Shown here one piece after another: positions 1-52,713 of a stretch of 52,713 nucleotides of DNA. The DNA is from an uncultured Actinomycetota bacterium (GTDB lineage Bacteria > Actinomycetota > Humimicrobiia > Humimicrobiales > Humimicrobiaceae). The notes under the pieces are model-generated. The model searched no databases. It saw only the letters and a program-made list of their open reading frames with translations, and was not told the DNA's origin. The position numbers and the translations under genes were made by a program. How positions within the stretch are numbered: position 1 is the stretch's first letter; every line of letters starts with the position of its first letter. The stretch covers positions 1 to 52,713 of the forward strand of contig CAYGYY010000002.1 in the NCBI GenBank assembly GCA_964354265.1, given 5' to 3'.

Positions 1-110
1 AGATTGAAGCCTATATTATTTACTAAATAGTATGTAAAATGATAGGCATATGAATTAAGAATTAATAAATAATCAGAAAATCTATCACAGAGAATTGTCC
101 TGAAAAAAAT

Positions 111-620
111 ATGGATATTTTTACCTTAGTAATGATATTAATAATATTAGTACTTGCTTTTATAGCATGGACTCAATTGTTTGGAGCACCCTGGATACCA
201 ACGCGTCATAAAACTGTGCATAGAATGTTAGAGCTTGCCCAAATAAAACCGGGTGAGCTGGTTTATGATTTAGGATCGGGTGATGGCAGAATAATAATTG
301 AAGCCGCCCAATCTTTTGGCGCAAGAGCTGTAGGTATTGAAATCGATCCCCTTAGATATTTATGGTCAAAGGTTAAAATCTCATTATTAAAATATCAAAA
401 TAGGGTAGATGTTATTCTGGGGAATTTTTACTATCAGGATCTGAGCCGGGCAGATGTTATAATAGTCTATCTACTGCAAGACACAAACATAAGACTTATG
501 CAAAAGTTTGAACAAGAACTGCGCCACGGCACACGAATTATATCAAACACATTCAACTTTCCCGGCTGGGATATTACAAATCAGGATGAAAAAGAAAAAG
601 TATATGTATATAAAATATAG
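111..620 (+). CDS. Membrane-anchored class I (seven-beta-strand) SAM-dependent methyltransferase, FAM173/ATPSCKMT-like layout
   Basis: 169-aa ORF. It has an N-terminal TM helix (IFTLVMILIILVLAFIAW), a GAPWIPT motif, SAM motif I VYDLGSGDGRIIIEAA and an acidic post-I motif GIEID. Confidence 0.8.
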   Translation: MDIFTLVMILIILVLAFIAWTQLFGAPWIPTRHKTVHRMLELAQIKPGELVYDLGSGDGRIIIEAAQSFGARAVGIEIDPLRYLWSKVKISLLKYQNRVDVILGNFYYQDLSRADVIIVYLLQDTNIRLMQKFEQELRHGTRIISNTFNFPGWDITNQDEKEKVYVYKI

Positions 621-659
621 GAAATTTGCTGTAAAAAAACTCCAGGCCTCCGGCTAAAT

Positions 660-977
660 CTACCCGACATAAGTATCAAAGACGCGTACCTTTTCCCAAT
701 TGGCTTTATTATTGTCTACAAAAATCTTATGTTTTTCTGCATCCTGATATTGATCATGGCTGGATTTGTTAGTAAATACCACATGCAATCCTACTTGATA
801 ATCTGTAACATTGACATCCCGGTTATGCTCGGCCACTAATTGTCCTGCAGAAAAATAAAGAATGCCAGGCTGGTCTTTAAGGTATGTGTAACAGCTTTCT
901 ACCAGTGTTTTGACTGCTGTGTCTGATGTATCTTTTAAGGTAAAGAATACATTATGAACCAGATTATGTTCATTCAT
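660..977 (-). CDS. Dabb (stress-responsive A/B barrel) family protein
   Basis: 105-aa ORF. It starts HNVFFTLKD, contains GQLVAEHNRDVNVTDYQVGLHVVF, and matches the size and pattern typical of Dabb domains. A GGAGG-type SD (aaaggaggc) lies upstream on the minus strand. Confidence 0.75.
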   Translation of the reverse strand: MNEHNLVHNVFFTLKDTSDTAVKTLVESCYTYLKDQPGILYFSAGQLVAEHNRDVNVTDYQVGLHVVFTNKSSHDQYQDAEKHKIFVDNNKANWEKVRVFDTYVG

Positions 978-1117
978 TTTGCCTCCTTTGCAAAAAATAT
1001 CCTTTATGAAAAAATTCTGTCTTATCTTATACTATTATTGGAATATTAAAATACAAGAATTTTCAAGAACCATAATTATATAATGAACTCAAAAAAAAGA
1101 TAAGCCATAGCTTATCT

Positions 1118-1132
1118 TTACCTGTCAGGTAA
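1118..1132. promoter_or_regulatory. Perfect 7-1-7 palindrome TTACCTGTCAGGTAA (candidate operator) in a divergent intergenic region
   Basis: Read directly from the DNA. An imperfect second copy, TTACCTGTCtGGTtg, lies at 1536-1550, between the small RHH-like ORF and trxB. Confidence 0.3.
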
Positions 1133-1292
1133 CTTACTCCAACTCATAATTGCCGGATGTTTCTATAAATTTTTATTATTCTTTTTATGCTTTATCGCTA
1201 ACAAGTATTGAGAATAGCCTATTTGACAATATGGATTTTGATATATATACTCATATACATAAAAATACAAAACAATATGTTAAGGAGTGTAA

Positions 1293-1532
1293 ATGGAAAA
1301 GAAACAAGATTATTTCAGGGTCCCTATTACAATGCCTTCAGGAATGGTATCTTTTCTTGAAAACCTCGGAATTGAATGCAAGAGAGCCGGTGGCCACAAA
1401 ATTGCCAATACAGAAATAGTTCGAACCCTGATAAAATTATTAATGGATCTTGACCTGGACCTTTCAGGCATAAAGACAGAAGAAGAACTTGAAGCGCGAA
1501 TAAAGGATGCAGCGAAAAGATACAGGCAATAG
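1293..1532 (+). CDS. Small hypothetical protein, possible ribbon-helix-helix DNA-binding fold
   Basis: 79-aa ORF with a GGAG SD (aaggagtgtaaATG). It has a beta-strand-like FRVPITMP followed by two helical segments (GMVSFLENLG..., NTEIVRTLIKLLMD). The fold assignment is inference. Confidence 0.5.
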   Translation: MEKKQDYFRVPITMPSGMVSFLENLGIECKRAGGHKIANTEIVRTLIKLLMDLDLDLSGIKTEEELEARIKDAAKRYRQ

Positions 1533-1576
1533 CAGTTACCTGTCTGGTTGCGATGAGTATTTTTTAGGAGAATAAA

Positions 1577-2524
1577 TTGAAAGAGTTAAAAACGGATTTG
1601 ATTATCATTGGTGCAGGTCCGGCCGGTTTGGGGGCAGCTATTTATGCTGCCAGGTCTGCACTCAAGTTCAGCATTTTTGACAGGGTCATGGCAGGCGGCC
1701 AGATAATCACAACAGAATATATTGAGAATTATCCGGGTTTCAGGGAAGATATTTCCGGTTTTGACCTTATGCAGAATATAATCGAACATTGCAAGAAATT
1801 TGGCATAGTGCCTGAAGAGTATAAACAGATAGATTCATTGAAGTTACAGGAGGAATCTGGTTTTAGTAAATATAAATTTAAATGTACGGGAGAAGATCTT
1901 GAAGCCATTGCAAAAACCGTAATAATAGCAACGGGTGCGCGCCCGACCAGGCTTTATGTTGAAGGCGAAAGCGAATATACTGGTAAAGGAATATCGTACT
2001 GCGCAACATGCGATGGAGCTCTTTACTATGATAAGGAAGTAATTGTTGCAGGGGGCGGCAATGCTGCAATACAGGAAGCGCTTTTTTTAACAAAGTTTGC
2101 AAAAAAAGTCTATGTGGTGCACAGGCGGAATGAGCTTCGAGCAGTGAAAACCCTGCAAAACAGGGCGTTTGAAAATGGGAAGATAGAATTTATATGGGAT
2201 TCAGTGATAGAGAAATTTTCCGGAGCGGAAAGACTTGAAGAAGTCCTGATAAAAAATGTTAAAAACGGCAGAAGGACCAAAAAGAAAATCGATGGAGTCT
2301 TTGAATATATCGGTATTAAAGCAAACAGCCAGCTGGTGGAGGGAATAGCAGAGCTGGATGAAAACGGGTTTATTATTACAGATTCCAGCATGTCGACTGC
2401 ACAGAAGGGATTGTTTGCAGCAGGCGATGTAAGGAATACCAGACTAAGGCAGGTTATTACTGCTGTGGCTGATGGTGCAATTGCAGCTACATTTGCAGAT
2501 AAGCATTTAGATGGTCTTTTATGA
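1577..2524 (+). CDS. trxB: Thioredoxin-disulfide reductase
   Basis: 315 aa. FAD motif IIIGAGPAGLGAAIY, redox-active CATCDG, NADPH motif VAGGGNAAIQEA and C-terminal GLFAAGDV. TTG start preceded by AGGAG. Confidence 0.93.
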   Translation: MKELKTDLIIIGAGPAGLGAAIYAARSALKFSIFDRVMAGGQIITTEYIENYPGFREDISGFDLMQNIIEHCKKFGIVPEEYKQIDSLKLQEESGFSKYKFKCTGEDLEAIAKTVIIATGARPTRLYVEGESEYTGKGISYCATCDGALYYDKEVIVAGGGNAAIQEALFLTKFAKKVYVVHRRNELRAVKTLQNRAFENGKIEFIWDSVIEKFSGAERLEEVLIKNVKNGRRTKKKIDGVFEYIGIKANSQLVEGIAELDENGFIITDSSMSTAQKGLFAAGDVRNTRLRQVITAVADGAIAATFADKHLDGLL

Positions 2525-2548
2525 CCTATAGGCAAAAAGGATTAGGCA

Positions 2549-3628
2549 ATGGTTTCAAAGAAAGGTTTTACAGGCGCAAAAGTCGTTGAATTACAGAGGA
2601 GGTTAAAATCCCTTGGATATGAACTTGGCAGGGGTGAAATCGATGGCTTGATGGGACCCTCTACAACAGATGCAGTGAAAAAGTTCCAGCAGGATAGGGG
2701 CATTGATGCAACAGGCGTAGCAGATGCACAAACCTGGCAGGAGCTGCTGGATGCCGGCTATAAGATAGGCGAAAGAATGCTTTATCTAAAGAATCCTCCT
2801 TTCAGGGGTGACGACGTAAGAACCCTGCAACTTTGGCTTAAAACACTTGGATTTTACAAATATAAGGAAAACGGTATTTTTTGTATAAAAACCCACAAGG
2901 CCCTGGTTGAATTCCAGAAAAACATGGAAATATCTGTTGATGGTATCCTTGGCGGAGCTACTCTTAAGCATTTAAAAAACCTGAAAAGAATAATTGATTC
3001 CCACCAGTCGTCCAATTATCCTGCAGTAAAAGAGTATTTAAAGTTGGGAGAAAAAGGTGGATTCAAGATAATAATTGATTATGGAGAGAACACAAATGAT
3101 ACTGCAGACAGTCTGAGTTATTTCAAAGACAAGATCTATATATGCAGGAGTATAGCCAATTTCTGTAAGGACACAATGATGCACATAGGTATTGAATCTG
3201 CAATAACAGTAAATGAAGATGATAATGCCAGTATTTTTTTATCTGACAGGATAAAATTTGCAAACAGGAGTAATGCAGATATTTTAATAAGCCTTAACCT
3301 TGGCTTTTCATCAGACAGCGATGCAAACGGGAGCTGCTGTTTTTATTTTGAAGGGTTGAAGTCTTTTTCTGTAGCTGGAAAAACTATTGCAAATCTTGTC
3401 CAGGACAAGCTGATAAAATATCTTGATGTTGTTGACTGCAGGATACATGGTGCAAGCTATACTATACTTAAGGAGACAGTTATGACAGCGGTACTTATTG
3501 AACCGGCTTTTATCTCAAACAAGCTTGACAGGGAAAACCTGTTGAGAACTGATTACCAGATGGGAATAAGCAATTCGATAGTAGAAGCGTTGACTGATTT
3601 TTTGCAAGACTCCAGATATCCACATTAA
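2549..3628 (+). CDS. Two PG_binding_1 repeats fused to a degenerate N-acetylmuramoyl-L-alanine amidase (amidase_3-like) domain
   Basis: There are two LQ..L..LGY...IDG..G..T..AV..FQ repeats. The C-terminal domain aligns with amidase_3, but DPGHGG reads DYGENT and SIHxN reads SLNLG, while the catalytic Glu context VLIEPAFISN is kept. Confidence 0.75.
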   Translation: MVSKKGFTGAKVVELQRRLKSLGYELGRGEIDGLMGPSTTDAVKKFQQDRGIDATGVADAQTWQELLDAGYKIGERMLYLKNPPFRGDDVRTLQLWLKTLGFYKYKENGIFCIKTHKALVEFQKNMEISVDGILGGATLKHLKNLKRIIDSHQSSNYPAVKEYLKLGEKGGFKIIIDYGENTNDTADSLSYFKDKIYICRSIANFCKDTMMHIGIESAITVNEDDNASIFLSDRIKFANRSNADILISLNLGFSSDSDANGSCCFYFEGLKSFSVAGKTIANLVQDKLIKYLDVVDCRIHGASYTILKETVMTAVLIEPAFISNKLDRENLLRTDYQMGISNSIVEALTDFLQDSRYPH

Positions 3629-3630
3629 TA

Positions 3631-4773
3631 ATGCAGATAATTTATGATGATTTTTACTTAAAGCACGATACGGGTCCATTGCACTGTGAAAATGCCAGGA
3701 GGCTTTCAGGAATTGTTGAAGCAGTCAGAAAATCAGGACATTTAAGGCGCATGCATTTTGTAAGCCCGTCTCCTTCAAGTCTTGATTCTGTCTGCCTGGT
3801 CCACACCAGGGAATATATAGAATACATAAAAGAAATATCAGGATCTGGCATTGCCTGCAATATTGATCCTGACACAGTAGTATCGGGACACACTTATGAT
3901 TGTGCCCTGCTGGCTGCAGGAGGCTGTATAAATGGAATAGACTATATCAGCAGCAGCTCTATAAACAATGGTGCCATAGTTAATAACTCCATAAAAAATA
4001 ATTATATGGGTAATGGCAATATGAAGGATAGCCCGTATTCAGAGAGGAAAGTGTTTTTAGCGCTTGTCAGGCCACCGGGGCATCATGCTTTCAGCGACGA
4101 AGGGACAGGTTTTTGCATATTCAATAACATATCAATCGCTGCGCGCTATGCATTAAAAAAAGGCATTGCAGGCAAGATTGCAATAATTGACTTTGATGTG
4201 CATCACGGGAATGGAACGCAAAGTATATTCTATGATGATGACAAAGTTTTTTATATTTCACTGCACCAGTATCCGCATTATCCCGGCACAGGATATTATA
4301 CTGATACCGGGACCGGCAAGGGCCAGGGTTTTACTCTCAATATTCCTTTAAGCCCAGGTTCAGGGGAGCCTGATTATATTTATGCGTTTGAAAAAATAAT
4401 CTCGCCGCTTTTATTAAATTTCGGGCCGGAACTGGTTCTTATTAGTGCTGGATATGATGCGCATAGATTGGACCTCCTATCATCAATTAATCTGGAAGAT
4501 GATTCATTCAGGAAAATAATGCTTATATTGATTGGACTGTTCGATAAAAGGATTCCATTTGGACTTGTGCTTGAAGGTGGTTACAATCGGGGGGCAGCAG
4601 CGGCAAGCGTTTTAAAAACTATTGATGCATTTTTAGAAGAAGGGTCCTGCAATAATAGAAGTGAAGTTTCAACTCTTTTAAAAACGAATACCAGCATTGA
4701 AAAACATGAAAATGTAACTGGAATTGTCAACAGGGGAGTCTTTGAAGGAATCAAAAGTGTATTTAATATATAG
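3631..4773 (+). CDS. Histone deacetylase-family (AcuC/Hda-like) Zn-dependent deacetylase
   Basis: 380 aa. Motifs RPPGHHA, FCIFNN, DFDVHHGNGTQ and LEGGY. A low-complexity Asn/Ser insert follows aa ~105. Confidence 0.9.
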   Translation: MQIIYDDFYLKHDTGPLHCENARRLSGIVEAVRKSGHLRRMHFVSPSPSSLDSVCLVHTREYIEYIKEISGSGIACNIDPDTVVSGHTYDCALLAAGGCINGIDYISSSSINNGAIVNNSIKNNYMGNGNMKDSPYSERKVFLALVRPPGHHAFSDEGTGFCIFNNISIAARYALKKGIAGKIAIIDFDVHHGNGTQSIFYDDDKVFYISLHQYPHYPGTGYYTDTGTGKGQGFTLNIPLSPGSGEPDYIYAFEKIISPLLLNFGPELVLISAGYDAHRLDLLSSINLEDDSFRKIMLILIGLFDKRIPFGLVLEGGYNRGAAAASVLKTIDAFLEEGSCNNRSEVSTLLKTNTSIEKHENVTGIVNRGVFEGIKSVFNI

Positions 4774-4854
4774 CAATATTAAAACATAAATAGATACAGA
4801 TATGGCACATATCAGTCATTATAAATAGTGTATTTATTATGGAGCAAGAAAATA

Positions 4855-5337
4855 GTGAGATACAATAACTGCAATAAACAAGGCCGGACTTTTATCATTA
4901 AATCTATAATATTTATATTATTTGTTTTAATGCTCTCCAGCTTTTTATTTGTTTTTTCAGGCTGCAGGCAGTATGACAATAAATTTGATATCTCCTATTT
5001 TTTCAAGACTGATCCTGAAAAGGCTGTACTTGACTTCATATATTCAATGGCCAACCAGGATGCTTCCTATGTTTATGATAATTTTATACTTGACAAGGAT
5101 AAACGGAATGTCAGCAAGGAAAAATTCCTGAGGGAACTTTCCGAAATAATGTCTGGCATTGAAAATATTGAAGTCCTCAGAATTGTATATCTTGGTTATG
5201 AAGACGAAATGAGCAAAGTAGTTGTTGAATTTGAAGTAAAATATACCAATGGGGACACAAGCCAGTATAAGAAGTACATATATTTATTGGAGGAAAATAG
5301 CAAGTGGAAAATAGTTTTTGATAAGACTTTTATTTAG
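4855..5337 (+). CDS. Hypothetical lipoprotein (NTF2/DUF4878-like)
   Basis: Signal peptide with lipobox FVFSGC. The start is uncertain: GTG at 4855 follows GGAG, and the ORF-track start is 4828. The small beta-rich C-terminal part ends in a WKIVFD motif. Confidence 0.6.
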   Translation: MRYNNCNKQGRTFIIKSIIFILFVLMLSSFLFVFSGCRQYDNKFDISYFFKTDPEKAVLDFIYSMANQDASYVYDNFILDKDKRNVSKEKFLRELSEIMSGIENIEVLRIVYLGYEDEMSKVVVEFEVKYTNGDTSQYKKYIYLLEENSKWKIVFDKTFI

Positions 5338-5423
5338 AAATATTTTTATATATATTATAATACTCTTAATCTCCCCGGATTCTAAATCCGCAATTTAAAC
5401 TCAAAAAAGGAAGGTAAAGCTGA

Positions 5424-6041
5424 ATGGAAGATAAAAAGCATAAAAAGCATGGTTCAGGAAATGGGGACGAGATATTCGAGGAAATTCAGAAGGCTAAAAG
5501 AAAGTCTGAAAAAGGGCCGGATAAAATTGAACAGGATTATGACTTTGAGATAAAAGAGCTCAAGGATGAGATTGACCTGCTCAGTAAAGAACTTGCCCAT
5601 TATAAAAAACTTGAGGAAGAATATCTTGACAGGCTGAAAAGGCTGCACGCAGATTATGATAATTATCGCAAAAGGATGGCAAGGGAACAGGAAGATACTA
5701 TATTAAGGGCTAACAAGGATCTCATTGGGAAAATGCTTCCTGTTATAGACAGCTTTGAAAATGCTCTGGCAATAGGCGAGGATCTCAAAGTAGAAAATGA
5801 TGATTTTTTCAGAGGGGTTAAAATGATCCATGGCAAGCTTATGGAGACTCTCCAGAAAGAAGGGGTATCTGTTGTCGATCCCAAAGGCAAAGAGTTTGAT
5901 CCGTTAGAATGCGAGGCAGTAATTACACAGGATGTAAAAGAGGTCCCGGAAGGGACAGTGCTTGAAGTCCTTAGGAAGGGTTATAAATTAAATGATTTCC
6001 TGATGCGGCCTGCTGTTGTAAAAGTTTGCAAGAGATCGTAG
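5424..6041 (+). CDS. grpE: Nucleotide exchange factor GrpE
   Basis: 205 aa. It has an N-terminal coiled coil, RLKRLHADYDNYRKR, DSFENAL and a C-terminal GYKLNDFLMRPAVVKV. No dnaK or hrcA gene is adjacent. Confidence 0.93.
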   Translation: MEDKKHKKHGSGNGDEIFEEIQKAKRKSEKGPDKIEQDYDFEIKELKDEIDLLSKELAHYKKLEEEYLDRLKRLHADYDNYRKRMAREQEDTILRANKDLIGKMLPVIDSFENALAIGEDLKVENDDFFRGVKMIHGKLMETLQKEGVSVVDPKGKEFDPLECEAVITQDVKEVPEGTVLEVLRKGYKLNDFLMRPAVVKVCKRS

Positions 6042-6109
6042 ATTTTTTAAGATTATGTCAATTTTAAAAATTTTGTTTATTTTAAAATATCCTATAAGGA
6101 GGAATTAAA

Positions 6110-6823
6110 ATGGTTGTAAACAATCAAACACCAGAAAAGCCACCAGAACAGCCACCAGAACAGTCACCAGTCCAGCAGCAGGCCAGCCAGGGCCAGGGGC
6201 CAGCACCTGCGGCGCCACGGAGATTTTCGTCCGGATGCATTGGAGGGGTAATAGCTGCAGTAGTTGTGCTGATTCTTGTGGTAATAACTGTTTCAGTTAT
6301 CTTTGGGGGCAGGAATAATATGGTAACCAAGGAAGTATCAGTGGATAATGCCTGGGCGCAAGTGCAGAATGTATATGACAGGCGACTTCAGCTTATTCCA
6401 AATCTTGCTGAAAGCGTAAAGGCTTATATGAAGTTAGAAAAAGACATATTTGAGTCAATTGCAAATGCGCGGGCTGGAATTAAAAGTGCCGAGACTCCAA
6501 GCCAGATTGAAAGTGTAAGCCAGAAAATAGAACCACAGATAACTTCTTTTATCCGAGATTTAAATGTTATTGTGGAAGATACTCCGGAACTTAAAGCAAG
6601 CGAGGTTGTTAAGGATTTGATGACACAGTTGGAGGGTACTGAAAACAGGATAGCTGTTGAAAGAATGAGATATAATGAATCAGTAAAGGATTATAATACC
6701 TATATCAGGCTCTTCCCCAACAATTTTGTTGCAGGGCTTTTCGGCTTTACACTCAAGGAATTTTTTGAAGCAGTGCCCGGGGCAGAGACAGCGCCTGAAG
6801 TGGATTTAAACCTTGATGAATAG
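6110..6823 (+). CDS. lemA: LemA family membrane protein with Pro/Gln-rich N-terminal extension
   Basis: It has a TM segment, then VDNAWAQVQNVYDRRLQLIPNL, and YNESVKDYNTYIRLFPNNFVA near the C-terminus. A strong SD (AAGGAGG) precedes the start. Confidence 0.9.
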   Translation: MVVNNQTPEKPPEQPPEQSPVQQQASQGQGPAPAAPRRFSSGCIGGVIAAVVVLILVVITVSVIFGGRNNMVTKEVSVDNAWAQVQNVYDRRLQLIPNLAESVKAYMKLEKDIFESIANARAGIKSAETPSQIESVSQKIEPQITSFIRDLNVIVEDTPELKASEVVKDLMTQLEGTENRIAVERMRYNESVKDYNTYIRLFPNNFVAGLFGFTLKEFFEAVPGAETAPEVDLNLDE

Positions 6824-6893
6824 AAACCTGAGATTTATTTATCAGGAGTTTATTTTTTAACATTCTTGAAAATTCTTTTTTGTTATAGATTAT

Positions 6894-7910
6894 ATGTTTT
6901 ATAAAAATGGGTTTTTTTTCTTAAACAAAAAAATAAAAAAAATAAGCTCATGCTTGTTTTTTATTTTGATGATTTCAGTATCAGCCTGTTTAGCTTCACT
7001 ATTTTCAAATATAGAAACAGTTTATGGCGATGTTGAATACCCGGAATATTCATCCTATGTAAATGACTATGTAAGCCTCCTGGACCCTGATTGGAAAAAT
7101 AAAATCGAGGATTTGTGTTTTGAAGTGGAGCAGGCTACAGGGGCTCAAATAGCTGTAGCTATTGTGCCCACAATTCAAGGTATTACCCAGGAGGAATATG
7201 CCGTAGGTTTGTTTGAAAAATGGGGAATTGGGGAAGCTAAAGGGGATAATGGCGTATTACTACTGATTTCTCCTGAAGGAGAGCCCGGGAACAGGCCATT
7301 GAGGATTGAAGTAGGTTATGGTCTTGAAGGTGCTATTACTGACCTTGAAGCAAAAGAAATAGTGGATGAAATAATAACTCCAAGACTTAAGGCTGGGGAT
7401 TTTAACGGCGGTGTCTATGAAGGCGTTGCAGCAATAGCTAATAAAATATATGAGGAATACAGCTATACAACTACAATTGAAACTGAACAGGCAGCCAGCA
7501 GTTTTGGTTTTACCGATTTCTTCAGGGGAATGCAGGGTAACCCTTTCTTTTTTTGTTGTATACCTGTTTTTTTAATAATTTCTATAATTACCGGCATAAA
7601 ATCGATATTCAGGAGAAAGTGCCCAAAATGCAGGAAAATCAAGCTGAAAATCAAGACTACTGTGATACAGCAGGCAACTTATACCACCACTGGCAAAATG
7701 CTTGAAGAAAGGGATTGCACATATATTTATCCTACGGGAATAGCCTGTGGATACCATGACCAGCGAACAGTCACTATTCCAAAAAAGACCCGCAGTTCAG
7801 GAGGGGGGTTTGTTGGTGGTTTTGGAGGCTCTTCCGGCGGTGGCGGCGGAGGTTTCGGGGGATTTGGTGGCGGCTCCTCCGGTGGTGGAGGTGCCAGCGG
7901 GGGTTGGTAA
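6894..7910 (+). CDS. TPM (YgcG-like) domain membrane protein with Cys4 insert and Gly-rich tail
   Basis: It has a signal/anchor and a TPM domain (YVNDYVSLLD...AQIAVAIV...GVLLLIS...RIEVGYGLEG). A TM segment, CPKC...C...C and a GGGFGGFGGGSSGGGG tail follow. Confidence 0.85.
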   Translation: MFYKNGFFFLNKKIKKISSCLFFILMISVSACLASLFSNIETVYGDVEYPEYSSYVNDYVSLLDPDWKNKIEDLCFEVEQATGAQIAVAIVPTIQGITQEEYAVGLFEKWGIGEAKGDNGVLLLISPEGEPGNRPLRIEVGYGLEGAITDLEAKEIVDEIITPRLKAGDFNGGVYEGVAAIANKIYEEYSYTTTIETEQAASSFGFTDFFRGMQGNPFFFCCIPVFLIISIITGIKSIFRRKCPKCRKIKLKIKTTVIQQATYTTTGKMLEERDCTYIYPTGIACGYHDQRTVTIPKKTRSSGGGFVGGFGGSSGGGGGGFGGFGGGSSGGGGASGGW

Positions 7911-8614
7911 TATTTTCAAAAACACAAACCCTTGAAGAGAGAGTCCTTGATACAAGAGGCGACAGGGAAAAAACAAGCACACTTATAACACAATTTAAGC
8001 CTTTCATTGCAAGCGTAATACAAAAAAGGCTCGGCAAGTTTGTGGAATACGGTGTTGATGATGAGCTGTCCATAGGGCTTTTAGCATTTAATGAAGCAAT
8101 AAATACTTATGATATAAATAAAGGTAAATTCTTAAGCTTTGCAAGGCTTGTAATATCCAACAGGCTTATAGATTACTTCAGGAAACAATCGAAATTCTCG
8201 TCAGCTTTAATCAGCTATGATAACGGGGAAGATAATACTACATCAGGCCTTATTGATAAAAAATCGGTAGAACTATTTGCATATGATAGTGAGGCTGAAG
8301 ACAGGAAATATGAAATAATAGAGTATACCCGGGAACTTGGCCAATGGGGCATAAGTTTTAATGAACTTGTAAGGATATGTCCCAGGCAGGATAACTTAAG
8401 AAATGAGTATATAAGAATTGCAATTCTCATCTCACGCGATAAAACCCTTCTTGACGAGCTATACAGGACTAAAAGACTTCCAATAAAAATGCTTGAAAAA
8501 AAGCTGACAATACACCGGAAAAAAATAGAACGCGGACGAATATATATTATAGCTCTTGTTGTAGCAATTGTTAAAAAATATAGTTTCCTGGATATGACAA
8601 CGAGGAATATATGA
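7904..8614 (+). CDS. sigI: RNA polymerase sigma factor SigI
   Basis: QTLEE...LITQFKPFIASVIQKR...DDELSIGLLAFNEAINTYD..KGKFLSFARLVISNRLIDYFRK aligns without gaps with the remembered B. subtilis SigI N-terminus. The TTG start overlaps the TPM stop by 7 nt. Confidence 0.85.
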   Translation: MVIFSKTQTLEERVLDTRGDREKTSTLITQFKPFIASVIQKRLGKFVEYGVDDELSIGLLAFNEAINTYDINKGKFLSFARLVISNRLIDYFRKQSKFSSALISYDNGEDNTTSGLIDKKSVELFAYDSEAEDRKYEIIEYTRELGQWGISFNELVRICPRQDNLRNEYIRIAILISRDKTLLDELYRTKRLPIKMLEKKLTIHRKKIERGRIYIIALVVAIVKKYSFLDMTTRNI

Positions 8615-9597
8615 AATCAGTAATAGTAGAAATACAAAAAGATCACTGTATCTTACTTGCTCCGGATGGCAGGTTCTTAAGGAAAGAAATCCCTGCCGGA
8701 ATCTATGAGCTTGGTGATGAAATACAGGTTGAGGAGTTTAAGCTTGAACCTGCAGGTATGCGCAAGCTGTCATTTAATATATTCCCCAGGCTGGCTGCAG
8801 GCATTGCAGCAGTTATAGTACTGGTAATAGGTACCTACTTTGGCGTCAAATATATTATGGATACAGGCACTGCATCAGGTGTAACAATAGCAGCAGTAAA
8901 ATCAGCAGAGGAAGAAACAGAGACAATGCAGGAGATGGCATTATCAGCAGAAAGAAGTATTCCCGACAGCCAACCACAGGAAGAAACATCAGCGGCAGGA
9001 GAAATAGCATCTGTTGAATCGCCCGCCGAAAACAGCACACTGCAGGAAGACTTGAAAGATAGCTCGCAGGAATCAGTGGAAACGGGCTCGCAGGAAGCGC
9101 TGAAAGACGGTTTGCAGCAAGACATATATGACCAGCCTCAGGCGGAAGGGATGGAAGTACCTCAATCACCGGTCCTTTTTGAAGCTGTTTATAGCCTCGA
9201 TAGTGATGCTGATAATATAAATGCATATATACCAGTTGATTACCCTGGTCTTAGTATTAAATATAAGGTCGAAAAATACCTGCAGGACAATGAAGGCGCT
9301 GCAGGTGATGTAACTTCTGAAAGCCCGGATGATACAATATCCACTTCTAATGAAGAGATAAATAAAACTGATGCCAGTACAGGGATTTTATACCTGGATA
9401 TAAAGAATATTGCAGAAAATACGATGTACAGCGGGAATATAACTGTATTATTTTTAGACAAGGACGGTGGTGTGCTAACTTCAAATGTGCTTACTTTAAT
9501 GGATTTCGATTATGAAAATTTACGCCAGGAAAAAATATTATTAATGCCTGACTATAAAGCTTTTATACTTAATGTTTCCGGTGAAATCAAGTATTAG
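8611..9597 (+). CDS. rsgI: Anti-sigma-I factor RsgI-like (RsgI_N domain, TM, unknown extracytoplasmic domain)
   Basis: The N-terminus KSVIVEIQKDHCILLAPDGRFLRKEIPAGIYELGDEI is typical of RsgI_N. The ATGA start/stop overlaps sigI. A single TM spans aa ~60-80, followed by an acidic linker and a C-terminal domain of ~140 aa. Confidence 0.8.
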   Translation: MKSVIVEIQKDHCILLAPDGRFLRKEIPAGIYELGDEIQVEEFKLEPAGMRKLSFNIFPRLAAGIAAVIVLVIGTYFGVKYIMDTGTASGVTIAAVKSAEEETETMQEMALSAERSIPDSQPQEETSAAGEIASVESPAENSTLQEDLKDSSQESVETGSQEALKDGLQQDIYDQPQAEGMEVPQSPVLFEAVYSLDSDADNINAYIPVDYPGLSIKYKVEKYLQDNEGAAGDVTSESPDDTISTSNEEINKTDASTGILYLDIKNIAENTMYSGNITVLFLDKDGGVLTSNVLTLMDFDYENLRQEKILLMPDYKAFILNVSGEIKY

Positions 9598-9690
9598 ATT
9601 TTTTAATTATAATTACCTTAATTTATGGCATAATTTTTTCGATAATTATTAATAAATAAAATATATAAAAATTTATCATGTGAGGTGACC

Positions 9691-10710
9691 ATGAAAGGCA
9701 AAAAGTCAAAAATTGTAATAGGGGTTTTGACAGCGGCAATCATAATAGCGTTTATCTTTACAGGTTGTTCTATTGCACAATCTGTAGAGGAAGCTGCAGG
9801 CGGATATGGGGATTATGCTGAAGGTGTGGAGTCCAGGGATGTTCTTACGGAAGCCCCTGTTGAGAAAGAGATGTTAATGGATCAGTCAGCAGCTACCACA
9901 GTACCATCCGAAGCAGTAGTAGATACCGGCGGGGAACTTTATACCCAGGCAGGCAGTTCTGATGTGGCTACCTCCCAGGTAATAAATACAAAACTTATAA
10001 AAAATGCGTCTGCCCAGATTGAAGTTGAGAAAGGTGCCTTTGAAAAAACATTTTTTTCTATTGCAAGCCTGGCGGAGCAGTATGGCGGTTATGTGAGCAA
10101 TTCCCAAAGTTATTCGGACGTTGAAGGTAATATGACAAGCGGAACTATAACTATCAGGGTTAATAAGGATAATTTTGATGCTGTGATCAATAAGATAAAA
10201 GAAATGGGTACGGTACAGAACATATCTATCAATGTTTCTGATGTCACTCAGGAGTATGTGGATAATGAGAGCAGGCTGAAAAACCTCGAGGCACAAAGGC
10301 AAAGCCTTCTTCAGCTTATGGAAAAATCAGTGAAGGTAGAGGACAGCATTGAAGTTCAAAGAGAACTAAGCAATGTTGAAGGCCAGATAGAAGTTATAAA
10401 GGGGAGGCAGAACTACCTGGATAATCTTATAGCATATTCAACAATCGATGTATATTTAGCAGAACCCCAGGCAATAACCGACTCAACTGGGGGCGGTTTC
10501 CTTGGCGCTGTAAAGAGAGGCGCACGAGGCGCGCTTACAACTTTACGAGTCATAACGATGGGAATTATTATAATAAGCCCGCTTCTATTGCTGGCAGGCA
10601 TTATAATAATTATTATCTGGCAAAGTCTGAGAGCTAAAAACAGGAGAAGAGCAATGATGAAATCCCAGACCCAGACCCAGGCTCAGGCACAGGAACAGGA
10701 GAAAAAATAA
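9691..10710 (+). CDS. DUF4349 domain lipoprotein
   Basis: Lipobox IFTGCS. Motifs IKNASAQIEVEKG, GTITIRVNKDNFD, DVTQEYVDNESRLKNLEAQ, a coiled coil and a C-terminal TM. ATG 9691 follows GAGGTG; the ORF-track start is 9685. Confidence 0.8.
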   Translation: MKGKKSKIVIGVLTAAIIIAFIFTGCSIAQSVEEAAGGYGDYAEGVESRDVLTEAPVEKEMLMDQSAATTVPSEAVVDTGGELYTQAGSSDVATSQVINTKLIKNASAQIEVEKGAFEKTFFSIASLAEQYGGYVSNSQSYSDVEGNMTSGTITIRVNKDNFDAVINKIKEMGTVQNISINVSDVTQEYVDNESRLKNLEAQRQSLLQLMEKSVKVEDSIEVQRELSNVEGQIEVIKGRQNYLDNLIAYSTIDVYLAEPQAITDSTGGGFLGAVKRGARGALTTLRVITMGIIIISPLLLLAGIIIIIIWQSLRAKNRRRAMMKSQTQTQAQAQEQEKK

Positions 10711-10782
10711 AAATATAAAAAAATTATTTCCGGCAGGAAAGAATTAGTAGAAATCAATAGGTAAATATAGGAATTCAAAAAT

Positions 10783-10820
10783 AACCAGGCTCTTTAAACA
10801 GAGCCTGGTTTTATTATTTT
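10783..10820. terminator. Bidirectional intrinsic terminator between convergent genes
   Basis: An 11-bp stem AACCAGGCTCT/AGAGCCTGGTT with a 6-nt loop. A T-rich tract follows on the plus strand and an A-rich tract precedes it. Confidence 0.6.
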
Positions 10821-10824
10821 GTAC

Positions 10825-12060
10825 CTATTCATATCTTAAAGCTTCAATCGGGTTCAATCTCGCAGCCCGCATTGCAGGATATATGCCAAAGAAAAGGCCC
10901 ACTATTGTGGAAAATGTAAGTGCAAGTATTATTGAGAATGCTGAAATGCTTGTCGTCAGTATTGTAAAATTATTTACTATGAGCGATACAATGACTGCAA
11001 AAGATATTCCAAGGATACCTCCGGTAATGCTCAATACAACGCTTTCAGTTAAAAACTGAAGCAGGATATCCTTGTTTTTTGCCCCGACAGCTTTCCTGAT
11101 GCCTATTTCTCTTGTCCTTTCAGTAACTGACACAAGCATGATATTCATTATGCCGATACCTCCAACGAGAAGAGCTATCCCCGCAATGCTTGAAATTGTG
11201 ATAGTGAATATATTTGTTATTGTACCCAGGATATCAAGCAACTGGGTCTGGTTTTGAACAGTAAAATCATTCTTTTCGTCTGCAGCAAGATTGTGCGACC
11301 TTCTTAATATACGCTCTATCTCGTATGAAGCCTGGTCCATCGTCTCTTCAGAAGCGCTCTGGGCTATTATCATATTGATATAATCGATTCCGTAAAGCTT
11401 GTTCTGGGCCGTAGTTATTGGAATGGAGACCGAGTTATCCTGGTCATTGCCGAACTGGTCACTGCCTTTTGGTTTTATCGTGCCTATAATAGTAAAGTTT
11501 TTTCCGTCAATCTTTATTATTTTACCCAGGGGGTCTATCTTGCCAAAAAGCTTGTTTATTACTGTCTGGCCTATCAATGCGACATTCGCGGAATTCTGGA
11601 CATCGCTTGGGCTGTAAAACCTGCCCCTGTCTATCTTAAAATTATAAATATCCTCAGCTTTTTCATCTGATGCATAAATAGACACCATTTCACTTTTATT
11701 GAGATAAGACACTATAGAGGAATTAAGGATTGTTGGTGCAGCGCCATTAAGTAGTGTGGCCTCACGCTCAATTGCTTTAACATCATTAATTGTCAAGGCC
11801 TCCCTGTCTTTATCTTCACCCATCATTTGTTCAAATCCCTGGGATTCTTCCTCACGGTTGCCGGGCATTACTATTATAAGGTTGGAGCCTATATCCTGCA
11901 CGCTGCTTATCACGGATTCCTGTGCGCCATATCCAATCGACATCATAGCGACAACAGCGCCTACTCCAATAATGATGCCAAGCATTGTCAGAAATGCCCT
12001 GAGCTTGTTAGCAGCAAGTGACTGGAATGCTATTTTTACGCTTTCACCAAATCTCTTCAT
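10825..12060 (-). CDS. ABC transporter permease, MacB/FtsX type
   Basis: 411 aa. It has an N-terminal TM, a large extracytoplasmic MacB_PCD-like domain and a C-terminal FtsX 3-TM bundle (REIGIRKAVGA..., IYPAMRAARLNPIEALRYE). Confidence 0.9.
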   Translation of the reverse strand: MKRFGESVKIAFQSLAANKLRAFLTMLGIIIGVGAVVAMMSIGYGAQESVISSVQDIGSNLIIVMPGNREEESQGFEQMMGEDKDREALTINDVKAIEREATLLNGAAPTILNSSIVSYLNKSEMVSIYASDEKAEDIYNFKIDRGRFYSPSDVQNSANVALIGQTVINKLFGKIDPLGKIIKIDGKNFTIIGTIKPKGSDQFGNDQDNSVSIPITTAQNKLYGIDYINMIIAQSASEETMDQASYEIERILRRSHNLAADEKNDFTVQNQTQLLDILGTITNIFTITISSIAGIALLVGGIGIMNIMLVSVTERTREIGIRKAVGAKNKDILLQFLTESVVLSITGGILGISFAVIVSLIVNNFTILTTSISAFSIILALTFSTIVGLFFGIYPAMRAARLNPIEALRYE

Positions 12061-12118
12061 TTAAGGATTTCCCATTTCATATTAGTTAGTCTATCTTAGT
12101 CAATGTTTCTTCACTTCT

Positions 12119-12895
12119 TTAGCAGGTCCTGGTTATTTTGTCCTCTAGCCGTGGCATTTTTGCAAGCATTTCAGTTGCAGCTATCGGACACTCTATTTTT
12201 TCCTCATTAAATATCAGACCATCACGCAAATATATTATACGGTTTGTATGCCTGGCAATATCCAGCTCATGCGTAACAAGCAGTATTGTTTTTCCCTTGC
12301 TGTTCAGGTTTTGAAATATTGCCATTATCTCTTCACCAGTTACAGAATCAAGGTTTCCCGTTGGCTCATCGGCAAGTATTATTGCAGGGTCATTTACCAG
12401 TGCCCTGGCAATTGCAACTCTTTGTCTCTGACCCCCGGAGAGCTCGCTGGGTTTGTGCTTTTCCCAGCCTATCAGCCCTACTGATTGCAGGGATTCATAT
12501 ATTTTTGCTTTTCTTGTTTTAGAAGAGCCTTTTTTTGCATATATCAGAGGAAGCTCTACATTGGAAACTGTGTTTGAGCGTGAAAGAAGGTTAAAAGTCT
12601 GGAACACAAACCCTATTTTTTTATTCCTGATATCTGCAAGCTGGTCGTCTTTCAGCTTGCTGACATCAATATTCTCAAGGAGGAAAGAGCCATTATCAGG
12701 AATGTCCAGGCAGCCAAGTATATTCATGAGGGTTGATTTACCGGAGCCCGAAGGCCCCATTATTGCTATGAATTCACCCCTTTGTATTTTCAGGTCTATA
12801 CCTCTTAAAGCAATTACTCCTATCTTTCCCAGGTAATATGTTTTTGTTATGCCTGTAATATCTATTATACAGTCATTATTTTTACAATCTTCCAT
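12119..12895 (-). CDS. ABC transporter ATP-binding protein (MacB/LolD-like)
   Basis: Walker A GPSGSGKST, Q-loop, signature LSGGQRQR, Walker B ILADEPT and H-loop THE. Confidence 0.93.
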   Translation of the reverse strand: MEDCKNNDCIIDITGITKTYYLGKIGVIALRGIDLKIQRGEFIAIMGPSGSGKSTLMNILGCLDIPDNGSFLLENIDVSKLKDDQLADIRNKKIGFVFQTFNLLSRSNTVSNVELPLIYAKKGSSKTRKAKIYESLQSVGLIGWEKHKPSELSGGQRQRVAIARALVNDPAIILADEPTGNLDSVTGEEIMAIFQNLNSKGKTILLVTHELDIARHTNRIIYLRDGLIFNEEKIECPIAATEMLAKMPRLEDKITRTC

Positions 12896-12931
12896 ATTAT
12901 TAGTTCCAAACTCTGATGTGAGTCAACTGCT

Positions 12932-14392
12932 CTAGGTACCGGTTTCATTTCCAGTTGAATCAGTAATTGATATTACTACGGTGTCGCCTTCTGCCAGGCC
13001 TGATTTTACCTCGATATAATCATAATTATAATTTCCTGTTGTTATCTCAACTTTCTCAATAACATTTTTCTCATCTATTTTATCAACATAACTTTTGCCG
13101 TTGTCACTATAGACCGACTGGATTGGAATATAGAGGACATTTTCCACCTTTGATATTATTACAGAGAGATTTACAGAAAGACCGTATTTTAGATAAGAGA
13201 CAGCTTCCTTGTCAGGCTCTACAGTTATCTCAAAAGATACTATTCCGGCAATGTTTTCTGAAAGCGGGGATATATCAGTGATCTTTCCTTTGAAACTAAG
13301 CTCCGGGTATGCATCAAATGTAAGTTCGGATTCCTGGTCGATTGACAGTTTTGTTATATCTGTCTCGTTTATATCTGATTTTACTAAAAGGTCTTTGCTT
13401 ATTACGGATATTGCAGCAACCCCGGGGCCTGCAGTTTCACCTTCTGCAAAGTTTGAATTAAAGACAATCCCGTCAAATGGCGCTAGGATGCTGTAATTGT
13501 CACTATCTGTTTCTACAAGCTCTATATTTATTTTCGACAGTTCATACTGTAACTCAGCCTGTTCAATGCTTTTACTCATTAGCTTTATCTGGGCCAGGGC
13601 TGTTTCAAGGCTATTGATTCCGGACCAGTAAGTTATTGACTGGTTTATAAGTGCCTGGTTATATGCGCCTTCTGCTGAATTTGTCTGCGCCTGTGAACTT
13701 TCTTTTGCCTGCTTATAAGCATCTTCAGCGGACTCTATATTGACTTCTGCCTGGGCTTCAAGTGAGGTAGTAGAGTAAGGGTCATCCTCTATCTCATCCA
13801 TGTAAAATTCCGCATTTGAAATTGCATTGCGGGCTGCCCTTATATTGGCATCAGCCATAGTATTAGCGCCTTCCATTGCCTTAAATGCATTCTGTGTTGA
13901 AGTTGCGGCAAGGTTATTGTTTGATTCTACAAGCTGGACAGCAACATGGTTTGCATCGAGAGCGCTCTGGTAGTTTATTTTAGCCATCTCTATGGATTTT
14001 CCTGCCAGTTCTAAATTTGTTTCAGCCTGGCTGACATATAGCTTGTTTTTTGAATCATCTATCCTTATAAGGGTATCGCCCTTTTTGAACTCTTTTCCTT
14101 TCTCGATAATTTCAAGTACTTTTGCGCTCTGGGTCAATGAATAATTCCTCATTTCCCTAGCATCTACTGCTCCTGTTGAAGTTATTGATTCAACAATATC
14201 TCCCCGCAATACTGTGAAAGTCTCGATTTCCTGTGATTCAGAGCCTGAACATCCGGATAAACCGGTTAGCATGAAAAAAGCAGCAGGTATCAGGGTTAGA
14301 GCGATTACAAGGATTTTTTTTAAATTTAATTTACTAAAGAATGTTTTTAGCTTAACTTTAGTAAGATTACCTTTCATAAGCTTGATTATCAC
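12932..14392 (-). CDS. HlyD/MacA-family periplasmic adaptor, lipoprotein
   Basis: Lipobox LSGCSG. It has a biotinyl-lipoyl-like segment, a long alpha-hairpin and beta-barrel C-terminal parts. It is the first gene of a three-gene minus-strand operon with the ABC ATPase and permease. Confidence 0.85.
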   Translation of the reverse strand: MIIKLMKGNLTKVKLKTFFSKLNLKKILVIALTLIPAAFFMLTGLSGCSGSESQEIETFTVLRGDIVESITSTGAVDAREMRNYSLTQSAKVLEIIEKGKEFKKGDTLIRIDDSKNKLYVSQAETNLELAGKSIEMAKINYQSALDANHVAVQLVESNNNLAATSTQNAFKAMEGANTMADANIRAARNAISNAEFYMDEIEDDPYSTTSLEAQAEVNIESAEDAYKQAKESSQAQTNSAEGAYNQALINQSITYWSGINSLETALAQIKLMSKSIEQAELQYELSKINIELVETDSDNYSILAPFDGIVFNSNFAEGETAGPGVAAISVISKDLLVKSDINETDITKLSIDQESELTFDAYPELSFKGKITDISPLSENIAGIVSFEITVEPDKEAVSYLKYGLSVNLSVIISKVENVLYIPIQSVYSDNGKSYVDKIDEKNVIEKVEITTGNYNYDYIEVKSGLAEGDTVVISITDSTGNETGT

Positions 14393-14574
14393 GGTATTCT
14401 CTCCATATATTTAAATATTTATTTCCAAACCATAAATAATAAAATCAAAGTCAACCAGTGTCAAGATAAAGACCTGTATTTTAAGTTATTATTTACTTTT
14501 TTTAGTTTGACATTTTATATTTCTGGCAAGTTTTTATATGGCATGGTTTTTTGCATTATTATATAATACTTTAG

Positions 14575-15900
<1,326 letters not shown>

Positions 15901-16015
15901 TAATATAAGGAAATAAAAAAAAAGGCAGAAAAAATAATTGATAGTTTCCAGGTCTGTAATAGGCAGCATATCGCCTGAAGTTGAAGAAAAAATCTTAAAA
16001 ATCAAGGATAGTAAA

Positions 16016-16798
16016 ATGCAGAAGAAAATCGTACTTCTGACAAATGATGATGGCATAGAGTCGGAAGGGTTAAAAACATTATATTGCACATTCCTGGAGG
16101 ATGATAAGTTCGATATAAGGATAGTAGCTCCAGATAAGGAAAGAAGCGCCGTTGGGCATGCCATAACAGTCTTTGACCCTATTTCTGTTAAAAAAGAGTA
16201 TATAAATGATGTTTTCTGCGGTTATTCTGTAGACGGCACACCTGCTGATTGCGTAAAACTTGCCATAACAGCAATATTTGAAAGGAAGCCGGATATACTC
16301 ATATCAGGTATAAACAGGGGCGCAAACATTGGGGAAAACATAATATATTCCGGGACTGTATCTGCCGCTACAGAAGGTACGATCTATGATGTGCCATCTA
16401 TTGCAGTGTCTATGGATAATTTGAGGGATACTGATTACAGTTATGCTGCGAAATTTACAAAGAAAATCGCGGATATTGTACTCGCTACCGGAAACCTCCC
16501 CAGGAGGGTACTGTTAAATATCAATTTTCCCGATGTAGAACCGGGACTTATCCGGGGGGTTAAATTCACCCACCAGAGTGAAGTAAAATTTAAGGACATA
16601 TTCATAAAGAGAGTGGATCCGCGCGGCAGGGATTATTACTGGATGGATGGGGAATATGAAGTGATTTCAGACGACGAGGATAGCGACTATGCAGCAATAA
16701 AAAGCAATTTTATTTCAATTACACCGATCCAGCACGATATGACAGACTATAACAGGATGGATTATTTTAAAAAAATTCTAAACTATAAAATATTATGA
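16016..16798 (+). CDS. surE: 5'/3'-nucleotidase SurE
   Basis: MQKKIVLLTNDDGIESEGL, GINRGANIGENIIYSGTVSAATEG. The internal ATG at 16016 with an upstream AAGGA is preferred over the TTG at 15938. Confidence 0.92.
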   Translation: MQKKIVLLTNDDGIESEGLKTLYCTFLEDDKFDIRIVAPDKERSAVGHAITVFDPISVKKEYINDVFCGYSVDGTPADCVKLAITAIFERKPDILISGINRGANIGENIIYSGTVSAATEGTIYDVPSIAVSMDNLRDTDYSYAAKFTKKIADIVLATGNLPRRVLLNINFPDVEPGLIRGVKFTHQSEVKFKDIFIKRVDPRGRDYYWMDGEYEVISDDEDSDYAAIKSNFISITPIQHDMTDYNRMDYFKKILNYKIL

Positions 16799-17826
16799 AA
16801 AAAGAAATCTATATTAGGGACTTAAAAGATGGAGCCAGCATAGAATCTTTATTTATTGTAACAAAGATAATAAAAAGGGTGAAAAAATCCCAGCGCATCG
16901 AAATTCCTGATGAAGAATATTGCCAGGTCAGGCTCCAGGATAGCAGCGGAGTCATTGATGGCATTATCTGGCCGGAAGCTTTAAAGAAGTCCCCGGATTT
17001 CAATGAAGAAGACTATGTTGAAGTTAAAGCTGCAGTTTCCCAGTTTAAAGGCTCGCCCCAGCTTGTTATTAATTCACTCAGGATCGTTCCTAAAAGCGGG
17101 ATAGATCCTTCCTGTTTTGTAAGGTCCATTACAGAAGAAAGCAGGAATAAAATGGTTCTTGAAATCAAGGAAATGATCACTGGCATAAAAAATCCGGATT
17201 TAAAAAAACTTCTTTACTCTTTTTTTGATGACATAGAGATTTCGGAGATTTTTAATATGTCTGCTGCAGCAGTCAGGTATCACCATGCTTATTCAGGGGG
17301 GTTGCTTGAACATTCACTTGCTGTTGCAAAAAATTGCGATCTTATATCCCAAAATTATCCTGAGCTGAATCGTGACCTTATGGTTGCTGGGGCACTTTTG
17401 CATGATATCGGTAAAATCGAGGAATATAAGACAGGCATTATTATAAAGATAACTGATGAAGGCGGCCTGATAGGACATATTGCAATTGGTTATGGCATGG
17501 TGCTTGAGAAAATCAAGGAACTCCCTGGATTTGATAAAAACATTGCAAAAAATATCCTTCACATCATAATCAGCCATCATGGTTATAAAGAATTCGGTTC
17601 TCCAAGAGTCCCTGAGACCCCGGAAGCATTTGTCGTATATCATATGGACCATATGGATGCCGATATTTTTCATGAAAAATTCGAAGTAGCAGAGCAGGAT
17701 ACAGCGTCAACTGAAAATGGTTTAAGCGATAATGATATTTCGCCAGGGCATATATACAGGAAAAGAAAAAATCCTGACTACAGGCAGGCACAGAATCCAA
17801 ATCAGCAGAAACTTTCAGGATTTTAA
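16795..17826 (+). CDS. OB-fold plus HD-domain 3'-5' exoribonuclease, YhaM-like
   Basis: It has an N-terminal OB fold (CQVRLQDSSGVIDGIIW) and an HD domain (HHAYSGGLLEHSL, LLHDIGK, ISHHG). Its start overlaps the surE stop (ATGA). Confidence 0.8.
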   Translation: MKKEIYIRDLKDGASIESLFIVTKIIKRVKKSQRIEIPDEEYCQVRLQDSSGVIDGIIWPEALKKSPDFNEEDYVEVKAAVSQFKGSPQLVINSLRIVPKSGIDPSCFVRSITEESRNKMVLEIKEMITGIKNPDLKKLLYSFFDDIEISEIFNMSAAAVRYHHAYSGGLLEHSLAVAKNCDLISQNYPELNRDLMVAGALLHDIGKIEEYKTGIIIKITDEGGLIGHIAIGYGMVLEKIKELPGFDKNIAKNILHIIISHHGYKEFGSPRVPETPEAFVVYHMDHMDADIFHEKFEVAEQDTASTENGLSDNDISPGHIYRKRKNPDYRQAQNPNQQKLSGF

Positions 17827-19278
17827 AGACTTCAAAATACTTATGGCCTTTCCGCATATCCTGTTTATTGCATCGGGCGCAGTAGATATTTCAGGAGCAT
17901 AGCTTGAGTCCATCATATATACCTGGTCTATGGTAAATTCCCCCGCCAGCGCTGCTGCAAATACATCAATTCTTTTACTTACGCAATCTTTACCGGACAT
18001 TTGCGCTCCAAGGAGCCTTCTTGTGCTTTTATCGATTATCAGGGTAATGAGGATATTTGATGCGCCAGGCAGCGCTTTTATATGTGACGGATACGTATCA
18101 GTGATTTTCATTGCATCGAACTTGTATTCAAGGGCCCTGGAAAAACTAATGCCGGTTCTTGCAAGTTCTGTGCCGAATATCCTGTCAGTCTTAGTGTCTG
18201 CAGAACCTGTAAAAACATCATGACCTCCTGCCGCATTGGCTCCGGCAACCCTGCCCGATTTTATTGCATTATTTGCAGTGGGGATATATTCATAAGATCC
18301 GGTTATAATATTTTTGACAAGACAGCAATCGCCAGCTGCATAAATATTAGTATGTGAAGTCTGCTGCATGCCGGATACTTTGATTGCATTTTTCTGTCCC
18401 ATATCTATCTGGCCACCGCTTATAAAGCTGGTATTTGCGGTAACGCCTGCTGATATTATAACCAGGTCCGCATCTATTTCTTTTTTTATATTTTGCATAT
18501 CATAACCGGTAACAGCAGAGACTGAGTATGCAAGACCTGTCGAAGTACTTATATTTAAAGCTACTGCCCTGGAATCCGGGATTATTTTCAAGCTTGAAGT
18601 TACCAAATTACCAGGGTATGCCAATATTCCGGAAGAATCCTGGCTATCTGATAAAAACGCAGTGACTTCATCTTCATAATCACTGAGTATCCTGTGCGAA
18701 GACTCAATTATAGAAACCTTTATGCCAAGCTTTATTAAAGACTCAGCTAAAAGTAAACCGGTGGAGCCTCCCCCAATGACACAGGCACATGATGGATTTT
18801 TTTCATCAATATATTTTTTTAGTCTTAATGCGTCACTTATATCCCTGAAATAAAATACATTACCGGCATTTACTCCCGGTATATCTATTAATGCCGGCTT
18901 TGCGCCACTGCAAATTATAAGCCTGTCATATTCAAAGATTTTACTGGATTCATTGCCAGGACTATCAGCATTTCCCGGGACCCAGGCAGTTATTTCTTTT
19001 CTAAAAGGATTCAGAGAAACAACCCTGTGACCGGTAAGTATTTTTATTTTTCTTTTTTCTTCAAAAAAAGAAGGCGGATATGTAAAAATGCTTGTGATAT
19101 CTTTTATAATGCCTGAAATATAATATGGTAATCCGCATGCGCCATAAGAAATATAGCTCCCGCTTTCAAGCACAGTTATATCAATATCAGGATTTTCTCT
19201 TCTTGCCTGGCTTGCAGCTGCAAGCCCTGCAGCATTTCCACCTATAACAAAAATGTTTTTATAAAGATCTGTAAGCAT
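17815..19278 (-). CDS. FAD-dependent pyridine nucleotide-disulfide oxidoreductase, CoA-disulfide reductase/NADH oxidase family
   Basis: VIGGNAAGLAAAS, single redox Cys context SYGACGLPYYISG, second dinucleotide fold VIGGGSTGLLLAE, and IYAAGDC. Confidence 0.85.
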   Translation of the reverse strand: MLTDLYKNIFVIGGNAAGLAAASQARRENPDIDITVLESGSYISYGACGLPYYISGIIKDITSIFTYPPSFFEEKRKIKILTGHRVVSLNPFRKEITAWVPGNADSPGNESSKIFEYDRLIICSGAKPALIDIPGVNAGNVFYFRDISDALRLKKYIDEKNPSCACVIGGGSTGLLLAESLIKLGIKVSIIESSHRILSDYEDEVTAFLSDSQDSSGILAYPGNLVTSSLKIIPDSRAVALNISTSTGLAYSVSAVTGYDMQNIKKEIDADLVIISAGVTANTSFISGGQIDMGQKNAIKVSGMQQTSHTNIYAAGDCCLVKNIITGSYEYIPTANNAIKSGRVAGANAAGGHDVFTGSADTKTDRIFGTELARTGISFSRALEYKFDAMKITDTYPSHIKALPGASNILITLIIDKSTRRLLGAQMSGKDCVSKRIDVFAAALAGEFTIDQVYMMDSSYAPEISTAPDAINRICGKAISILKSLKS

Positions 19279-19285
19279 TTATTTT

Positions 19286-20533
19286 CTATTTTAATTGTTT
19301 TCTTCCAAAAATTAAATTGCCCAGGAAAGAATATTTTAAATCAATTGCGCCATAAAGACACATTTCACTGCAGCAAAAACACCTGATGCATTTTTTATAA
19401 TCAAATACCAGCTTTCCATTTTTTACAGTAATTGCTTTTTCGGGGCAAATTTCAATACACGTGTTGCAAAGTGTACATTTTGCCATGTTCTGGTAAGGGG
19501 ACAGGGAGAGTGTATTCCTGATGAAAGGGAACACATACGCACTAAGAAAGCGGTTTTTAGATAGCCTGTCCATAGGAGTGTTTTTTGGCAGCATGTAATC
19601 CTCTATAATGAATTCTTCAAGGTCTCCTCCCAGGATTTTGATTTCTTCAAGTCTTGCTCCTGAAAGTCCTCTTGCTCCTGCGCATTTTATTAAGGGGATA
19701 TTTACACTTTCAAAACCCATAATCATGGCCATTATATTATCCATTGCCACTGCATCAGTTCCAGCAAGGATAAGCCCGGTTTTCCTGGGTTTTCCGCTGG
19801 CTCCAGGGCCCTCGCCCTCAAGGCTTAAAATTCCATCCATAATGCTAAGCGCTGGAATATTACTAAGATAGACATCAAGGAGCATTTCATTGAATTTTTC
19901 AATATCTATGAATTTTGTATGCAACAATGTTTTGGTCCTGCCATGGATTATCCCATACATGTTTTTTACTGCCCCTGATATTCTTGTAAGGCTATGGGTC
20001 TTGAATTTTGGCAGGTTGATTATAAGGTCTGCTTCAAGGATAGGATTTATTATTTCAAGCTGCTTTAAAAACACTGCATCTTTAAATGAGACTTTTGAAA
20101 AAGTAGTATCAAGATTCAGTGTGACCCCGCCTATTTTTTCAAGCGGCAGAAGCCCGCAGACCCTGTAGAGAGACCTCAGGTCTTTTTTTGTATGAGGAGT
20201 TGCCGCCCCGGGGCTATCAGCGATTATGATACTGCAGTTATTACCACAGATTTTTTTTATTTTCCTTATTATGCCTTCTATAAAAAGCGGATGGGTTGTA
20301 ACTGCAAGTCCAGGTTCCAATGCAGATAAAAGGTTCGGCTTAAGAAGGATAAGCTTTGCATCCTTTATATATGCTTCAAGACCCCCAAGCATTGAAAAAA
20401 TGTTGTCCAAAGCTGCTGAAAGCTCTGCAGCCCCATAGCTTTTGCATCTTTCAATTGCAACTTTACAATTTGCCACTTCAGGTTTTTCAGATGTATTTTC
20501 CATTGCATACAACACTTTCTGCACACTTGGCAT
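19286..20533 (-). CDS. DUF362 domain protein with C-terminal 2x[4Fe-4S] ferredoxin motifs
   Basis: ILLKPNLL...TTHP is typical of DUF362. The C-terminus carries CTLCNTCIEICP and CIRCFCCSEMC. Confidence 0.8.
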   Translation of the reverse strand: MPSVQKVLYAMENTSEKPEVANCKVAIERCKSYGAAELSAALDNIFSMLGGLEAYIKDAKLILLKPNLLSALEPGLAVTTHPLFIEGIIRKIKKICGNNCSIIIADSPGAATPHTKKDLRSLYRVCGLLPLEKIGGVTLNLDTTFSKVSFKDAVFLKQLEIINPILEADLIINLPKFKTHSLTRISGAVKNMYGIIHGRTKTLLHTKFIDIEKFNEMLLDVYLSNIPALSIMDGILSLEGEGPGASGKPRKTGLILAGTDAVAMDNIMAMIMGFESVNIPLIKCAGARGLSGARLEEIKILGGDLEEFIIEDYMLPKNTPMDRLSKNRFLSAYVFPFIRNTLSLSPYQNMAKCTLCNTCIEICPEKAITVKNGKLVFDYKKCIRCFCCSEMCLYGAIDLKYSFLGNLIFGRKQLK

Positions 20534-20672
20534 TTGAGTATGTATAAATATTAAATATTAATATACATCGCTATAAATTGACAGAAACATCTGACAGAGG
20601 GAAATTCAAATAATCCAGTTTAATAAAAACAGCCCGTTTTTAAAATGTAAGTGACAAAATATAATTTAACAG

Positions 20673-20702
20673 TTGAAAGATTTATATTTATTTAAGTATA
20701 AT
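20673..20702 (+). promoter_or_regulatory. Candidate sigma-70 promoter (TTGAAA-18-TATAAT)
   Basis: The hexamers were read from the sequence about 60 nt upstream of the 20760 ORF. The AT-rich context lowers specificity. Confidence 0.35.
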
Positions 20703-20759
20703 ATAGTAACCATTATTATTAATGGTATTTTTTAACTTAGTAAGGAGAAAACTAAAACC

Positions 20760-21035
20760 ATGTCGGTCAAAAAGCATTTTACCGCTGAAGAGGCAAAAGC
20801 AGTTGGTGAAAAACTCGGTATTGATTGGAGCAAATTTGATGTCGAGCAGTTCAGGATGGGAATGGATGTTGAGCTGGAGCACGGAAAAGTTGACGCTGAG
20901 ACAAATGTAACCAATGACGACCCACTATTAACTGGTAAGATCGCTCTTGCACACCTGAACGAATTTCCTGATTATTATGATCGCCTTTACGAACTGGAAG
21001 AAGAGGCAGAAGAATTCTGGAACATCAAGGAGTAA
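20760..21035 (+). CDS. Small conserved hypothetical protein
   Basis: 91-aa ORF with a GGAG SD. The acidic C-terminus carries the motif ALAHLNEFPDYYDRL. I cannot assign a family confidently. Confidence 0.6.
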   Translation: MSVKKHFTAEEAKAVGEKLGIDWSKFDVEQFRMGMDVELEHGKVDAETNVTNDDPLLTGKIALAHLNEFPDYYDRLYELEEEAEEFWNIKE

Positions 21036-21080
21036 AGTTAAGATATAAACAATTTTATCAATTTAATCTTAGTTTTACAT

Positions 21081-21115
21081 AAAATAAGCGCAATTTTTTT
21101 GATTGCGCTTATTTT
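21081..21115. terminator. Bidirectional intrinsic terminator
   Basis: A perfect 14-bp stem AAAATAAGCGCAAT/ATTGCGCTTATTTT with loop TTTTTTG, lying between convergent genes. Confidence 0.7.
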
Positions 21116-21196
21116 AATATATATCCAGCATATCAACCCGTTAACTTTTTTATCAAGCAGTCAAATAGACAAAGTCCTAAAAGAATAAAAAACCTA

Positions 21197-21841
21197 TCAG
21201 TTGCCAAGCTCCTTTATCGCGCCTACATTTATTTCCCTGTAATTATTGATAAGGAGATCAGCTATTTTAAGTTCTGCTGCAGAATAAGTATTTATTATGC
21301 CTATGCATCTCATGCCGGCGCTTTTAGCAGCTGTTATTCCTACAATAGAATCTTCGAATACAACGCATTCAGAGGGTAATACTCTAAATATCTCAGCACC
21401 TTTAAGATATATCTCGGGATCAGGTTTGACGTTTTTCACATGGTTTCTTGCAAGTATCAGGTCGAAATACTCGCGGAAATTTAATTTATCGAATATTATT
21501 TCAACCTCTCTTATCCTGCTGTTTGTTGCAAGGCCTGTTTTAAAATTCTTTTTAACCTGCTCAAGAAGCTCGTGTATGTGCGGCATTGCTACTACTTCTT
21601 TTCTCAAAGCCCTAACGTATCTTTCCTTAAGAGTGTCTTTAACATTCTGATTATAAGTAAGACCCCTGCTCTCATAGATTTTTCTTACAAATTGTTTCCA
21701 TGTAAGACCATAGAGCATCTTTTCTTCTTCAATGGTTAAAAAGATACCCCTTTTTTGCATGAAATCCCTGGTTATTTTCCATACTATTTTTTCACTGTCC
21801 GCAATAGTCCCGTCCATATCAAAAAAAACGGCTTTTATCAT
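21197..21841 (-). CDS. HAD-superfamily hydrolase (beta-phosphoglucomutase-like subfamily IA)
   Basis: Motif I FFDMDGTIADSE, motif II ATNS, and motif III/IV K...FEDS. Confidence 0.88.
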   Translation of the reverse strand: MIKAVFFDMDGTIADSEKIVWKITRDFMQKRGIFLTIEEEKMLYGLTWKQFVRKIYESRGLTYNQNVKDTLKERYVRALRKEVVAMPHIHELLEQVKKNFKTGLATNSRIREVEIIFDKLNFREYFDLILARNHVKNVKPDPEIYLKGAEIFRVLPSECVVFEDSIVGITAAKSAGMRCIGIINTYSAAELKIADLLINNYREINVGAIKELGN

Positions 21842-22124
21842 TTTTTATATCCTTTTCTCATTGTCTTTATAAATAACCTGCAATAGTTCAATTCTGCATT
21901 ATGATCGAAATTTATATTTTCCGTCTTTTATAGATTATATAAAAAAATATAATTTTAGATACAGGAATAGTATGATTTAATAAGTATTTAAAGATTTTGT
22001 AACAATTTGTTAATATTTAATATATAATAAATAATAATAATTTCAGTTTTAAAAAAATTATATATAATAAAAAACAAATTTAAAAATATTCTAATAATAA
22101 TTTATATTTTATATTTTTAAATTT

Positions 22125-23378
22125 ATGAGAAGGTTTATATTATTTAAATCTTATACAAATCTTCCAAGAAATGTTTACATATTATTTGTTGCTGACATAA
22201 TAAACTCTGCTGGGAGTTTTGTTTATCCATTTCTTGCAATGTTCCTTTCAATAAAGCTCGGGTATAGCGAATATTTTTCCGGCCTGTTTCTAACAATGGT
22301 AATAATTGCAGAAGGTCTTGGAAAACTTATGGGGGGTAAGCTTGCTGACTGGATAGGCAGAAAGATAGTAATAATAATCCTCAGCGCCCTTGGCGCAGCG
22401 ATTTACATACTAATCGCATTTTTGGAAGAATCAATGGCCATACCCTACCTTATAATGCTCGCAGGTTTTTTAAAATCTGGAGCATTTCCTGCAATCAATG
22501 CGCTGATAATCGATTCTACTACAAAAAAAAATCGAAATGATGCATTTTCGCTTCAATATCTTGGGCACAACATCGGCTTTGCAGTAGGGCCGCTTGCTGC
22601 AGGGTTTCTCTTCACGGACCATATAGACCTTATTTTCCTGATAGATGCCCTTACAACTCTTGCTGCGCTGGTCCCAATTATATTCTTTGTCAAGGAGACG
22701 CTGCCAGTAAAAACAGAGCATTCCCGGGACGATGCTGATATATCTGCAGGTGAAAAAGCTGAAACCGGAAATGTAATAAAGATTTTCTTAAAAAAACCCA
22801 TACTCTTTGGTTTTGCCTTTATTTCCATAATATTTTCATTTGTTTATTCGCAGGCATCTTTTTCCCTGCCCCTTTATCTTGAAGACCTATTCAATAACAA
22901 TGGTCCAAAATTCTATGGCATACTGATGACAACCAATGCAGTGATAGTAATACTAATGACCATCCTTCTGATTGCTGCAATTAAAAAAATCAACCCTATA
23001 ATAAATATCAGCCTGGCAGGGATTCTTTTTGCCTTCGGTTTCGGTATTCTTTTTTATGCAGAGTTCTTCTATATTTTCATTATCTCGACAGTTATATGGA
23101 CATTTGGTGAGATAATAAACTCAGTGAGCTCAAATGTCCTGATTGCAAACTATTCTCCAATAACACACAGGGGCAGATTCAATGCTATTATTTTTTTTAT
23201 CAGTGGAGCAGGGTTTGCCTTAGGGCCATTGCTTACCGGTTTATTTATAGAGTACAATGGTATAAAGAATGTATGGGCTCTTACATTCTGGCTTTCAGTT
23301 GTTGCATCCATAATGATGGCAATACTTTTCTTAATAGAGAAAAAAACAATGTCAACAAATATATATCAGGATAGGTAA
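22125..23378 (+). CDS. MFS transporter
   Basis: 417 aa with about 12 predicted TM segments and a GKLADWIGRK motif between TM2 and TM3. Confidence 0.85.
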   Translation: MRRFILFKSYTNLPRNVYILFVADIINSAGSFVYPFLAMFLSIKLGYSEYFSGLFLTMVIIAEGLGKLMGGKLADWIGRKIVIIILSALGAAIYILIAFLEESMAIPYLIMLAGFLKSGAFPAINALIIDSTTKKNRNDAFSLQYLGHNIGFAVGPLAAGFLFTDHIDLIFLIDALTTLAALVPIIFFVKETLPVKTEHSRDDADISAGEKAETGNVIKIFLKKPILFGFAFISIIFSFVYSQASFSLPLYLEDLFNNNGPKFYGILMTTNAVIVILMTILLIAAIKKINPIINISLAGILFAFGFGILFYAEFFYIFIISTVIWTFGEIINSVSSNVLIANYSPITHRGRFNAIIFFISGAGFALGPLLTGLFIEYNGIKNVWALTFWLSVVASIMMAILFLIEKKTMSTNIYQDR

Positions 23379-23381
23379 ACG

Positions 23382-23834
23382 ATGAAAAATAAATTAGTGC
23401 TTTTGTTATCAGTCTTTATTCTGGCTTGCATGATTTTTAGCGTAGTTGGTTCTATGGCCGGATGTTCAGGCAAGGTACCGGATAGCGCCCAAAAGCCGGA
23501 TATTGAGGAAGGCAAGGTAAACAATATAAGTGTTGATGAGGCATATGGGTTGATCAGCAATAATGACGGTTCCTATTTTATTCTTGACGTAAGATCACAG
23601 GAGGAATATAAGGAGGGCCATATTAAGGATTCTGTGCTTATACCGGTAAATGAGCTTGAAAGCCGCCTTGGCGAAGTGCCGAAGGATAAAGCAATAATTG
23701 TATATTGCAGGTCAGGAAACAGGAGCACGACAGCATCTAATACACTTGTAGATAATGGATTTAAAGCTGTTTTGAATGTGGAGGGCGGGATTACTGAATG
23801 GATAAGCAAAGGATATCCTGTTGTGAAAGACTAA
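23382..23834 (+). CDS. Rhodanese-domain lipoprotein (sulfurtransferase-like)
   Basis: Lipobox MAGCSG and the rhodanese active-site loop CRSGNRS. Confidence 0.88.
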   Translation: MKNKLVLLLSVFILACMIFSVVGSMAGCSGKVPDSAQKPDIEEGKVNNISVDEAYGLISNNDGSYFILDVRSQEEYKEGHIKDSVLIPVNELESRLGEVPKDKAIIVYCRSGNRSTTASNTLVDNGFKAVLNVEGGITEWISKGYPVVKD

Positions 23835-23844
23835 TGAAAATATG

Positions 23845-25305
23845 TTAAGGTTTTAAATCAGGAATACCAATGCTGCAATCAGGGCTTAACCTGCCCCTTA
23901 TCAGTGAAGTTGCAATTGTGATGGTGGCAAGTGTTGCCGCAAATATGAATGTGGCCTGGATTGCGCCTGTGAATGCCATGTTGTTTATTTGCTCTGATGA
24001 ATACTGCCCTGACTGAAGAGAAAGAGTAATAGACTGAAATCTTGAGCTGAATATGGAGCTGGAAAATGCAGCTCCAAGCACCATACCGAGATTACGCATT
24101 GTCGCAAGCATTGAGGAAGCGATCCCCTTGTTTTGCACAGGTACTGCGCCCATTATTGCACTGTTGTTCGGTGTCTGGAACAACCCAACTCCAAAACCTA
24201 TTACTGCAAGATAAAGTATTATAAGCGCAATATCTGTGTCTGCTTTCAGGGTACTTAGCAGAAATAACCCTGCTGCAGTAAATGCCATTCCAGCAGAGCT
24301 TATATATCTTGCATCTGTCCTGTCCGAAATAAATCCTGCAACAGGCGCTATGACCATAACTACAGCAGGAGCTGAAACCATTATAAGCCCTGCTTTTGAA
24401 GGCTCAAAGCCCCGGAATTCAATAAGATAGAATGGCAAAATCAAAGATATCGTAAATTGTGCCATGAAATTAAACAGCAAAGAGAGATTGCTCATCGCAA
24501 AAAGCCTGTTCTTAAAAAGGTTAAGGTCAAGCATTGGAAATCTTGACTTCTTCTCGATAAACAGGAAGAGAGCAAATAAGGCTATGCCTGAGGCAAGGCA
24601 TAATATTATTAGAGGGTTGTTCCACCCGAACTTATCCGCAAAACTCAAAGGGACAATAATGGAAAGAAGGGATAAAAAAAAGGTTATTGCACCCGGAAAG
24701 TCAAATGGCAGTTTTTTTCCGGAACGGGTAGCAGGCAGTATTTTTATGGACCACAAAAGCGCAGCAATGCCGATTGGAATATTAATTAAAAATATGCTTT
24801 GCCATCCAAAATATGAAGTCAGGAGCCCGCCAAGCACCGGACCGATTATAAGGGCAAATGAGACCGCTACTGCAATTGCGCCAAGGGCTTTACCCCTGTC
24901 CTTTACAGGCGAATTTAAAGTAATTATTGCCGGGCCAAGCGACATCAGCATACCGGCACCGGCAGCCTGGATGACCCTGGAACCTATGAGAAATATTATA
25001 TTTGGGGACATTGCGCAAAAGAGTGAACCTGCTGTAAAAATTATCAGTCCTGTAATATAGATTTTTTTATGCCCGTAAATATCTCCAAGCCTGCCGAAGG
25101 TAAGAAGCAGGCTTGTTATAATTATCAGGTATGACAGCACTACCCACTCCACAGTTGTAAGTGACACATTAAAATATCCGCCTATTGTTGGAAGCGAGAT
25201 ATTGACAATACTTGAGTCAAGAGCGCTCATGAAAGTACCTAATGCTACAGCAAAGATGATCTGGATTGTATGTTTGCGGTTATAGGTTTTATCTTCCATT
25301 TTCAA
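23845..25305 (-). CDS. MFS transporter, DHA2 (EmrB/QacA, 14-TMS) family
   Basis: 486 aa with about 14 TM segments. Motifs GRLGDIYGHKK and the N-terminal LDSSIVNISLP. Confidence 0.88.
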   Translation of the reverse strand: MKMEDKTYNRKHTIQIIFAVALGTFMSALDSSIVNISLPTIGGYFNVSLTTVEWVVLSYLIIITSLLLTFGRLGDIYGHKKIYITGLIIFTAGSLFCAMSPNIIFLIGSRVIQAAGAGMLMSLGPAIITLNSPVKDRGKALGAIAVAVSFALIIGPVLGGLLTSYFGWQSIFLINIPIGIAALLWSIKILPATRSGKKLPFDFPGAITFFLSLLSIIVPLSFADKFGWNNPLIILCLASGIALFALFLFIEKKSRFPMLDLNLFKNRLFAMSNLSLLFNFMAQFTISLILPFYLIEFRGFEPSKAGLIMVSAPAVVMVIAPVAGFISDRTDARYISSAGMAFTAAGLFLLSTLKADTDIALIILYLAVIGFGVGLFQTPNNSAIMGAVPVQNKGIASSMLATMRNLGMVLGAAFSSSIFSSRFQSITLSLQSGQYSSEQINNMAFTGAIQATFIFAATLATITIATSLIRGRLSPDCSIGIPDLKP

Positions 25306-25443
25306 TAAAAAATATATTTATCCCATGCAATAATAAACTAAAATGATAAACTATTTGATTGAAAAAAAGTATTTAAAAATATAAAATACAGATTAAAGTG
25401 ATAATTTGTAAACCTCTTAACAATATTAAGATGGGAGATTTAA

Positions 25444-26199
25444 ATGAATGGCGCTCCAGTTAATGATAGTGGAAGGAAAAGCTTCGGAAACAGGGTCATT
25501 ATATTCGGACTTGTTCTTGGATTGTGCATTATAATCGCTTCGGGTATTGCTTCATATACATTTTTTTACGTCAGGACCAAAGAGGATACGCTGGCAGTAA
25601 CAGGTTCGGTAAAACAGATGGTCGTGTCTGACCTTGCCAAATGGACAGGGGCAATCCAGCGAAATATCCCGCAGGAAGACCTCAAAGCCGGATATGCCCA
25701 GATGAAACAGGACGAGGCTTTGGTTTTAGAGTTTTTTAAAGGATATGGCTATACAGAGTCTGATGTATTGATATCGCCGGTATTTATGGAGGCACCTTTC
25801 CAGTATGATCCCAATGCTCCAAAAGAATATATTCTAAGGCAAAATGTACAGATACAATCAGAAGATGTAAACAAGGTAACGGAAATGACAAAAAATACCC
25901 AGGCATTGATAGACGAGGGGGTCATTTTCTCCACATATTCCCTTGAATATTATTATACCAAGCTTCCTGAACTCAGGATTGAACTGCTGGGGGATGCCGT
26001 TAAAGATGCGGAATTAAGGGCCCAGGCTATTGCTGAGAGCACGGGTCTGAAAGTAGGTACAATTGAATCGGCAAATGCCGGGGTTGTGCAGGTACTGCAG
26101 GTAAATTCTACGGAAATTTCGGATTATGGCGCTTATGATACAAGTACCATAGAAAAAGAAGTCATGGTGACCGTGACTGCAATTTTCAATCTTGAATAG
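25444..26199 (+). CDS. SIMPL (DUF541) domain protein
   Basis: It has an N-terminal TM, then LAVTGSVKQMVVSD and a C-terminal VMVTVTAIFNLE. The size and pattern are typical of SIMPL. Confidence 0.7.
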   Translation: MNGAPVNDSGRKSFGNRVIIFGLVLGLCIIIASGIASYTFFYVRTKEDTLAVTGSVKQMVVSDLAKWTGAIQRNIPQEDLKAGYAQMKQDEALVLEFFKGYGYTESDVLISPVFMEAPFQYDPNAPKEYILRQNVQIQSEDVNKVTEMTKNTQALIDEGVIFSTYSLEYYYTKLPELRIELLGDAVKDAELRAQAIAESTGLKVGTIESANAGVVQVLQVNSTEISDYGAYDTSTIEKEVMVTVTAIFNLE

Positions 26200-27394
26200 T
26201 TTTATGGCTATCCTTTACAAGCTTGAGGTTGTCTTCTTTCCGGACATCATAAAACCTTCCTTTCCATGCGATGCCGCTTGCACTTTTGCTTTTAAGCAGG
26301 GCATGGATGGAAATAAGCAGCAGGTATATAACTGAAACTGGAAAAAGGAAAGTATCTATAAACCTGTTTTTAAACCTTATGGTCTGCATTATTTTTATTG
26401 CAAGTATTGTCAGGACCTGCATTATCAGGAGATTCGTCATTATATGGGGCCACCCTAAAACCAAAATGCTCAGGGGCAATAGTATGAAGGGGCAGAGGTA
26501 TACAGTAAAAACCAGGATCGTGATTGCAGACTGCAATAATATATTATAGTCAAAAACTGCTGAAAGGACTTTTGAATAACCTTTTACTACTTCACCAAGG
26601 TTTTTATACATCCTGCAGTAGAAGTTATTTTTTCCGTCAAATATCATGAACTTAAAACCAAGTTTTTTAACCTGCTTTGCAATATGTATATCTTCCAGTA
26701 TTTCTTTCTTTATAGACTCATGCCCCCCTATCTTTTCATAGACATCTTTTTTAAAGAGAAGGAACTGGCCGATAGCTGTGCAGAATAACGGGTTTTTTGA
26801 ATGCCTTATAAGGAAAAGCGGTAAAAATGAAAGCAGGAAATAATTGGCAAAAGGTACCATCATCCTCTCATGGACTGAAACTGTTATCTGTCTTGCAAAA
26901 ACCGAGATAGCATCCAGCCCGTTAGCAATAAGTGCGCCAAGAGCAGAAGAAACAGAATTCTTGAAATGCAGGGTATCAGCATCCGTGAAAAGCAGGTACT
27001 GCCCTTTTGCTTCCTTTGCAAGCTGGAAACAAGCATAACTTTTACCAAGCCACCCATCAGGGAGTGGTTTTCCGTCTATAATCCTTATTTTTCCGTACTT
27101 ATCTGCAATCTCGCCTGCAATTTCAGCAGTTTTATCAGTTGAATTATCGTTAAGAACCAGTATCTCAAAATTGCTGTAATCCTGCCGCACTAGCGAGCGA
27201 AGGCATCTTCTTATATTCTTTTCTTCATTTCTTGCAGGAATAAGGATCGACACAAGTGGCTGGTTATAACTTACATAGTCTGAAATATTAAAATAAGAAG
27301 TATCCTTAAATACATAAAGGTTCAACAGGAAGTTGGCAAATACCAGCAATAATACCCCTGCCACAAAATAGTTATAGAGCATCAAAATTCCCAT
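26186..27394 (-). CDS. Family 2 glycosyltransferase with flanking TM segments
   Basis: VSILIPARNEE, LNDNSTD and the DxD-type FTDADT. Multi-TM regions lie at both the N- and C-termini. Confidence 0.85.
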   Translation of the reverse strand: MGILMLYNYFVAGVLLLVFANFLLNLYVFKDTSYFNISDYVSYNQPLVSILIPARNEEKNIRRCLRSLVRQDYSNFEILVLNDNSTDKTAEIAGEIADKYGKIRIIDGKPLPDGWLGKSYACFQLAKEAKGQYLLFTDADTLHFKNSVSSALGALIANGLDAISVFARQITVSVHERMMVPFANYFLLSFLPLFLIRHSKNPLFCTAIGQFLLFKKDVYEKIGGHESIKKEILEDIHIAKQVKKLGFKFMIFDGKNNFYCRMYKNLGEVVKGYSKVLSAVFDYNILLQSAITILVFTVYLCPFILLPLSILVLGWPHIMTNLLIMQVLTILAIKIMQTIRFKNRFIDTFLFPVSVIYLLLISIHALLKSKSASGIAWKGRFYDVRKEDNLKLVKDSHKTIQD

Positions 27395-27569
27395 AGTCTT
27401 ATAACCTTTAATATATTGATTACAGTTTAAATTATACCACTTTGCTGTTTTTTAAACATTTTTTATAAATCCAAAAATTTTATAAACCTGTCTTGCAATT
27501 TATTATTTAGGTCATTAAACTAATCGTTTGTTTATTTAAAATCCTTTTTATGTCTTTGGAGTGTGAAAA

Positions 27570-28445
27570 TTGGAAAGTAATGATAAAATAATCAACATAG
27601 ATGACTTTACGCCGGCAGAAATGGCAAAAAAAGTTGAAGCTGCCAGCATAAGGAAGGCAAACTTAAATTTTATGAGCCTTCTGGCCCTTGCAGTTCTTGC
27701 CGGCGCTTTTATTTCTTTCGGAGCTGAATTTTATACTCTTGCCATATTTGACTCTACCCTGAGCCTGGGCTTTACCCGTTTAATCGGTGGACTGGCTTTC
27801 TCTGTCGGGCTTATACTTGTAATTGTTGCGGGCGCCGAGCTCTTCACAGGCAATAATCTTATTATAATGGGCGTTGCATCCAGGACAGTAACATATAAAC
27901 AGCTTTTAAGGAACTGGTCAGTCAGTTACCTGGGTAATTTTATCGGCGCCATCCTGATAGTATTCATTATGTTTCTTACAAACCAATGGAAAATAAAAGG
28001 AGGGTTGCTTGGCGCAAATGCAGTATTGATTGCAGCAAACAAGGTGAACCTTACTTTTGTTGAAGGTTTTACCAGGGGGATGCTTTGCAATGCTCTTGTG
28101 TGTCTTGCAGTGTGGCTCTGTTTTTCCGCAAGGACAGTAGTAAGCAAGATTGCAGCAATAATCTTTCCAATAACTGCTTTTGTAGCTTCAGGTTTTGAGC
28201 ATAGTATAGCAAATATGTATTTCATTCCCTATGGAATGCTTCTTAAGAATAACCCTATGGTCATGGAAGCTTTTTTAGAGCTATCGCCTAATACAGACCT
28301 TTCAAATTTAAACCTTATTGGATTCCTGGGTAACCTTCTTTCAGTAACTGCAGGAAACATAATAGGAGGGGCTTTTGTTGTAGGGCTGGCATACTGGTTT
28401 ATTATTGTAAGAACTGAGAAGAAAAAGCTCAAAGAAAATCAGTAA
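27570..28445 (+). CDS. Formate/nitrite transporter (FNT) family channel
   Basis: 291 aa. Motifs GAELFTGN, GFEHSIANMY and NIIGGAFVVGLAYW. TTG start 8 nt after GGAG. Confidence 0.9.
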   Translation: MESNDKIINIDDFTPAEMAKKVEAASIRKANLNFMSLLALAVLAGAFISFGAEFYTLAIFDSTLSLGFTRLIGGLAFSVGLILVIVAGAELFTGNNLIIMGVASRTVTYKQLLRNWSVSYLGNFIGAILIVFIMFLTNQWKIKGGLLGANAVLIAANKVNLTFVEGFTRGMLCNALVCLAVWLCFSARTVVSKIAAIIFPITAFVASGFEHSIANMYFIPYGMLLKNNPMVMEAFLELSPNTDLSNLNLIGFLGNLLSVTAGNIIGGAFVVGLAYWFIIVRTEKKKLKENQ

Positions 28446-28606
28446 GGTTTCTAGAAATCCCGTAAAATCTGCAATTATGACCTAAAGCATTAAAAACCAG
28501 ATATTATAGTGTATTTTTTAAAAAAAAATAAAAAATATCTGGCAATGTTGCGTGATATAAAATAAAATTTTATTGACTCTTTTTTACTTTGAAAGGAGGT
28601 ATTTTA

Positions 28607-29494
28607 ATGTCTGAAGAAAAGTCAAAAAAAAGCCCTTCTGAATCATTTGCTGAAATGATGAAGAATTTTGGCACCGCAGTAGCGGAGATATTCAATGATC
28701 CTGAATTAAAGGAAAAGGCAAAGGATTTTGGAGACAGCGCCTCAGCTTCAGCAAAAGCATTTGCAGAAAGATTTAAAGACGAGGAAGTAAAAGGTAAATT
28801 CAAAGACCTTGGCGATGCTGCTAAGAAATTCGGGGAAAGTATCTCGGATTATTTTAATGATGAAAAAGACAAAAGCCAGCAGGCAGGTGAAAATAATCCT
28901 GAAGAACCTAAAAAAAAACAGGAAAATGAAACGGCAGCAGCAATGAGCCCAAATGTAATTGCAGTTACAGGCGTAGATGTTCCGGGAGGGATTTCTTCCA
29001 GCAAAAAGGCTAAGGAGGATGCATCAAGGGCAAGGAATTCAAGGATAACCGGATACAGTTTTTCTATTGCCTGGAGTATAATCTTCATAATATTCTTTAA
29101 CTTTTTTAACCAGTACATTGCATATTACGATTATAATGCTGTTACAGGCAACTGGGAAATTATACCTGTTATTACGGCAGAGTTTTATGAATGGTTGCCT
29201 ATATTCAATGTAGCAACGATTGTAGTTATTATAGGCAATATTATATTGATAATAAATGACAGTTTCTATTTTGAAAATATTACAAATATTATAATGCACA
29301 TATTCGGTATTGCATCAGTTTCGGTGCTTTTAAGTCTTTTTCCTTTTGATTTCAGTGTAATGCCCGATGCAGACCTTAGCCAGTTACTTAATACAATTAC
29401 TATGATTGTACTCATATTTATAATTGTCGGGCTTTCAGTTGGAATACTTGTAAGATTTATTAGAATAATAGTCAAGATAGCAAGGGTATCCTGA
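28607..29494 (+). CDS. Hypothetical membrane protein (charged N-terminal domain, 4-5 TM C-terminal part)
   Basis: ATG 28607 follows AAAGGAGG. The N-terminus has K.FG....A.KF-type repeats and the C-terminal part is hydrophobic. No family was recognised. Confidence 0.6.
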   Translation: MSEEKSKKSPSESFAEMMKNFGTAVAEIFNDPELKEKAKDFGDSASASAKAFAERFKDEEVKGKFKDLGDAAKKFGESISDYFNDEKDKSQQAGENNPEEPKKKQENETAAAMSPNVIAVTGVDVPGGISSSKKAKEDASRARNSRITGYSFSIAWSIIFIIFFNFFNQYIAYYDYNAVTGNWEIIPVITAEFYEWLPIFNVATIVVIIGNIILIINDSFYFENITNIIMHIFGIASVSVLLSLFPFDFSVMPDADLSQLLNTITMIVLIFIIVGLSVGILVRFIRIIVKIARVS

Positions 29495-29495
29495 A

Positions 29496-29667
29496 TTGCC
29501 GGAATATGTAAAAATTATCATCGAGCTTTTTGGCGGGCTGGCACTATTCTTATTTGGTATGGAAAGACTATCGACCAGCCTTCAGAAAGTCACTTCCAAT
29601 TCATATTGAAAGAATTGGCGACCTTTTATATACAATATCGAAAAACCTGCTGGAAATAGAATCTTAA
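29496..29667 (+). pseudogene. Internally deleted remnant of a Na/Pi-cotransporter (PhoU-domain) family gene
   Basis: Frame 1 reads IIIELFGGLALFLFGMERLSTSLQKV and then hits a stop. This matches the conserved N-terminus of Na/Pi cotransporter family proteins. A second frame reads IERIGDLLYTISKNLLEIES*, a PhoU-like C-terminal helix. More than 450 codons between the two pieces are missing. Confidence 0.5.
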
Positions 29668-29748
29668 AAGATTTAAATAAGTATTTTTTAAATTTCAATG
29701 TAGATAAAATAAAAAACAATTAAATAAGAAAACAAAAGAGGGTATAAG

Positions 29749-31212
29749 ATGGGCCTTAAAAAATTTACAATACTTCATTCAAATGACATACATGGGGATT
29801 TCCTTGCAGAGGTGAGAGAAGGTAAAGGTAAGCTTATAGGTGGCCTCTCCCTTCTTTCAGGCTACATTAACAGGGTAAGAAAAGAAGAAAAAAATGTCCT
29901 GTATATAATTTCAGGGGATATGGTCCAGGGTTCCCTTATAGACCTTGAATTCAAGGGTGTATCAACTATAGAGATAATGAACTATCTGGCTCCGGATATT
30001 GTCTCAGTTGGAAACCATGAACTGGATTATGGATTGCCGCACCTGCTTTTTCTTGAAAAGATAGCAAACTTCCCGATTGTCAATGCAAACCTTTATATAA
30101 AAAAATACAATAAGAGGGTTATGACACCTTATAAGATAATAAGTAAGGCGGGTTTTGATATACTGTTTACCGGGATAATAACCGAAAAAGTACTGGATTC
30201 CTTAAAACAGGACAGCCTCATAGGAAGTTTCATTTCTCTTGAAGAAGCAAGCCGGGAAGTCGGGAAGATCACGAACGCATATAAAAATGATGATATAGAC
30301 CTCACAATCTTGCTGACCCATATAGGGTTTGATTCAGACATAGAGCTTGCAAAAATGCTTGACCCTGCCTGGGGAGTCGATATGATAATAGGCGGCCACT
30401 CCCATACCATTCTTGAAAAACCTTATGAGGTAAATAATGTACTCATATCCCAGGCAGGTACCGGGACAGACCAGGTAGGAAGATACGATATCATAGTCGA
30501 TGATGACACCAACAGCATCATTGAATACAAATGGCAGCTTATCCAGATAGACGAAAATATTGCTGCGCCTGATATTGAACTCCAGGCCTATATAGATTCA
30601 TTCAGCCTGGTTGTAGACAGGAAATATAATACCATAATATCAAAACTGGCAAAAAAGCATACCCATCCTTTAAGGGAAATCGAGACATCCCTTGGCAATC
30701 TATTTGCAGATGCATTCTCAGAAATAGCGCAATGTGATGTAATGCTGGTTGGCAGCGGTTCAATAAGGGTAAAGGAACTTGGGCCACTTGTGACTTTAAA
30801 GGATTTTATGAGCTGTTTTCCATATGATGATTCCTTAAACAGGTTTACAGTCAATGGAAAAAAGCTTAAAAAGATCTTTACACACTTTATGAGGAAAGAA
30901 AACCGCAATGGGGAGGGTGAGTGCTACCAGGTAAACAGCGCCGTACAAGCCGTTTACAATGACACAGGCGGCAAACTTGAAAAACTTGAAATAAATGGTA
31001 AAGATGCTATTGAGGACCAGATGTATACCATATGCATGCAGGGTTATCATTTAAACAACAGTTCAACATACCTGAATATCTCAAATGAAGAGCTTATTGA
31101 GGAAAAAAACCACAAAGTGATTTCTACTTCTGCACAGGAAGTCCTTGAAGAATATCTCAGGGACAACCAGAACATCAGCAAGGAAGTAGAGGGCCGGCTG
31201 GTTTACGTTTGA
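29749..31212 (+). CDS. Bifunctional metallophosphatase/5'-nucleotidase (UshA/YfkN-like), no signal peptide
   Basis: ILHSNDIHGD, GDMVQGS, GNHELDYG and GGHSHT, plus a 5'-nucleotidase C-terminal domain. Confidence 0.88.
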   Translation: MGLKKFTILHSNDIHGDFLAEVREGKGKLIGGLSLLSGYINRVRKEEKNVLYIISGDMVQGSLIDLEFKGVSTIEIMNYLAPDIVSVGNHELDYGLPHLLFLEKIANFPIVNANLYIKKYNKRVMTPYKIISKAGFDILFTGIITEKVLDSLKQDSLIGSFISLEEASREVGKITNAYKNDDIDLTILLTHIGFDSDIELAKMLDPAWGVDMIIGGHSHTILEKPYEVNNVLISQAGTGTDQVGRYDIIVDDDTNSIIEYKWQLIQIDENIAAPDIELQAYIDSFSLVVDRKYNTIISKLAKKHTHPLREIETSLGNLFADAFSEIAQCDVMLVGSGSIRVKELGPLVTLKDFMSCFPYDDSLNRFTVNGKKLKKIFTHFMRKENRNGEGECYQVNSAVQAVYNDTGGKLEKLEINGKDAIEDQMYTICMQGYHLNNSSTYLNISNEELIEEKNHKVISTSAQEVLEEYLRDNQNISKEVEGRLVYV

Positions 31213-31469
31213 AATGCTTTCCAGCCAGATGAATATTTTATGTGCTGATTTGATTCCTGGAATATTATTTTTCTGCAATCCTATCTATAAAAGCTATTAA
31301 AAAATATAGAATAACTATAACCACGCACGGATTTTAATCTTTTTTCTAAATTTTTTCCTTTTTTACTAAAGTTTGGATTATAAACATTCGATATAATATG
31401 TATATTTGTATTAATATAAGTTTATATTTATAAATTATTATATATATCTAAATTTTTTTTATAAAAATA

Positions 31470-31498
31470 TTGACAAATTAATAAATATTAGTAATAAT
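31470..31498 (+). promoter_or_regulatory. Candidate sigma-70 promoter of the tad operon (TTGACA-16/17-TAATAAT)
   Basis: It lies in the 370-nt very AT-rich spacer upstream of the HTH gene. An 11-nt direct repeat AATAAATATTA (31480 and 31502) overlaps and follows it. Confidence 0.3.
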
Positions 31499-31582
31499 AC
31501 AAATAAATATTAAAGTATATATATAAATCTATATATTTAACAAAAGAAGTCTTAATGTTTTATTTTTTAAATATCTTAAAAT

Positions 31583-31807
31583 ATGAATCCGGAGAACCAA
31601 ATGGACAATTTTTACAAAGTGAGTGAAGTTGCAAAAATTTTTAAAGTCAAGCCGATAACTATAAGGAAATGGTGCCAGTCCGGAAATATAAGCGCAAAGA
31701 AGTTTGGAAAAAGTTGGTATATTTTTAAAGACGATCTTTCAGAAATGATAAATTCATCCAAAAAAAGCAGCAGGGAAGGAAGTCTTTTAAAAGAAGAGTA
31801 TATGTGA
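31583..31807 (+). CDS. Excisionase/MerR-type helix-turn-helix DNA-binding protein
   Basis: YKVSEVAKIFKVKPITIRKWCQSGNISAKKFGKSWYIFKDDL matches the HTH_17/excisionase pattern. It ends 12 nt before the flp start. Confidence 0.8.
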   Translation: MNPENQMDNFYKVSEVAKIFKVKPITIRKWCQSGNISAKKFGKSWYIFKDDLSEMINSSKKSSREGSLLKEEYM

Positions 31808-31819
31808 GGAGGTGACAGA

Positions 31820-32011
31820 ATGAAGAAATTCTTGAGCAAGGTGGTATTTTATCTTACCCAGAAAGAAAGAGGCGCAACAGCAGTAGAGTACGCATTAATT
31901 GTGGCACTGGTCGCGCTCGCAATAGTAGTAGGGGTAACAGCACTTGGCGGAGGATTGAATACAGCATTCACAAATATTGCAGCTCAGGTATCTGGAGCTT
32001 TTGGTGGCTAG
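31820..32011 (+). CDS. flp: Flp family type IVb prepilin
   Basis: 63 aa with a GGAGG SD. The Flp motif ERG|ATAVEYALIVALVALAIVV predicts cleavage after G18, giving a 45-aa mature pilin. Confidence 0.9.
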   Translation: MKKFLSKVVFYLTQKERGATAVEYALIVALVALAIVVGVTALGGGLNTAFTNIAAQVSGAFGG

Positions 32012-32028
32012 TATGCTAATAGATCCTA

Positions 32029-32115
32029 TGCACGGGATTAGATAGCGATATCTGGTGATACTTTGACAGTGTCACCAGATATCATGTACTAATAAAAAAA
32101 ATATAGATCCGTGCA
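32029..32115 (+). other. Nested RNA stem-loop in the flp-tadE spacer
   Basis: The inner hairpin at 32047-32083 has a 15-bp stem (GATATCTGGTGATAC/GTGTCACCAGATATC, one G-U pair) and a 7-nt loop. The outer stem pairs TGCACGG(G)AT at 32029-32038 with ATCCGTGCA at 32107-32115. No T-run follows directly. Confidence 0.5.
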
Positions 32116-32172
32116 AAAAACCATTATTTTTGTAGAAAAATTCTCTTAAAAATATTTAATTTAAAATTTAAA

Positions 32173-32643
32173 ATGAAGATTTTATTTAACTTACATTCTT
32201 CGAAACAAAATTCAACAAGCAAACCATACAGTAATCCAGGCAGGCTTTTTAAAAGGCCTTTACTCGGGCAACAGTTTTCAATTCAAAGACAGGGCGGCGC
32301 AGCAGCTGTTGAATTTGCTCTGGTCTTTCCTTTTCTGGTGATGGTACTGTTTGGAATTTTTCAATTCGGCATAGCATATAATAACTGGATAGCCTTAACA
32401 CATGCTGCACGTGAGGGAGCAAGGCTTGCTGCAGTCGGGGAATTTGAGGAACAAAGAGTACTGGATTCTGCTCCAAGCGTAAATATAACAAGCGTAAATG
32501 CAAGTGGTATTGGTGGAGATATCGGCGAACCCGTAACTGTCACAGTAAGAGGCGATGTGCTTGATATCCAGATTCCCTTTATTGGTCACTGGCCGGTACA
32601 ACTTGAGAGCACTGCAACAATGCGGCTGGAAACATCTGACTGA
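32173..32643 (+). CDS. tadE: TadE-like pseudopilin
   Basis: The TadE motif GGAAAVEFALVFPFLVMVLFGIFQFG is preceded by an unusually long leader of ~42 aa. There is no alternative in-frame start closer to the motif. Confidence 0.8.
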   Translation: MKILFNLHSSKQNSTSKPYSNPGRLFKRPLLGQQFSIQRQGGAAAVEFALVFPFLVMVLFGIFQFGIAYNNWIALTHAAREGARLAAVGEFEEQRVLDSAPSVNITSVNASGIGGDIGEPVTVTVRGDVLDIQIPFIGHWPVQLESTATMRLETSD

Positions 32644-32734
32644 TTATCGGGCCAGTTAATGATTTTTTCCGGCACTTCTATGCCCCAATATGCATACATG
32701 CCATATAGAATAAAAATAAGAAAATTTTCAGCAA

Positions 32735-33703
32735 ATGATTAAAAAGCTATTTAAAAGATTTTCTTCTCAAAACGGTCAGGCTGCTATCATTATCGGGTTG
32801 ATGATAGCAACACTTATAGGGGCCGTCACTTATGTAGTAGACGTAGGCTCCATTTACGAAGCCAGGCGGACATATCAGACGATTGCAGACTCTTCGGCTC
32901 TTTCAGGAATACAGGAACTCCCGGAAAATCCCTCAAGGGCAATACAATCCGCTATTGACTATGCAGCAATGCAAGGGGTTTCCTTAGATTCTTCAGACAT
33001 TACCATAAGCTCCACTTTTGTTGCAGATGACACCATCACTGTGACAGCATCAAATCCGCAAAAACAGCTGTTTTTTGGCTGGGTCTTCGGACGAAATGAC
33101 ACTCCGGTAGGGGCAGATGCAACTGCGATGGTGGGCATGCCTGCAGAGTTTCTGGGAGTGGTACCATGGGGGGTTCCTGAAGAGGAATGGACCCCTGGTG
33201 GTAATTACACATTAAAATGTGGTCCTCCTGGTCAAGGAGGTGGGGCGCAAACAGGAAATTTCCAGGCTCTTGCTATAGGGGGGACCGGTGCTAGCAATTA
33301 TGAAGAGAACTGTGCCACCGGTGCTGATATCCCTCTTCACATTGGAGATGTTGTAGATACTGAGCCCGGAAATATGAAAGGACCGACTATTGATGGGACC
33401 GAAACCAGAATTTATGACTATGAGGATTATAATTTCAATACTTTTGGAGAACTTACAGAATCAGTTGATGGCGGTTATGCTTTAAAGAGAAATGACAGCC
33501 AGTTTGTAATTTGCCCTATAATACCTGAACTACCAGCAGGAAGAGATGAAGTAGAGCTTATTAAATTTGTACCGTTCATAATCACTCAAATCACAGGTTC
33601 GGAAGTTATCGGCACATTCCTTAATAAAGCTATTATCAAGTACGATGGAGAAATGGTGGGCATCGATGATTCAGGCATCAGGGTCATCAGGTTGATACAT
33701 TAG
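32735..33703 (+). CDS. tadG: TadG-like (Tad_N) pilus assembly protein, no vWA domain
   Basis: The N-terminus NGQAAIIIGLMIATLIGAVTYVVDVGSIYEARR...ADSSALSG is typical of the TadG N-terminal domain. The C-terminal part carries GNFQALAIGGTGASNYE and TEPGNMKGPT. Confidence 0.75.
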   Translation: MIKKLFKRFSSQNGQAAIIIGLMIATLIGAVTYVVDVGSIYEARRTYQTIADSSALSGIQELPENPSRAIQSAIDYAAMQGVSLDSSDITISSTFVADDTITVTASNPQKQLFFGWVFGRNDTPVGADATAMVGMPAEFLGVVPWGVPEEEWTPGGNYTLKCGPPGQGGGAQTGNFQALAIGGTGASNYEENCATGADIPLHIGDVVDTEPGNMKGPTIDGTETRIYDYEDYNFNTFGELTESVDGGYALKRNDSQFVICPIIPELPAGRDEVELIKFVPFIITQITGSEVIGTFLNKAIIKYDGEMVGIDDSGIRVIRLIH

Positions 33704-33987
33704 TAAATCGAAGAGTTTTTATTTGATTATATAAGCTGATCATGAAATGGACAAATATGTTCAAAAATCTGCTAATAAAAATCTGGCTGCTACTGAATTT
33801 ATATAACATACAGATTAAAAATACGGATGAAGTTCAAAAAACCCCAAATTAAGTACAAAAAAACTCTAAAATTATAAAAAATATTCTAAACAATTTTAGA
33901 AACTTACCGATATATATTAATAGAATAATTTAAATAATAAATTATAAATTATTTTATTTAGAAAATTGTTTTTAAAGGCGGTATTTT

Positions 33988-34926
33988 ATGAAGATAAGAA
34001 TAGTATTACTGCTTCTGGCAATTATTTTCGGGGTTGCAGCAGTTTTTGGAGTGATGATATATCTAAATAACGTCAGGTCTTCAGTTGAAAAAGAGGGAGA
34101 GCTTGTAAGTGTGCTTGTTGCAGCAGAAATAATTCCCAAAGAGATATCTGTTGAGGATATGATTGAAAGAGAACTGGTGAAAGTCAGCCAGCTTCCAAAA
34201 AAGTATATTGTCGAAGGCGTGATTAACTCTTTTGATGAATATAAGGGTTATGTTGCTTTTACTCAGATAAATAAGGGAGAACAAATTACACCTTCAAAGC
34301 TAATAAAGCTTGAAGATATTAAAATGTCTTTTACTGTACCGGAGGGGATGATGGCAGTTTCAGTGCCATATGATGAAATAAGGGGGGTAGCTGTTTCGAT
34401 AAAACCGGGAGACAAGGTCAATATTATCGCGACTTTTGAGCCAAAAACAGAAGATGTAATTATTCTTACCAAGGAAATGATAATGGCGATGCTTGTCGAA
34501 GGTGGCCCTGAGCAGCAAACCGGGCAGGTCGATGAAATGGGGCAGGTAACACAGGGTTTCAGTTTTGTCCCTCTTGGTGAGACATCTGCCAAAGTTGATA
34601 AGATCCTTGATGGAAAGGAATATATAGTTTATCCCCAGACAAAAATCCTGTTATGGAACATAGAAGTATTAAGTGTCAGGTCCCAGGTGGAAGCTGCTGT
34701 AGCAAAAAAGGAGCCAGAGGATGGTACATTAAATTCAAATAAAGATAAGGCTGAGGAAATCGATAAAAATACAGTAGTTCTTGCAGTCACACCTGAACAG
34801 GCTGAAAAGCTGGTATTTGCAGAGGAACTTGGAAAAGCATGGTTTGCGCTTGTTCCTGCAAGCGGCATGAAAGAAGAAGATACGCCTGGAAGGACTTACT
34901 TGAATATAATCGACGAGGAGAAATAA
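33988..34926 (+). CDS. cpaB: Flp pilus assembly protein CpaB/RcpC
   Basis: It has an N-terminal TM, a SAF-like segment (GEQITPSKL) and MMAVSVPYDEIRGVAVSIKPGDKVNII. The C-terminus carries VVLAVTPEQAEKLVFAEELG. Confidence 0.85.
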   Translation: MKIRIVLLLLAIIFGVAAVFGVMIYLNNVRSSVEKEGELVSVLVAAEIIPKEISVEDMIERELVKVSQLPKKYIVEGVINSFDEYKGYVAFTQINKGEQITPSKLIKLEDIKMSFTVPEGMMAVSVPYDEIRGVAVSIKPGDKVNIIATFEPKTEDVIILTKEMIMAMLVEGGPEQQTGQVDEMGQVTQGFSFVPLGETSAKVDKILDGKEYIVYPQTKILLWNIEVLSVRSQVEAAVAKKEPEDGTLNSNKDKAEEIDKNTVVLAVTPEQAEKLVFAEELGKAWFALVPASGMKEEDTPGRTYLNIIDEEK

Positions 34927-35029
34927 TTGGACAGGAATTGCACTTTTAAGTGCCGGTAATTAAATGACATGCAAAGATTTTTATTAACAATTTTAATCAT
35001 TTTTAAGCTGTAAAATTATAGAGGTTTTA

Positions 35030-36178
35030 ATGAAAAAAATACCCGTTGTAATAATTGATAAAGATGAGAAGAATATCGAAAAGACTCTTGCCCTTCTTGA
35101 AATATTTCCGGATATTGGCGCAACAAAATTCAGTAATGATATTTATGACCTTGAAATGGTCCTGGTGAAAAAGATCCCCACTGTTGTAATAATAGGTCCC
35201 AATTATGTCCTGAGTGACCTGCAGGAATTACTGGTCCATTACAGCAATTCTTTAAATGCTATCAAGATAATCCTGCTGTCTAAAAGCATTTCTGCTGAAC
35301 TTTTAAAATCGGCCCTTAAACTTAATATCCATGATTTAATAGAATACCCGTTCCAGGAAAAAGATCTCCGGGATTCATTTAAGAGGGCTGAATATATTTT
35401 TACAGACAATGCCGGGCAGGAATCAAAAGAAATATCTGAGTGCGAACGAATAATGTTTTTCAGCACAAAAGGCGGAGCAGGCAATACTTTCCTTGCAATA
35501 AATTTTGCAATAGCGCTTAAAGCTAAAACAAATAAAGAAGTGGTTTTATATGACATGAACTTCCAGTTTGGAGATGTTGCGCTGATGCTGAACATATATC
35601 CAAAAAATACTATTTTTGACCTGGTGGCAATAAACAAATATGATCCGGAAAACTTGAGTATTTTACTGACACAGCATAGCTCGGGTATAAAAATCCTGCC
35701 CTCCCCGATAGACCCCTCTCAGGGTGAATCTATAAGCATTGATTCTTCATTGAAGATTTTTGATAGCCTGACCTGCGTTTGTGATTATGTTGTAATAGAT
35801 GCGCCCTTCGGGTTCAAAGATAATGTCTTATCCGTAATGGATAAGATAGATTATATGTTCCTGGTTGCTACAAAAGATGTGCCCAGTATTAAAAACCTGA
35901 AGATCTGCCTGCAGCTGCTGGAAAGGCTTTCATATCCGAAGGAAAGAACATATGTAATTTTGAACCGCGCAGACAGCAGGGTGGATTTTGAAGTTGATGA
36001 GATAGAAAAGACAATACAGCGAAAAATCGATATACATATCCCCGGAGACAAACTTATTCCTATAAGTATAAATAAGGGTGTTCCGATAATCACCAGCTCA
36101 CCAAAGTCTCCAGTTGGGACTAGTATTTCTAAGATGTTGGATGTGGTCATTCCTAAGAAGGAAAAAGTAAAGATTTGA
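35030..36178 (+). CDS. tadZ: TadZ/CpaE: atypical receiver domain fused to ParA/MinD-like ATPase
   Basis: The receiver-like N-terminus lacks the phospho-acceptor Asp (VVIIGPNY) and the conserved Lys (IEYPF). The ParA-like half has the deviant P-loop KGGAGNT (aa 147-153). Confidence 0.85.
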   Translation: MKKIPVVIIDKDEKNIEKTLALLEIFPDIGATKFSNDIYDLEMVLVKKIPTVVIIGPNYVLSDLQELLVHYSNSLNAIKIILLSKSISAELLKSALKLNIHDLIEYPFQEKDLRDSFKRAEYIFTDNAGQESKEISECERIMFFSTKGGAGNTFLAINFAIALKAKTNKEVVLYDMNFQFGDVALMLNIYPKNTIFDLVAINKYDPENLSILLTQHSSGIKILPSPIDPSQGESISIDSSLKIFDSLTCVCDYVVIDAPFGFKDNVLSVMDKIDYMFLVATKDVPSIKNLKICLQLLERLSYPKERTYVILNRADSRVDFEVDEIEKTIQRKIDIHIPGDKLIPISINKGVPIITSSPKSPVGTSISKMLDVVIPKKEKVKI

Positions 36179-36206
36179 TAAATACTTAATAATAAAGGAT
36201 GAGATT

Positions 36207-37562
36207 ATGGGACTTCAGGAAAAGATACGGAACCTGCAGGAGATTGAAAATAAATTATCGCCTACCAGCGGGGAAACCCTTTCTCTTCGCGCAAAACGGA
36301 TAGAGGATATAAAAAGAGACGTACACCACAGGCTGGTTGAAGAGCTTTCAGACGTGATTTTCAGGAAAAATATCAGTGATTCCGAATTGAAATCCAAGGT
36401 ATCTGCCAGTACGCAGAAAATGGTGTTCGAAACTGATTTTCCACTTACTCATGAAGAAAGAAACAAAATAATAACAGAAATAATCGATAACATCGTAGGT
36501 TATGGACCTATAGAGGAATTCTTAAGGGATAAAGAAGTTACAGAAATAATGGTTAATAATCCCTCTACGATATTTGTTGAAAAATTCGGCAAGATCCATA
36601 TGACTTCCAAGTCTTTCATAGATGAAAACCATCTAATGAGGATAATAGATAAAATAGTCTCAAAGATAGGTCGAAGGGTCGATGAGGCATCGCCTTATGT
36701 AGACGCAAGGTTGCCGGATGGTTCAAGAGTAAATATAATCATAGGACCTCTGGCACTGAATGGACCGGTAATGACTATAAGGAAATTTTCTGCCGAACCT
36801 TTCACAACAGAGGATCTTATCCAGATGGGGACATTTTCAAGAAAACTTTCAGATTTTATTAAGGCTTGTGTCAAAGGAAGGGTAAATATACTTATTTCAG
36901 GAGGTACAGGAACTGGTAAAACGACCTTATTAAATGTAGTTTCCTCCTTTCTCCCGGACGATGAGAGAATAATAACTATTGAAGATGCCGCTGAACTCCA
37001 GCTCGATCAGTCCCATGTCATAAGGCTTGAATCAAGGCCTCCAAACATAGAAGGTAAAGGGGCTGTAATAATTCGGGACCTTGTCAGGAATGCCCTGAGG
37101 ATGAGACCCGACAGAATAGTGGTCGGTGAAGTAAGGGGTGGAGAGGCGCTTGACATGCTCCAGGCAATGAATACCGGTCATGACGGAAGCTTAAGTACGG
37201 TGCACGCTAACTCACCCAGGGATGTTCTATCCAGGCTTGAAACAATGGTTTTAATGGCAGGAGTAGACCTTCCGGTAAGGGCAATAAGGGAACAGATTTC
37301 TTCAGCAATAAACCTTATTGTTCACATGAGCAGGCTAAAAGACGGTACCAGGAAGATTATTAAAGTCACTGAAGTTCAGGGAATGGAAGGCGAAATAATA
37401 ACCCTGCAGGATATCTTTGTATTCGATTATTCAGCAGGTATGGACGATAAGGGAAATTATATAGGAACGATAAAATCTACGGGACTGAGGCCAAAATTTC
37501 TGGCAAGGCTGCATGATTACGGTGTTGAAGTGCCAAACACTATTTTTATGGAAGAAACATAA
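36207..37562 (+). CDS. tadA: CpaF/TadA secretion ATPase
   Basis: Walker [10 protein letters not shown], Asp box [10 protein letters not shown], Walker [13 protein letters not shown] and His box [13 protein letters not shown]. Confidence 0.95.
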
Positions 37563-37586
37563 AATTTTATGGAAAAAAACTAAAAT

Positions 37587-39644
37587 ATGAAGAACAATAT
37601 AAATAAAGACAGCTTAAAAAACAATATAAATACCCTGGCAATTTTGTTGCTTATTTGCATCACAGTTCCTTTTCTTGCTTTTTTATCACCTGGCACTATT
37701 TGGGCAGAACCTGAAGAATCCCAGACCCAGGTGCAGGATTTCGAAGAAGGGCCAATAGTATCAGAATCTGGAGAAACAATAATAAAAGAGGTAGATGCAG
37801 CAGGTTTTCCGAATATAAGTATGTATATAAGTTTCAGTGAAGATTCAGAGATAGGGGTCCAGGAACTTGGAAGAGAAAACTTCATTATTACTGAAAACGG
37901 AAAAAATATTGAGAATTTTGAAATAAAGAAAATAGGAGAAATAAGTGAACCCATGGGGATAGCCCTGGCTGTGGATGCAAGCGGGAGCATGCAGGGCAAT
38001 CCGATAGAAGATGCAAAAAGCGCATCGAGAGTATTTATTGATGCAATGAGGGATATAGACAAGATAACAGTTGTCGGCTTTTCCGATACTGCAACGCTAT
38101 ACTCGAGTTTTACATCTGATAAGCAAAGACTGGAAAATGCTGTAGCTGGCATAGTTGCCAATGGTGAAACCGCATTATTCGACGGCATAATAAAAGGTAT
38201 TGAACAGTTTAATAATTTTAAAGACCTGAAACATAAATATCTGGTAGTGCTTTCAGATGGTGCGGATACTGTGAGCACTAAAACCGCAGTAGACTGTATC
38301 AACAAAGCCAGTTCTGCTGGAATAACAGTATATTCAATAGCTCTTTTATCAAACGAATTTAATCCACGGGACCTGGAGCATATCGCTTTAAGTACAAATG
38401 GGGAGCTTTTAAAAACTGCTGATTCAAATGAACTGATAGGCCTATATTCAAGTATTTCCGAAAAAATAAGAAACCAGTATAAAATAACCTACAGGAGCAG
38501 TGCTGCGACTGTTGAAAAAATCTCATCCTTAATATCTATAAGCGCAGGTGGATATAATGATTCGATAGAGATAAGTTATGAAAATCCTTTTGTAACCCTC
38601 TCCGGCAACGGTGTCATATCAAAATCCCAGTCTTCTCTTTCCATGACAAAAATCTCAATTTTGAATCTATGGTGGATGAGGCTTCTGATATATATACTGA
38701 TTTTTGCCAGCGTCACTCTTTTTATTTATATAATCTCTACGGTAATGATACCGGGTAAACCAAGTTTAAAAGGCAGGATGGATTACTATCTTTATAATGC
38801 ATCCGATATTACAGCAGAAAGTGAAACTGGAGAAAAAAAGAAAACAGGGTTCTTCTCAAGGTTTTCAAAAGCAACAAATAAAGCATCAGGAAATGCAAGA
38901 TACGGGGAGCTTTTTGACCTTAAGCTTAGAAGAGCAGGAATGAATATTTCCGGGACCAAATTTGTTACCATGCATATGGTTGCTGTGGTTGTCGTTACAG
39001 CAGCAGTGTTTATTTTGACTAAGAATTTTTTAGTGACACTGGCAGTCGTTGTTTTTATAATCTTTATACCGTTCTTACTTATAAACTTTAAAACCAACCA
39101 AAGGATAAAAAAATTCAATGAGCAGCTCCCTGATACTCTGCAGCTTGTAGAAGGAGCGCTAAAAGCAGGATACAGCCTCAACCAGTCCCTGGTAATGGTG
39201 ATAAATGAAACAAAACCCCCGATTTCTGAAGAATTCAGGATAACCTTGAATGAGATAAGAATGGGCATTTCAGAAAAAGCGGCACTTGAAAATATGGCTA
39301 AGAGAATAAACAGTGAATTATTTGACTGGGTCATTCTTGCAGTCAATATCCAGCGGGAAGTTGGAGGCAATCTTGCTGAGATTATGGATATTATTGCCAA
39401 TACAATAAGGGAGAAAGAAAGAGTATTAAGGCAGATAAAGGCACTTACAGCCGAAGGAAAACTTTCAGCATATGTTTTGATAGGTCTGCCCATTATCCTG
39501 GGAATCGCGCTATCGATTCTTAACAAGGCATACATCAGCGTCTTGTTTTCGACAAAAATAGGTTTTATGATGCTCGCTCTTGCTGCAATCCTGATGATTA
39601 TAGGAATAGTCTGGATTTTAAGGATAGTAAAAATTGACTATTAA
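37587..39644 (+). CDS. tadB: vWA-domain / TadB (T2SS-F platform) fusion protein
   Basis: 685 aa. It has a signal/anchor ending TIWA|EPEE and a vWA domain with MIDAS residues (DASGS, GETALFDG, LSDGAD). A TM spans aa ~357-387. The TadB-like T2SSF domain carries LPDTLQLVEGALKAGYSL and three further TMs. Confidence 0.85.
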   Translation: MKNNINKDSLKNNINTLAILLLICITVPFLAFLSPGTIWAEPEESQTQVQDFEEGPIVSESGETIIKEVDAAGFPNISMYISFSEDSEIGVQELGRENFIITENGKNIENFEIKKIGEISEPMGIALAVDASGSMQGNPIEDAKSASRVFIDAMRDIDKITVVGFSDTATLYSSFTSDKQRLENAVAGIVANGETALFDGIIKGIEQFNNFKDLKHKYLVVLSDGADTVSTKTAVDCINKASSAGITVYSIALLSNEFNPRDLEHIALSTNGELLKTADSNELIGLYSSISEKIRNQYKITYRSSAATVEKISSLISISAGGYNDSIEISYENPFVTLSGNGVISKSQSSLSMTKISILNLWWMRLLIYILIFASVTLFIYIISTVMIPGKPSLKGRMDYYLYNASDITAESETGEKKKTGFFSRFSKATNKASGNARYGELFDLKLRRAGMNISGTKFVTMHMVAVVVVTAAVFILTKNFLVTLAVVVFIIFIPFLLINFKTNQRIKKFNEQLPDTLQLVEGALKAGYSLNQSLVMVINETKPPISEEFRITLNEIRMGISEKAALENMAKRINSELFDWVILAVNIQREVGGNLAEIMDIIANTIREKERVLRQIKALTAEGKLSAYVLIGLPIILGIALSILNKAYISVLFSTKIGFMMLALAAILMIIGIVWILRIVKIDY

Positions 39645-39668
39645 TTATTTAGAAAGGATCATGGCGAT

Positions 39669-40598
39669 ATGAATATATATATTATCATGGCAATAGTCTT
39701 TATAGCTGTTGTGAGCCTTACAATGTTCTTTTGCCTGCCGGCTATAATCAGGAGCCTTCCAAAAAAATCGCTCGTAAAGCTGAAATATTATGATAATGCT
39801 TCAAAACTTTCTGAGCAGAAAGCTACTATACTTGAAAAATCACTAAACCCGGTCTTCAGGAAAGTAATATCCCAGGCAAGAAAGATACTGCCAAAAAATC
39901 TTGTTGAATCTGTAAAAAGCAGGCTGGAGCTTGCCGGTATACAGGATGTGGTAAGGATTGATATTTTTCTGGCAATTAAATTTTTCCTGCCATTCATATT
40001 TCTTTTTGCTTTGATTTTCATGATGCTGTTTTTCGATGTGCCGGGAACTGTAAGGCTCGCAATAGTGATTCTTGTTCCTTTTACTTACATTCTTCCCGAC
40101 TACTATCTTAAAAGCAAGACTGCAAAAAGACAGGATGAAATAAGGAGGAGCCTTCCAAATGCACTTGACCTTCTCACCATAAGTGTTGAAGCAGGTCTTG
40201 GGTTTGACCAGGCATTGTACAAAGTTGCAGTTAATACAAAAGGCACGCTAGGTGATGAATTCAAGAGGACATTGAAAGAAATGGAAATCGGAGTATCAAG
40301 AAAAGATGCCTTGAAGAATTTAAGCAAGAGGACAGATATATCAGAATTGAACACTTTTATTTTTTCAATCATCCAGGCTGAAATATTCGGCATATCTATT
40401 GGCAAGGTCCTGAGGATCCAGGCAGGAGAAATGCGTATAAAAAGAAGACAAATAGCGGAAGAAAAGGGTATAAAAGCGCCTGTCAAACTGGTATTTCCAA
40501 CTATCCTTTTTTTGTTTCCTGCCCTGATGGTTATCATATTAGGGCCTGCCGGTATAAGGATAATAGATACATTCAAAGTAATAATGGGTGGGAATTAA
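39669..40598 (+). CDS. tadC: TadC (T2SS-F platform protein)
   Basis: 309 aa. It has an N-terminal TM, LPNALDLLTISVEAGLGFDQAL and KAPVKLVFPTILFLFPALMVIILGP. Confidence 0.88.
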   Translation: MNIYIIMAIVFIAVVSLTMFFCLPAIIRSLPKKSLVKLKYYDNASKLSEQKATILEKSLNPVFRKVISQARKILPKNLVESVKSRLELAGIQDVVRIDIFLAIKFFLPFIFLFALIFMMLFFDVPGTVRLAIVILVPFTYILPDYYLKSKTAKRQDEIRRSLPNALDLLTISVEAGLGFDQALYKVAVNTKGTLGDEFKRTLKEMEIGVSRKDALKNLSKRTDISELNTFIFSIIQAEIFGISIGKVLRIQAGEMRIKRRQIAEEKGIKAPVKLVFPTILFLFPALMVIILGPAGIRIIDTFKVIMGGN

Positions 40599-40674
40599 CA
40601 GGCAGGTGGTTTTTGAAGGTATACATTAAAAGTAAATGTATGATTACTATCATTAAAAATAAGCAGGAAATTAT

Positions 40675-41550
40675 ATGGAACAAAAAGAAATAATAGAAAC
40701 TGCAGGAGACGCAGGCATTAGGCAAACGAAGGAAAAGAATGAATTTGAGGATATATTCAGGGAGATGCTTAGCATTGAGGATACCAAGAATCTTAGCAGC
40801 AAAGTTAAATACTGCCTGATAAAAATATCAATAGATAATTTTAATGAAATTTCATCGTTAATGAAGGCTGAAGAAAAAAATTCACTGATATACAAGTTCT
40901 CAAATTTTTTATTCAAAAATCTCAGAAAGAAAGATATATACCTCATGTCTGAGCCAGGGAAGTTCCTGGTGATTTTTCCGGATATAAGCGTGGATGCTGC
41001 AGATACAGTAATGAAAAGAATAATAGTCTCTGCAGAAAAAGAATTCAGTCAGAACTTAAAGGTGAGTTGGGATGTCCTGGTAGGTACAAACAAGGAAGAA
41101 GAAATCAAACCATTTATCAGGAAATCAGATCTTATTTCAAATTTAAATAAAAATCCTACAACGGGTAGAGTCGTTGAAAAGGTGATTTTAAAAAAACAGG
41201 CGTCAAGTCTGATTTTCAGGAATTTTCTTATTTCATTTATATTATTTGCTTTAATTCTTATTGCTGGCATTACTCTTATATTTTATGGGACAAGCAGATT
41301 TTATTATTTCCCTGGATATGAAGCGTTTGAGAATTTCCTGCAAAATATGATGCCTGGCGCAATAAGATATTTCAGCAGTATAAACATTAAAGCTACCCCA
41401 TTTCTATTCTTTATAGTTTTGATTCTTTCACTTAGCCTGACTTTTGGTCTGGGGATGTTCACAGGTTTTATAATTAACTTGAAGATGAAAAACTCAGGAA
41501 CGCTCAGGATCAAAATAGCAGCTCTGCAAAGCAAGAATAATGCGGCTTAA
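40675..41550 (+). CDS. Membrane-anchored degenerate GGDEF-like domain protein (A-site EPGKF, I-site RKKD retained)
   Basis: aa 46-120 align without gaps to the remembered PleD GGDEF core. IDIDFF corresponds to ISIDNF, RAID-x5-GGEEF to RKKD-x5-EPGKF, and VVIMPD to LVIFPD. Two or three C-terminal TM segments follow. Confidence 0.65.
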   Translation: MEQKEIIETAGDAGIRQTKEKNEFEDIFREMLSIEDTKNLSSKVKYCLIKISIDNFNEISSLMKAEEKNSLIYKFSNFLFKNLRKKDIYLMSEPGKFLVIFPDISVDAADTVMKRIIVSAEKEFSQNLKVSWDVLVGTNKEEEIKPFIRKSDLISNLNKNPTTGRVVEKVILKKQASSLIFRNFLISFILFALILIAGITLIFYGTSRFYYFPGYEAFENFLQNMMPGAIRYFSSINIKATPFLFFIVLILSLSLTFGLGMFTGFIINLKMKNSGTLRIKIAALQSKNNAA

Positions 41551-41554
41551 AACT

Positions 41555-41580
41555 AAAACCAGCACCCGCTCTCTGGTTTT
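41555..41580 (+). terminator. Candidate intrinsic terminator at the end of the tad operon
   Basis: An 8-bp stem AAAACCAG/CTGGTTTT with a 10-nt loop. The stem is A/U-rich and merges into a short T-run, so the call is weak. Confidence 0.35.
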
Positions 41581-41751
41581 AAACCAGGATATCTGGCCTT
41601 AAAACTATACATTTTTTTATAGGATTTCACTTCCTGATTATTAAAGATTTAATCTTGAATACATGTTGAAAAAAGTAGTATCATTTATCTGGATGCCTTT
41701 AGAAGGTTATCCTGAGATGATTTGGCAGAAATATTTTTCCGGAGAGGATAT

Positions 41752-42741
41752 ATGTATACTGGCGCTGATTTCCTTATAGATAAAGATATGAACATTTATC
41801 TGAGCGAGGTCAATACCGGACTACCCGGAGGTGCACAGGAATATGATCTTATACATCGGTTGTTGTTTAATAGAGCTTCTGGTGTTTTTTTAAAGATTGA
41901 AAAAATTTGCAGAGAGCAATACAAAAAACCCTTTAAAAAATATATCAGGGAACTGTCGTTTTTTAAGGATTTGAAGACACTAAAGATATGGATGGATGAA
42001 CAGGGGCCCCCTCCTGTAAATCCGGATAATTATTTAAGGCTGGAAGACAAATGGGTGCAGTATTTAGTCCTTTCCGGGAATTATCCTGTAATTCCAACAG
42101 TTTTATTTAATAAGGAAAATCTTGGATACTTTAAAGAGGCACTGTTGCAGGATCAGTGTTTCATATTAAAAAGACGGTTTGGCAGGGGCGGCAGGGGCTT
42201 CAGGAAGATATTGGATTTAAGTGGTCTTGATAACTTGATAGAATCAGAAATTACCAGCAATTTTTATATACAGCAGCCCTACCTAAACAGTACTGTAAAG
42301 TGCGGCAAAGACATGTTTAGATTATCTTTGAGGGCGCTATCTTTTGCAGGGAAATTCATATGTATGTATGCCAACATTTCAAAAAAGGTCACTTCCAATC
42401 ACGGGTTTCTCTTTTATGTGAATCCGGATAAACACTTAGGTATAAAGGGCTGCAGTTTTAATATAACGCTGGTAACTAAAAGAGCATGGGAAGCGCATAT
42501 TTTTTTTGGAAAAGATATGCCAGATTATCTATACCACAATCTTAATGAAGAACGGGTTTCGGATTCAGTGTTAAACATTCCGCAGGATATATATGAAAAA
42601 ATAATAAAAATATCTACTTCTATAAGCCGATTTTATATGGAGCTGGATGCTTCAGAATTGCCCAAATGCTATCTTGAGGAAGAGGGTTTTAATGATTTTC
42701 CAGATGGCCAGAAAATAACAGAAGAGATGAAAGGAGAGTAA
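41752..42741 (+). CDS. ATP-grasp-like protein with apparently permuted motif order
   Basis: ATG 41752 follows GGAGAGG; the ORF-track TTG is at 41722. The N-terminus GADFLIDKDMNIYLSEVNTGLPGG resembles the C-terminal Mg/ATP motif of ATP-grasp enzymes. In the middle, DKW..YLVL...YPVIPT, FILKRRFGRGGRGF, FYIQQPYL and TSNHG resemble the N-terminal and central motifs. Confidence 0.5.
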   Translation: MYTGADFLIDKDMNIYLSEVNTGLPGGAQEYDLIHRLLFNRASGVFLKIEKICREQYKKPFKKYIRELSFFKDLKTLKIWMDEQGPPPVNPDNYLRLEDKWVQYLVLSGNYPVIPTVLFNKENLGYFKEALLQDQCFILKRRFGRGGRGFRKILDLSGLDNLIESEITSNFYIQQPYLNSTVKCGKDMFRLSLRALSFAGKFICMYANISKKVTSNHGFLFYVNPDKHLGIKGCSFNITLVTKRAWEAHIFFGKDMPDYLYHNLNEERVSDSVLNIPQDIYEKIIKISTSISRFYMELDASELPKCYLEEEGFNDFPDGQKITEEMKGE

Positions 42742-42742
42742 G

Positions 42743-43483
42743 ATGAAAGGTAAAATGAAAATTAAAGTATTGATGCTTGCAATAGCGGCCTTTGTAAGCC
42801 TGGTTTCTTTAACTTCTGTTTCATGCATAAGACTGGCAGGATTGCAGGGCTCAGGCAATGTAGTAAGCGAGGAAAGAAGCGTATCAGGATTTAATGCTGT
42901 TGCTGTCAGTTCAGGGATGAATCTGTACCTTAGGCAGGGTGATACTGAGTACTGCAAGCTGGAAACCGATGATAATATTATTTCCCAGATAGTTACTGAA
43001 GTAAAAAATGAAAAACTGGTTATAGAGTATAAGAATTTTCTTGGAGGGATAAGCACACGAAAGCCTGTAAATGTTTATGTTACAGTAAAAAATTTAAATG
43101 AGGTTTCAGCTTCCAGTGGTTCAAGGGTAGAAAGTGAGCTTATTAATTCAAATTCACTTGAAATAAACATGGGCAGCGGTTCAAATGGTGAATTCATTGT
43201 CAGCACCAGGAGTCTTGATGTCGGTCTTTCAAGCGGCTCACAGTTGGAAGTATCAGGAGAGACACAGAGCCAGAACGTAGACCTTTCAAGCGGGGTGACC
43301 TACAATGCTGAAGACCTTACAAGCATGAATGCAGAGTTAGATGTTTCAAGCGGTGCACAAGCTAAAATTATGGTAAGCGATAGCCTTGATGTAGATATCT
43401 CAAGCGGAGGCAGTGTAGAATATTCCGGCTCACCGCAGGTAACGTCAAACATATCGTCAGGAGGTAGCCTAAAAAATAATTAG
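42743..43483 (+). CDS. DUF2807 / head GIN-domain lipoprotein
   Basis: It has a signal peptide with Cys (SVSCIRL), GSGNVVSEERSVSGFNAVAVSSGMNLYL, repeated beta-helix-like SSGS motifs and a C-terminal YSGSPQV...SSGGSL. Confidence 0.8.
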   Translation: MKGKMKIKVLMLAIAAFVSLVSLTSVSCIRLAGLQGSGNVVSEERSVSGFNAVAVSSGMNLYLRQGDTEYCKLETDDNIISQIVTEVKNEKLVIEYKNFLGGISTRKPVNVYVTVKNLNEVSASSGSRVESELINSNSLEINMGSGSNGEFIVSTRSLDVGLSSGSQLEVSGETQSQNVDLSSGVTYNAEDLTSMNAELDVSSGAQAKIMVSDSLDVDISSGGSVEYSGSPQVTSNISSGGSLKNN

Positions 43484-43569
43484 GCCATATAAACGGTGAA
43501 ACAAAAAAATATTTGGACCAATATCTATTTGATTATCAATTTTAGAGAATATAGTGAAAGAAGAAAAAA

Positions 43570-44331
43570 ATGAAAACAAAGAGAAAAAATAATTTTGCAA
43601 AGCCGATCTTTATTACAGCTGCAATTGTAGTGGTTATTATTCTTACATTTTCACTTAGCTCATGCATTACAATAAGAGTAAATGATATAAAAGGCTCAGG
43701 GCAAATCGAGACTAAAGAATTCGAAGTCTCGGATTTTAATACCCTGGAGTTTTCAGGAATAGGAAACATCTATATAACCCAGGGAGATACAGAATCATTA
43801 AAAGTGGAAGCAGAAAACAATGTCATTGATAATCTTAAGGTTTCCACACAGGGTAATACATTATCAATAGGTTTTAAGGATAGGTTAGTCAATGTGATAC
43901 CAACAAAATCGATTAATTATTACCTGACGGTTAAAGACCTTAGAGAACTCAAAATATCAGGAGCCGGAAATGTAAAATGTGAACAATTAATAACCCAGGA
44001 CTTGACGATACTATCAAGCGGGCTCGGAAACATGGAAATGCAACTTGCTGCTGAAGAGTTACGGGTAGATATCTCAGGTGCAGGTAAGATTGTAATGTCG
44101 GGTGAGGTACAGACCCAGGACATAACAATATCAGGTGCTGGTTCTTATGGAGCTTTCAATCTGGAAAGCAGCGATTGCAGGATAAATATAACCGGTTTAG
44201 GCAAAGCAGAATTAAACGCATCTGATACGCTTGATATAAGGATGAGCGGCATTGGAAGCATTGAATATAAAGGTAATCCGGAGGTGGCCCAGAATATTTC
44301 AGGAGGCGGGAAAATAAAGAGTGTTGATTGA
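43570..44331 (+). CDS. DUF2807 / head GIN-domain lipoprotein (paralog)
   Basis: Lipobox LSSCIT, GSGQIETKEFEVSDFNTLEFSGIGNIYI, and a C-terminal YKGNPEV...SGGGKI. The architecture matches the preceding gene. Confidence 0.8.
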   Translation: MKTKRKNNFAKPIFITAAIVVVIILTFSLSSCITIRVNDIKGSGQIETKEFEVSDFNTLEFSGIGNIYITQGDTESLKVEAENNVIDNLKVSTQGNTLSIGFKDRLVNVIPTKSINYYLTVKDLRELKISGAGNVKCEQLITQDLTILSSGLGNMEMQLAAEELRVDISGAGKIVMSGEVQTQDITISGAGSYGAFNLESSDCRINITGLGKAELNASDTLDIRMSGIGSIEYKGNPEVAQNISGGGKIKSVD

Positions 44332-44375
44332 GTAAGCTAAAAAGAATTTAAAAAATAATTAAAAAGGAGGATGAG

Positions 44376-44909
44376 ATGGCAGAACTTACAAAGGAACAAT
44401 TGGAAGAAGGCAAGAAAGTTTTAGGCGGTGTAAATATTTTCTTCTGGGTAGTGGGCGGCATTATTGCAGTAGGATTACTTTCATTTATAAGCTTTGGTGG
44501 CTGGGCCAAAGACTTAACATTGGGCCCGATTGCAATAGGACTTCCATCACCTGACGTAACATGGATGTTCCTGGCATTATATGTTGTTGCACTTGTTGGA
44601 TTGTATATAAGGAAAGGATGGGCTGTTCCGGTAGGCAGGGCAGGACTGGTAGTAGCAATGGTGATACTTTTCCCGGTTGGAACGATTTTTGGTGCCATAC
44701 TCTGGAAAAGGATAAATGATCCCATTGCAAAAAGGTATCTCAATTATGGAGAAGCCCATGAAGAAGAGGAAGAAGCAAAAGAAGAGCCAAAACCTGAAGA
44801 GAGCGTAGGGAGTAAGCTTGAAGCAGCAGAGAAAAAACTGAAAGAAGTGGAGCAAAAGCTTGAAGCAGCAGAGAAAAAACTGGAAGAAACAGAGCAAAAA
44901 CTTGAATAA
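44376..44909 (+). CDS. Hypothetical membrane protein with C-terminal coiled-coil repeats
   Basis: It has an AAGGAGG SD, about 4 TM segments, and an acidic tail with repeated KLEAAEKKL(K/E)E(V/T)EQ units. Confidence 0.6.
   Translation: MAELTKEQLEEGKKVLGGVNIFFWVVGGIIAVGLLSFISFGGWAKDLTLGPIAIGLPSPDVTWMFLALYVVALVGLYIRKGWAVPVGRAGLVVAMVILFPVGTIFGAILWKRINDPIAKRYLNYGEAHEEEEEAKEEPKPEESVGSKLEAAEKKLKEVEQKLEAAEKKLEETEQKLE
44814..44906 (+). repeat. 42-bp in-frame tandem repeat, 2.2 copies
   Basis: Units at 44814-44855 and 44856-44897 differ at about 4 positions. A partial third copy lies at 44898-44906. Confidence 0.85.
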
Positions 44910-45000
44910 AAATAAAACTAAATCCGGAGACAGGACTGAATTATGTGTGTAAATTTTTAGTGGATATTTTGGAGAAATACAAGAAAAAAAGGGATTCCTT

Positions 45001-46545
45001 TTATTTAATTTTTTTATATTCAAGCAGCACTGGCAAGTCTTCAACTGCAGGACTGTTGAATACTTTTCCGAGAGAATCAAATCTTGAACCATGGCATGGA
45101 CAATCCCATGATTTTTCAGCAGCGTTAAATCTTACAAGACAATTCATGTGAGGACATGCAGGGTTTAAAAATATGCCTCCCCCCTCAGGAGTCTTATATA
45201 GCGCTACCTTGTTTCCTTCAATTTCAATAATCCTGCCTTCACCATTATTCATATCAGATAAGTAGCTTTCCGGTTTATTTATTACAAATTCCCGGACGGC
45301 TTTTCTGCTTTCAGCTTTTGAGCTGGAAGATGATTCCTTACTGATGGATAACTTGAACCTTGATGGGTCATATACATCCTGCCAGGGACTGATTTTTTCT
45401 GTTATCATATCCCTCAGTACCATAGCTGAAATGGTCCCATGAGTCATTCCCCAGCCATTGAATCCTGTTGTAATATAAATATGCCTTGAATCCGGAAGAT
45501 ATTTGCCTATATATGGAACCATATCTACAGTATTGTTATCCTGTGATGACCAGCAAAATTCAATATAATCAATTTCAAAGAATTGCTTAACATAATCATA
45601 CAAAAGTGAAACCCTTGCCATGGTATCTTCAACGATGCCTGTTAGATGTTCCTGCCCCCCTGCAATTATCAGCTCACCATTTTTATAAGGTTGTGACCTG
45701 AAGGAGTAAATATCTTTTTCAGCGCTTATAAAAACACCATCCGGAAATGGCGTGTTAAGCTTCATTGCAAAAGTATATATCCTGCCGGCTTTCATCCTGT
45801 CATAATATTGGCCTGGCTTATCATAAAATGGAAAGTGAGTTGAAATTACGATATCTTTAGCTAAGACTTCTCCCCTGTTAGTATAAAGCCTGCAGGGAGA
45901 CCCTTCTTTCAAGTCCATAGCTCTCGTTTTTTCAAAAATATAACTGCCGTTTCCGGGGATTTCTTTAACCAGTGCCAAAAGATATTTCCTGGGGTGGAAT
46001 TGTCCCTGGCCAGAAAAACAGACAGCGCCTTTTGCTGGGATAGGTATGGGTACATCGCGGGTAAAATATGCCGGAAGCCCCAACCTCTTTGAAGTTTTGA
46101 CTTCATTGTGGACTTCCTTTAGCGTTTCATCAGTCTCTGCATAGGTAAAAGCTGTCTTGTTGAAGAAATCACACTCGATATTATAAACTCTTATAAGCTC
46201 TTTTATCATTGAAATTGCGGCAATATTTGCATCAGCGTACTGTTTTGCAAGTTTATATCCGAATTTTTCCATCAGGTAGCTATATATCAGGATATGTTGT
46301 GCCGTTATCTTTCCAGTAGTATATCCGGAAACACCAGTTGCTACCCTTTCTGCATCAATAAGGGCAACAGTCAATCCCTCATTTTTTAAGAGAAGCGCAG
46401 TTGTTATCCCTGCAATGCCAGCGCCAACGACAGCAACGTCTACTTCTATTTGCCCGTTTTCCTGAAGGGGTTCAAAGTCTGTAACCGGTGTAGTTGCAAG
46501 CCAAAGAGAGGTCTCATTTCTACAAATATTTTTTTTAAGTTCCAT
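45001..46545 (-). CDS. FAD-dependent oxidoreductase (DAO-like) fused to a C-terminal Rieske [2Fe-2S] domain
   Basis: VAVVGAGIAGITTAL at the N-terminus. The Rieske motifs CPHMNC and CPCHGSRF lie at the C-terminus. Confidence 0.88.
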   Translation of the reverse strand: MELKKNICRNETSLWLATTPVTDFEPLQENGQIEVDVAVVGAGIAGITTALLLKNEGLTVALIDAERVATGVSGYTTGKITAQHILIYSYLMEKFGYKLAKQYADANIAAISMIKELIRVYNIECDFFNKTAFTYAETDETLKEVHNEVKTSKRLGLPAYFTRDVPIPIPAKGAVCFSGQGQFHPRKYLLALVKEIPGNGSYIFEKTRAMDLKEGSPCRLYTNRGEVLAKDIVISTHFPFYDKPGQYYDRMKAGRIYTFAMKLNTPFPDGVFISAEKDIYSFRSQPYKNGELIIAGGQEHLTGIVEDTMARVSLLYDYVKQFFEIDYIEFCWSSQDNNTVDMVPYIGKYLPDSRHIYITTGFNGWGMTHGTISAMVLRDMITEKISPWQDVYDPSRFKLSISKESSSSSKAESRKAVREFVINKPESYLSDMNNGEGRIIEIEGNKVALYKTPEGGGIFLNPACPHMNCLVRFNAAEKSWDCPCHGSRFDSLGKVFNSPAVEDLPVLLEYKKIK

Positions 46546-46590
46546 AGCTTCTCAAAAAATATCTTATTTGCGGTATTTTATCATTTTAAT

Positions 46591-47841
46591 ATGCTAAAAT
46601 CTAAAGTTATGTTTCCTAAAATAATATTGAAAAAAGGCAAAGAGAAATCGCTGGCAAGGCGGCACCCCTGGGTTTTTTCAGGTGCCATCAGCCGTATTGA
46701 TAATCCTGTAAGGGAGGGTGATGTTGTAGAAGTATATGACTTCAATGGGGTATATCTGGCAACAGGCCATTACCAGCCAAGCTCAATTTCAGTAAGGATA
46801 TTTTCATTTGTAAGGACTGAAGCAAACGGCCAGTTCTGGAAGGAAAAATTCCAGGAAGCTTTTTCACTGCGCTGCAGGCTTGGCATTACCGGGTATTGCG
46901 ATGTCTTCAGGCTGGTAAACGCTGAAGGAGACGGGATGCCGGGTCTTATAGTCGATTATTATAATGGCATATTCGTAATGCAGGCGCATTCTGCCGGTAT
47001 GTATTTCAATGCGGAGTTATTCAGGGACATCCTTGTAGAGCTTTTTGAAAGAGACCTGGATGATAAAAAAACCACAGGGCAAAAAAATCCAGGCATAATC
47101 TTATTGAAGTCTGTTTATAATAAAAGCAGCGATACATTACCGTTTAAAGCAGGAATAGAAGCGCAGAATGGTTTTATTTATGGGAGCCCGCCTGAGCATA
47201 ATAATATTATTGTATCTGAATATGGATATAAATTTCTTGTCGATATTGAAGGAGGACAGAAAACAGGTTTTTTTATTGACCAGCGGGAGAACAGGAAGCT
47301 CCTGGAAAGGTTCTGTACAGGTAAGAAGGTGCTTAATGCTTTCTCCTATACCGGAGGTTTTACAGTTTATGCTATTGGTGGAGATGCTTCTGTTGTTCAT
47401 AGTGTTGACAGCTCTGCTGGTTCACTGGATCTTGCAGGAAAAAATCTTGCGCTAAATTTTGGAAGCATATTCCGCCATGAATCGTTTTGTGAAGATGTTT
47501 TTAAATTCCTTGCCGCTACAACTGATACATATGATGTCATAATCCTTGATCCTCCAGCATTTTCCAAACATATCGACACGCTAAAACAGGGCCTGAGAGG
47601 ATACGAGAGGCTAAATGAAATGGCTCTCAAGAAAATATCGCGCGGAGGTATCTTATTTACTTTTTCATGTTCACAGTCAGTCTCAAAGGATGCTTTCAGG
47701 ACAACCTTGTTCCGTTCGTCACTTGCCGTAAAAAGGGATTTAAAAATAATCTATCAGTTAAGCCAGCCTGGCGACCATCCGGTCAGCATATATCATCCTG
47801 AGGGGGAGTATTTAAAAGGCCTTGTGCTGAAGGTTGAATAA
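46591..47841 (+). CDS. rlmI: PUA-domain class I SAM-dependent rRNA methyltransferase, RlmI-like
   Basis: ILKKGKEKSLARRHPWVFSGAI, QKTGFFIDQREN, NAFSYTGGFTV and ILDPPAFSK. The internal ATG avoids overlap with the divergent gene. Confidence 0.85.
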   Translation: MLKSKVMFPKIILKKGKEKSLARRHPWVFSGAISRIDNPVREGDVVEVYDFNGVYLATGHYQPSSISVRIFSFVRTEANGQFWKEKFQEAFSLRCRLGITGYCDVFRLVNAEGDGMPGLIVDYYNGIFVMQAHSAGMYFNAELFRDILVELFERDLDDKKTTGQKNPGIILLKSVYNKSSDTLPFKAGIEAQNGFIYGSPPEHNNIIVSEYGYKFLVDIEGGQKTGFFIDQRENRKLLERFCTGKKVLNAFSYTGGFTVYAIGGDASVVHSVDSSAGSLDLAGKNLALNFGSIFRHESFCEDVFKFLAATTDTYDVIILDPPAFSKHIDTLKQGLRGYERLNEMALKKISRGGILFTFSCSQSVSKDAFRTTLFRSSLAVKRDLKIIYQLSQPGDHPVSIYHPEGEYLKGLVLKVE

Positions 47842-47857
47842 GATATGTGCAAAATAA

Positions 47858-48131
47858 TTCCCTGCAAAAGAAACCATTACTGCGCTTGGACTAAAAAAAG
47901 GCGACATCCTTGCTGATATTGGTTGCGGTATAGGAGATAAAAAGAATTATGGCAAATAAAGGTAAAATCGCTATTATAGAATGGAAAAAAATAAAAAGCG
48001 ACATTGGACCCGTAATAGACCACAGGTTAGAACCTGATTTACTTGCTGACAAACTAAAACTGTCCGGGTTTAATAATATTGCTTTAGCTTATCTTAATGA
48101 ATATTTTTATACTATAACGGGTTTTAAATAA
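47858..48131 (+). pseudogene. Internally deleted/frameshifted class I SAM methyltransferase remnant
   Basis: Frame A (47858-47956) reads ETITALGLKKGDILADIGCGIGDKKNYGK*, which is SAM motif I. Frame B (47949-48131) reads GKIAIIEWKK...GPVIDHRLEPDLLADKLKLSGF, which is the C-terminal part. The central ~90 aa of a normal enzyme are absent. Confidence 0.55.
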
Positions 48132-48156
48132 GACAGCATAACTGCAGGAGCAATTA

Positions 48157-49050
48157 TTGAAAACATATTTTGAGTGTATCCCATGCATATTAACGCAGGC
48201 GATAATAACTTTAGATCTATGCAAAGCTGATTTTGATTTAAAAAGAATAGTTGTTTCTGAGTTGCTTGAAAAGCTTAAATCTGCTGATTATGAACTCAGT
48301 CCTTCCGAAAATACAGATATCGCATATGAGATTATTACAAAGCATACGGGCATAAAAGATCCATATTATCATTATAAACGTGATCATAATAAATTAGCCA
48401 TTGATTCCTATCAAGATCTTAAGAAAATCTTAAATTCATCACAAAACAGGTTGTATTGTGCAGCAAAAATAGCAATTGCCGGCAATGTAATAGATTTAGG
48501 CATAAGCCATAATCACAAGGATCAGCTGGATTTCAGCAGGATTCTAAAAAATATTGTTGAAATACCTCTTGCGATTGATGATTTCAATGATTTTGCAATA
48601 AGATTAAAAAATGCTAAAAATGTCCTTTACATAGCGGATAATGCCGGTGAAATAATATTTGACAGGGTTTTTATTGAAGAGCTTGTGCATATGGGTAAAA
48701 AAGTCACTGTATCTGTCAAATCCGGTCCTATTATCAATGATGCAAATCTGGAGGACGCGCTTGAGGCAGGATTGGATAAAATAGCTGAAATTATAGAAGC
48801 AGGGCACAATAAAATAGGGAACAGTATAAAATATGTTTCAGATGGTTTTCTGGATACATTTTATAGTGCTGATTTAATTATTAGTAAAGGCCAGGGTAAT
48901 TTTGAGACTTTAAGTGAGGTAACTGCGCCGGTCTATTTTCTGCTTAAGGCAAAGTGCAAAAGCGTTGCAGCTGAACTGGGTGTCAATTATCTCGATGTAG
49001 TTTTTGTCAAAAACAGACTTTTTAAAGACAGGGGCAAAGCAGATTTATAA
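48157..49050 (+). CDS. DUF89 (ARMT1-like damage-control phosphatase) family protein
   Basis: YFECIPCILTQA, ADNAGEIIFD and SKGQGNFETL. Confidence 0.85.
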   Translation: MKTYFECIPCILTQAIITLDLCKADFDLKRIVVSELLEKLKSADYELSPSENTDIAYEIITKHTGIKDPYYHYKRDHNKLAIDSYQDLKKILNSSQNRLYCAAKIAIAGNVIDLGISHNHKDQLDFSRILKNIVEIPLAIDDFNDFAIRLKNAKNVLYIADNAGEIIFDRVFIEELVHMGKKVTVSVKSGPIINDANLEDALEAGLDKIAEIIEAGHNKIGNSIKYVSDGFLDTFYSADLIISKGQGNFETLSEVTAPVYFLLKAKCKSVAAELGVNYLDVVFVKNRLFKDRGKADL

Positions 49051-49190
49051 TCAAGGCCATAAAATGCCGTCAATACTTTAATACCTAAAATTCAATTGCA
49101 ACTGCTCTGACCGGGCTGCCATCTGCATTCTTAAAGTTTAAAGGTAGCGCACACAATAAAAGCCTCTTTCCTAATATTTTATATTTTCTT

Positions 49191-49973
49191 CTAAATACAA
49201 GGCATTACATTCCCGCCGCATACAGGTAGATACACGCCGGAAATAAATCCTGCCAGATCCGAGGCTAGAAAGCATACTGCATTAGCAACTTCGATATCTG
49301 TTCCTCTTCTTTGCATGGGGACTCTTTCAATATACGGAAAATCCTGATTTGTATTTTTCTCACTTCCATCAGTATAGCGGCATTCATCACTGATTGTCCA
49401 TCCCGGAGCAACTTGATTGACAGTAATGTTATATTGGCCAACCTCTTTTGCTAAAACGCGTAATACGCCATCCATACCGCGTTTTCCAGATACATAAGCA
49501 GACTGTGTTATAAAATTCTGCATTGCACATTCAGTATTGATGCCGATGACTCTGCCATAGTTTTGTTTTATCATATCGGGTACAAATGCTTTTGCCATAT
49601 AAACATTTTGCATTACGCTTGAGTTAAACTGGCTTTCATAATCTTGCGGCGCTTGCTCTAAAACACTTGTCCATTCATCAAGTTGAATGACTGCATTGTT
49701 TACAATGATATCTGTAATCCCCAGGCTTTGTAAGACTTCATTTTTCATTTTTATGATTGAATCCGGTCTTGTGACATCTGTCAAAACAGCAATGGACTTT
49801 ACATGGTATTTCTTTTCGATTTCATTTTTTAATTCAGTTGCGAAATCTTTTTTGTTATAATAACAGATCGCAACATTTGCCCCACATTCTGCCAAAGAAC
49901 GAATCATTGTACGGCCAAGCTCCCCTGTGCCGCCCGTGACAACAGCAGTCTTGTTTGTTAAGTCAATTTTCAC
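49191..49973 (-). CDS. SDR-family oxidoreductase
   Basis: The GTG start at 49973 lies 4 nt after GGAGG. Motifs TAVVTGGTGELG, NNAV and YVSGK. The ORF-track N-terminal extension to 50051 is not needed. Confidence 0.88.
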   Translation of the reverse strand: MKIDLTNKTAVVTGGTGELGRTMIRSLAECGANVAICYYNKKDFATELKNEIEKKYHVKSIAVLTDVTRPDSIIKMKNEVLQSLGITDIIVNNAVIQLDEWTSVLEQAPQDYESQFNSSVMQNVYMAKAFVPDMIKQNYGRVIGINTECAMQNFITQSAYVSGKRGMDGVLRVLAKEVGQYNITVNQVAPGWTISDECRYTDGSEKNTNQDFPYIERVPMQRRGTDIEVANAVCFLASDLAGFISGVYLPVCGGNVMPCI

Positions 49974-50272
49974 TTTGCCTCCTGAACCAAATAGAATAGA
50001 TAACTTAAAATCATAAGTATTAAAAAATATGTTCTTTGCTCCATTGACCAATTATACAGAGCAATAACCATAAAAATCATTTTATATGCTTTTGTATAAA
50101 TTTGCTATTGAAGTAGTCGGCTGCCAGGGTAAAAAATTTCGACTATTTATAAATCATCCATTTTTTTGCTTTTTTATAATATAATTCATAACGGATTTAT
50201 CAATGAGAACAAAACAGTAAAAAAATAATAGGTTTAATATTAATATAAATTAAATTTTAATGGAAAATAAGC

Positions 50273-51139
50273 ATGAATTTTGATTATTCAAGCCTTACAA
50301 CTTATACAGAAAATAACCTGGCAAATTTTATCAGCACTATTATTGTTATTTTTGCTCTATGGCTCACAAGGCGACTGGTTCTCAGGTATATCTCACGAAA
50401 ATTCGATGACCTTGAGACATACCGAAAATGGAGAAGAATATCTGTATATATTGTCTATTTTATAGGCGCAGTTGCAATACTTACTATCTGGTTCCAGCAG
50501 CTTCAGTTCCTGATTTTTTTTATGCTGTTTATAGTGCTGGGCCTATTAATCACATTAAAAGAGCCAATTCTAAACATCGCCGGCTGGATCTATATTAAAA
50601 TAGCACAACCTTTTAAAATCGGTAATAGAATACAGATAGGCGAATTTGGAGGGCCAAGGGGCAATGTAGTGCAGATAGAATTATTTTCTTTTAAGTTGAT
50701 GGAGATAGGTAATTTTGGCAACTGGGCCGAGACTGATATTAAAACCGGAAGAATAATAGATGTCCCAAATGGTAAAGTATTTACCACCTCAATAGCAAAT
50801 TATAATAAAATGATCGATTATATATGGAATGAAATCAACATCAGGCTTTCTTTTGGGAGCAACTGGCAAAAAGCCCAGGAAATAGTCATTGCAGTACTTA
50901 ATAAAGAAACCATTAAATTAAGTTCTTCAGAAGAGAAGAAGTTAAAAAAGCAGTACCGGGATTTTACACAAAAATATTCCAGTCTGGAACCTGTTGTATA
51001 TGTAAAAGCAGTAGAATTTGGACTTCAGCTCACTCTAAGGTATATTTGCGCCCCTGGTAATATACAGGGCAGTTCCATGGAGATATGGGACGGCATCTTG
51101 AAAGAATTTGCAAAACATAAAGACATAAGCTTTGCATAA
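50273..51139 (+). CDS. Small-conductance mechanosensitive channel (MscS) family protein
   Basis: It has 3 N-terminal TMs, the pore-helix region ILNIAGWIYI and the beta-domain FKIGNRIQIGEFGGPRGNVVQIELFSFKL. Confidence 0.8.
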   Translation: MNFDYSSLTTYTENNLANFISTIIVIFALWLTRRLVLRYISRKFDDLETYRKWRRISVYIVYFIGAVAILTIWFQQLQFLIFFMLFIVLGLLITLKEPILNIAGWIYIKIAQPFKIGNRIQIGEFGGPRGNVVQIELFSFKLMEIGNFGNWAETDIKTGRIIDVPNGKVFTTSIANYNKMIDYIWNEINIRLSFGSNWQKAQEIVIAVLNKETIKLSSSEEKKLKKQYRDFTQKYSSLEPVVYVKAVEFGLQLTLRYICAPGNIQGSSMEIWDGILKEFAKHKDISFA

Positions 51140-51322
51140 TTTTTTATCAATAGGCACTCTTATGAGGCTTAAAATGACCTGGCTTAATGATACTATCGGC
51201 AGAAAAAGAAGTTTAATGAAAATTTATACTTTTGTATTATAATAATATGAATACCAGGCAGTTGGCGATAAAGAATAAAAAATGATAATTTTGAAATCTT
51301 ATTAAAGTGGGGGAGGAAGAAA

Positions 51323-51442
51323 ATGGATATGTGGCTTGCTCTTTACTGGACAGGACCTATTGGTATCGGCGCTTTTCTTGCAGGTCTTGGAGTACTTTTC
51401 TGGGGGATAAGTAAAATGCAAAGTGTAAAAAAAGATAAGTAA
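51323..51442 (+). CDS. Unlisted 39-aa small membrane protein
   Basis: ATG lies 5 nt after GGGGGAGGAAG. It encodes MDMWLALYWTGPIGIGAFLAGLGVLFWGISKMQSVKKDK, a single TM with a basic tail. It is below the ORF-track size cut-off. Confidence 0.45.
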   Translation: MDMWLALYWTGPIGIGAFLAGLGVLFWGISKMQSVKKDK

Positions 51443-51448
51443 ATAAGA

Positions 51449-52713
51449 TCAAATAAAGCTTTGTCCGAAATTATTACTCAAATAGTATCTGTATAAATTT
51501 TCAAATTCTGAGGTTATTCCTGCCCAGGAATAGGAACTGCCTGCTATATTGTGGCATTTAGACCTGAAGTCACTGTCCTTTCTTTTATGAAAATCCAGTA
51601 TGGCGATTATGTTTTTTACAAGATTATCTATAAAATCTTCGTTCAGTCTTAGCAATGGTAATTTATTCAGGCTTTCCTCATCCAGTTTTTTATAGATATT
51701 ATTATGGACTTCCTTAAAGCCATAATCATAAGTTATCACAGGTAAAACTCCGCAGGCCAGCGCTTCGGAAGCTACAGAACCAAAAGCCTCAGTAAAGATA
51801 GAAGGCGCTACAAATACATCAGCCAGAGGCATCATATACTTCAATTCGTCATGAGACATTATCCCTGTAAAATGAACCCTGTCGTAAAAATCCAGTTCTT
51901 TTGCCTTTTTAAAAAAATCATCAAGGGCACCCTTTTTTTCCAGCTTTTCAAGAAACTTCTTTGTAATCTCAGGAGTATCGGCCCTAGACCCAGGATCTAT
52001 TTTAAAATGTCTTTGAATAAGAAATAAATAAAGATCCTTATAACCCTTTGACAGGCAATAAAGCAATGATTCAAAAATAGCTCTTGACTGACCAAAACCT
52101 ATAAATATTACCTCTGTATCAGCAGACCTTTTAAAAATATATGGAAGAGCGCTAATAAGAGTCTGGCAACCTTTTGTCCATAGATATTTACCTGTAAAAA
52201 GTATAATGTCTTTTTTTATAAAATCTATGCCGGCTATAATATCTTTGATATCCTTGTCGGGACAATAGGCATCGTATGAGTTGTAGTGTGCATTAAAATA
52301 TTCATTAATTAAATTTTCATCCGGGACAATACCAGATAATGAGTCCAGATAAGCATTTAGCGCCTTTTTACTGCATGTATCAAGACCTTTATCTTTTAGC
52401 TTTATTTTTTCACTTAGGAGGCCTGTAAGTGTAAGGATGTTATTTTTTTTATCTGATTCGTCTTTAAAACTATAGATATTAAATTTGTTTATATCTATGC
52501 CTACCGGCAGCACCTTTATTTTCTTTTCTAATTTATCGCCCTTTGAGATAAAATATTTTGTCAGCTCTCTTGCATTGTATTCAGAGACACATGTCACTAA
52601 CTTTGAACTGGTCAGCCCCTCTAATGCAAAGCTGTGAAGAAATTCTGATTTTCTTACACTGAAATTAAGGGCACTCCCGTGTACTGTCACTATGTAAGGT
52701 ATTTTTTTATCAA
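51449..52713 (-). CDS. Family 4 (GT-B) glycosyltransferase, N-terminus beyond window edge
   Basis: The C-terminal GT-B motif is PSIFTEAFGSVASEALACGVLPV. The reading frame stays open upstream of the listed Met to the window end (..YIVTVHGSAL). Confidence 0.8.
   Translation of the reverse strand, partial: DKKIPYIVTVHGSALNFSVRKSEFLHSFALEGLTSSKLVTCVSEYNARELTKYFISKGDKLEKKIKVLPVGIDINKFNIYSFKDESDKKNNILTLTGLLSEKIKLKDKGLDTCSKKALNAYLDSLSGIVPDENLINEYFNAHYNSYDAYCPDKDIKDIIAGIDFIKKDIILFTGKYLWTKGCQTLISALPYIFKRSADTEVIFIGFGQSRAIFESLLYCLSKGYKDLYLFLIQRHFKIDPGSRADTPEITKKFLEKLEKKGALDDFFKKAKELDFYDRVHFTGIMSHDELKYMMPLADVFVAPSIFTEAFGSVASEALACGVLPVITYDYGFKEVHNNIYKKLDEESLNKLPLLRLNEDFIDNLVKNIIAILDFHKRKDSDFRSKCHNIAGSSYSWAGITSEFENLYRYYLSNNFGQSFI

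Follow-up and report, generated by a model that had tools for sequence, protein, structure and literature searches.

Type IV filament platform proteins are usually regarded as adaptors that are embedded in the membrane and expose next to nothing outside it. The canonical platform subunit of Tad systems, TadB/CpaG, contains one T2SSF domain (PF00482) and is paired with TadC/CpaH. In Caulobacter, the platform has been modelled as a trimer of TadB-TadC heterodimers, and CpaL, the TadG ortholog, which carries a MIDAS vWA domain, has been modelled on top of the CpaG/CpaH trimer before assembly. TadG/CpaL of Tad systems and PilY1/PilC1 of T4aP are attached by a pilin-like module or a beta-propeller and depart with the pilus tip, and the vWA domains of PilY1 and CpaL have been proposed to be mechanosensors or adhesins. 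The monoderm Streptococcus sanguinis likewise has a type IV pilus component with a grafted MIDAS vWA domain: the vWA module of the modular minor pilin PilB (PDB 7b7p) sits on a pilin at the filament tip and has an adhesin role. How the assembly subcomplex holds together in monoderm type IVc systems is a question asked in a 2019 review.

The protein analysed here is named vWA-TadB. Its C-terminal 300 aa form a complete TadB, with the same predicted N-out TM1, basic loop, TM hairpin, cytoplasmic T2SSF bundle, and C-terminal TMs as TadB/CpaG, and its gene likewise lies between those of the ATPase and TadC. Unlike TadB/CpaG, it has, before TM1, a signal peptide that looks cleavable and a beta/vWA module of about 320 aa that is predicted to be exported. 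As in TadG/CpaL and PilY1/PilC1, a MIDAS vWA domain of a type IV pilus machine lies outside the cytoplasmic membrane, a location that is predicted in the case of vWA-TadB. However, the vWA domain of vWA-TadB is covalently tethered and stays at the platform. In comparison with CpaL, vWA-TadB has no pilin-like N-terminus and its vWA domain is unsplit, whereas that of CpaL is split by inserted beta-barrels. PilB bears its graft at the tip of the filament, whereas in vWA-TadB the platform bears it, at the base.

The Tad/Flp operon and the vWA-TadB gene

The window, which is the whole stretch of 52,713 nucleotides that was analysed, contains an operon with the gene order Flp-TadE-TadG-like-CpaB-CpaE-CpaF-TadB-TadC, and this order is kept in related loci (Table 1). 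The vWA-TadB gene lies within this Flp pilin operon, encodes one T2SSF domain, and is placed directly downstream of CpaF/TadA with its TadC paralog adjoining, so that both neighbours were as the earlier note had implied. Profile searches detected no secretin among the annotated operon genes and their flanks, and no rRNA or other Rfam matches were found in the window. It is near certain that vWA-TadB serves as platform subunit TadB in a secretin-less type IVc (Tad/Flp) pilus machine, and that it comes from an uncultured, low-GC bacterium of the Actinomycetota.

The vWA-TadB ORF starts with ATG and has zero internal stops. Pfam analysis found PF00092, PF13519, and PF00482 on it, and the vWA and T2SSF matches both exceeded their cutoffs within this one uninterrupted ORF of 685 aa, which bore out the single-gene fusion described in the earlier note. 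The parts follow each other in the order signal peptide, beta module, vWA domain, second beta module, flexible linker, TM1, and complete TadB (T2SSF) domain. The five-part layout given before was right in its signal segment, beta module, vWA domain, TM1, and TadB half, all of which were seen, but it had overlooked the second beta module and the disordered linker.

The TadG-like protein of the operon was analyzed for a hidden vWA domain. No vWA match was obtained by Pfam even at E<=1, motif inspection found no DxSxS, and the AF2 fold (pLDDT 80) gave zero PDB matches at E<0.6 and no vWA match by Foldseek. A hidden vWA domain was ruled out by these data, and the absence of a vWA domain from this protein, which had been noted before, was upheld by both sequence and fold. 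The TadG-like proteins of eight other fusion loci were also without a vWA domain, and an HMM search detected no second vWA in the fusion loci.

Table 1. Positions in the window of the Tad/Flp operon genes and of the parts and MIDAS residues of vWA-TadB
Feature	Position (nt)	Strand	Basis
Flp pilin	31820..32011	+	PF04964, 3.6e-16
TadE-like pseudopilin	32173..32643	+	PF07811
TadG-like protein without vWA	32735..33703	+	PF13400 at the N-terminus
CpaB/RcpC	33988..34926	+	PF16976; TIGR03177, 123 bits (cutoff 71)
CpaE/TadZ-like ParA/MinD ATPase	35030..36178	+	Profile matches
CpaF/TadA secretion ATPase	36207..37562	+	PF00437, 4.9e-68; TIGR03819, 339 bits, under the 373.15-bit cutoff
vWA-TadB, 685 aa, single ORF	37587..39644 (stop codon included)	+	ORF call; Pfam VWA and T2SSF; full-length homologs
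Sec-type signal peptide, aa 1-40 (K-rich n-region; h-region aa 16-34; predicted cleavage between IWA and EPEE)	37587..37706	+	Hydrophobicity and charge
N-terminal beta module, aa 56-120, four strands (64-70, 76-83, 99-103, 111-115), conserved TENG motif, E103	37752..37946	+	AF2 model, pLDDT 73-85
vWA domain, aa 123-295	37953..38471	+	PF00092/PF13519; AF2; Foldseek; PDB sequence profile matches
MIDAS DxSxS: D130, S132, S134	37974..37988	+	Invariant in 22 homologs; D 140/140, S 139/140, S 139/140
MIDAS T195 (in GETALFDG)	38169..38171	+	T 134/140, S in 3 representatives
MIDAS D224 (in LSDGAD; LSDGxDT)	38256..38258	+	D 138/140
C-terminal beta module, aa 298-332, conserved NQYxIxY	38478..38582	+	AF2 strands 298-303, 311-320, 323-332; consensus of homologs
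Flexible tether between ectodomain and TM1, aa 333-361 (~29 aa)	38583..38669	+	AF2 pLDDT<50 for 336-360
TM1, aa 362-387, predicted outside to inside	38670..38747	+	Hydrophobicity; AF2
Basic loop, predicted cytoplasmic, aa 388-455	38748..38951	+	15 K/R against 7 D/E over aa 385-480; LERAG motif conserved and common to TadBs
TM2-TM3 hairpin, aa 456-505	38952..39101	+	Hydrophobicity; AF2
T2SSF (TadB) domain, aa 523-641, predicted cytoplasmic helical bundle into TM4	39153..39509	+	PF00482, 64.8 bits (cutoff 25.2), 9.6e-18
C-terminal TM4-TM5, aa 625-681	39459..39629	+	Hydrophobicity; AF2
TadC, plain 309-aa platform paralog	39669..40598	+	PF00482, 5e-15

The predicted exported module and its vWA domain

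By sequence rules and the AF2 model, the hydrophobic segments, charge bias, and helices of vWA-TadB agree on a polytopic membrane protein. An N-terminal h-region was present in 137 of the 140 family representatives, K/R preceded it in 98%, and a loose small-x-small pattern followed it in all 140. In both vWA-TadB and the family, the ectodomain was acidic whereas the TM1-TM2 loop was basic. Plain TadBs started with the equivalent N-terminal TM in 27 of 28 cases, and in the six plain TadBs listed basic residues occurred only after this TM. Since the T2SSF bundle must meet the ATPase, it must be cytoplasmic, and TM parity then puts the vWA domain outside. Three concordant lines, namely the signal-peptide-like N-terminus, the charge bias, and TM parity, predict an extracytoplasmic vWA domain, as the earlier note had held. 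PF13400, the pilin-like Tad module, which allows incorporation at the pilus tip in TadG/CpaL-type proteins, gave no Pfam match on vWA-TadB, which starts with a predicted Sec-type signal peptide and ends with the platform. It is near certain that this signal peptide is grafted onto the N-terminus of TadB TM1, predicted to face outward, together with a module of about 320 aa that comprises beta sandwich-like strands, the vWA domain, and the tether and is predicted to be exported.

The vWA domain was recognised by sequence and by structure. PF00092 (VWA) matched aa 125-283 with 50.9 bits (cutoff 23.8), and PF13519 (VWA_2) matched aa 126-225. The AF2 model had a pLDDT of 90-96 over the vWA domain, and this block coincided exactly with the extent proposed before. 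Foldseek gave 373 PDB matches to the vWA model at E<=1e-3, every listed one a vWA domain (best E=5.6e-11), and PilB was among them (E=1.6e-8). The best structural matches were vWA domains flanked by beta-sandwich strands (ITIH1 6fpy, Catenulispora 4fx5, and ArnB 8s05). TIGR03436, the secreted vWA family 'acidobact_VWFA', aligned with aa 91-308 (2.3e-20), and because the score of 73.3 bits was below the cutoff of 81.25, vWA-TadB is related to this family and not a member of it. Neither the TIGR03436 proteins nor these three structures include a fusion to a secretion or pilus platform, in contrast to vWA-TadB.

The MIDAS elements that had been read earlier in DASGS, GETALFDG, and LSDGAD were all present. 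The five residues were invariant in the alignment of 22 homologs, and among the 140 family representatives they were 96-100% conserved at a median identity of 29%. Ectodomain columns with at least 90% conservation were clustered on the three MIDAS loops, and E103 of the N-terminal beta module was kept in 130 of 140 representatives. The mean pairwise identity of the vWA domain was 36%, in comparison with 21-23% for TM1-3 and the cytoplasmic loop; judged by these identities, the vWA domain is under tighter constraint than those regions. The T2SSF domain was the most conserved region of the family (52%). The tether had a mean pairwise identity of 19% and was Pro/Ala-rich, with a length of 20-51 aa (median 26 aa) in the family. 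Tandem vWA-vWA-TadB variants also exist, which fits a modular binding domain.

Possible roles of the tethered vWA domain

[quoted passage not shown] If the platform is built like the Caulobacter model, from which the stoichiometry is borrowed, three tethered vWA domains would surround the pilus-priming site at a height of a few nanometres over the membrane. The MIDAS of each would contain a divalent cation, whose coordination would be completed by an acidic side chain of another extracytoplasmic machine component, for which the minor-pilin/TadG-like priming complex and the CpaB cage are candidates. In this way the vWA domain would provide a scaffold or a licensing step for pilus initiation at the base, and a vWA function that is carried by a pilin-like protein in diderm Tad/T4a systems (TadG/CpaL, PilY1) would here be hard-wired onto the platform. 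A vWA domain that is tethered to the platform cannot reach the pilus tip, and the role of tip adhesin that has been proposed for CpaL and PilY1 is therefore closed to it. The earlier note had suggested that either ligand or surface contact or minor-pilin docking might be coupled to the motor; of these, docking of a machine component is more plausible than contact with an external surface.

The vWA domain could instead serve as an envelope anchor or stator, the MIDAS binding a wall component (peptidoglycan-associated or an anionic polymer) and positioning the platform under the monoderm wall without a secretin or outer-membrane subcomplex. MIDAS sites in general bind acidic groups, and the lack of a detected secretin among the annotated locus genes, the occurrence of the fusion mainly in Actinomycetota, and a flexible tether of a length that suits reach into the wall zone are all consistent with such a role. 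However, CpaB, the usual cage/alignment component, is still encoded, plain-TadB loci of monoderms do without any vWA domain, and Pfam detected no LysM, SLH, or PG_binding motifs on vWA-TadB. We regard this role as unlikely.

A sensor model along the lines of the earlier note is rather improbable; in it, the ectodomain would respond to surface contact or to a ligand from outside and signal via TM1 to the platform and motor, so as to tune extension and retraction. In favour of it, the MIDAS is strongly conserved, the proposals made for PilY1 and CpaL point the same way, and the covalent linkage to the platform would connect the vWA domain directly with the motor. However, a linker of about 26 residues keeps the vWA domain at the membrane, under the cell wall, which makes contact with an external surface geometrically unlikely, and a linker that is disordered and so little conserved would be a poor transmitter of force or conformational change. 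The vWA domain is also fairly conserved, unlike typical fast-evolving adhesin tips.

An intact and conserved MIDAS would also suit a divalent-cation gauge, in which occupancy of the site by Mg2+/Ca2+/Mn2+ would itself regulate the platform with no protein ligand. In T4aP, calcium controls pilus dynamics through PilY1. However, the MIDAS normally keeps one coordination position free for the carboxylate of a ligand, and macromolecular binding is suggested by the beta modules on either side and by the tandem-vWA variants; we consider regulation by the cation itself very improbable.

Distribution of the fusion

The reading of vWA-TadB as an artefact (an assembly chimera, a read-through of two genes, or a cytoplasmic vWA half) is already effectively refuted, since, although the vWA and TadB halves were in separate ORFs at two of 80 loci (L045 and L077, which look like split or frameshifted fusions), the identical architecture was found in homologs with 72-74% identity and also on independent contigs that came from different samples, the homolog alignment was continuous across the vWA/TadB junction, end-to-end matches were obtained for nearly all of 140 cluster representatives, and the topology lines given above all put the vWA domain outside. 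The assembly join that the earlier note had wished to exclude is thus not the origin of the single-ORF fusion.

A vWA domain and TadB in one ORF were found at 48 of the 80 best-matching genome loci, or 48/78 when the two split loci were left out. The best 150 representatives at 50% identity all had E<=1e-164; 140 of them were 560-720 aa long, and nearly all were aligned end to end in one stretch. Clustered at 50% identity, the carriers of the fusion make up at least 140 groups of proteins, and among the matches examined they occur mainly in Actinomycetota. Cultured carriers include Actinoplanes, Micromonospora, Kribbella, Catellatospora, Nocardioides, and others. The architecture is common, and the rarity that had been implied for it did not hold. 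In a neighbour-joining tree of the TadB half, which has no support values, fusions dominated the Actinomycetota part and a few plain TadBs were nested within it. Among the best-matching loci from Actinomycetota, it is the fused form of TadB that prevails.

Plain TadBs were 317-352 aa long and none had an ectodomain, in agreement with the earlier description of canonical TadB as a protein of about 300 aa without a ligand-binding ectodomain. Plain-TadB loci (Chloroflexota, Acidobacteriota, and some Actinomycetota) were searched for vWA domains with A1-derived HMMs over a range of 10 kb, and almost none had one; the exceptions were L056 and L078. A complementary distribution, in which plain-TadB loci would carry the vWA domain on a neighbouring gene as proof of functional linkage, was not found beyond these two loci. 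As nearly all plain-TadB loci lack a vWA domain, it is not a general need of these Tad machines, and the idea of a relocated TadG vWA domain is not forced.

It is doubtful that most Actinomycetota Tad machines hold the vWA function of the mobile tip proteins (TadG/CpaL, PilY1) permanently in the platform in three copies. If this were true, the essential conserved job of pilus vWA domains would be metal-dependent filament priming at the base and not tip adhesion, and vWA-TadB would fill the place of the extracytoplasmic organiser that monoderm type IVc machines have been missing. A platform with a conserved, predicted metal-dependent binding domain across much of a phylum would represent a new extracytoplasmic element of the monoderm Tad machine, and vWA-TadB is a natural experiment on the role of vWA domains in pilus biogenesis. 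Actinoplanes, one of the cultured carrier genera, has zoospore type IV pili with a known adhesion phenotype.

Automatic annotation already flags both domains and gives the proteins generic names, either 'VWA domain-containing protein' or 'T2SS F family protein'. No description of the vWA-TadB fusion or its function was found in the literature searched on TadB, T2SSF, platform, or Flp with vWA. Of the two things that the earlier note had said would count against it together, an architecture that is common and one already functionally described, the first thus turned out to be true, and the second did not in the literature searched. We conclude that vWA-TadB is a variant, widespread and so far uncharacterised, of a component known from this kind of machine. 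A modest point of annotation is that vWA-TadBs could receive a subfamily name of their own within TadB. An exact look-up of the vWA-TadB sequence gave no record, and its closest named homologs are from MAGs labelled only 'Actinobacteria/Actinomycetota bacterium'.

Architecture of the vWA-TadB protein

The gene for vWA-TadB was found to be one uninterrupted ORF, as the earlier note had read it, and all three Pfam families named there were matched. PF00092 (vWA) matched aa 125-283 (50.9 bits against a cutoff of 23.8), PF13519 matched aa 126-225, and PF00482 (T2SSF) matched aa 523-641 (64.8 bits against 25.2), bearing out a complete TadB half; the TIGR03436 score was just under its cutoff (73.3 against 81.25 bits). 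The full MIDAS was present (D130-x-S132-x-S134, T195, and D224).

An AlphaFold2 model was built from an alignment of 22 homologs (mean pLDDT 76.7). The pLDDT was 90-96 across aa 123-295, exactly nt 37953-38471. The beta-rich module described earlier was seen as strands, and the model added a second beta module and a tether with pLDDT below 50, both absent from the earlier list of parts. Comparison of the model with the PDB gave 373 matches at E<=1e-3, and a sequence-profile search of the PDB also gave hits for the vWA. Those listed were all vWA domains; the top ones were vWA-plus-beta-sandwich proteins (ITIH1 6fpy, Catenulispora 4fx5, and ArnB 8s05), and the S. sanguinis vWA pilin PilB was among the matches. 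The window protein is a bona fide TadB combined with a bona fide MIDAS vWA.

A chimeric assembly join was rejected, because the same fusion was found on independent contigs and the multiple alignment of homologs was unbroken across the vWA/TadB junction. Homologs at 72-74% identity had equal length and identical Pfam architecture, and the genes of a 62% and a 72% identical homolog came from independent contigs of different samples (ENA ERZ25039600, 143 kb; ERZ27245470; NCBI GCA_964528815.1), with operon position unchanged in each. We regard an artefact as a highly improbable explanation of the fusion.

Genes of the Tad/Flp operon in the window (nt) and parts of vWA-TadB (aa, AlphaFold2 model)
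Feature	Position	Strand	Remarks
HTH_17/MerR-like (excisionase-type) regulator, small	31583-31807	+	gene 1; 13 nt upstream of flp pilin gene
Flp pilin	starts 31820	+	gene 2
TadE	starts 32173	+	gene 3
TadG-like protein	32735-33703	+	gene 4; PF13400
CpaB/RcpC	starts 33988	+	gene 5
CpaE/TadZ-like ATPase	starts 35030	+	gene 6
CpaF/TadA	starts 36207	+	gene 7
vWA-TadB	37587-39644	+	gene 8; ATG start, 685 aa, zero internal stops
First beta module (strands)	aa 64-115	+	
Second beta module	aa 298-332	+	
Disordered tether	aa 336-360	+	before TM1
TM1 helix	aa 362-387	+	
TadC, plain	starts 39669	+	gene 9; 309 aa

The Tad/Flp operon and its TadG-like protein

All nine genes of the operon were co-directional, and the first is a possible dedicated regulator. 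Neither the operon nor those flanking ORFs that were scanned yielded a secretin, which is consistent with a monoderm host. The nearest named homologs of vWA-TadB came from MAGs labelled only Actinobacteria or Actinomycetota bacterium, and the GC content of the window was about 38%. The scan of ORFs around the operon turned up no prepilin peptidase, whose gene may therefore lie elsewhere; such an arrangement has been reported for Bifidobacterium breve. Rfam gave no family at threshold anywhere in the 52.7-kb window.

Directly after the TadC gene lay a 291-aa gene (40675-41550, +) with only a sub-threshold GGDEF match (Pfam, 22.4 bits against a cutoff of 23.8) and SiaD/PleD fragments in NCBIfam. 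At the equivalent position, relatives whose vWA-TadB was 62-72% identical had a gene encoding 289-300 aa that matched nothing in Pfam. The 291-aa product is possibly a degenerate, GGDEF-like accessory of the Tad operon or a c-di-GMP-related partner. Two tandem DUF2807 (GIN-domain, adhesin-head-like) genes (42743-43483 and 43570-44331, +) were located downstream of the operon. In relatives a PadR-HAAS-DUF4097 module precedes this pair; the 339-aa ORF before it in the window (41722-42741) had zero Pfam matches.

The TadG-like gene was indeed without a vWA. Only its N-terminal PF13400 domain was matched by Pfam, even at E<=1, and the DxSxS motif was absent. A confident AF2 model (pLDDT 80, pTM 0.69) had a long pilin-like N-terminal helix and a beta-rich domain, and the closest PDB match by Foldseek had E=0.68, with no vWA among the matches. 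A hidden vWA was rejected on these three grounds; as modelled, this conserved pilus component has a fold for which no relative has been solved. The vWA was also absent from eight TadG-like proteins of other fusion loci, and in none of the fusion loci did HMMs built from the vWA-TadB family detect a separate vWA within 10 kb. Almost all plain-TadB loci of other monoderms were without any vWA by these HMMs (within 10 kb), so the domain is not a universal requirement.

In Caulobacter, by contrast, the vWA is on the TadG ortholog. This protein, CpaL, combines a pilin-like module with a MIDAS vWA and has been modelled before assembly with CpaJ and CpaK atop a trimer of CpaG/CpaH (TadB/TadC) heterodimers (PMC13170226, PMC11870444). 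vWA-TadB is not of the TadG/CpaL/PilY1 type, because it has no pilin-like module and is bound to the membrane for good.

Topology, conservation, and possible role of the vWA domain

From three independent sequence arguments we infer that the vWA lies outside the cytoplasm, in agreement with the earlier note. First, the N-terminus was a typical predicted Sec signal (K-rich n-region, h-region aa 16-34, IWA followed by EPEE). The h-region was present in 137 of 140 family representatives, with K/R before it in 98%; a loose small-x-small pattern, a weak criterion alone, followed it in all 140. Second, aa 35-365 were acidic (27 K/R vs 47 D/E) and the loop after TM1 was basic (15 K/R vs 7 D/E), and the ectodomain was net negative in 87% of representatives. 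Third, the T2SSF bundle of platform proteins is necessarily cytoplasmic, to engage the ATPase, and tracing the chain back from it through TM3, TM2, the basic loop, and TM1 puts the N-terminus of TM1 outside. Nearly all plain TadBs (27/28) started directly with a TM helix, and in six inspected the basic residues came only after it, which suggests an outward-facing N-terminus. The ectodomain would therefore have been grafted on an end that already faced outward.

Across the 140 representatives (median 29% identity to the window protein), D130 was conserved in all, S132 and S134 in 139 each, D224 in 138, and T195 in 134 (plus Ser in 3), indicating strong purifying selection on the metal site. Ectodomain columns conserved at >=90% concentrated on the three MIDAS loops (D130/S132/S134/M135, G193/T195/D199, and D224/G225/D227/S230). 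Mean pairwise identity was 52% in the cytoplasmic T2SSF bundle, 36% in the vWA, 21-23% in TM1-3 with the cytoplasmic loop, and 19% in the tether. Judged by this alignment, the vWA is a region under constraint and not an appendage free to drift.

The earlier observation was thus confirmed, and its interpretation was supported in part. The analysis shows how the gene is built, which domains it encodes, how far the MIDAS is conserved, which operon surrounds it, and how widely it occurs; topology, stoichiometry, partner, and effect we infer. As the best-supported reading, we tentatively propose that the tethered vWA binds another machine component through its MIDAS. The domains would crown the platform a few nm above the membrane, three per platform if the Caulobacter stoichiometry applies. 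The MIDAS cation of each would engage an acidic residue of another extracytoplasmic component, with the TadE/TadG-like priming complex or the CpaB cage as candidates, and docking would organise or license filament initiation. A monoderm review poses the question of what holds the type IVc assembly complex together. That the ectodomain acts instead as a wall anchor or stator seems unlikely to us. The ligand or surface sensor proposed earlier is a still poorer prospect, since a tether of about 26 residues would keep the domain beneath the wall and out of reach of external surfaces, and this tether is disordered and poorly conserved. Least plausible of the functional readings is that the vWA gauges cations.

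Spread of the fusion

The rarity implied by the earlier note did not hold. A word-indexed search found more than 100 clusters (90% identity) with VWA and T2SSF, at identities down to 23-25%, including a Gaiellaceae protein. A search with a 22-member family profile covered 1.84 billion representatives (50% identity). Its best 150 matches all had E<=1e-164, and 140 of these were 560-720 aa long and nearly all aligned end to end in one stretch, so that at least 140 distinct 50% clusters carry the fusion. Among the 80 best-matching loci of a GTDB species-representative scan, 48 had vWA and TadB in one ORF (48/78 without two split loci). They spanned Coriobacteriia, Acidimicrobiia, and Actinomycetes (Nocardioides, Kribbella, Saccharothrix, Planomonospora, Micromonosporaceae, Micrococcales, and Nanopelagicales). 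A search from a Micromonosporaceae member gave many cultured carriers (Actinoplanes, Micromonospora, Krasilnikovia, Catellatospora, Couchioplanes, Pilimelia, Hamadaea, and Kribbella) and one 'Ca. Limnocylindrales' MAG. Plain TadBs (317-352 aa) occurred in Anaerolineae and Acidobacteriota, and in the smaller part of the Actinomycetota loci. In an NJ tree of the TadB half, drawn without support values, fusions filled most of the Actinomycetota part with a few plain TadBs nested among them, which suggests an old fusion with some losses.

The fusion proteins are currently annotated as 'VWA domain-containing protein' or 'type II secretion system F family protein', and by JGI as 'TadB/Mg-chelatase subunit ChlD'. 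In the literature searched, which did not extend to the Actinoplanes zoospore-pilus paper, no description was found of a fusion between a vWA and TadB, T2SSF, or a type IV platform of any kind, and a TFF-superfamily survey notes of actinobacterial Tad systems only that they are atypical. vWA-TadB is a variant of a known machine component that is widespread and already annotated automatically, but whose function is unstudied; it gives monoderm Tad machines a structural addition that can be tested, and is no singular oddity of the window genome.

Several variants were seen. The halves were in separate or overlapping ORFs in two loci, L045 (8722-9498 / 9941-10726) and L077 (9749-11233 / 11080-11697), either by natural fission or by frameshifts in MAG assemblies. 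Tandem vWA-vWA-TadB proteins were represented by P0126, P0128, and P0131 (889-899 aa), each with two VWA stretches in the Pfam scan, which covered these three; P0129 (894 aa) looks the same. One contig labelled as a Gammaproteobacteria MAG (L051, CAXMSE010000105.1) is probably mis-binned, because its TadB (about 648 aa) clustered in the tree with Acidimicrobiales fusion proteins. A 2.5-Mb chromosome (L008, OW818687.1) carried two Tad operons in tandem, separated by about 8.6 kb, and both had their own vWA-TadB (3695-5611 and 12275-14194) and TadC.

Follow-up and report, generated by a model that had tools for sequence, protein, structure and literature searches.

Tad pilus activity is controlled by c-di-GMP, in Caulobacter for example, by a mechanism that "remains to be shown" (PMC6581867). 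A tad cluster from an uncultured Actinomycetota bacterium raises the question of whether c-di-GMP could act on such a machine directly, through a receptor encoded with it. The cluster lies in a stretch of 52,713 nucleotides, which was analysed as a whole and is called the window below, and it closes with a gene for a membrane protein that carries a degenerate GGDEF domain. In the literature searched, no tad-linked degenerate GGDEF protein and no Tad-specific c-di-GMP receptor is described. Its product would be a concrete candidate, open to experiment, through which a second messenger could control a type IVc machine directly.

The gene behind tadC

All features described here lie on the + strand. 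The tad cluster opens with a small HTH_17/MerR-like regulator (31583..31807; PF12728, E 7.7e-12), a gene that also precedes flp in L004, L015, and L018. It is followed by the flp pilin (31820..32011; PF04964, E 3.6e-16), a tadE-like pseudopilin (32173..32643; PF07811, E 1.2e-17), a tadG-like pseudopilin (32735..33703; PF13400), rcpC/cpaB (33988..34926; PF16976, E 1e-20), a tadZ/cpaE-like ParA/MinD ATPase (35030..36178; CbiA and ParA matches), and the cpaF/tadA ATPase (36207..37562; T2SSE, E 4.9e-68). The tadB gene (37587..39644) is fused to an N-terminal secreted VWA domain (VWA, E 2.9e-13; T2SSF, E 9.6e-18), and the fusion protein has a signal-peptide-like N-terminus and a transmembrane (TM) segment mid-protein. 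The platform protein gene tadC (39669..40598; T2SSF domain, PF00482, E 5e-15) comes next. The best promoter-like site, TTGACA-17-AATAAT (31470..31498), is a consensus match only (11/12 positions) and sits in an AT-rich region upstream of the cluster.

A spacer of 76 nt (40599..40674) separates tadC from the gene of interest, which spans 40675..41550 and encodes 291 a.a. by ORF translation. The spacer contains an AGGA Shine-Dalgarno sequence at 40665-40668, 6 nt upstream of the ATG of the gene; no terminator-like site was found in it, and its sole promoter-like match is weak (9/12) and not above chance. Past the gene, a weak hairpin followed by a run of seven T (41574..41620) is a possible transcript end according to RNA folding, but the fold of 41540-41640 (-18.4 kcal/mol, z = -1.5) is not significant by itself and is not decisive as a terminator. 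An exact look-up of the 291-a.a. protein in public assemblies returned no record. The coordinates and motifs given in the original prediction, namely the ORF, the 76-nt spacing, and the RKKD and EPGKF motifs, are all correct.

The protein has an N-terminal GGDEF fold followed by a C-terminal two-helix membrane hairpin. According to the AF2 model, TM helix 1 comprises a.a. 174-206 (41194..41292) and includes the invariant residues F184 and F191; TM helix 2 comprises a.a. 241-273 (41395..41493) and bears an FGLGMFxGF motif with the invariant residues F257 and G258. Segments rich in lysine and arginine border both helices and face the side of the GGDEF domain. The membrane anchor that had been proposed is therefore real, given two long helices with K/R-rich borders, with the qualification that its location is C-terminal.

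About 25 clusters of homologues, 24-100% identical, were found among 5.8 billion proteins, and a second, word-indexed homologue search added three further proteins only. The family is confined to uncultured Actinomycetota. It comprises short forms such as the protein described here and long-form paralogues, which are considered below. Synteny among the short forms is strict: wherever the context can be read, the homologue is the immediate downstream neighbor of tadC and shares its strand, in more than 15 loci (L001/L007, L002, L004, L005, L006, L008, L009, and L010, as well as L015, L017, L018-20, L022-27, and L032). One homologue, P0015, lies on a 1 kb contig and so stands outside this count. 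As had been claimed for the window, the conserved part of the cluster ends with this gene in every one of these cases. The survey of co-occurrence with tad gave a divided answer, since the gene always follows tadC when the context can be read, but six of 12 informative metagenomic tad loci, with TadC proteins 67-74% identical to the one in the window, do without it. In these six, the 3 kb downstream contain no such gene, and a six-frame hmmsearch of the same stretch for pseudogene remnants gave nothing above noise. The protein is therefore optional.

Does this gene order reflect a role in the pilus? An unrelated membrane protein whose gene happens to follow tadC, and which has no pilus function, would be compatible with the gaps of 76 nt here and 210 nt in L001, as well as with the six related loci that lack the gene. 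On the other hand, short forms down to 24% identity all keep the same place and strand behind tadC, with a 4-nt overlap in L004 and gaps of about 15-65 nt in most loci, while the genes downstream differ from one locus to the next. The gene may be transcribed together with tadC, for which the lack of a terminator-like site in the 76-nt spacer and the overlap in L004 are indirect evidence. An unrelated neighbor is highly improbable on this evidence, and the gene order points to a real, previously undescribed accessory component of the Tad machine.

A GGDEF fold with a lost catalytic site

Profiles and structure prediction were needed to classify the N-terminal domain, because searches of Pfam and the PDB with the single sequence gave only sub-threshold GGDEF matches. 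PF00990 matches a.a. 28-147 with E 1.2e-4 and 22.4 bits, just under its gathering score of 23.8. Four NCBIfam GGDEF models match at E 2e-6 to 1e-3, all far under their cut-offs, and the GdpP-type GGDEF model PF24898 matches weakly (E 0.0039). The match to PF00990 covers profile positions 15-143 of 161, such that the domain is truncated at its C-terminus relative to a canonical GGDEF domain. Ten of 13 close homologues match PF00990 at E<0.1, and three family members score above the Pfam gathering threshold: P0022 (33 bits), P0028 (26.1 bits), and P0030 (47.8 bits). A family profile of 13 sequences, searched against 1.84 billion proteins, recruits bona fide GGDEF proteins with E-values down to 5.9e-9; the latter value belongs to P0027, which itself matches PF00990 at E 7e-22. 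The significant GGDEF match that was expected thus comes from the family profile, the single sequence being under threshold.

The register of the domain was also confirmed as predicted. In HMMER alignments, the protein aligns without gaps to the diguanylate cyclases SiaD (7e6g, query 34-125) and DgcR (6zxm, query 52-126), and in both cases RKKD falls on RxxD and EPGKF on GGEEF. The alignment to PleD (2wb4) is likewise gapless (query 19-102 to chain 313-396). An extended profile, A3, matches 39 solved GGDEF structures at E<0.01. A3 was deliberately built with two Pfam-positive intermediates and only I-site-intact sequences, and was used solely for fixing the register; because of this composition, its invariant R/D columns and very low PDB E-values are not independent evidence.

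Structure prediction leads to the same assignment. The AF2 model of the domain (pLDDT 75, pTM 0.65, core pLDDT 84-91) has the element order E25-34, H37-41, H46-63, E68-71, E77-85, H87-104, and E111-119, which is a palm-like β-α-α-β-β-α-β fold. A Foldseek search of the PDB with this model returned GGDEF domains for nearly all of the top matches, with query-normalized TM-scores of 0.51-0.59 and a probability of 1.00; the fold check by AlphaFold thereby bore out the prediction. Two AlphaFold models (core pLDDT 79-91), the family profiles, and the transitive links all indicate GGDEF in the register originally given. By family profile and fold, the N-terminal domain of the 291-a.a. protein is a member of the GGDEF superfamily. 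PF00990, AF2, and Foldseek together delimit a degenerate GGDEF-fold domain at a.a. 28-150 (40756..41124), which is predicted to be cytoplasmic.

The catalytic GG(D/E)EF motif is replaced by EPGKF (a.a. 93-97, 40951..40965), which aligns to the GGEEF of SiaD and DgcR and is variable across the family at positions 94-96. By the gapless offset to PleD, the equivalents of PleD D327, N335, and D344 are S52, S60, and N69. In PleD, D327 is the metal-binding Asp, and N335 and D344 are the guanine-binding Asn and Asp. Among the 291 columns of an alignment of 22 short forms, the catalytic-equivalent positions 52, 60, and 96 rank 269, 239, and 190 in conservation. The degeneracy of the motif and the alteration of the substrate-binding region, both noted earlier, thus extend to the family, in which these positions are replaced and unconserved.

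A diguanylate cyclase of unusual type, producing c-di-GMP on site at the base of the pilus, would share the GGDEF fold, and the fold is all that speaks for it. The protein has neither a GG(D/E)EF motif nor the metal-binding Asp nor the guanine-binding Asn/Asp of an active enzyme, these positions vary among homologues, and the C-terminal phosphate-binding part of the GGDEF domain is missing. The active-cyclase reading was rejected, its probability being practically nil.

The I-site and its candidate ligand

In contrast to the catalytic site, the primary I-site motif RxxD is kept, as had been predicted, in the form of RKKD (a.a. 84-87, 40924..40935). Five residues (IYLMS) lie between it and the E93 that begins EPGKF, which is the canonical spacing. 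RKKD aligns with RKSD of DgcR, and the DgcR "I-site mutant" structure 6zxb has AKSA at this place; R84 and D87 are therefore the equivalents of the DgcR residues that differ between the "I-site mutant" and the c-di-GMP-bound wild type. The third primary I-site residue is also present: R115 in helix alpha3 (41017..41019) corresponds to PleD R390 in the gapless 2wb4 alignment. K38 in helix alpha0 (40786..40788) falls, by offset arithmetic, at the position of PleD R313, which belongs to the secondary I-site.

These residues are selectively conserved in the family while the catalytic face has drifted. D87 is kept in 20 of the 22 short forms, R84 in 18 (with Lys in one more), and R115 in 17 (again with Lys in one more), and position 38 is Lys or Arg in 19. 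D87, R84, and R115 rank 20, 35, and 49 among the 291 columns, i.e., in the top 7-17%, as opposed to the catalytic-equivalent positions near the bottom. Clades A and B and every new metagenomic member have an intact I-site, and R84, D87, or R115 is missing from 5 of the 22 short forms. Three of these make up clade C (P0021, P0153, and P0154), to which the loss of K/R38 is confined and in which K/R38, R84, and R115 have been lost together; loss as a block is expected if these residues form one site. The other two are singletons, P0015 with RKKL and P0016 with RKTR and E115. The exchange of D87R with R115E in P0016 could reflect a structural salt bridge between D87 and R115. Of the five I-site-reduced forms, at least four are tad-linked, with P0016 (L015) and P0021 (L017) located right after tadC. 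Since P0016 and P0021 are tad-linked without an intact I-site, the core role of the protein cannot depend on the I-site everywhere.

These exceptions bear on a second reading, in which the dead GGDEF domain is a ligand-independent adaptor, for example one that docks CpaF or TadZ to TadB/TadC, and RKKD is structural or part of an interface. It would account for the tad-linked forms without an intact I-site and for the charge swap in P0016. It would also fit the conservation pattern around the motif: N55, K81, and K150 outrank the I-site residues, the block FLxKNLRKKDIYL is invariant in the close family, and the residues invariant across all members belong to the hydrophobic core and the TM helices. 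For binding c-di-GMP alone, so long an invariant block would not be required, a hint of a protein interface. However, the three or four residues that were retained coincide exactly with the canonical primary and secondary I-site and keep its spacing; drift was free on the catalytic face, and the I-site residues disappeared together in clade C. In addition, the long-form paralogues, which consist of a TackOD1 domain fused to the same GGDEF domain and two-helix hairpin, retain RxxD and are encoded directly after a processive GT2 glycosyltransferase in 3/3 loci. Their setting resembles that of the I-site receptors PssE, YdaK, and PelD. (A further TackOD1-GGDEF protein, P0028, lacks TM helices, and its contig of 1.7 kb leaves the context uninformative.) A purely ligand-independent adaptor is less likely than not.

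The protein might also sense another nucleotide: GTP or ATP in what is left of the active site, or, in the I-site-like pocket, (p)ppGpp or a cyclic dinucleotide other than c-di-GMP. Degenerate GGDEF domains of the GdpP type, which bind GTP or ATP at a remnant active site, are the model for the former, and the weak PF24898 match points in this direction; the fold matches also include PleD in complex with ppGpp or pppGpp. The window itself lacks c-di-GMP enzymes: a Pfam search of essentially all ORFs of at least 100 a.a. in its 52.7 kb revealed no GGDEF, EAL, HD-GYP, or PilZ gene. Rfam gave no matches over the whole window, so the operon carries no c-di-GMP riboswitch. Against another nucleotide, the active-site-equivalent positions are among the least conserved columns, and a ligand at the substrate site is therefore unlikely. 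In solved I-site complexes, c-di-GMP is contacted by the very residues that are conserved here, and c-di-GMP turnover genes do occur near related loci, with an HD-GYP-type gene 7 kb from the tad locus in L001 and a PAS-GGDEF-HD-GYP gene adjoining the long form in L013. A sensor of another nucleotide is correspondingly improbable.

Judged from sequence, the protein is probably a c-di-GMP receptor, a reading to which we give about even confidence. Against it speak the tad-linked forms with a reduced I-site, the stronger conservation of other polar residues, the C-terminal truncation of the domain, the six close tad loci without the gene, and the lack of c-di-GMP enzymes and riboswitches in the window. 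The best explanation of the whole, held with the same balanced confidence, is an accessory Tad subunit whose dead GGDEF domain would sense c-di-GMP through its I-site. We infer that the protein binds c-di-GMP, and likewise infer its partner and which way the effect runs, as follows. As an optional accessory subunit in the secretin-less Tad machine of a monoderm member of the Actinomycetota, the gene product would be anchored in the cytoplasmic membrane by its C-terminal hairpin, probably beside the TadB/TadC platform. The dead cytoplasmic domain retains the allosteric product pocket, made up of R84-x-x-D87, R115, and the basic K38. Most likely, an intercalated c-di-GMP dimer would bind this I-site and alter how the domain self-associates or how it engages the platform proteins or the CpaF ATPase, such that pilus assembly versus retraction would be licensed or biased. 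The precedent for such a mechanism is the licensing of exopolysaccharide synthases by PelD, PssE, and YdaK. If this is true, the principle of a dead cyclase that licenses an envelope machine would extend from polysaccharide synthases to pili. More tentatively, and with somewhat less than even confidence, "dead GGDEF + two-helix hairpin" may be a portable, machine-integrated c-di-GMP sensor, which uncultured Actinomycetota would fit to different envelope machines. It would serve the Tad platform when alone and a GT2 exopolysaccharide synthase when fused to TackOD1; in that case the protein would be the first subunit of a type IVc pilus known to be dedicated to c-di-GMP reception. The impact is limited by the tiny size of the family, its occurrence only in uncultured Actinomycetota, and its dispensability in close relatives.

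Comparison with known c-di-GMP receptors

The product-inhibited cyclases PleD, WspR, DgcR, and SiaD share the fold of the domain and have the I-site residues at identical positions. Here, in contrast, the catalytic and substrate residues are all lost and a sensory N-terminal domain is lacking; the protein is not an enzyme. PelD of Pseudomonas aeruginosa resides in the inner membrane, and its degenerate GGDEF domain binds c-di-GMP at the I-site via RxxD and a helix arginine. The latter, R402, is the counterpart of PleD R390. The PelD structure 4etz is among the fold matches, although the match is weaker (TMq 0.40) than those to active cyclases. PelD also differs in its architecture, with four TM helices and a GAF domain before the GGDEF domain, and in that it regulates a sugar polymer (Pel).

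The closest parallels in genetic setting come from bacteria with a Gram-positive-type envelope, as here. PssE of Listeria monocytogenes, encoded by the last gene of pssA-E, binds c-di-GMP with a Kd of 0.79 uM (PMC4125290), and in YdaK of Bacillus subtilis, R202A or D205A abolishes function (PMC5422440). Like the protein described here, both have a catalytically dead GGDEF domain and a membrane anchor (PMC4125290, PMC5422440), with RxxD five residues upstream of the degenerate motif. Both are encoded in the operon of the envelope machine that they control, PssE as the last gene, and both have GT2 synthase neighbors, as do the long-form paralogues. On the other hand, the TM helices of PssE and YdaK are N-terminal, whereas here the GGDEF domain is N-terminal and the two-TM hairpin C-terminal. 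Their partner is an exopolysaccharide glycosyltransferase rather than a Tad pilus machine, and c-di-GMP binding is proven for them and predicted here. The domain is also shorter here (about 125 a.a.), and the similarity is at the level of the GGDEF superfamily only.

Known c-di-GMP inputs into type IV pili are the MshEN domain of MshE/PilB ATPases, FimX (EAL), FimW, and PilZ adaptors (PMC6581867, PMC11656802). The proposed outcome is the same, that is, c-di-GMP acting directly on a type IV filament machine. MshEN, FimX, and PilZ proteins have MshEN, EAL, or PilZ folds and act in type IVa/MSHA systems through the ATPase, whereas here the proposed input would come through the I-site of a GGDEF domain, carried by a membrane subunit of its own, into a type IVc (Tad) machine.

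The GGDEF domain and its membrane hairpin

The ORF at 40675-41550 (+), which encodes a protein of 291 aa, starts 76 nt past tadC, as in the original prediction, and is preceded by an AGGA sequence 6 nt 5' of its ATG. The protein begins with a variable, disordered segment (aa 1-22), followed by helix alpha0 (aa 23-38), in which an IF(K/R)EMLxxE motif is strongly conserved, the GGDEF core (aa 44-150), a basic linker (aa 151-173), and two long hydrophobic helices (aa 174-206 and 241-273) joined by a ~35-aa loop in which a PG is conserved, before a basic C-terminal tail. These helices provide the membrane anchor that had been predicted, and it is located C-terminally. Since positive charges flank the hairpin at both GGDEF-facing ends, the GGDEF domain is predicted to be cytoplasmic.

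A match to the GGDEF profile PF00990 was obtained only in part: the protein alone scores 22.4 bits (E 1.2e-4), just below the 23.8-bit gathering score, and the family profile does reach GGDEF proteins. In an exhaustive search of 1.84 billion representatives, a profile of 13 homologues retrieved 17 family members at E<=1e-10; the next ~125 proteins match over query positions ~30-160, and the few checked are true GGDEF proteins. One of those checked, P0027, gives an E of 5.9e-9 against the family profile and 7e-22 against PF00990, which is also weakly matched by 10 of 13 close homologues, and the family members P0022, P0028, and P0030 are above Pfam's threshold on their own. Four NCBIfam GGDEF-type models match the ORF protein with E 2e-6 to 1e-3.

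The motifs RKKD (aa 84-87; nt 40924-40935) and EPGKF (aa 93-97; nt 40951-40965) are separated by the predicted 5 residues. The register was upheld by alignments to the diguanylate cyclases SiaD (7e6g) and DgcR (6zxm), which run without gaps over aa 34-126 and place RKKD on RxxD and EPGKF on GGEEF. Compared with wild-type DgcR bound to c-di-GMP, the "I-site mutant" (6zxb) is changed solely from RKSD to AKSA, in the columns of R84 and D87. PleD (2wb4) also aligns without gaps (query 19-102, residues 313-396), which equates R84, D87, and R115 with R359, D362, and R390, and places S52, S60, and N69 at D327, N335, and D344, so that catalytic and substrate positions are replaced, as had been proposed; the functional roles of these six PleD residues are established. 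AF2 models of the full-length protein and of the domain alone both show the anticipated GGDEF strand and helix order, with a core pLDDT of 79-91, and nearly all Foldseek matches are GGDEF structures (domain model TMq 0.51-0.59). Because the domain spans only profile positions 15-143 of 161, its last strands and phosphate-binding end are missing. An active cyclase would share this fold, but with the replaced positions such a reading is hardly credible.

Conservation of the I-site

When the 291 columns of 22 short forms (homologues built like the ORF protein) were ranked by conservation, D87 was kept in 20 (rank 20), R84 in 18, with Lys in one more (rank 35), and R115 in 17, again with one Lys (rank 49), while the catalytic equivalents at positions 96, 60, and 52 were variable (ranks 190, 239, and 269). 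Position 38, by offset the counterpart of PleD R313 of the secondary I-site, is basic in every member except clade C (P0021, P0153, and P0154). In that clade K/R38, R84, and R115 are lost together, as expected if they make up a single site. RKKD and R115 are kept in all additional metagenomic members.

Other observations count against an I-site. The tad-linked homologue P0016 (L015, 8799-9680) has RKTR and E115, i.e., R87/E115 for the usual D87/R115, P0015 has RKKL instead of RKKD, N55, K81, and K150 are conserved above the I-site residues, and in the close family the entire FLxKNLRKKDIYL block does not vary, which suggests a protein interface as well. The change in P0016 resembles a reciprocal swap of charges with a possible salt bridge, suggesting that residues 87 and 115 touch each other. 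The main rival to c-di-GMP sensing would accommodate the invariant block: a ligand-independent adaptor, with RKKD and its surroundings serving as a structural element or an interface. We hold it to be possible but tentative given the joint loss in clade C.

An optional last gene of tad clusters

The window carries a complete tad cluster without a secretin, all on the + strand: an HTH_17 regulator (31583-31807), flp (31820-32011), tadE (32173-32643), a tadG-like gene (32735-33703), rcpC/cpaB (33988-34926), tadZ/cpaE (35030-36178), cpaF (36207-37562), a VWA-tadB fusion (37587-39644), and tadC (39669-40598). The cluster (31583-41550) and the window's scanned ORFs of at least 100 aa yielded neither a secretin (RcpA/CpaC) nor a prepilin peptidase (Peptidase_A24); the lack of a secretin fits a monoderm Tad system, and the peptidase must be encoded elsewhere. 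The TadB fusion comprises a signal-peptide-like N-terminus, VWA (aa ~125-283), a ~90-aa region, a TM helix, and the T2SSF platform domain, a layout from which an extracytoplasmic VWA module is predicted for the pilus platform; the annotation of the related loci L001, L004, L017, and L018 likewise shows VWA plus T2SSF. The HTH_17/MerR-like gene, whose stop lies 12 nt 5' of flp and whose position is kept in L004, L015, and L018, is likely a dedicated tad-cluster regulator. Just 3' of the flp stop, an inverted repeat (32047-32083, +; GATATCTGGTGA ... TCACCAGATATC; perfect over 12 bp, extendable to ~15 pairs) may form a hairpin that stabilises or attenuates the transcript and sets the ratio of pilin to machinery. 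The ~370-nt intergenic stretch 5' of the cluster (31213-31582) is extremely AT-rich and contains the region's best sigma-70-like site, TTGACA-17-AATAAT (31470-31498).

The family has very few members: the first search returned 13 clusters, the exhaustive one ~17 representatives, and a broader profile added 3. All named sources are uncultured Actinomycetota MAGs. Wherever surroundings are readable, short forms lie directly 3' of tadC on the same strand (L001/L007, L002, L004, L005, L006, L008, L009, L010, L015, L017, L018-20, L022-27, and L032), in L004 with a 4-nt overlap. The next genes vary among these loci: L009 and L010 have a convergent gene, and elsewhere either a PadR-HAAS-DUF4097-DUF2807 cluster or an ORF resembling ATP-grasp follows. 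The family gene is thus the last conserved tad gene, in line with the original prediction. A metagenome scan with the window's TadC (12 loci, each with at least 1 kb downstream) found the gene in 6 and no remnant in the other 6, whose TadC is 67-74% identical; judged by sequence, it is accessory and optional to tad loci. An unrelated neighbour of the cluster could likewise be missing from half of the loci, but beside the recurrent position 3' of tadC this reading is very improbable.

L034, which lacks the gene, has a 419-aa ORF (3236-4495, -) ~0.9 kb past tadC, on the other strand, that is taken to be a transposase by sequence alone. The PadR-HAAS-DUF4097-DUF2807(x2) cluster recurs 3' of relatives' tad loci (L001, L004, L008, L018, L029, and L033); of it the window retains, within 41722-44909, only the two DUF2807 paralogues (42743-43483 and 43570-44331), together with a conserved ORF of 177 aa (44376-44909). 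A RimK/ATP-grasp-like ORF (41722-42741), also present in L004 and L008, lies 5' of the DUF2807 pair.

A candidate c-di-GMP receptor and its relatives

In the best-supported model, to which we give about an even chance, the protein would be an optional Tad subunit anchored next to the TadB/TadC platform. Its dead GGDEF domain would sense c-di-GMP via the I-site and so modulate pilus assembly or retraction. No cyclase gene, phosphodiesterase gene, or riboswitch was found in the window, which thus holds no independent sign of c-di-GMP signalling. Another nucleotide as ligand is unlikely. The MAG of P0006 encodes a candidate HD-GYP c-di-GMP phosphodiesterase (L001, 17531-18994), which combines PAS and HD/HD_5 and has HHE and GYP motifs, ~7 kb 3' of its tad locus.

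Three long forms (611-639 aa) consist of a ~130-residue N-terminal region without a Pfam match, TackOD1 (PF18551), the same degenerate GGDEF domain as in the ORF protein, in which RxxD is retained, and the same hairpin; P0024 (486 aa) shares the N-terminal parts and degenerate GGDEF domain and ends short of the hairpin. The long forms are encoded directly downstream of processive GT2 glycosyltransferases (L011, 2996-4915; L013, 5315-7177, which also adjoins a PAS-GGDEF-HD-GYP gene; and L014, 1930-3765), which is the setting of the proven receptors PssE and YdaK. PssE, encoded by the last gene of pssA-E, binds ~2 c-di-GMP molecules per protein with a Kd of 0.79 uM (PMC4125290). In YdaK, RxxD lies 5 residues ahead of the degenerate motif SDERI, and EPS is no longer produced with R202A or D205A (PMC5422440). 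A previous study noted TackOD1 proteins in type IV pilus loci of thaumarchaea (PMC5847659).

The mode of c-di-GMP action on Tad pili has been stated to be open (PMC6581867), and the literature searched contained no tad-linked degenerate GGDEF protein. The family, though rare, restricted to uncultured bacteria, and dispensable, offers a real, coherent, and testable candidate for a Tad c-di-GMP receptor. It differs from MshEN, the FimX EAL domain, and PilZ, the c-di-GMP receptors known from pili. If the model is right, the protein would work in the manner of PelD, PssE, and YdaK; however, its anchor is C-terminal, the reverse of their order, and this inverted domain order, a different partner machine, and similarity only at the level of the GGDEF superfamily exclude it from their families.
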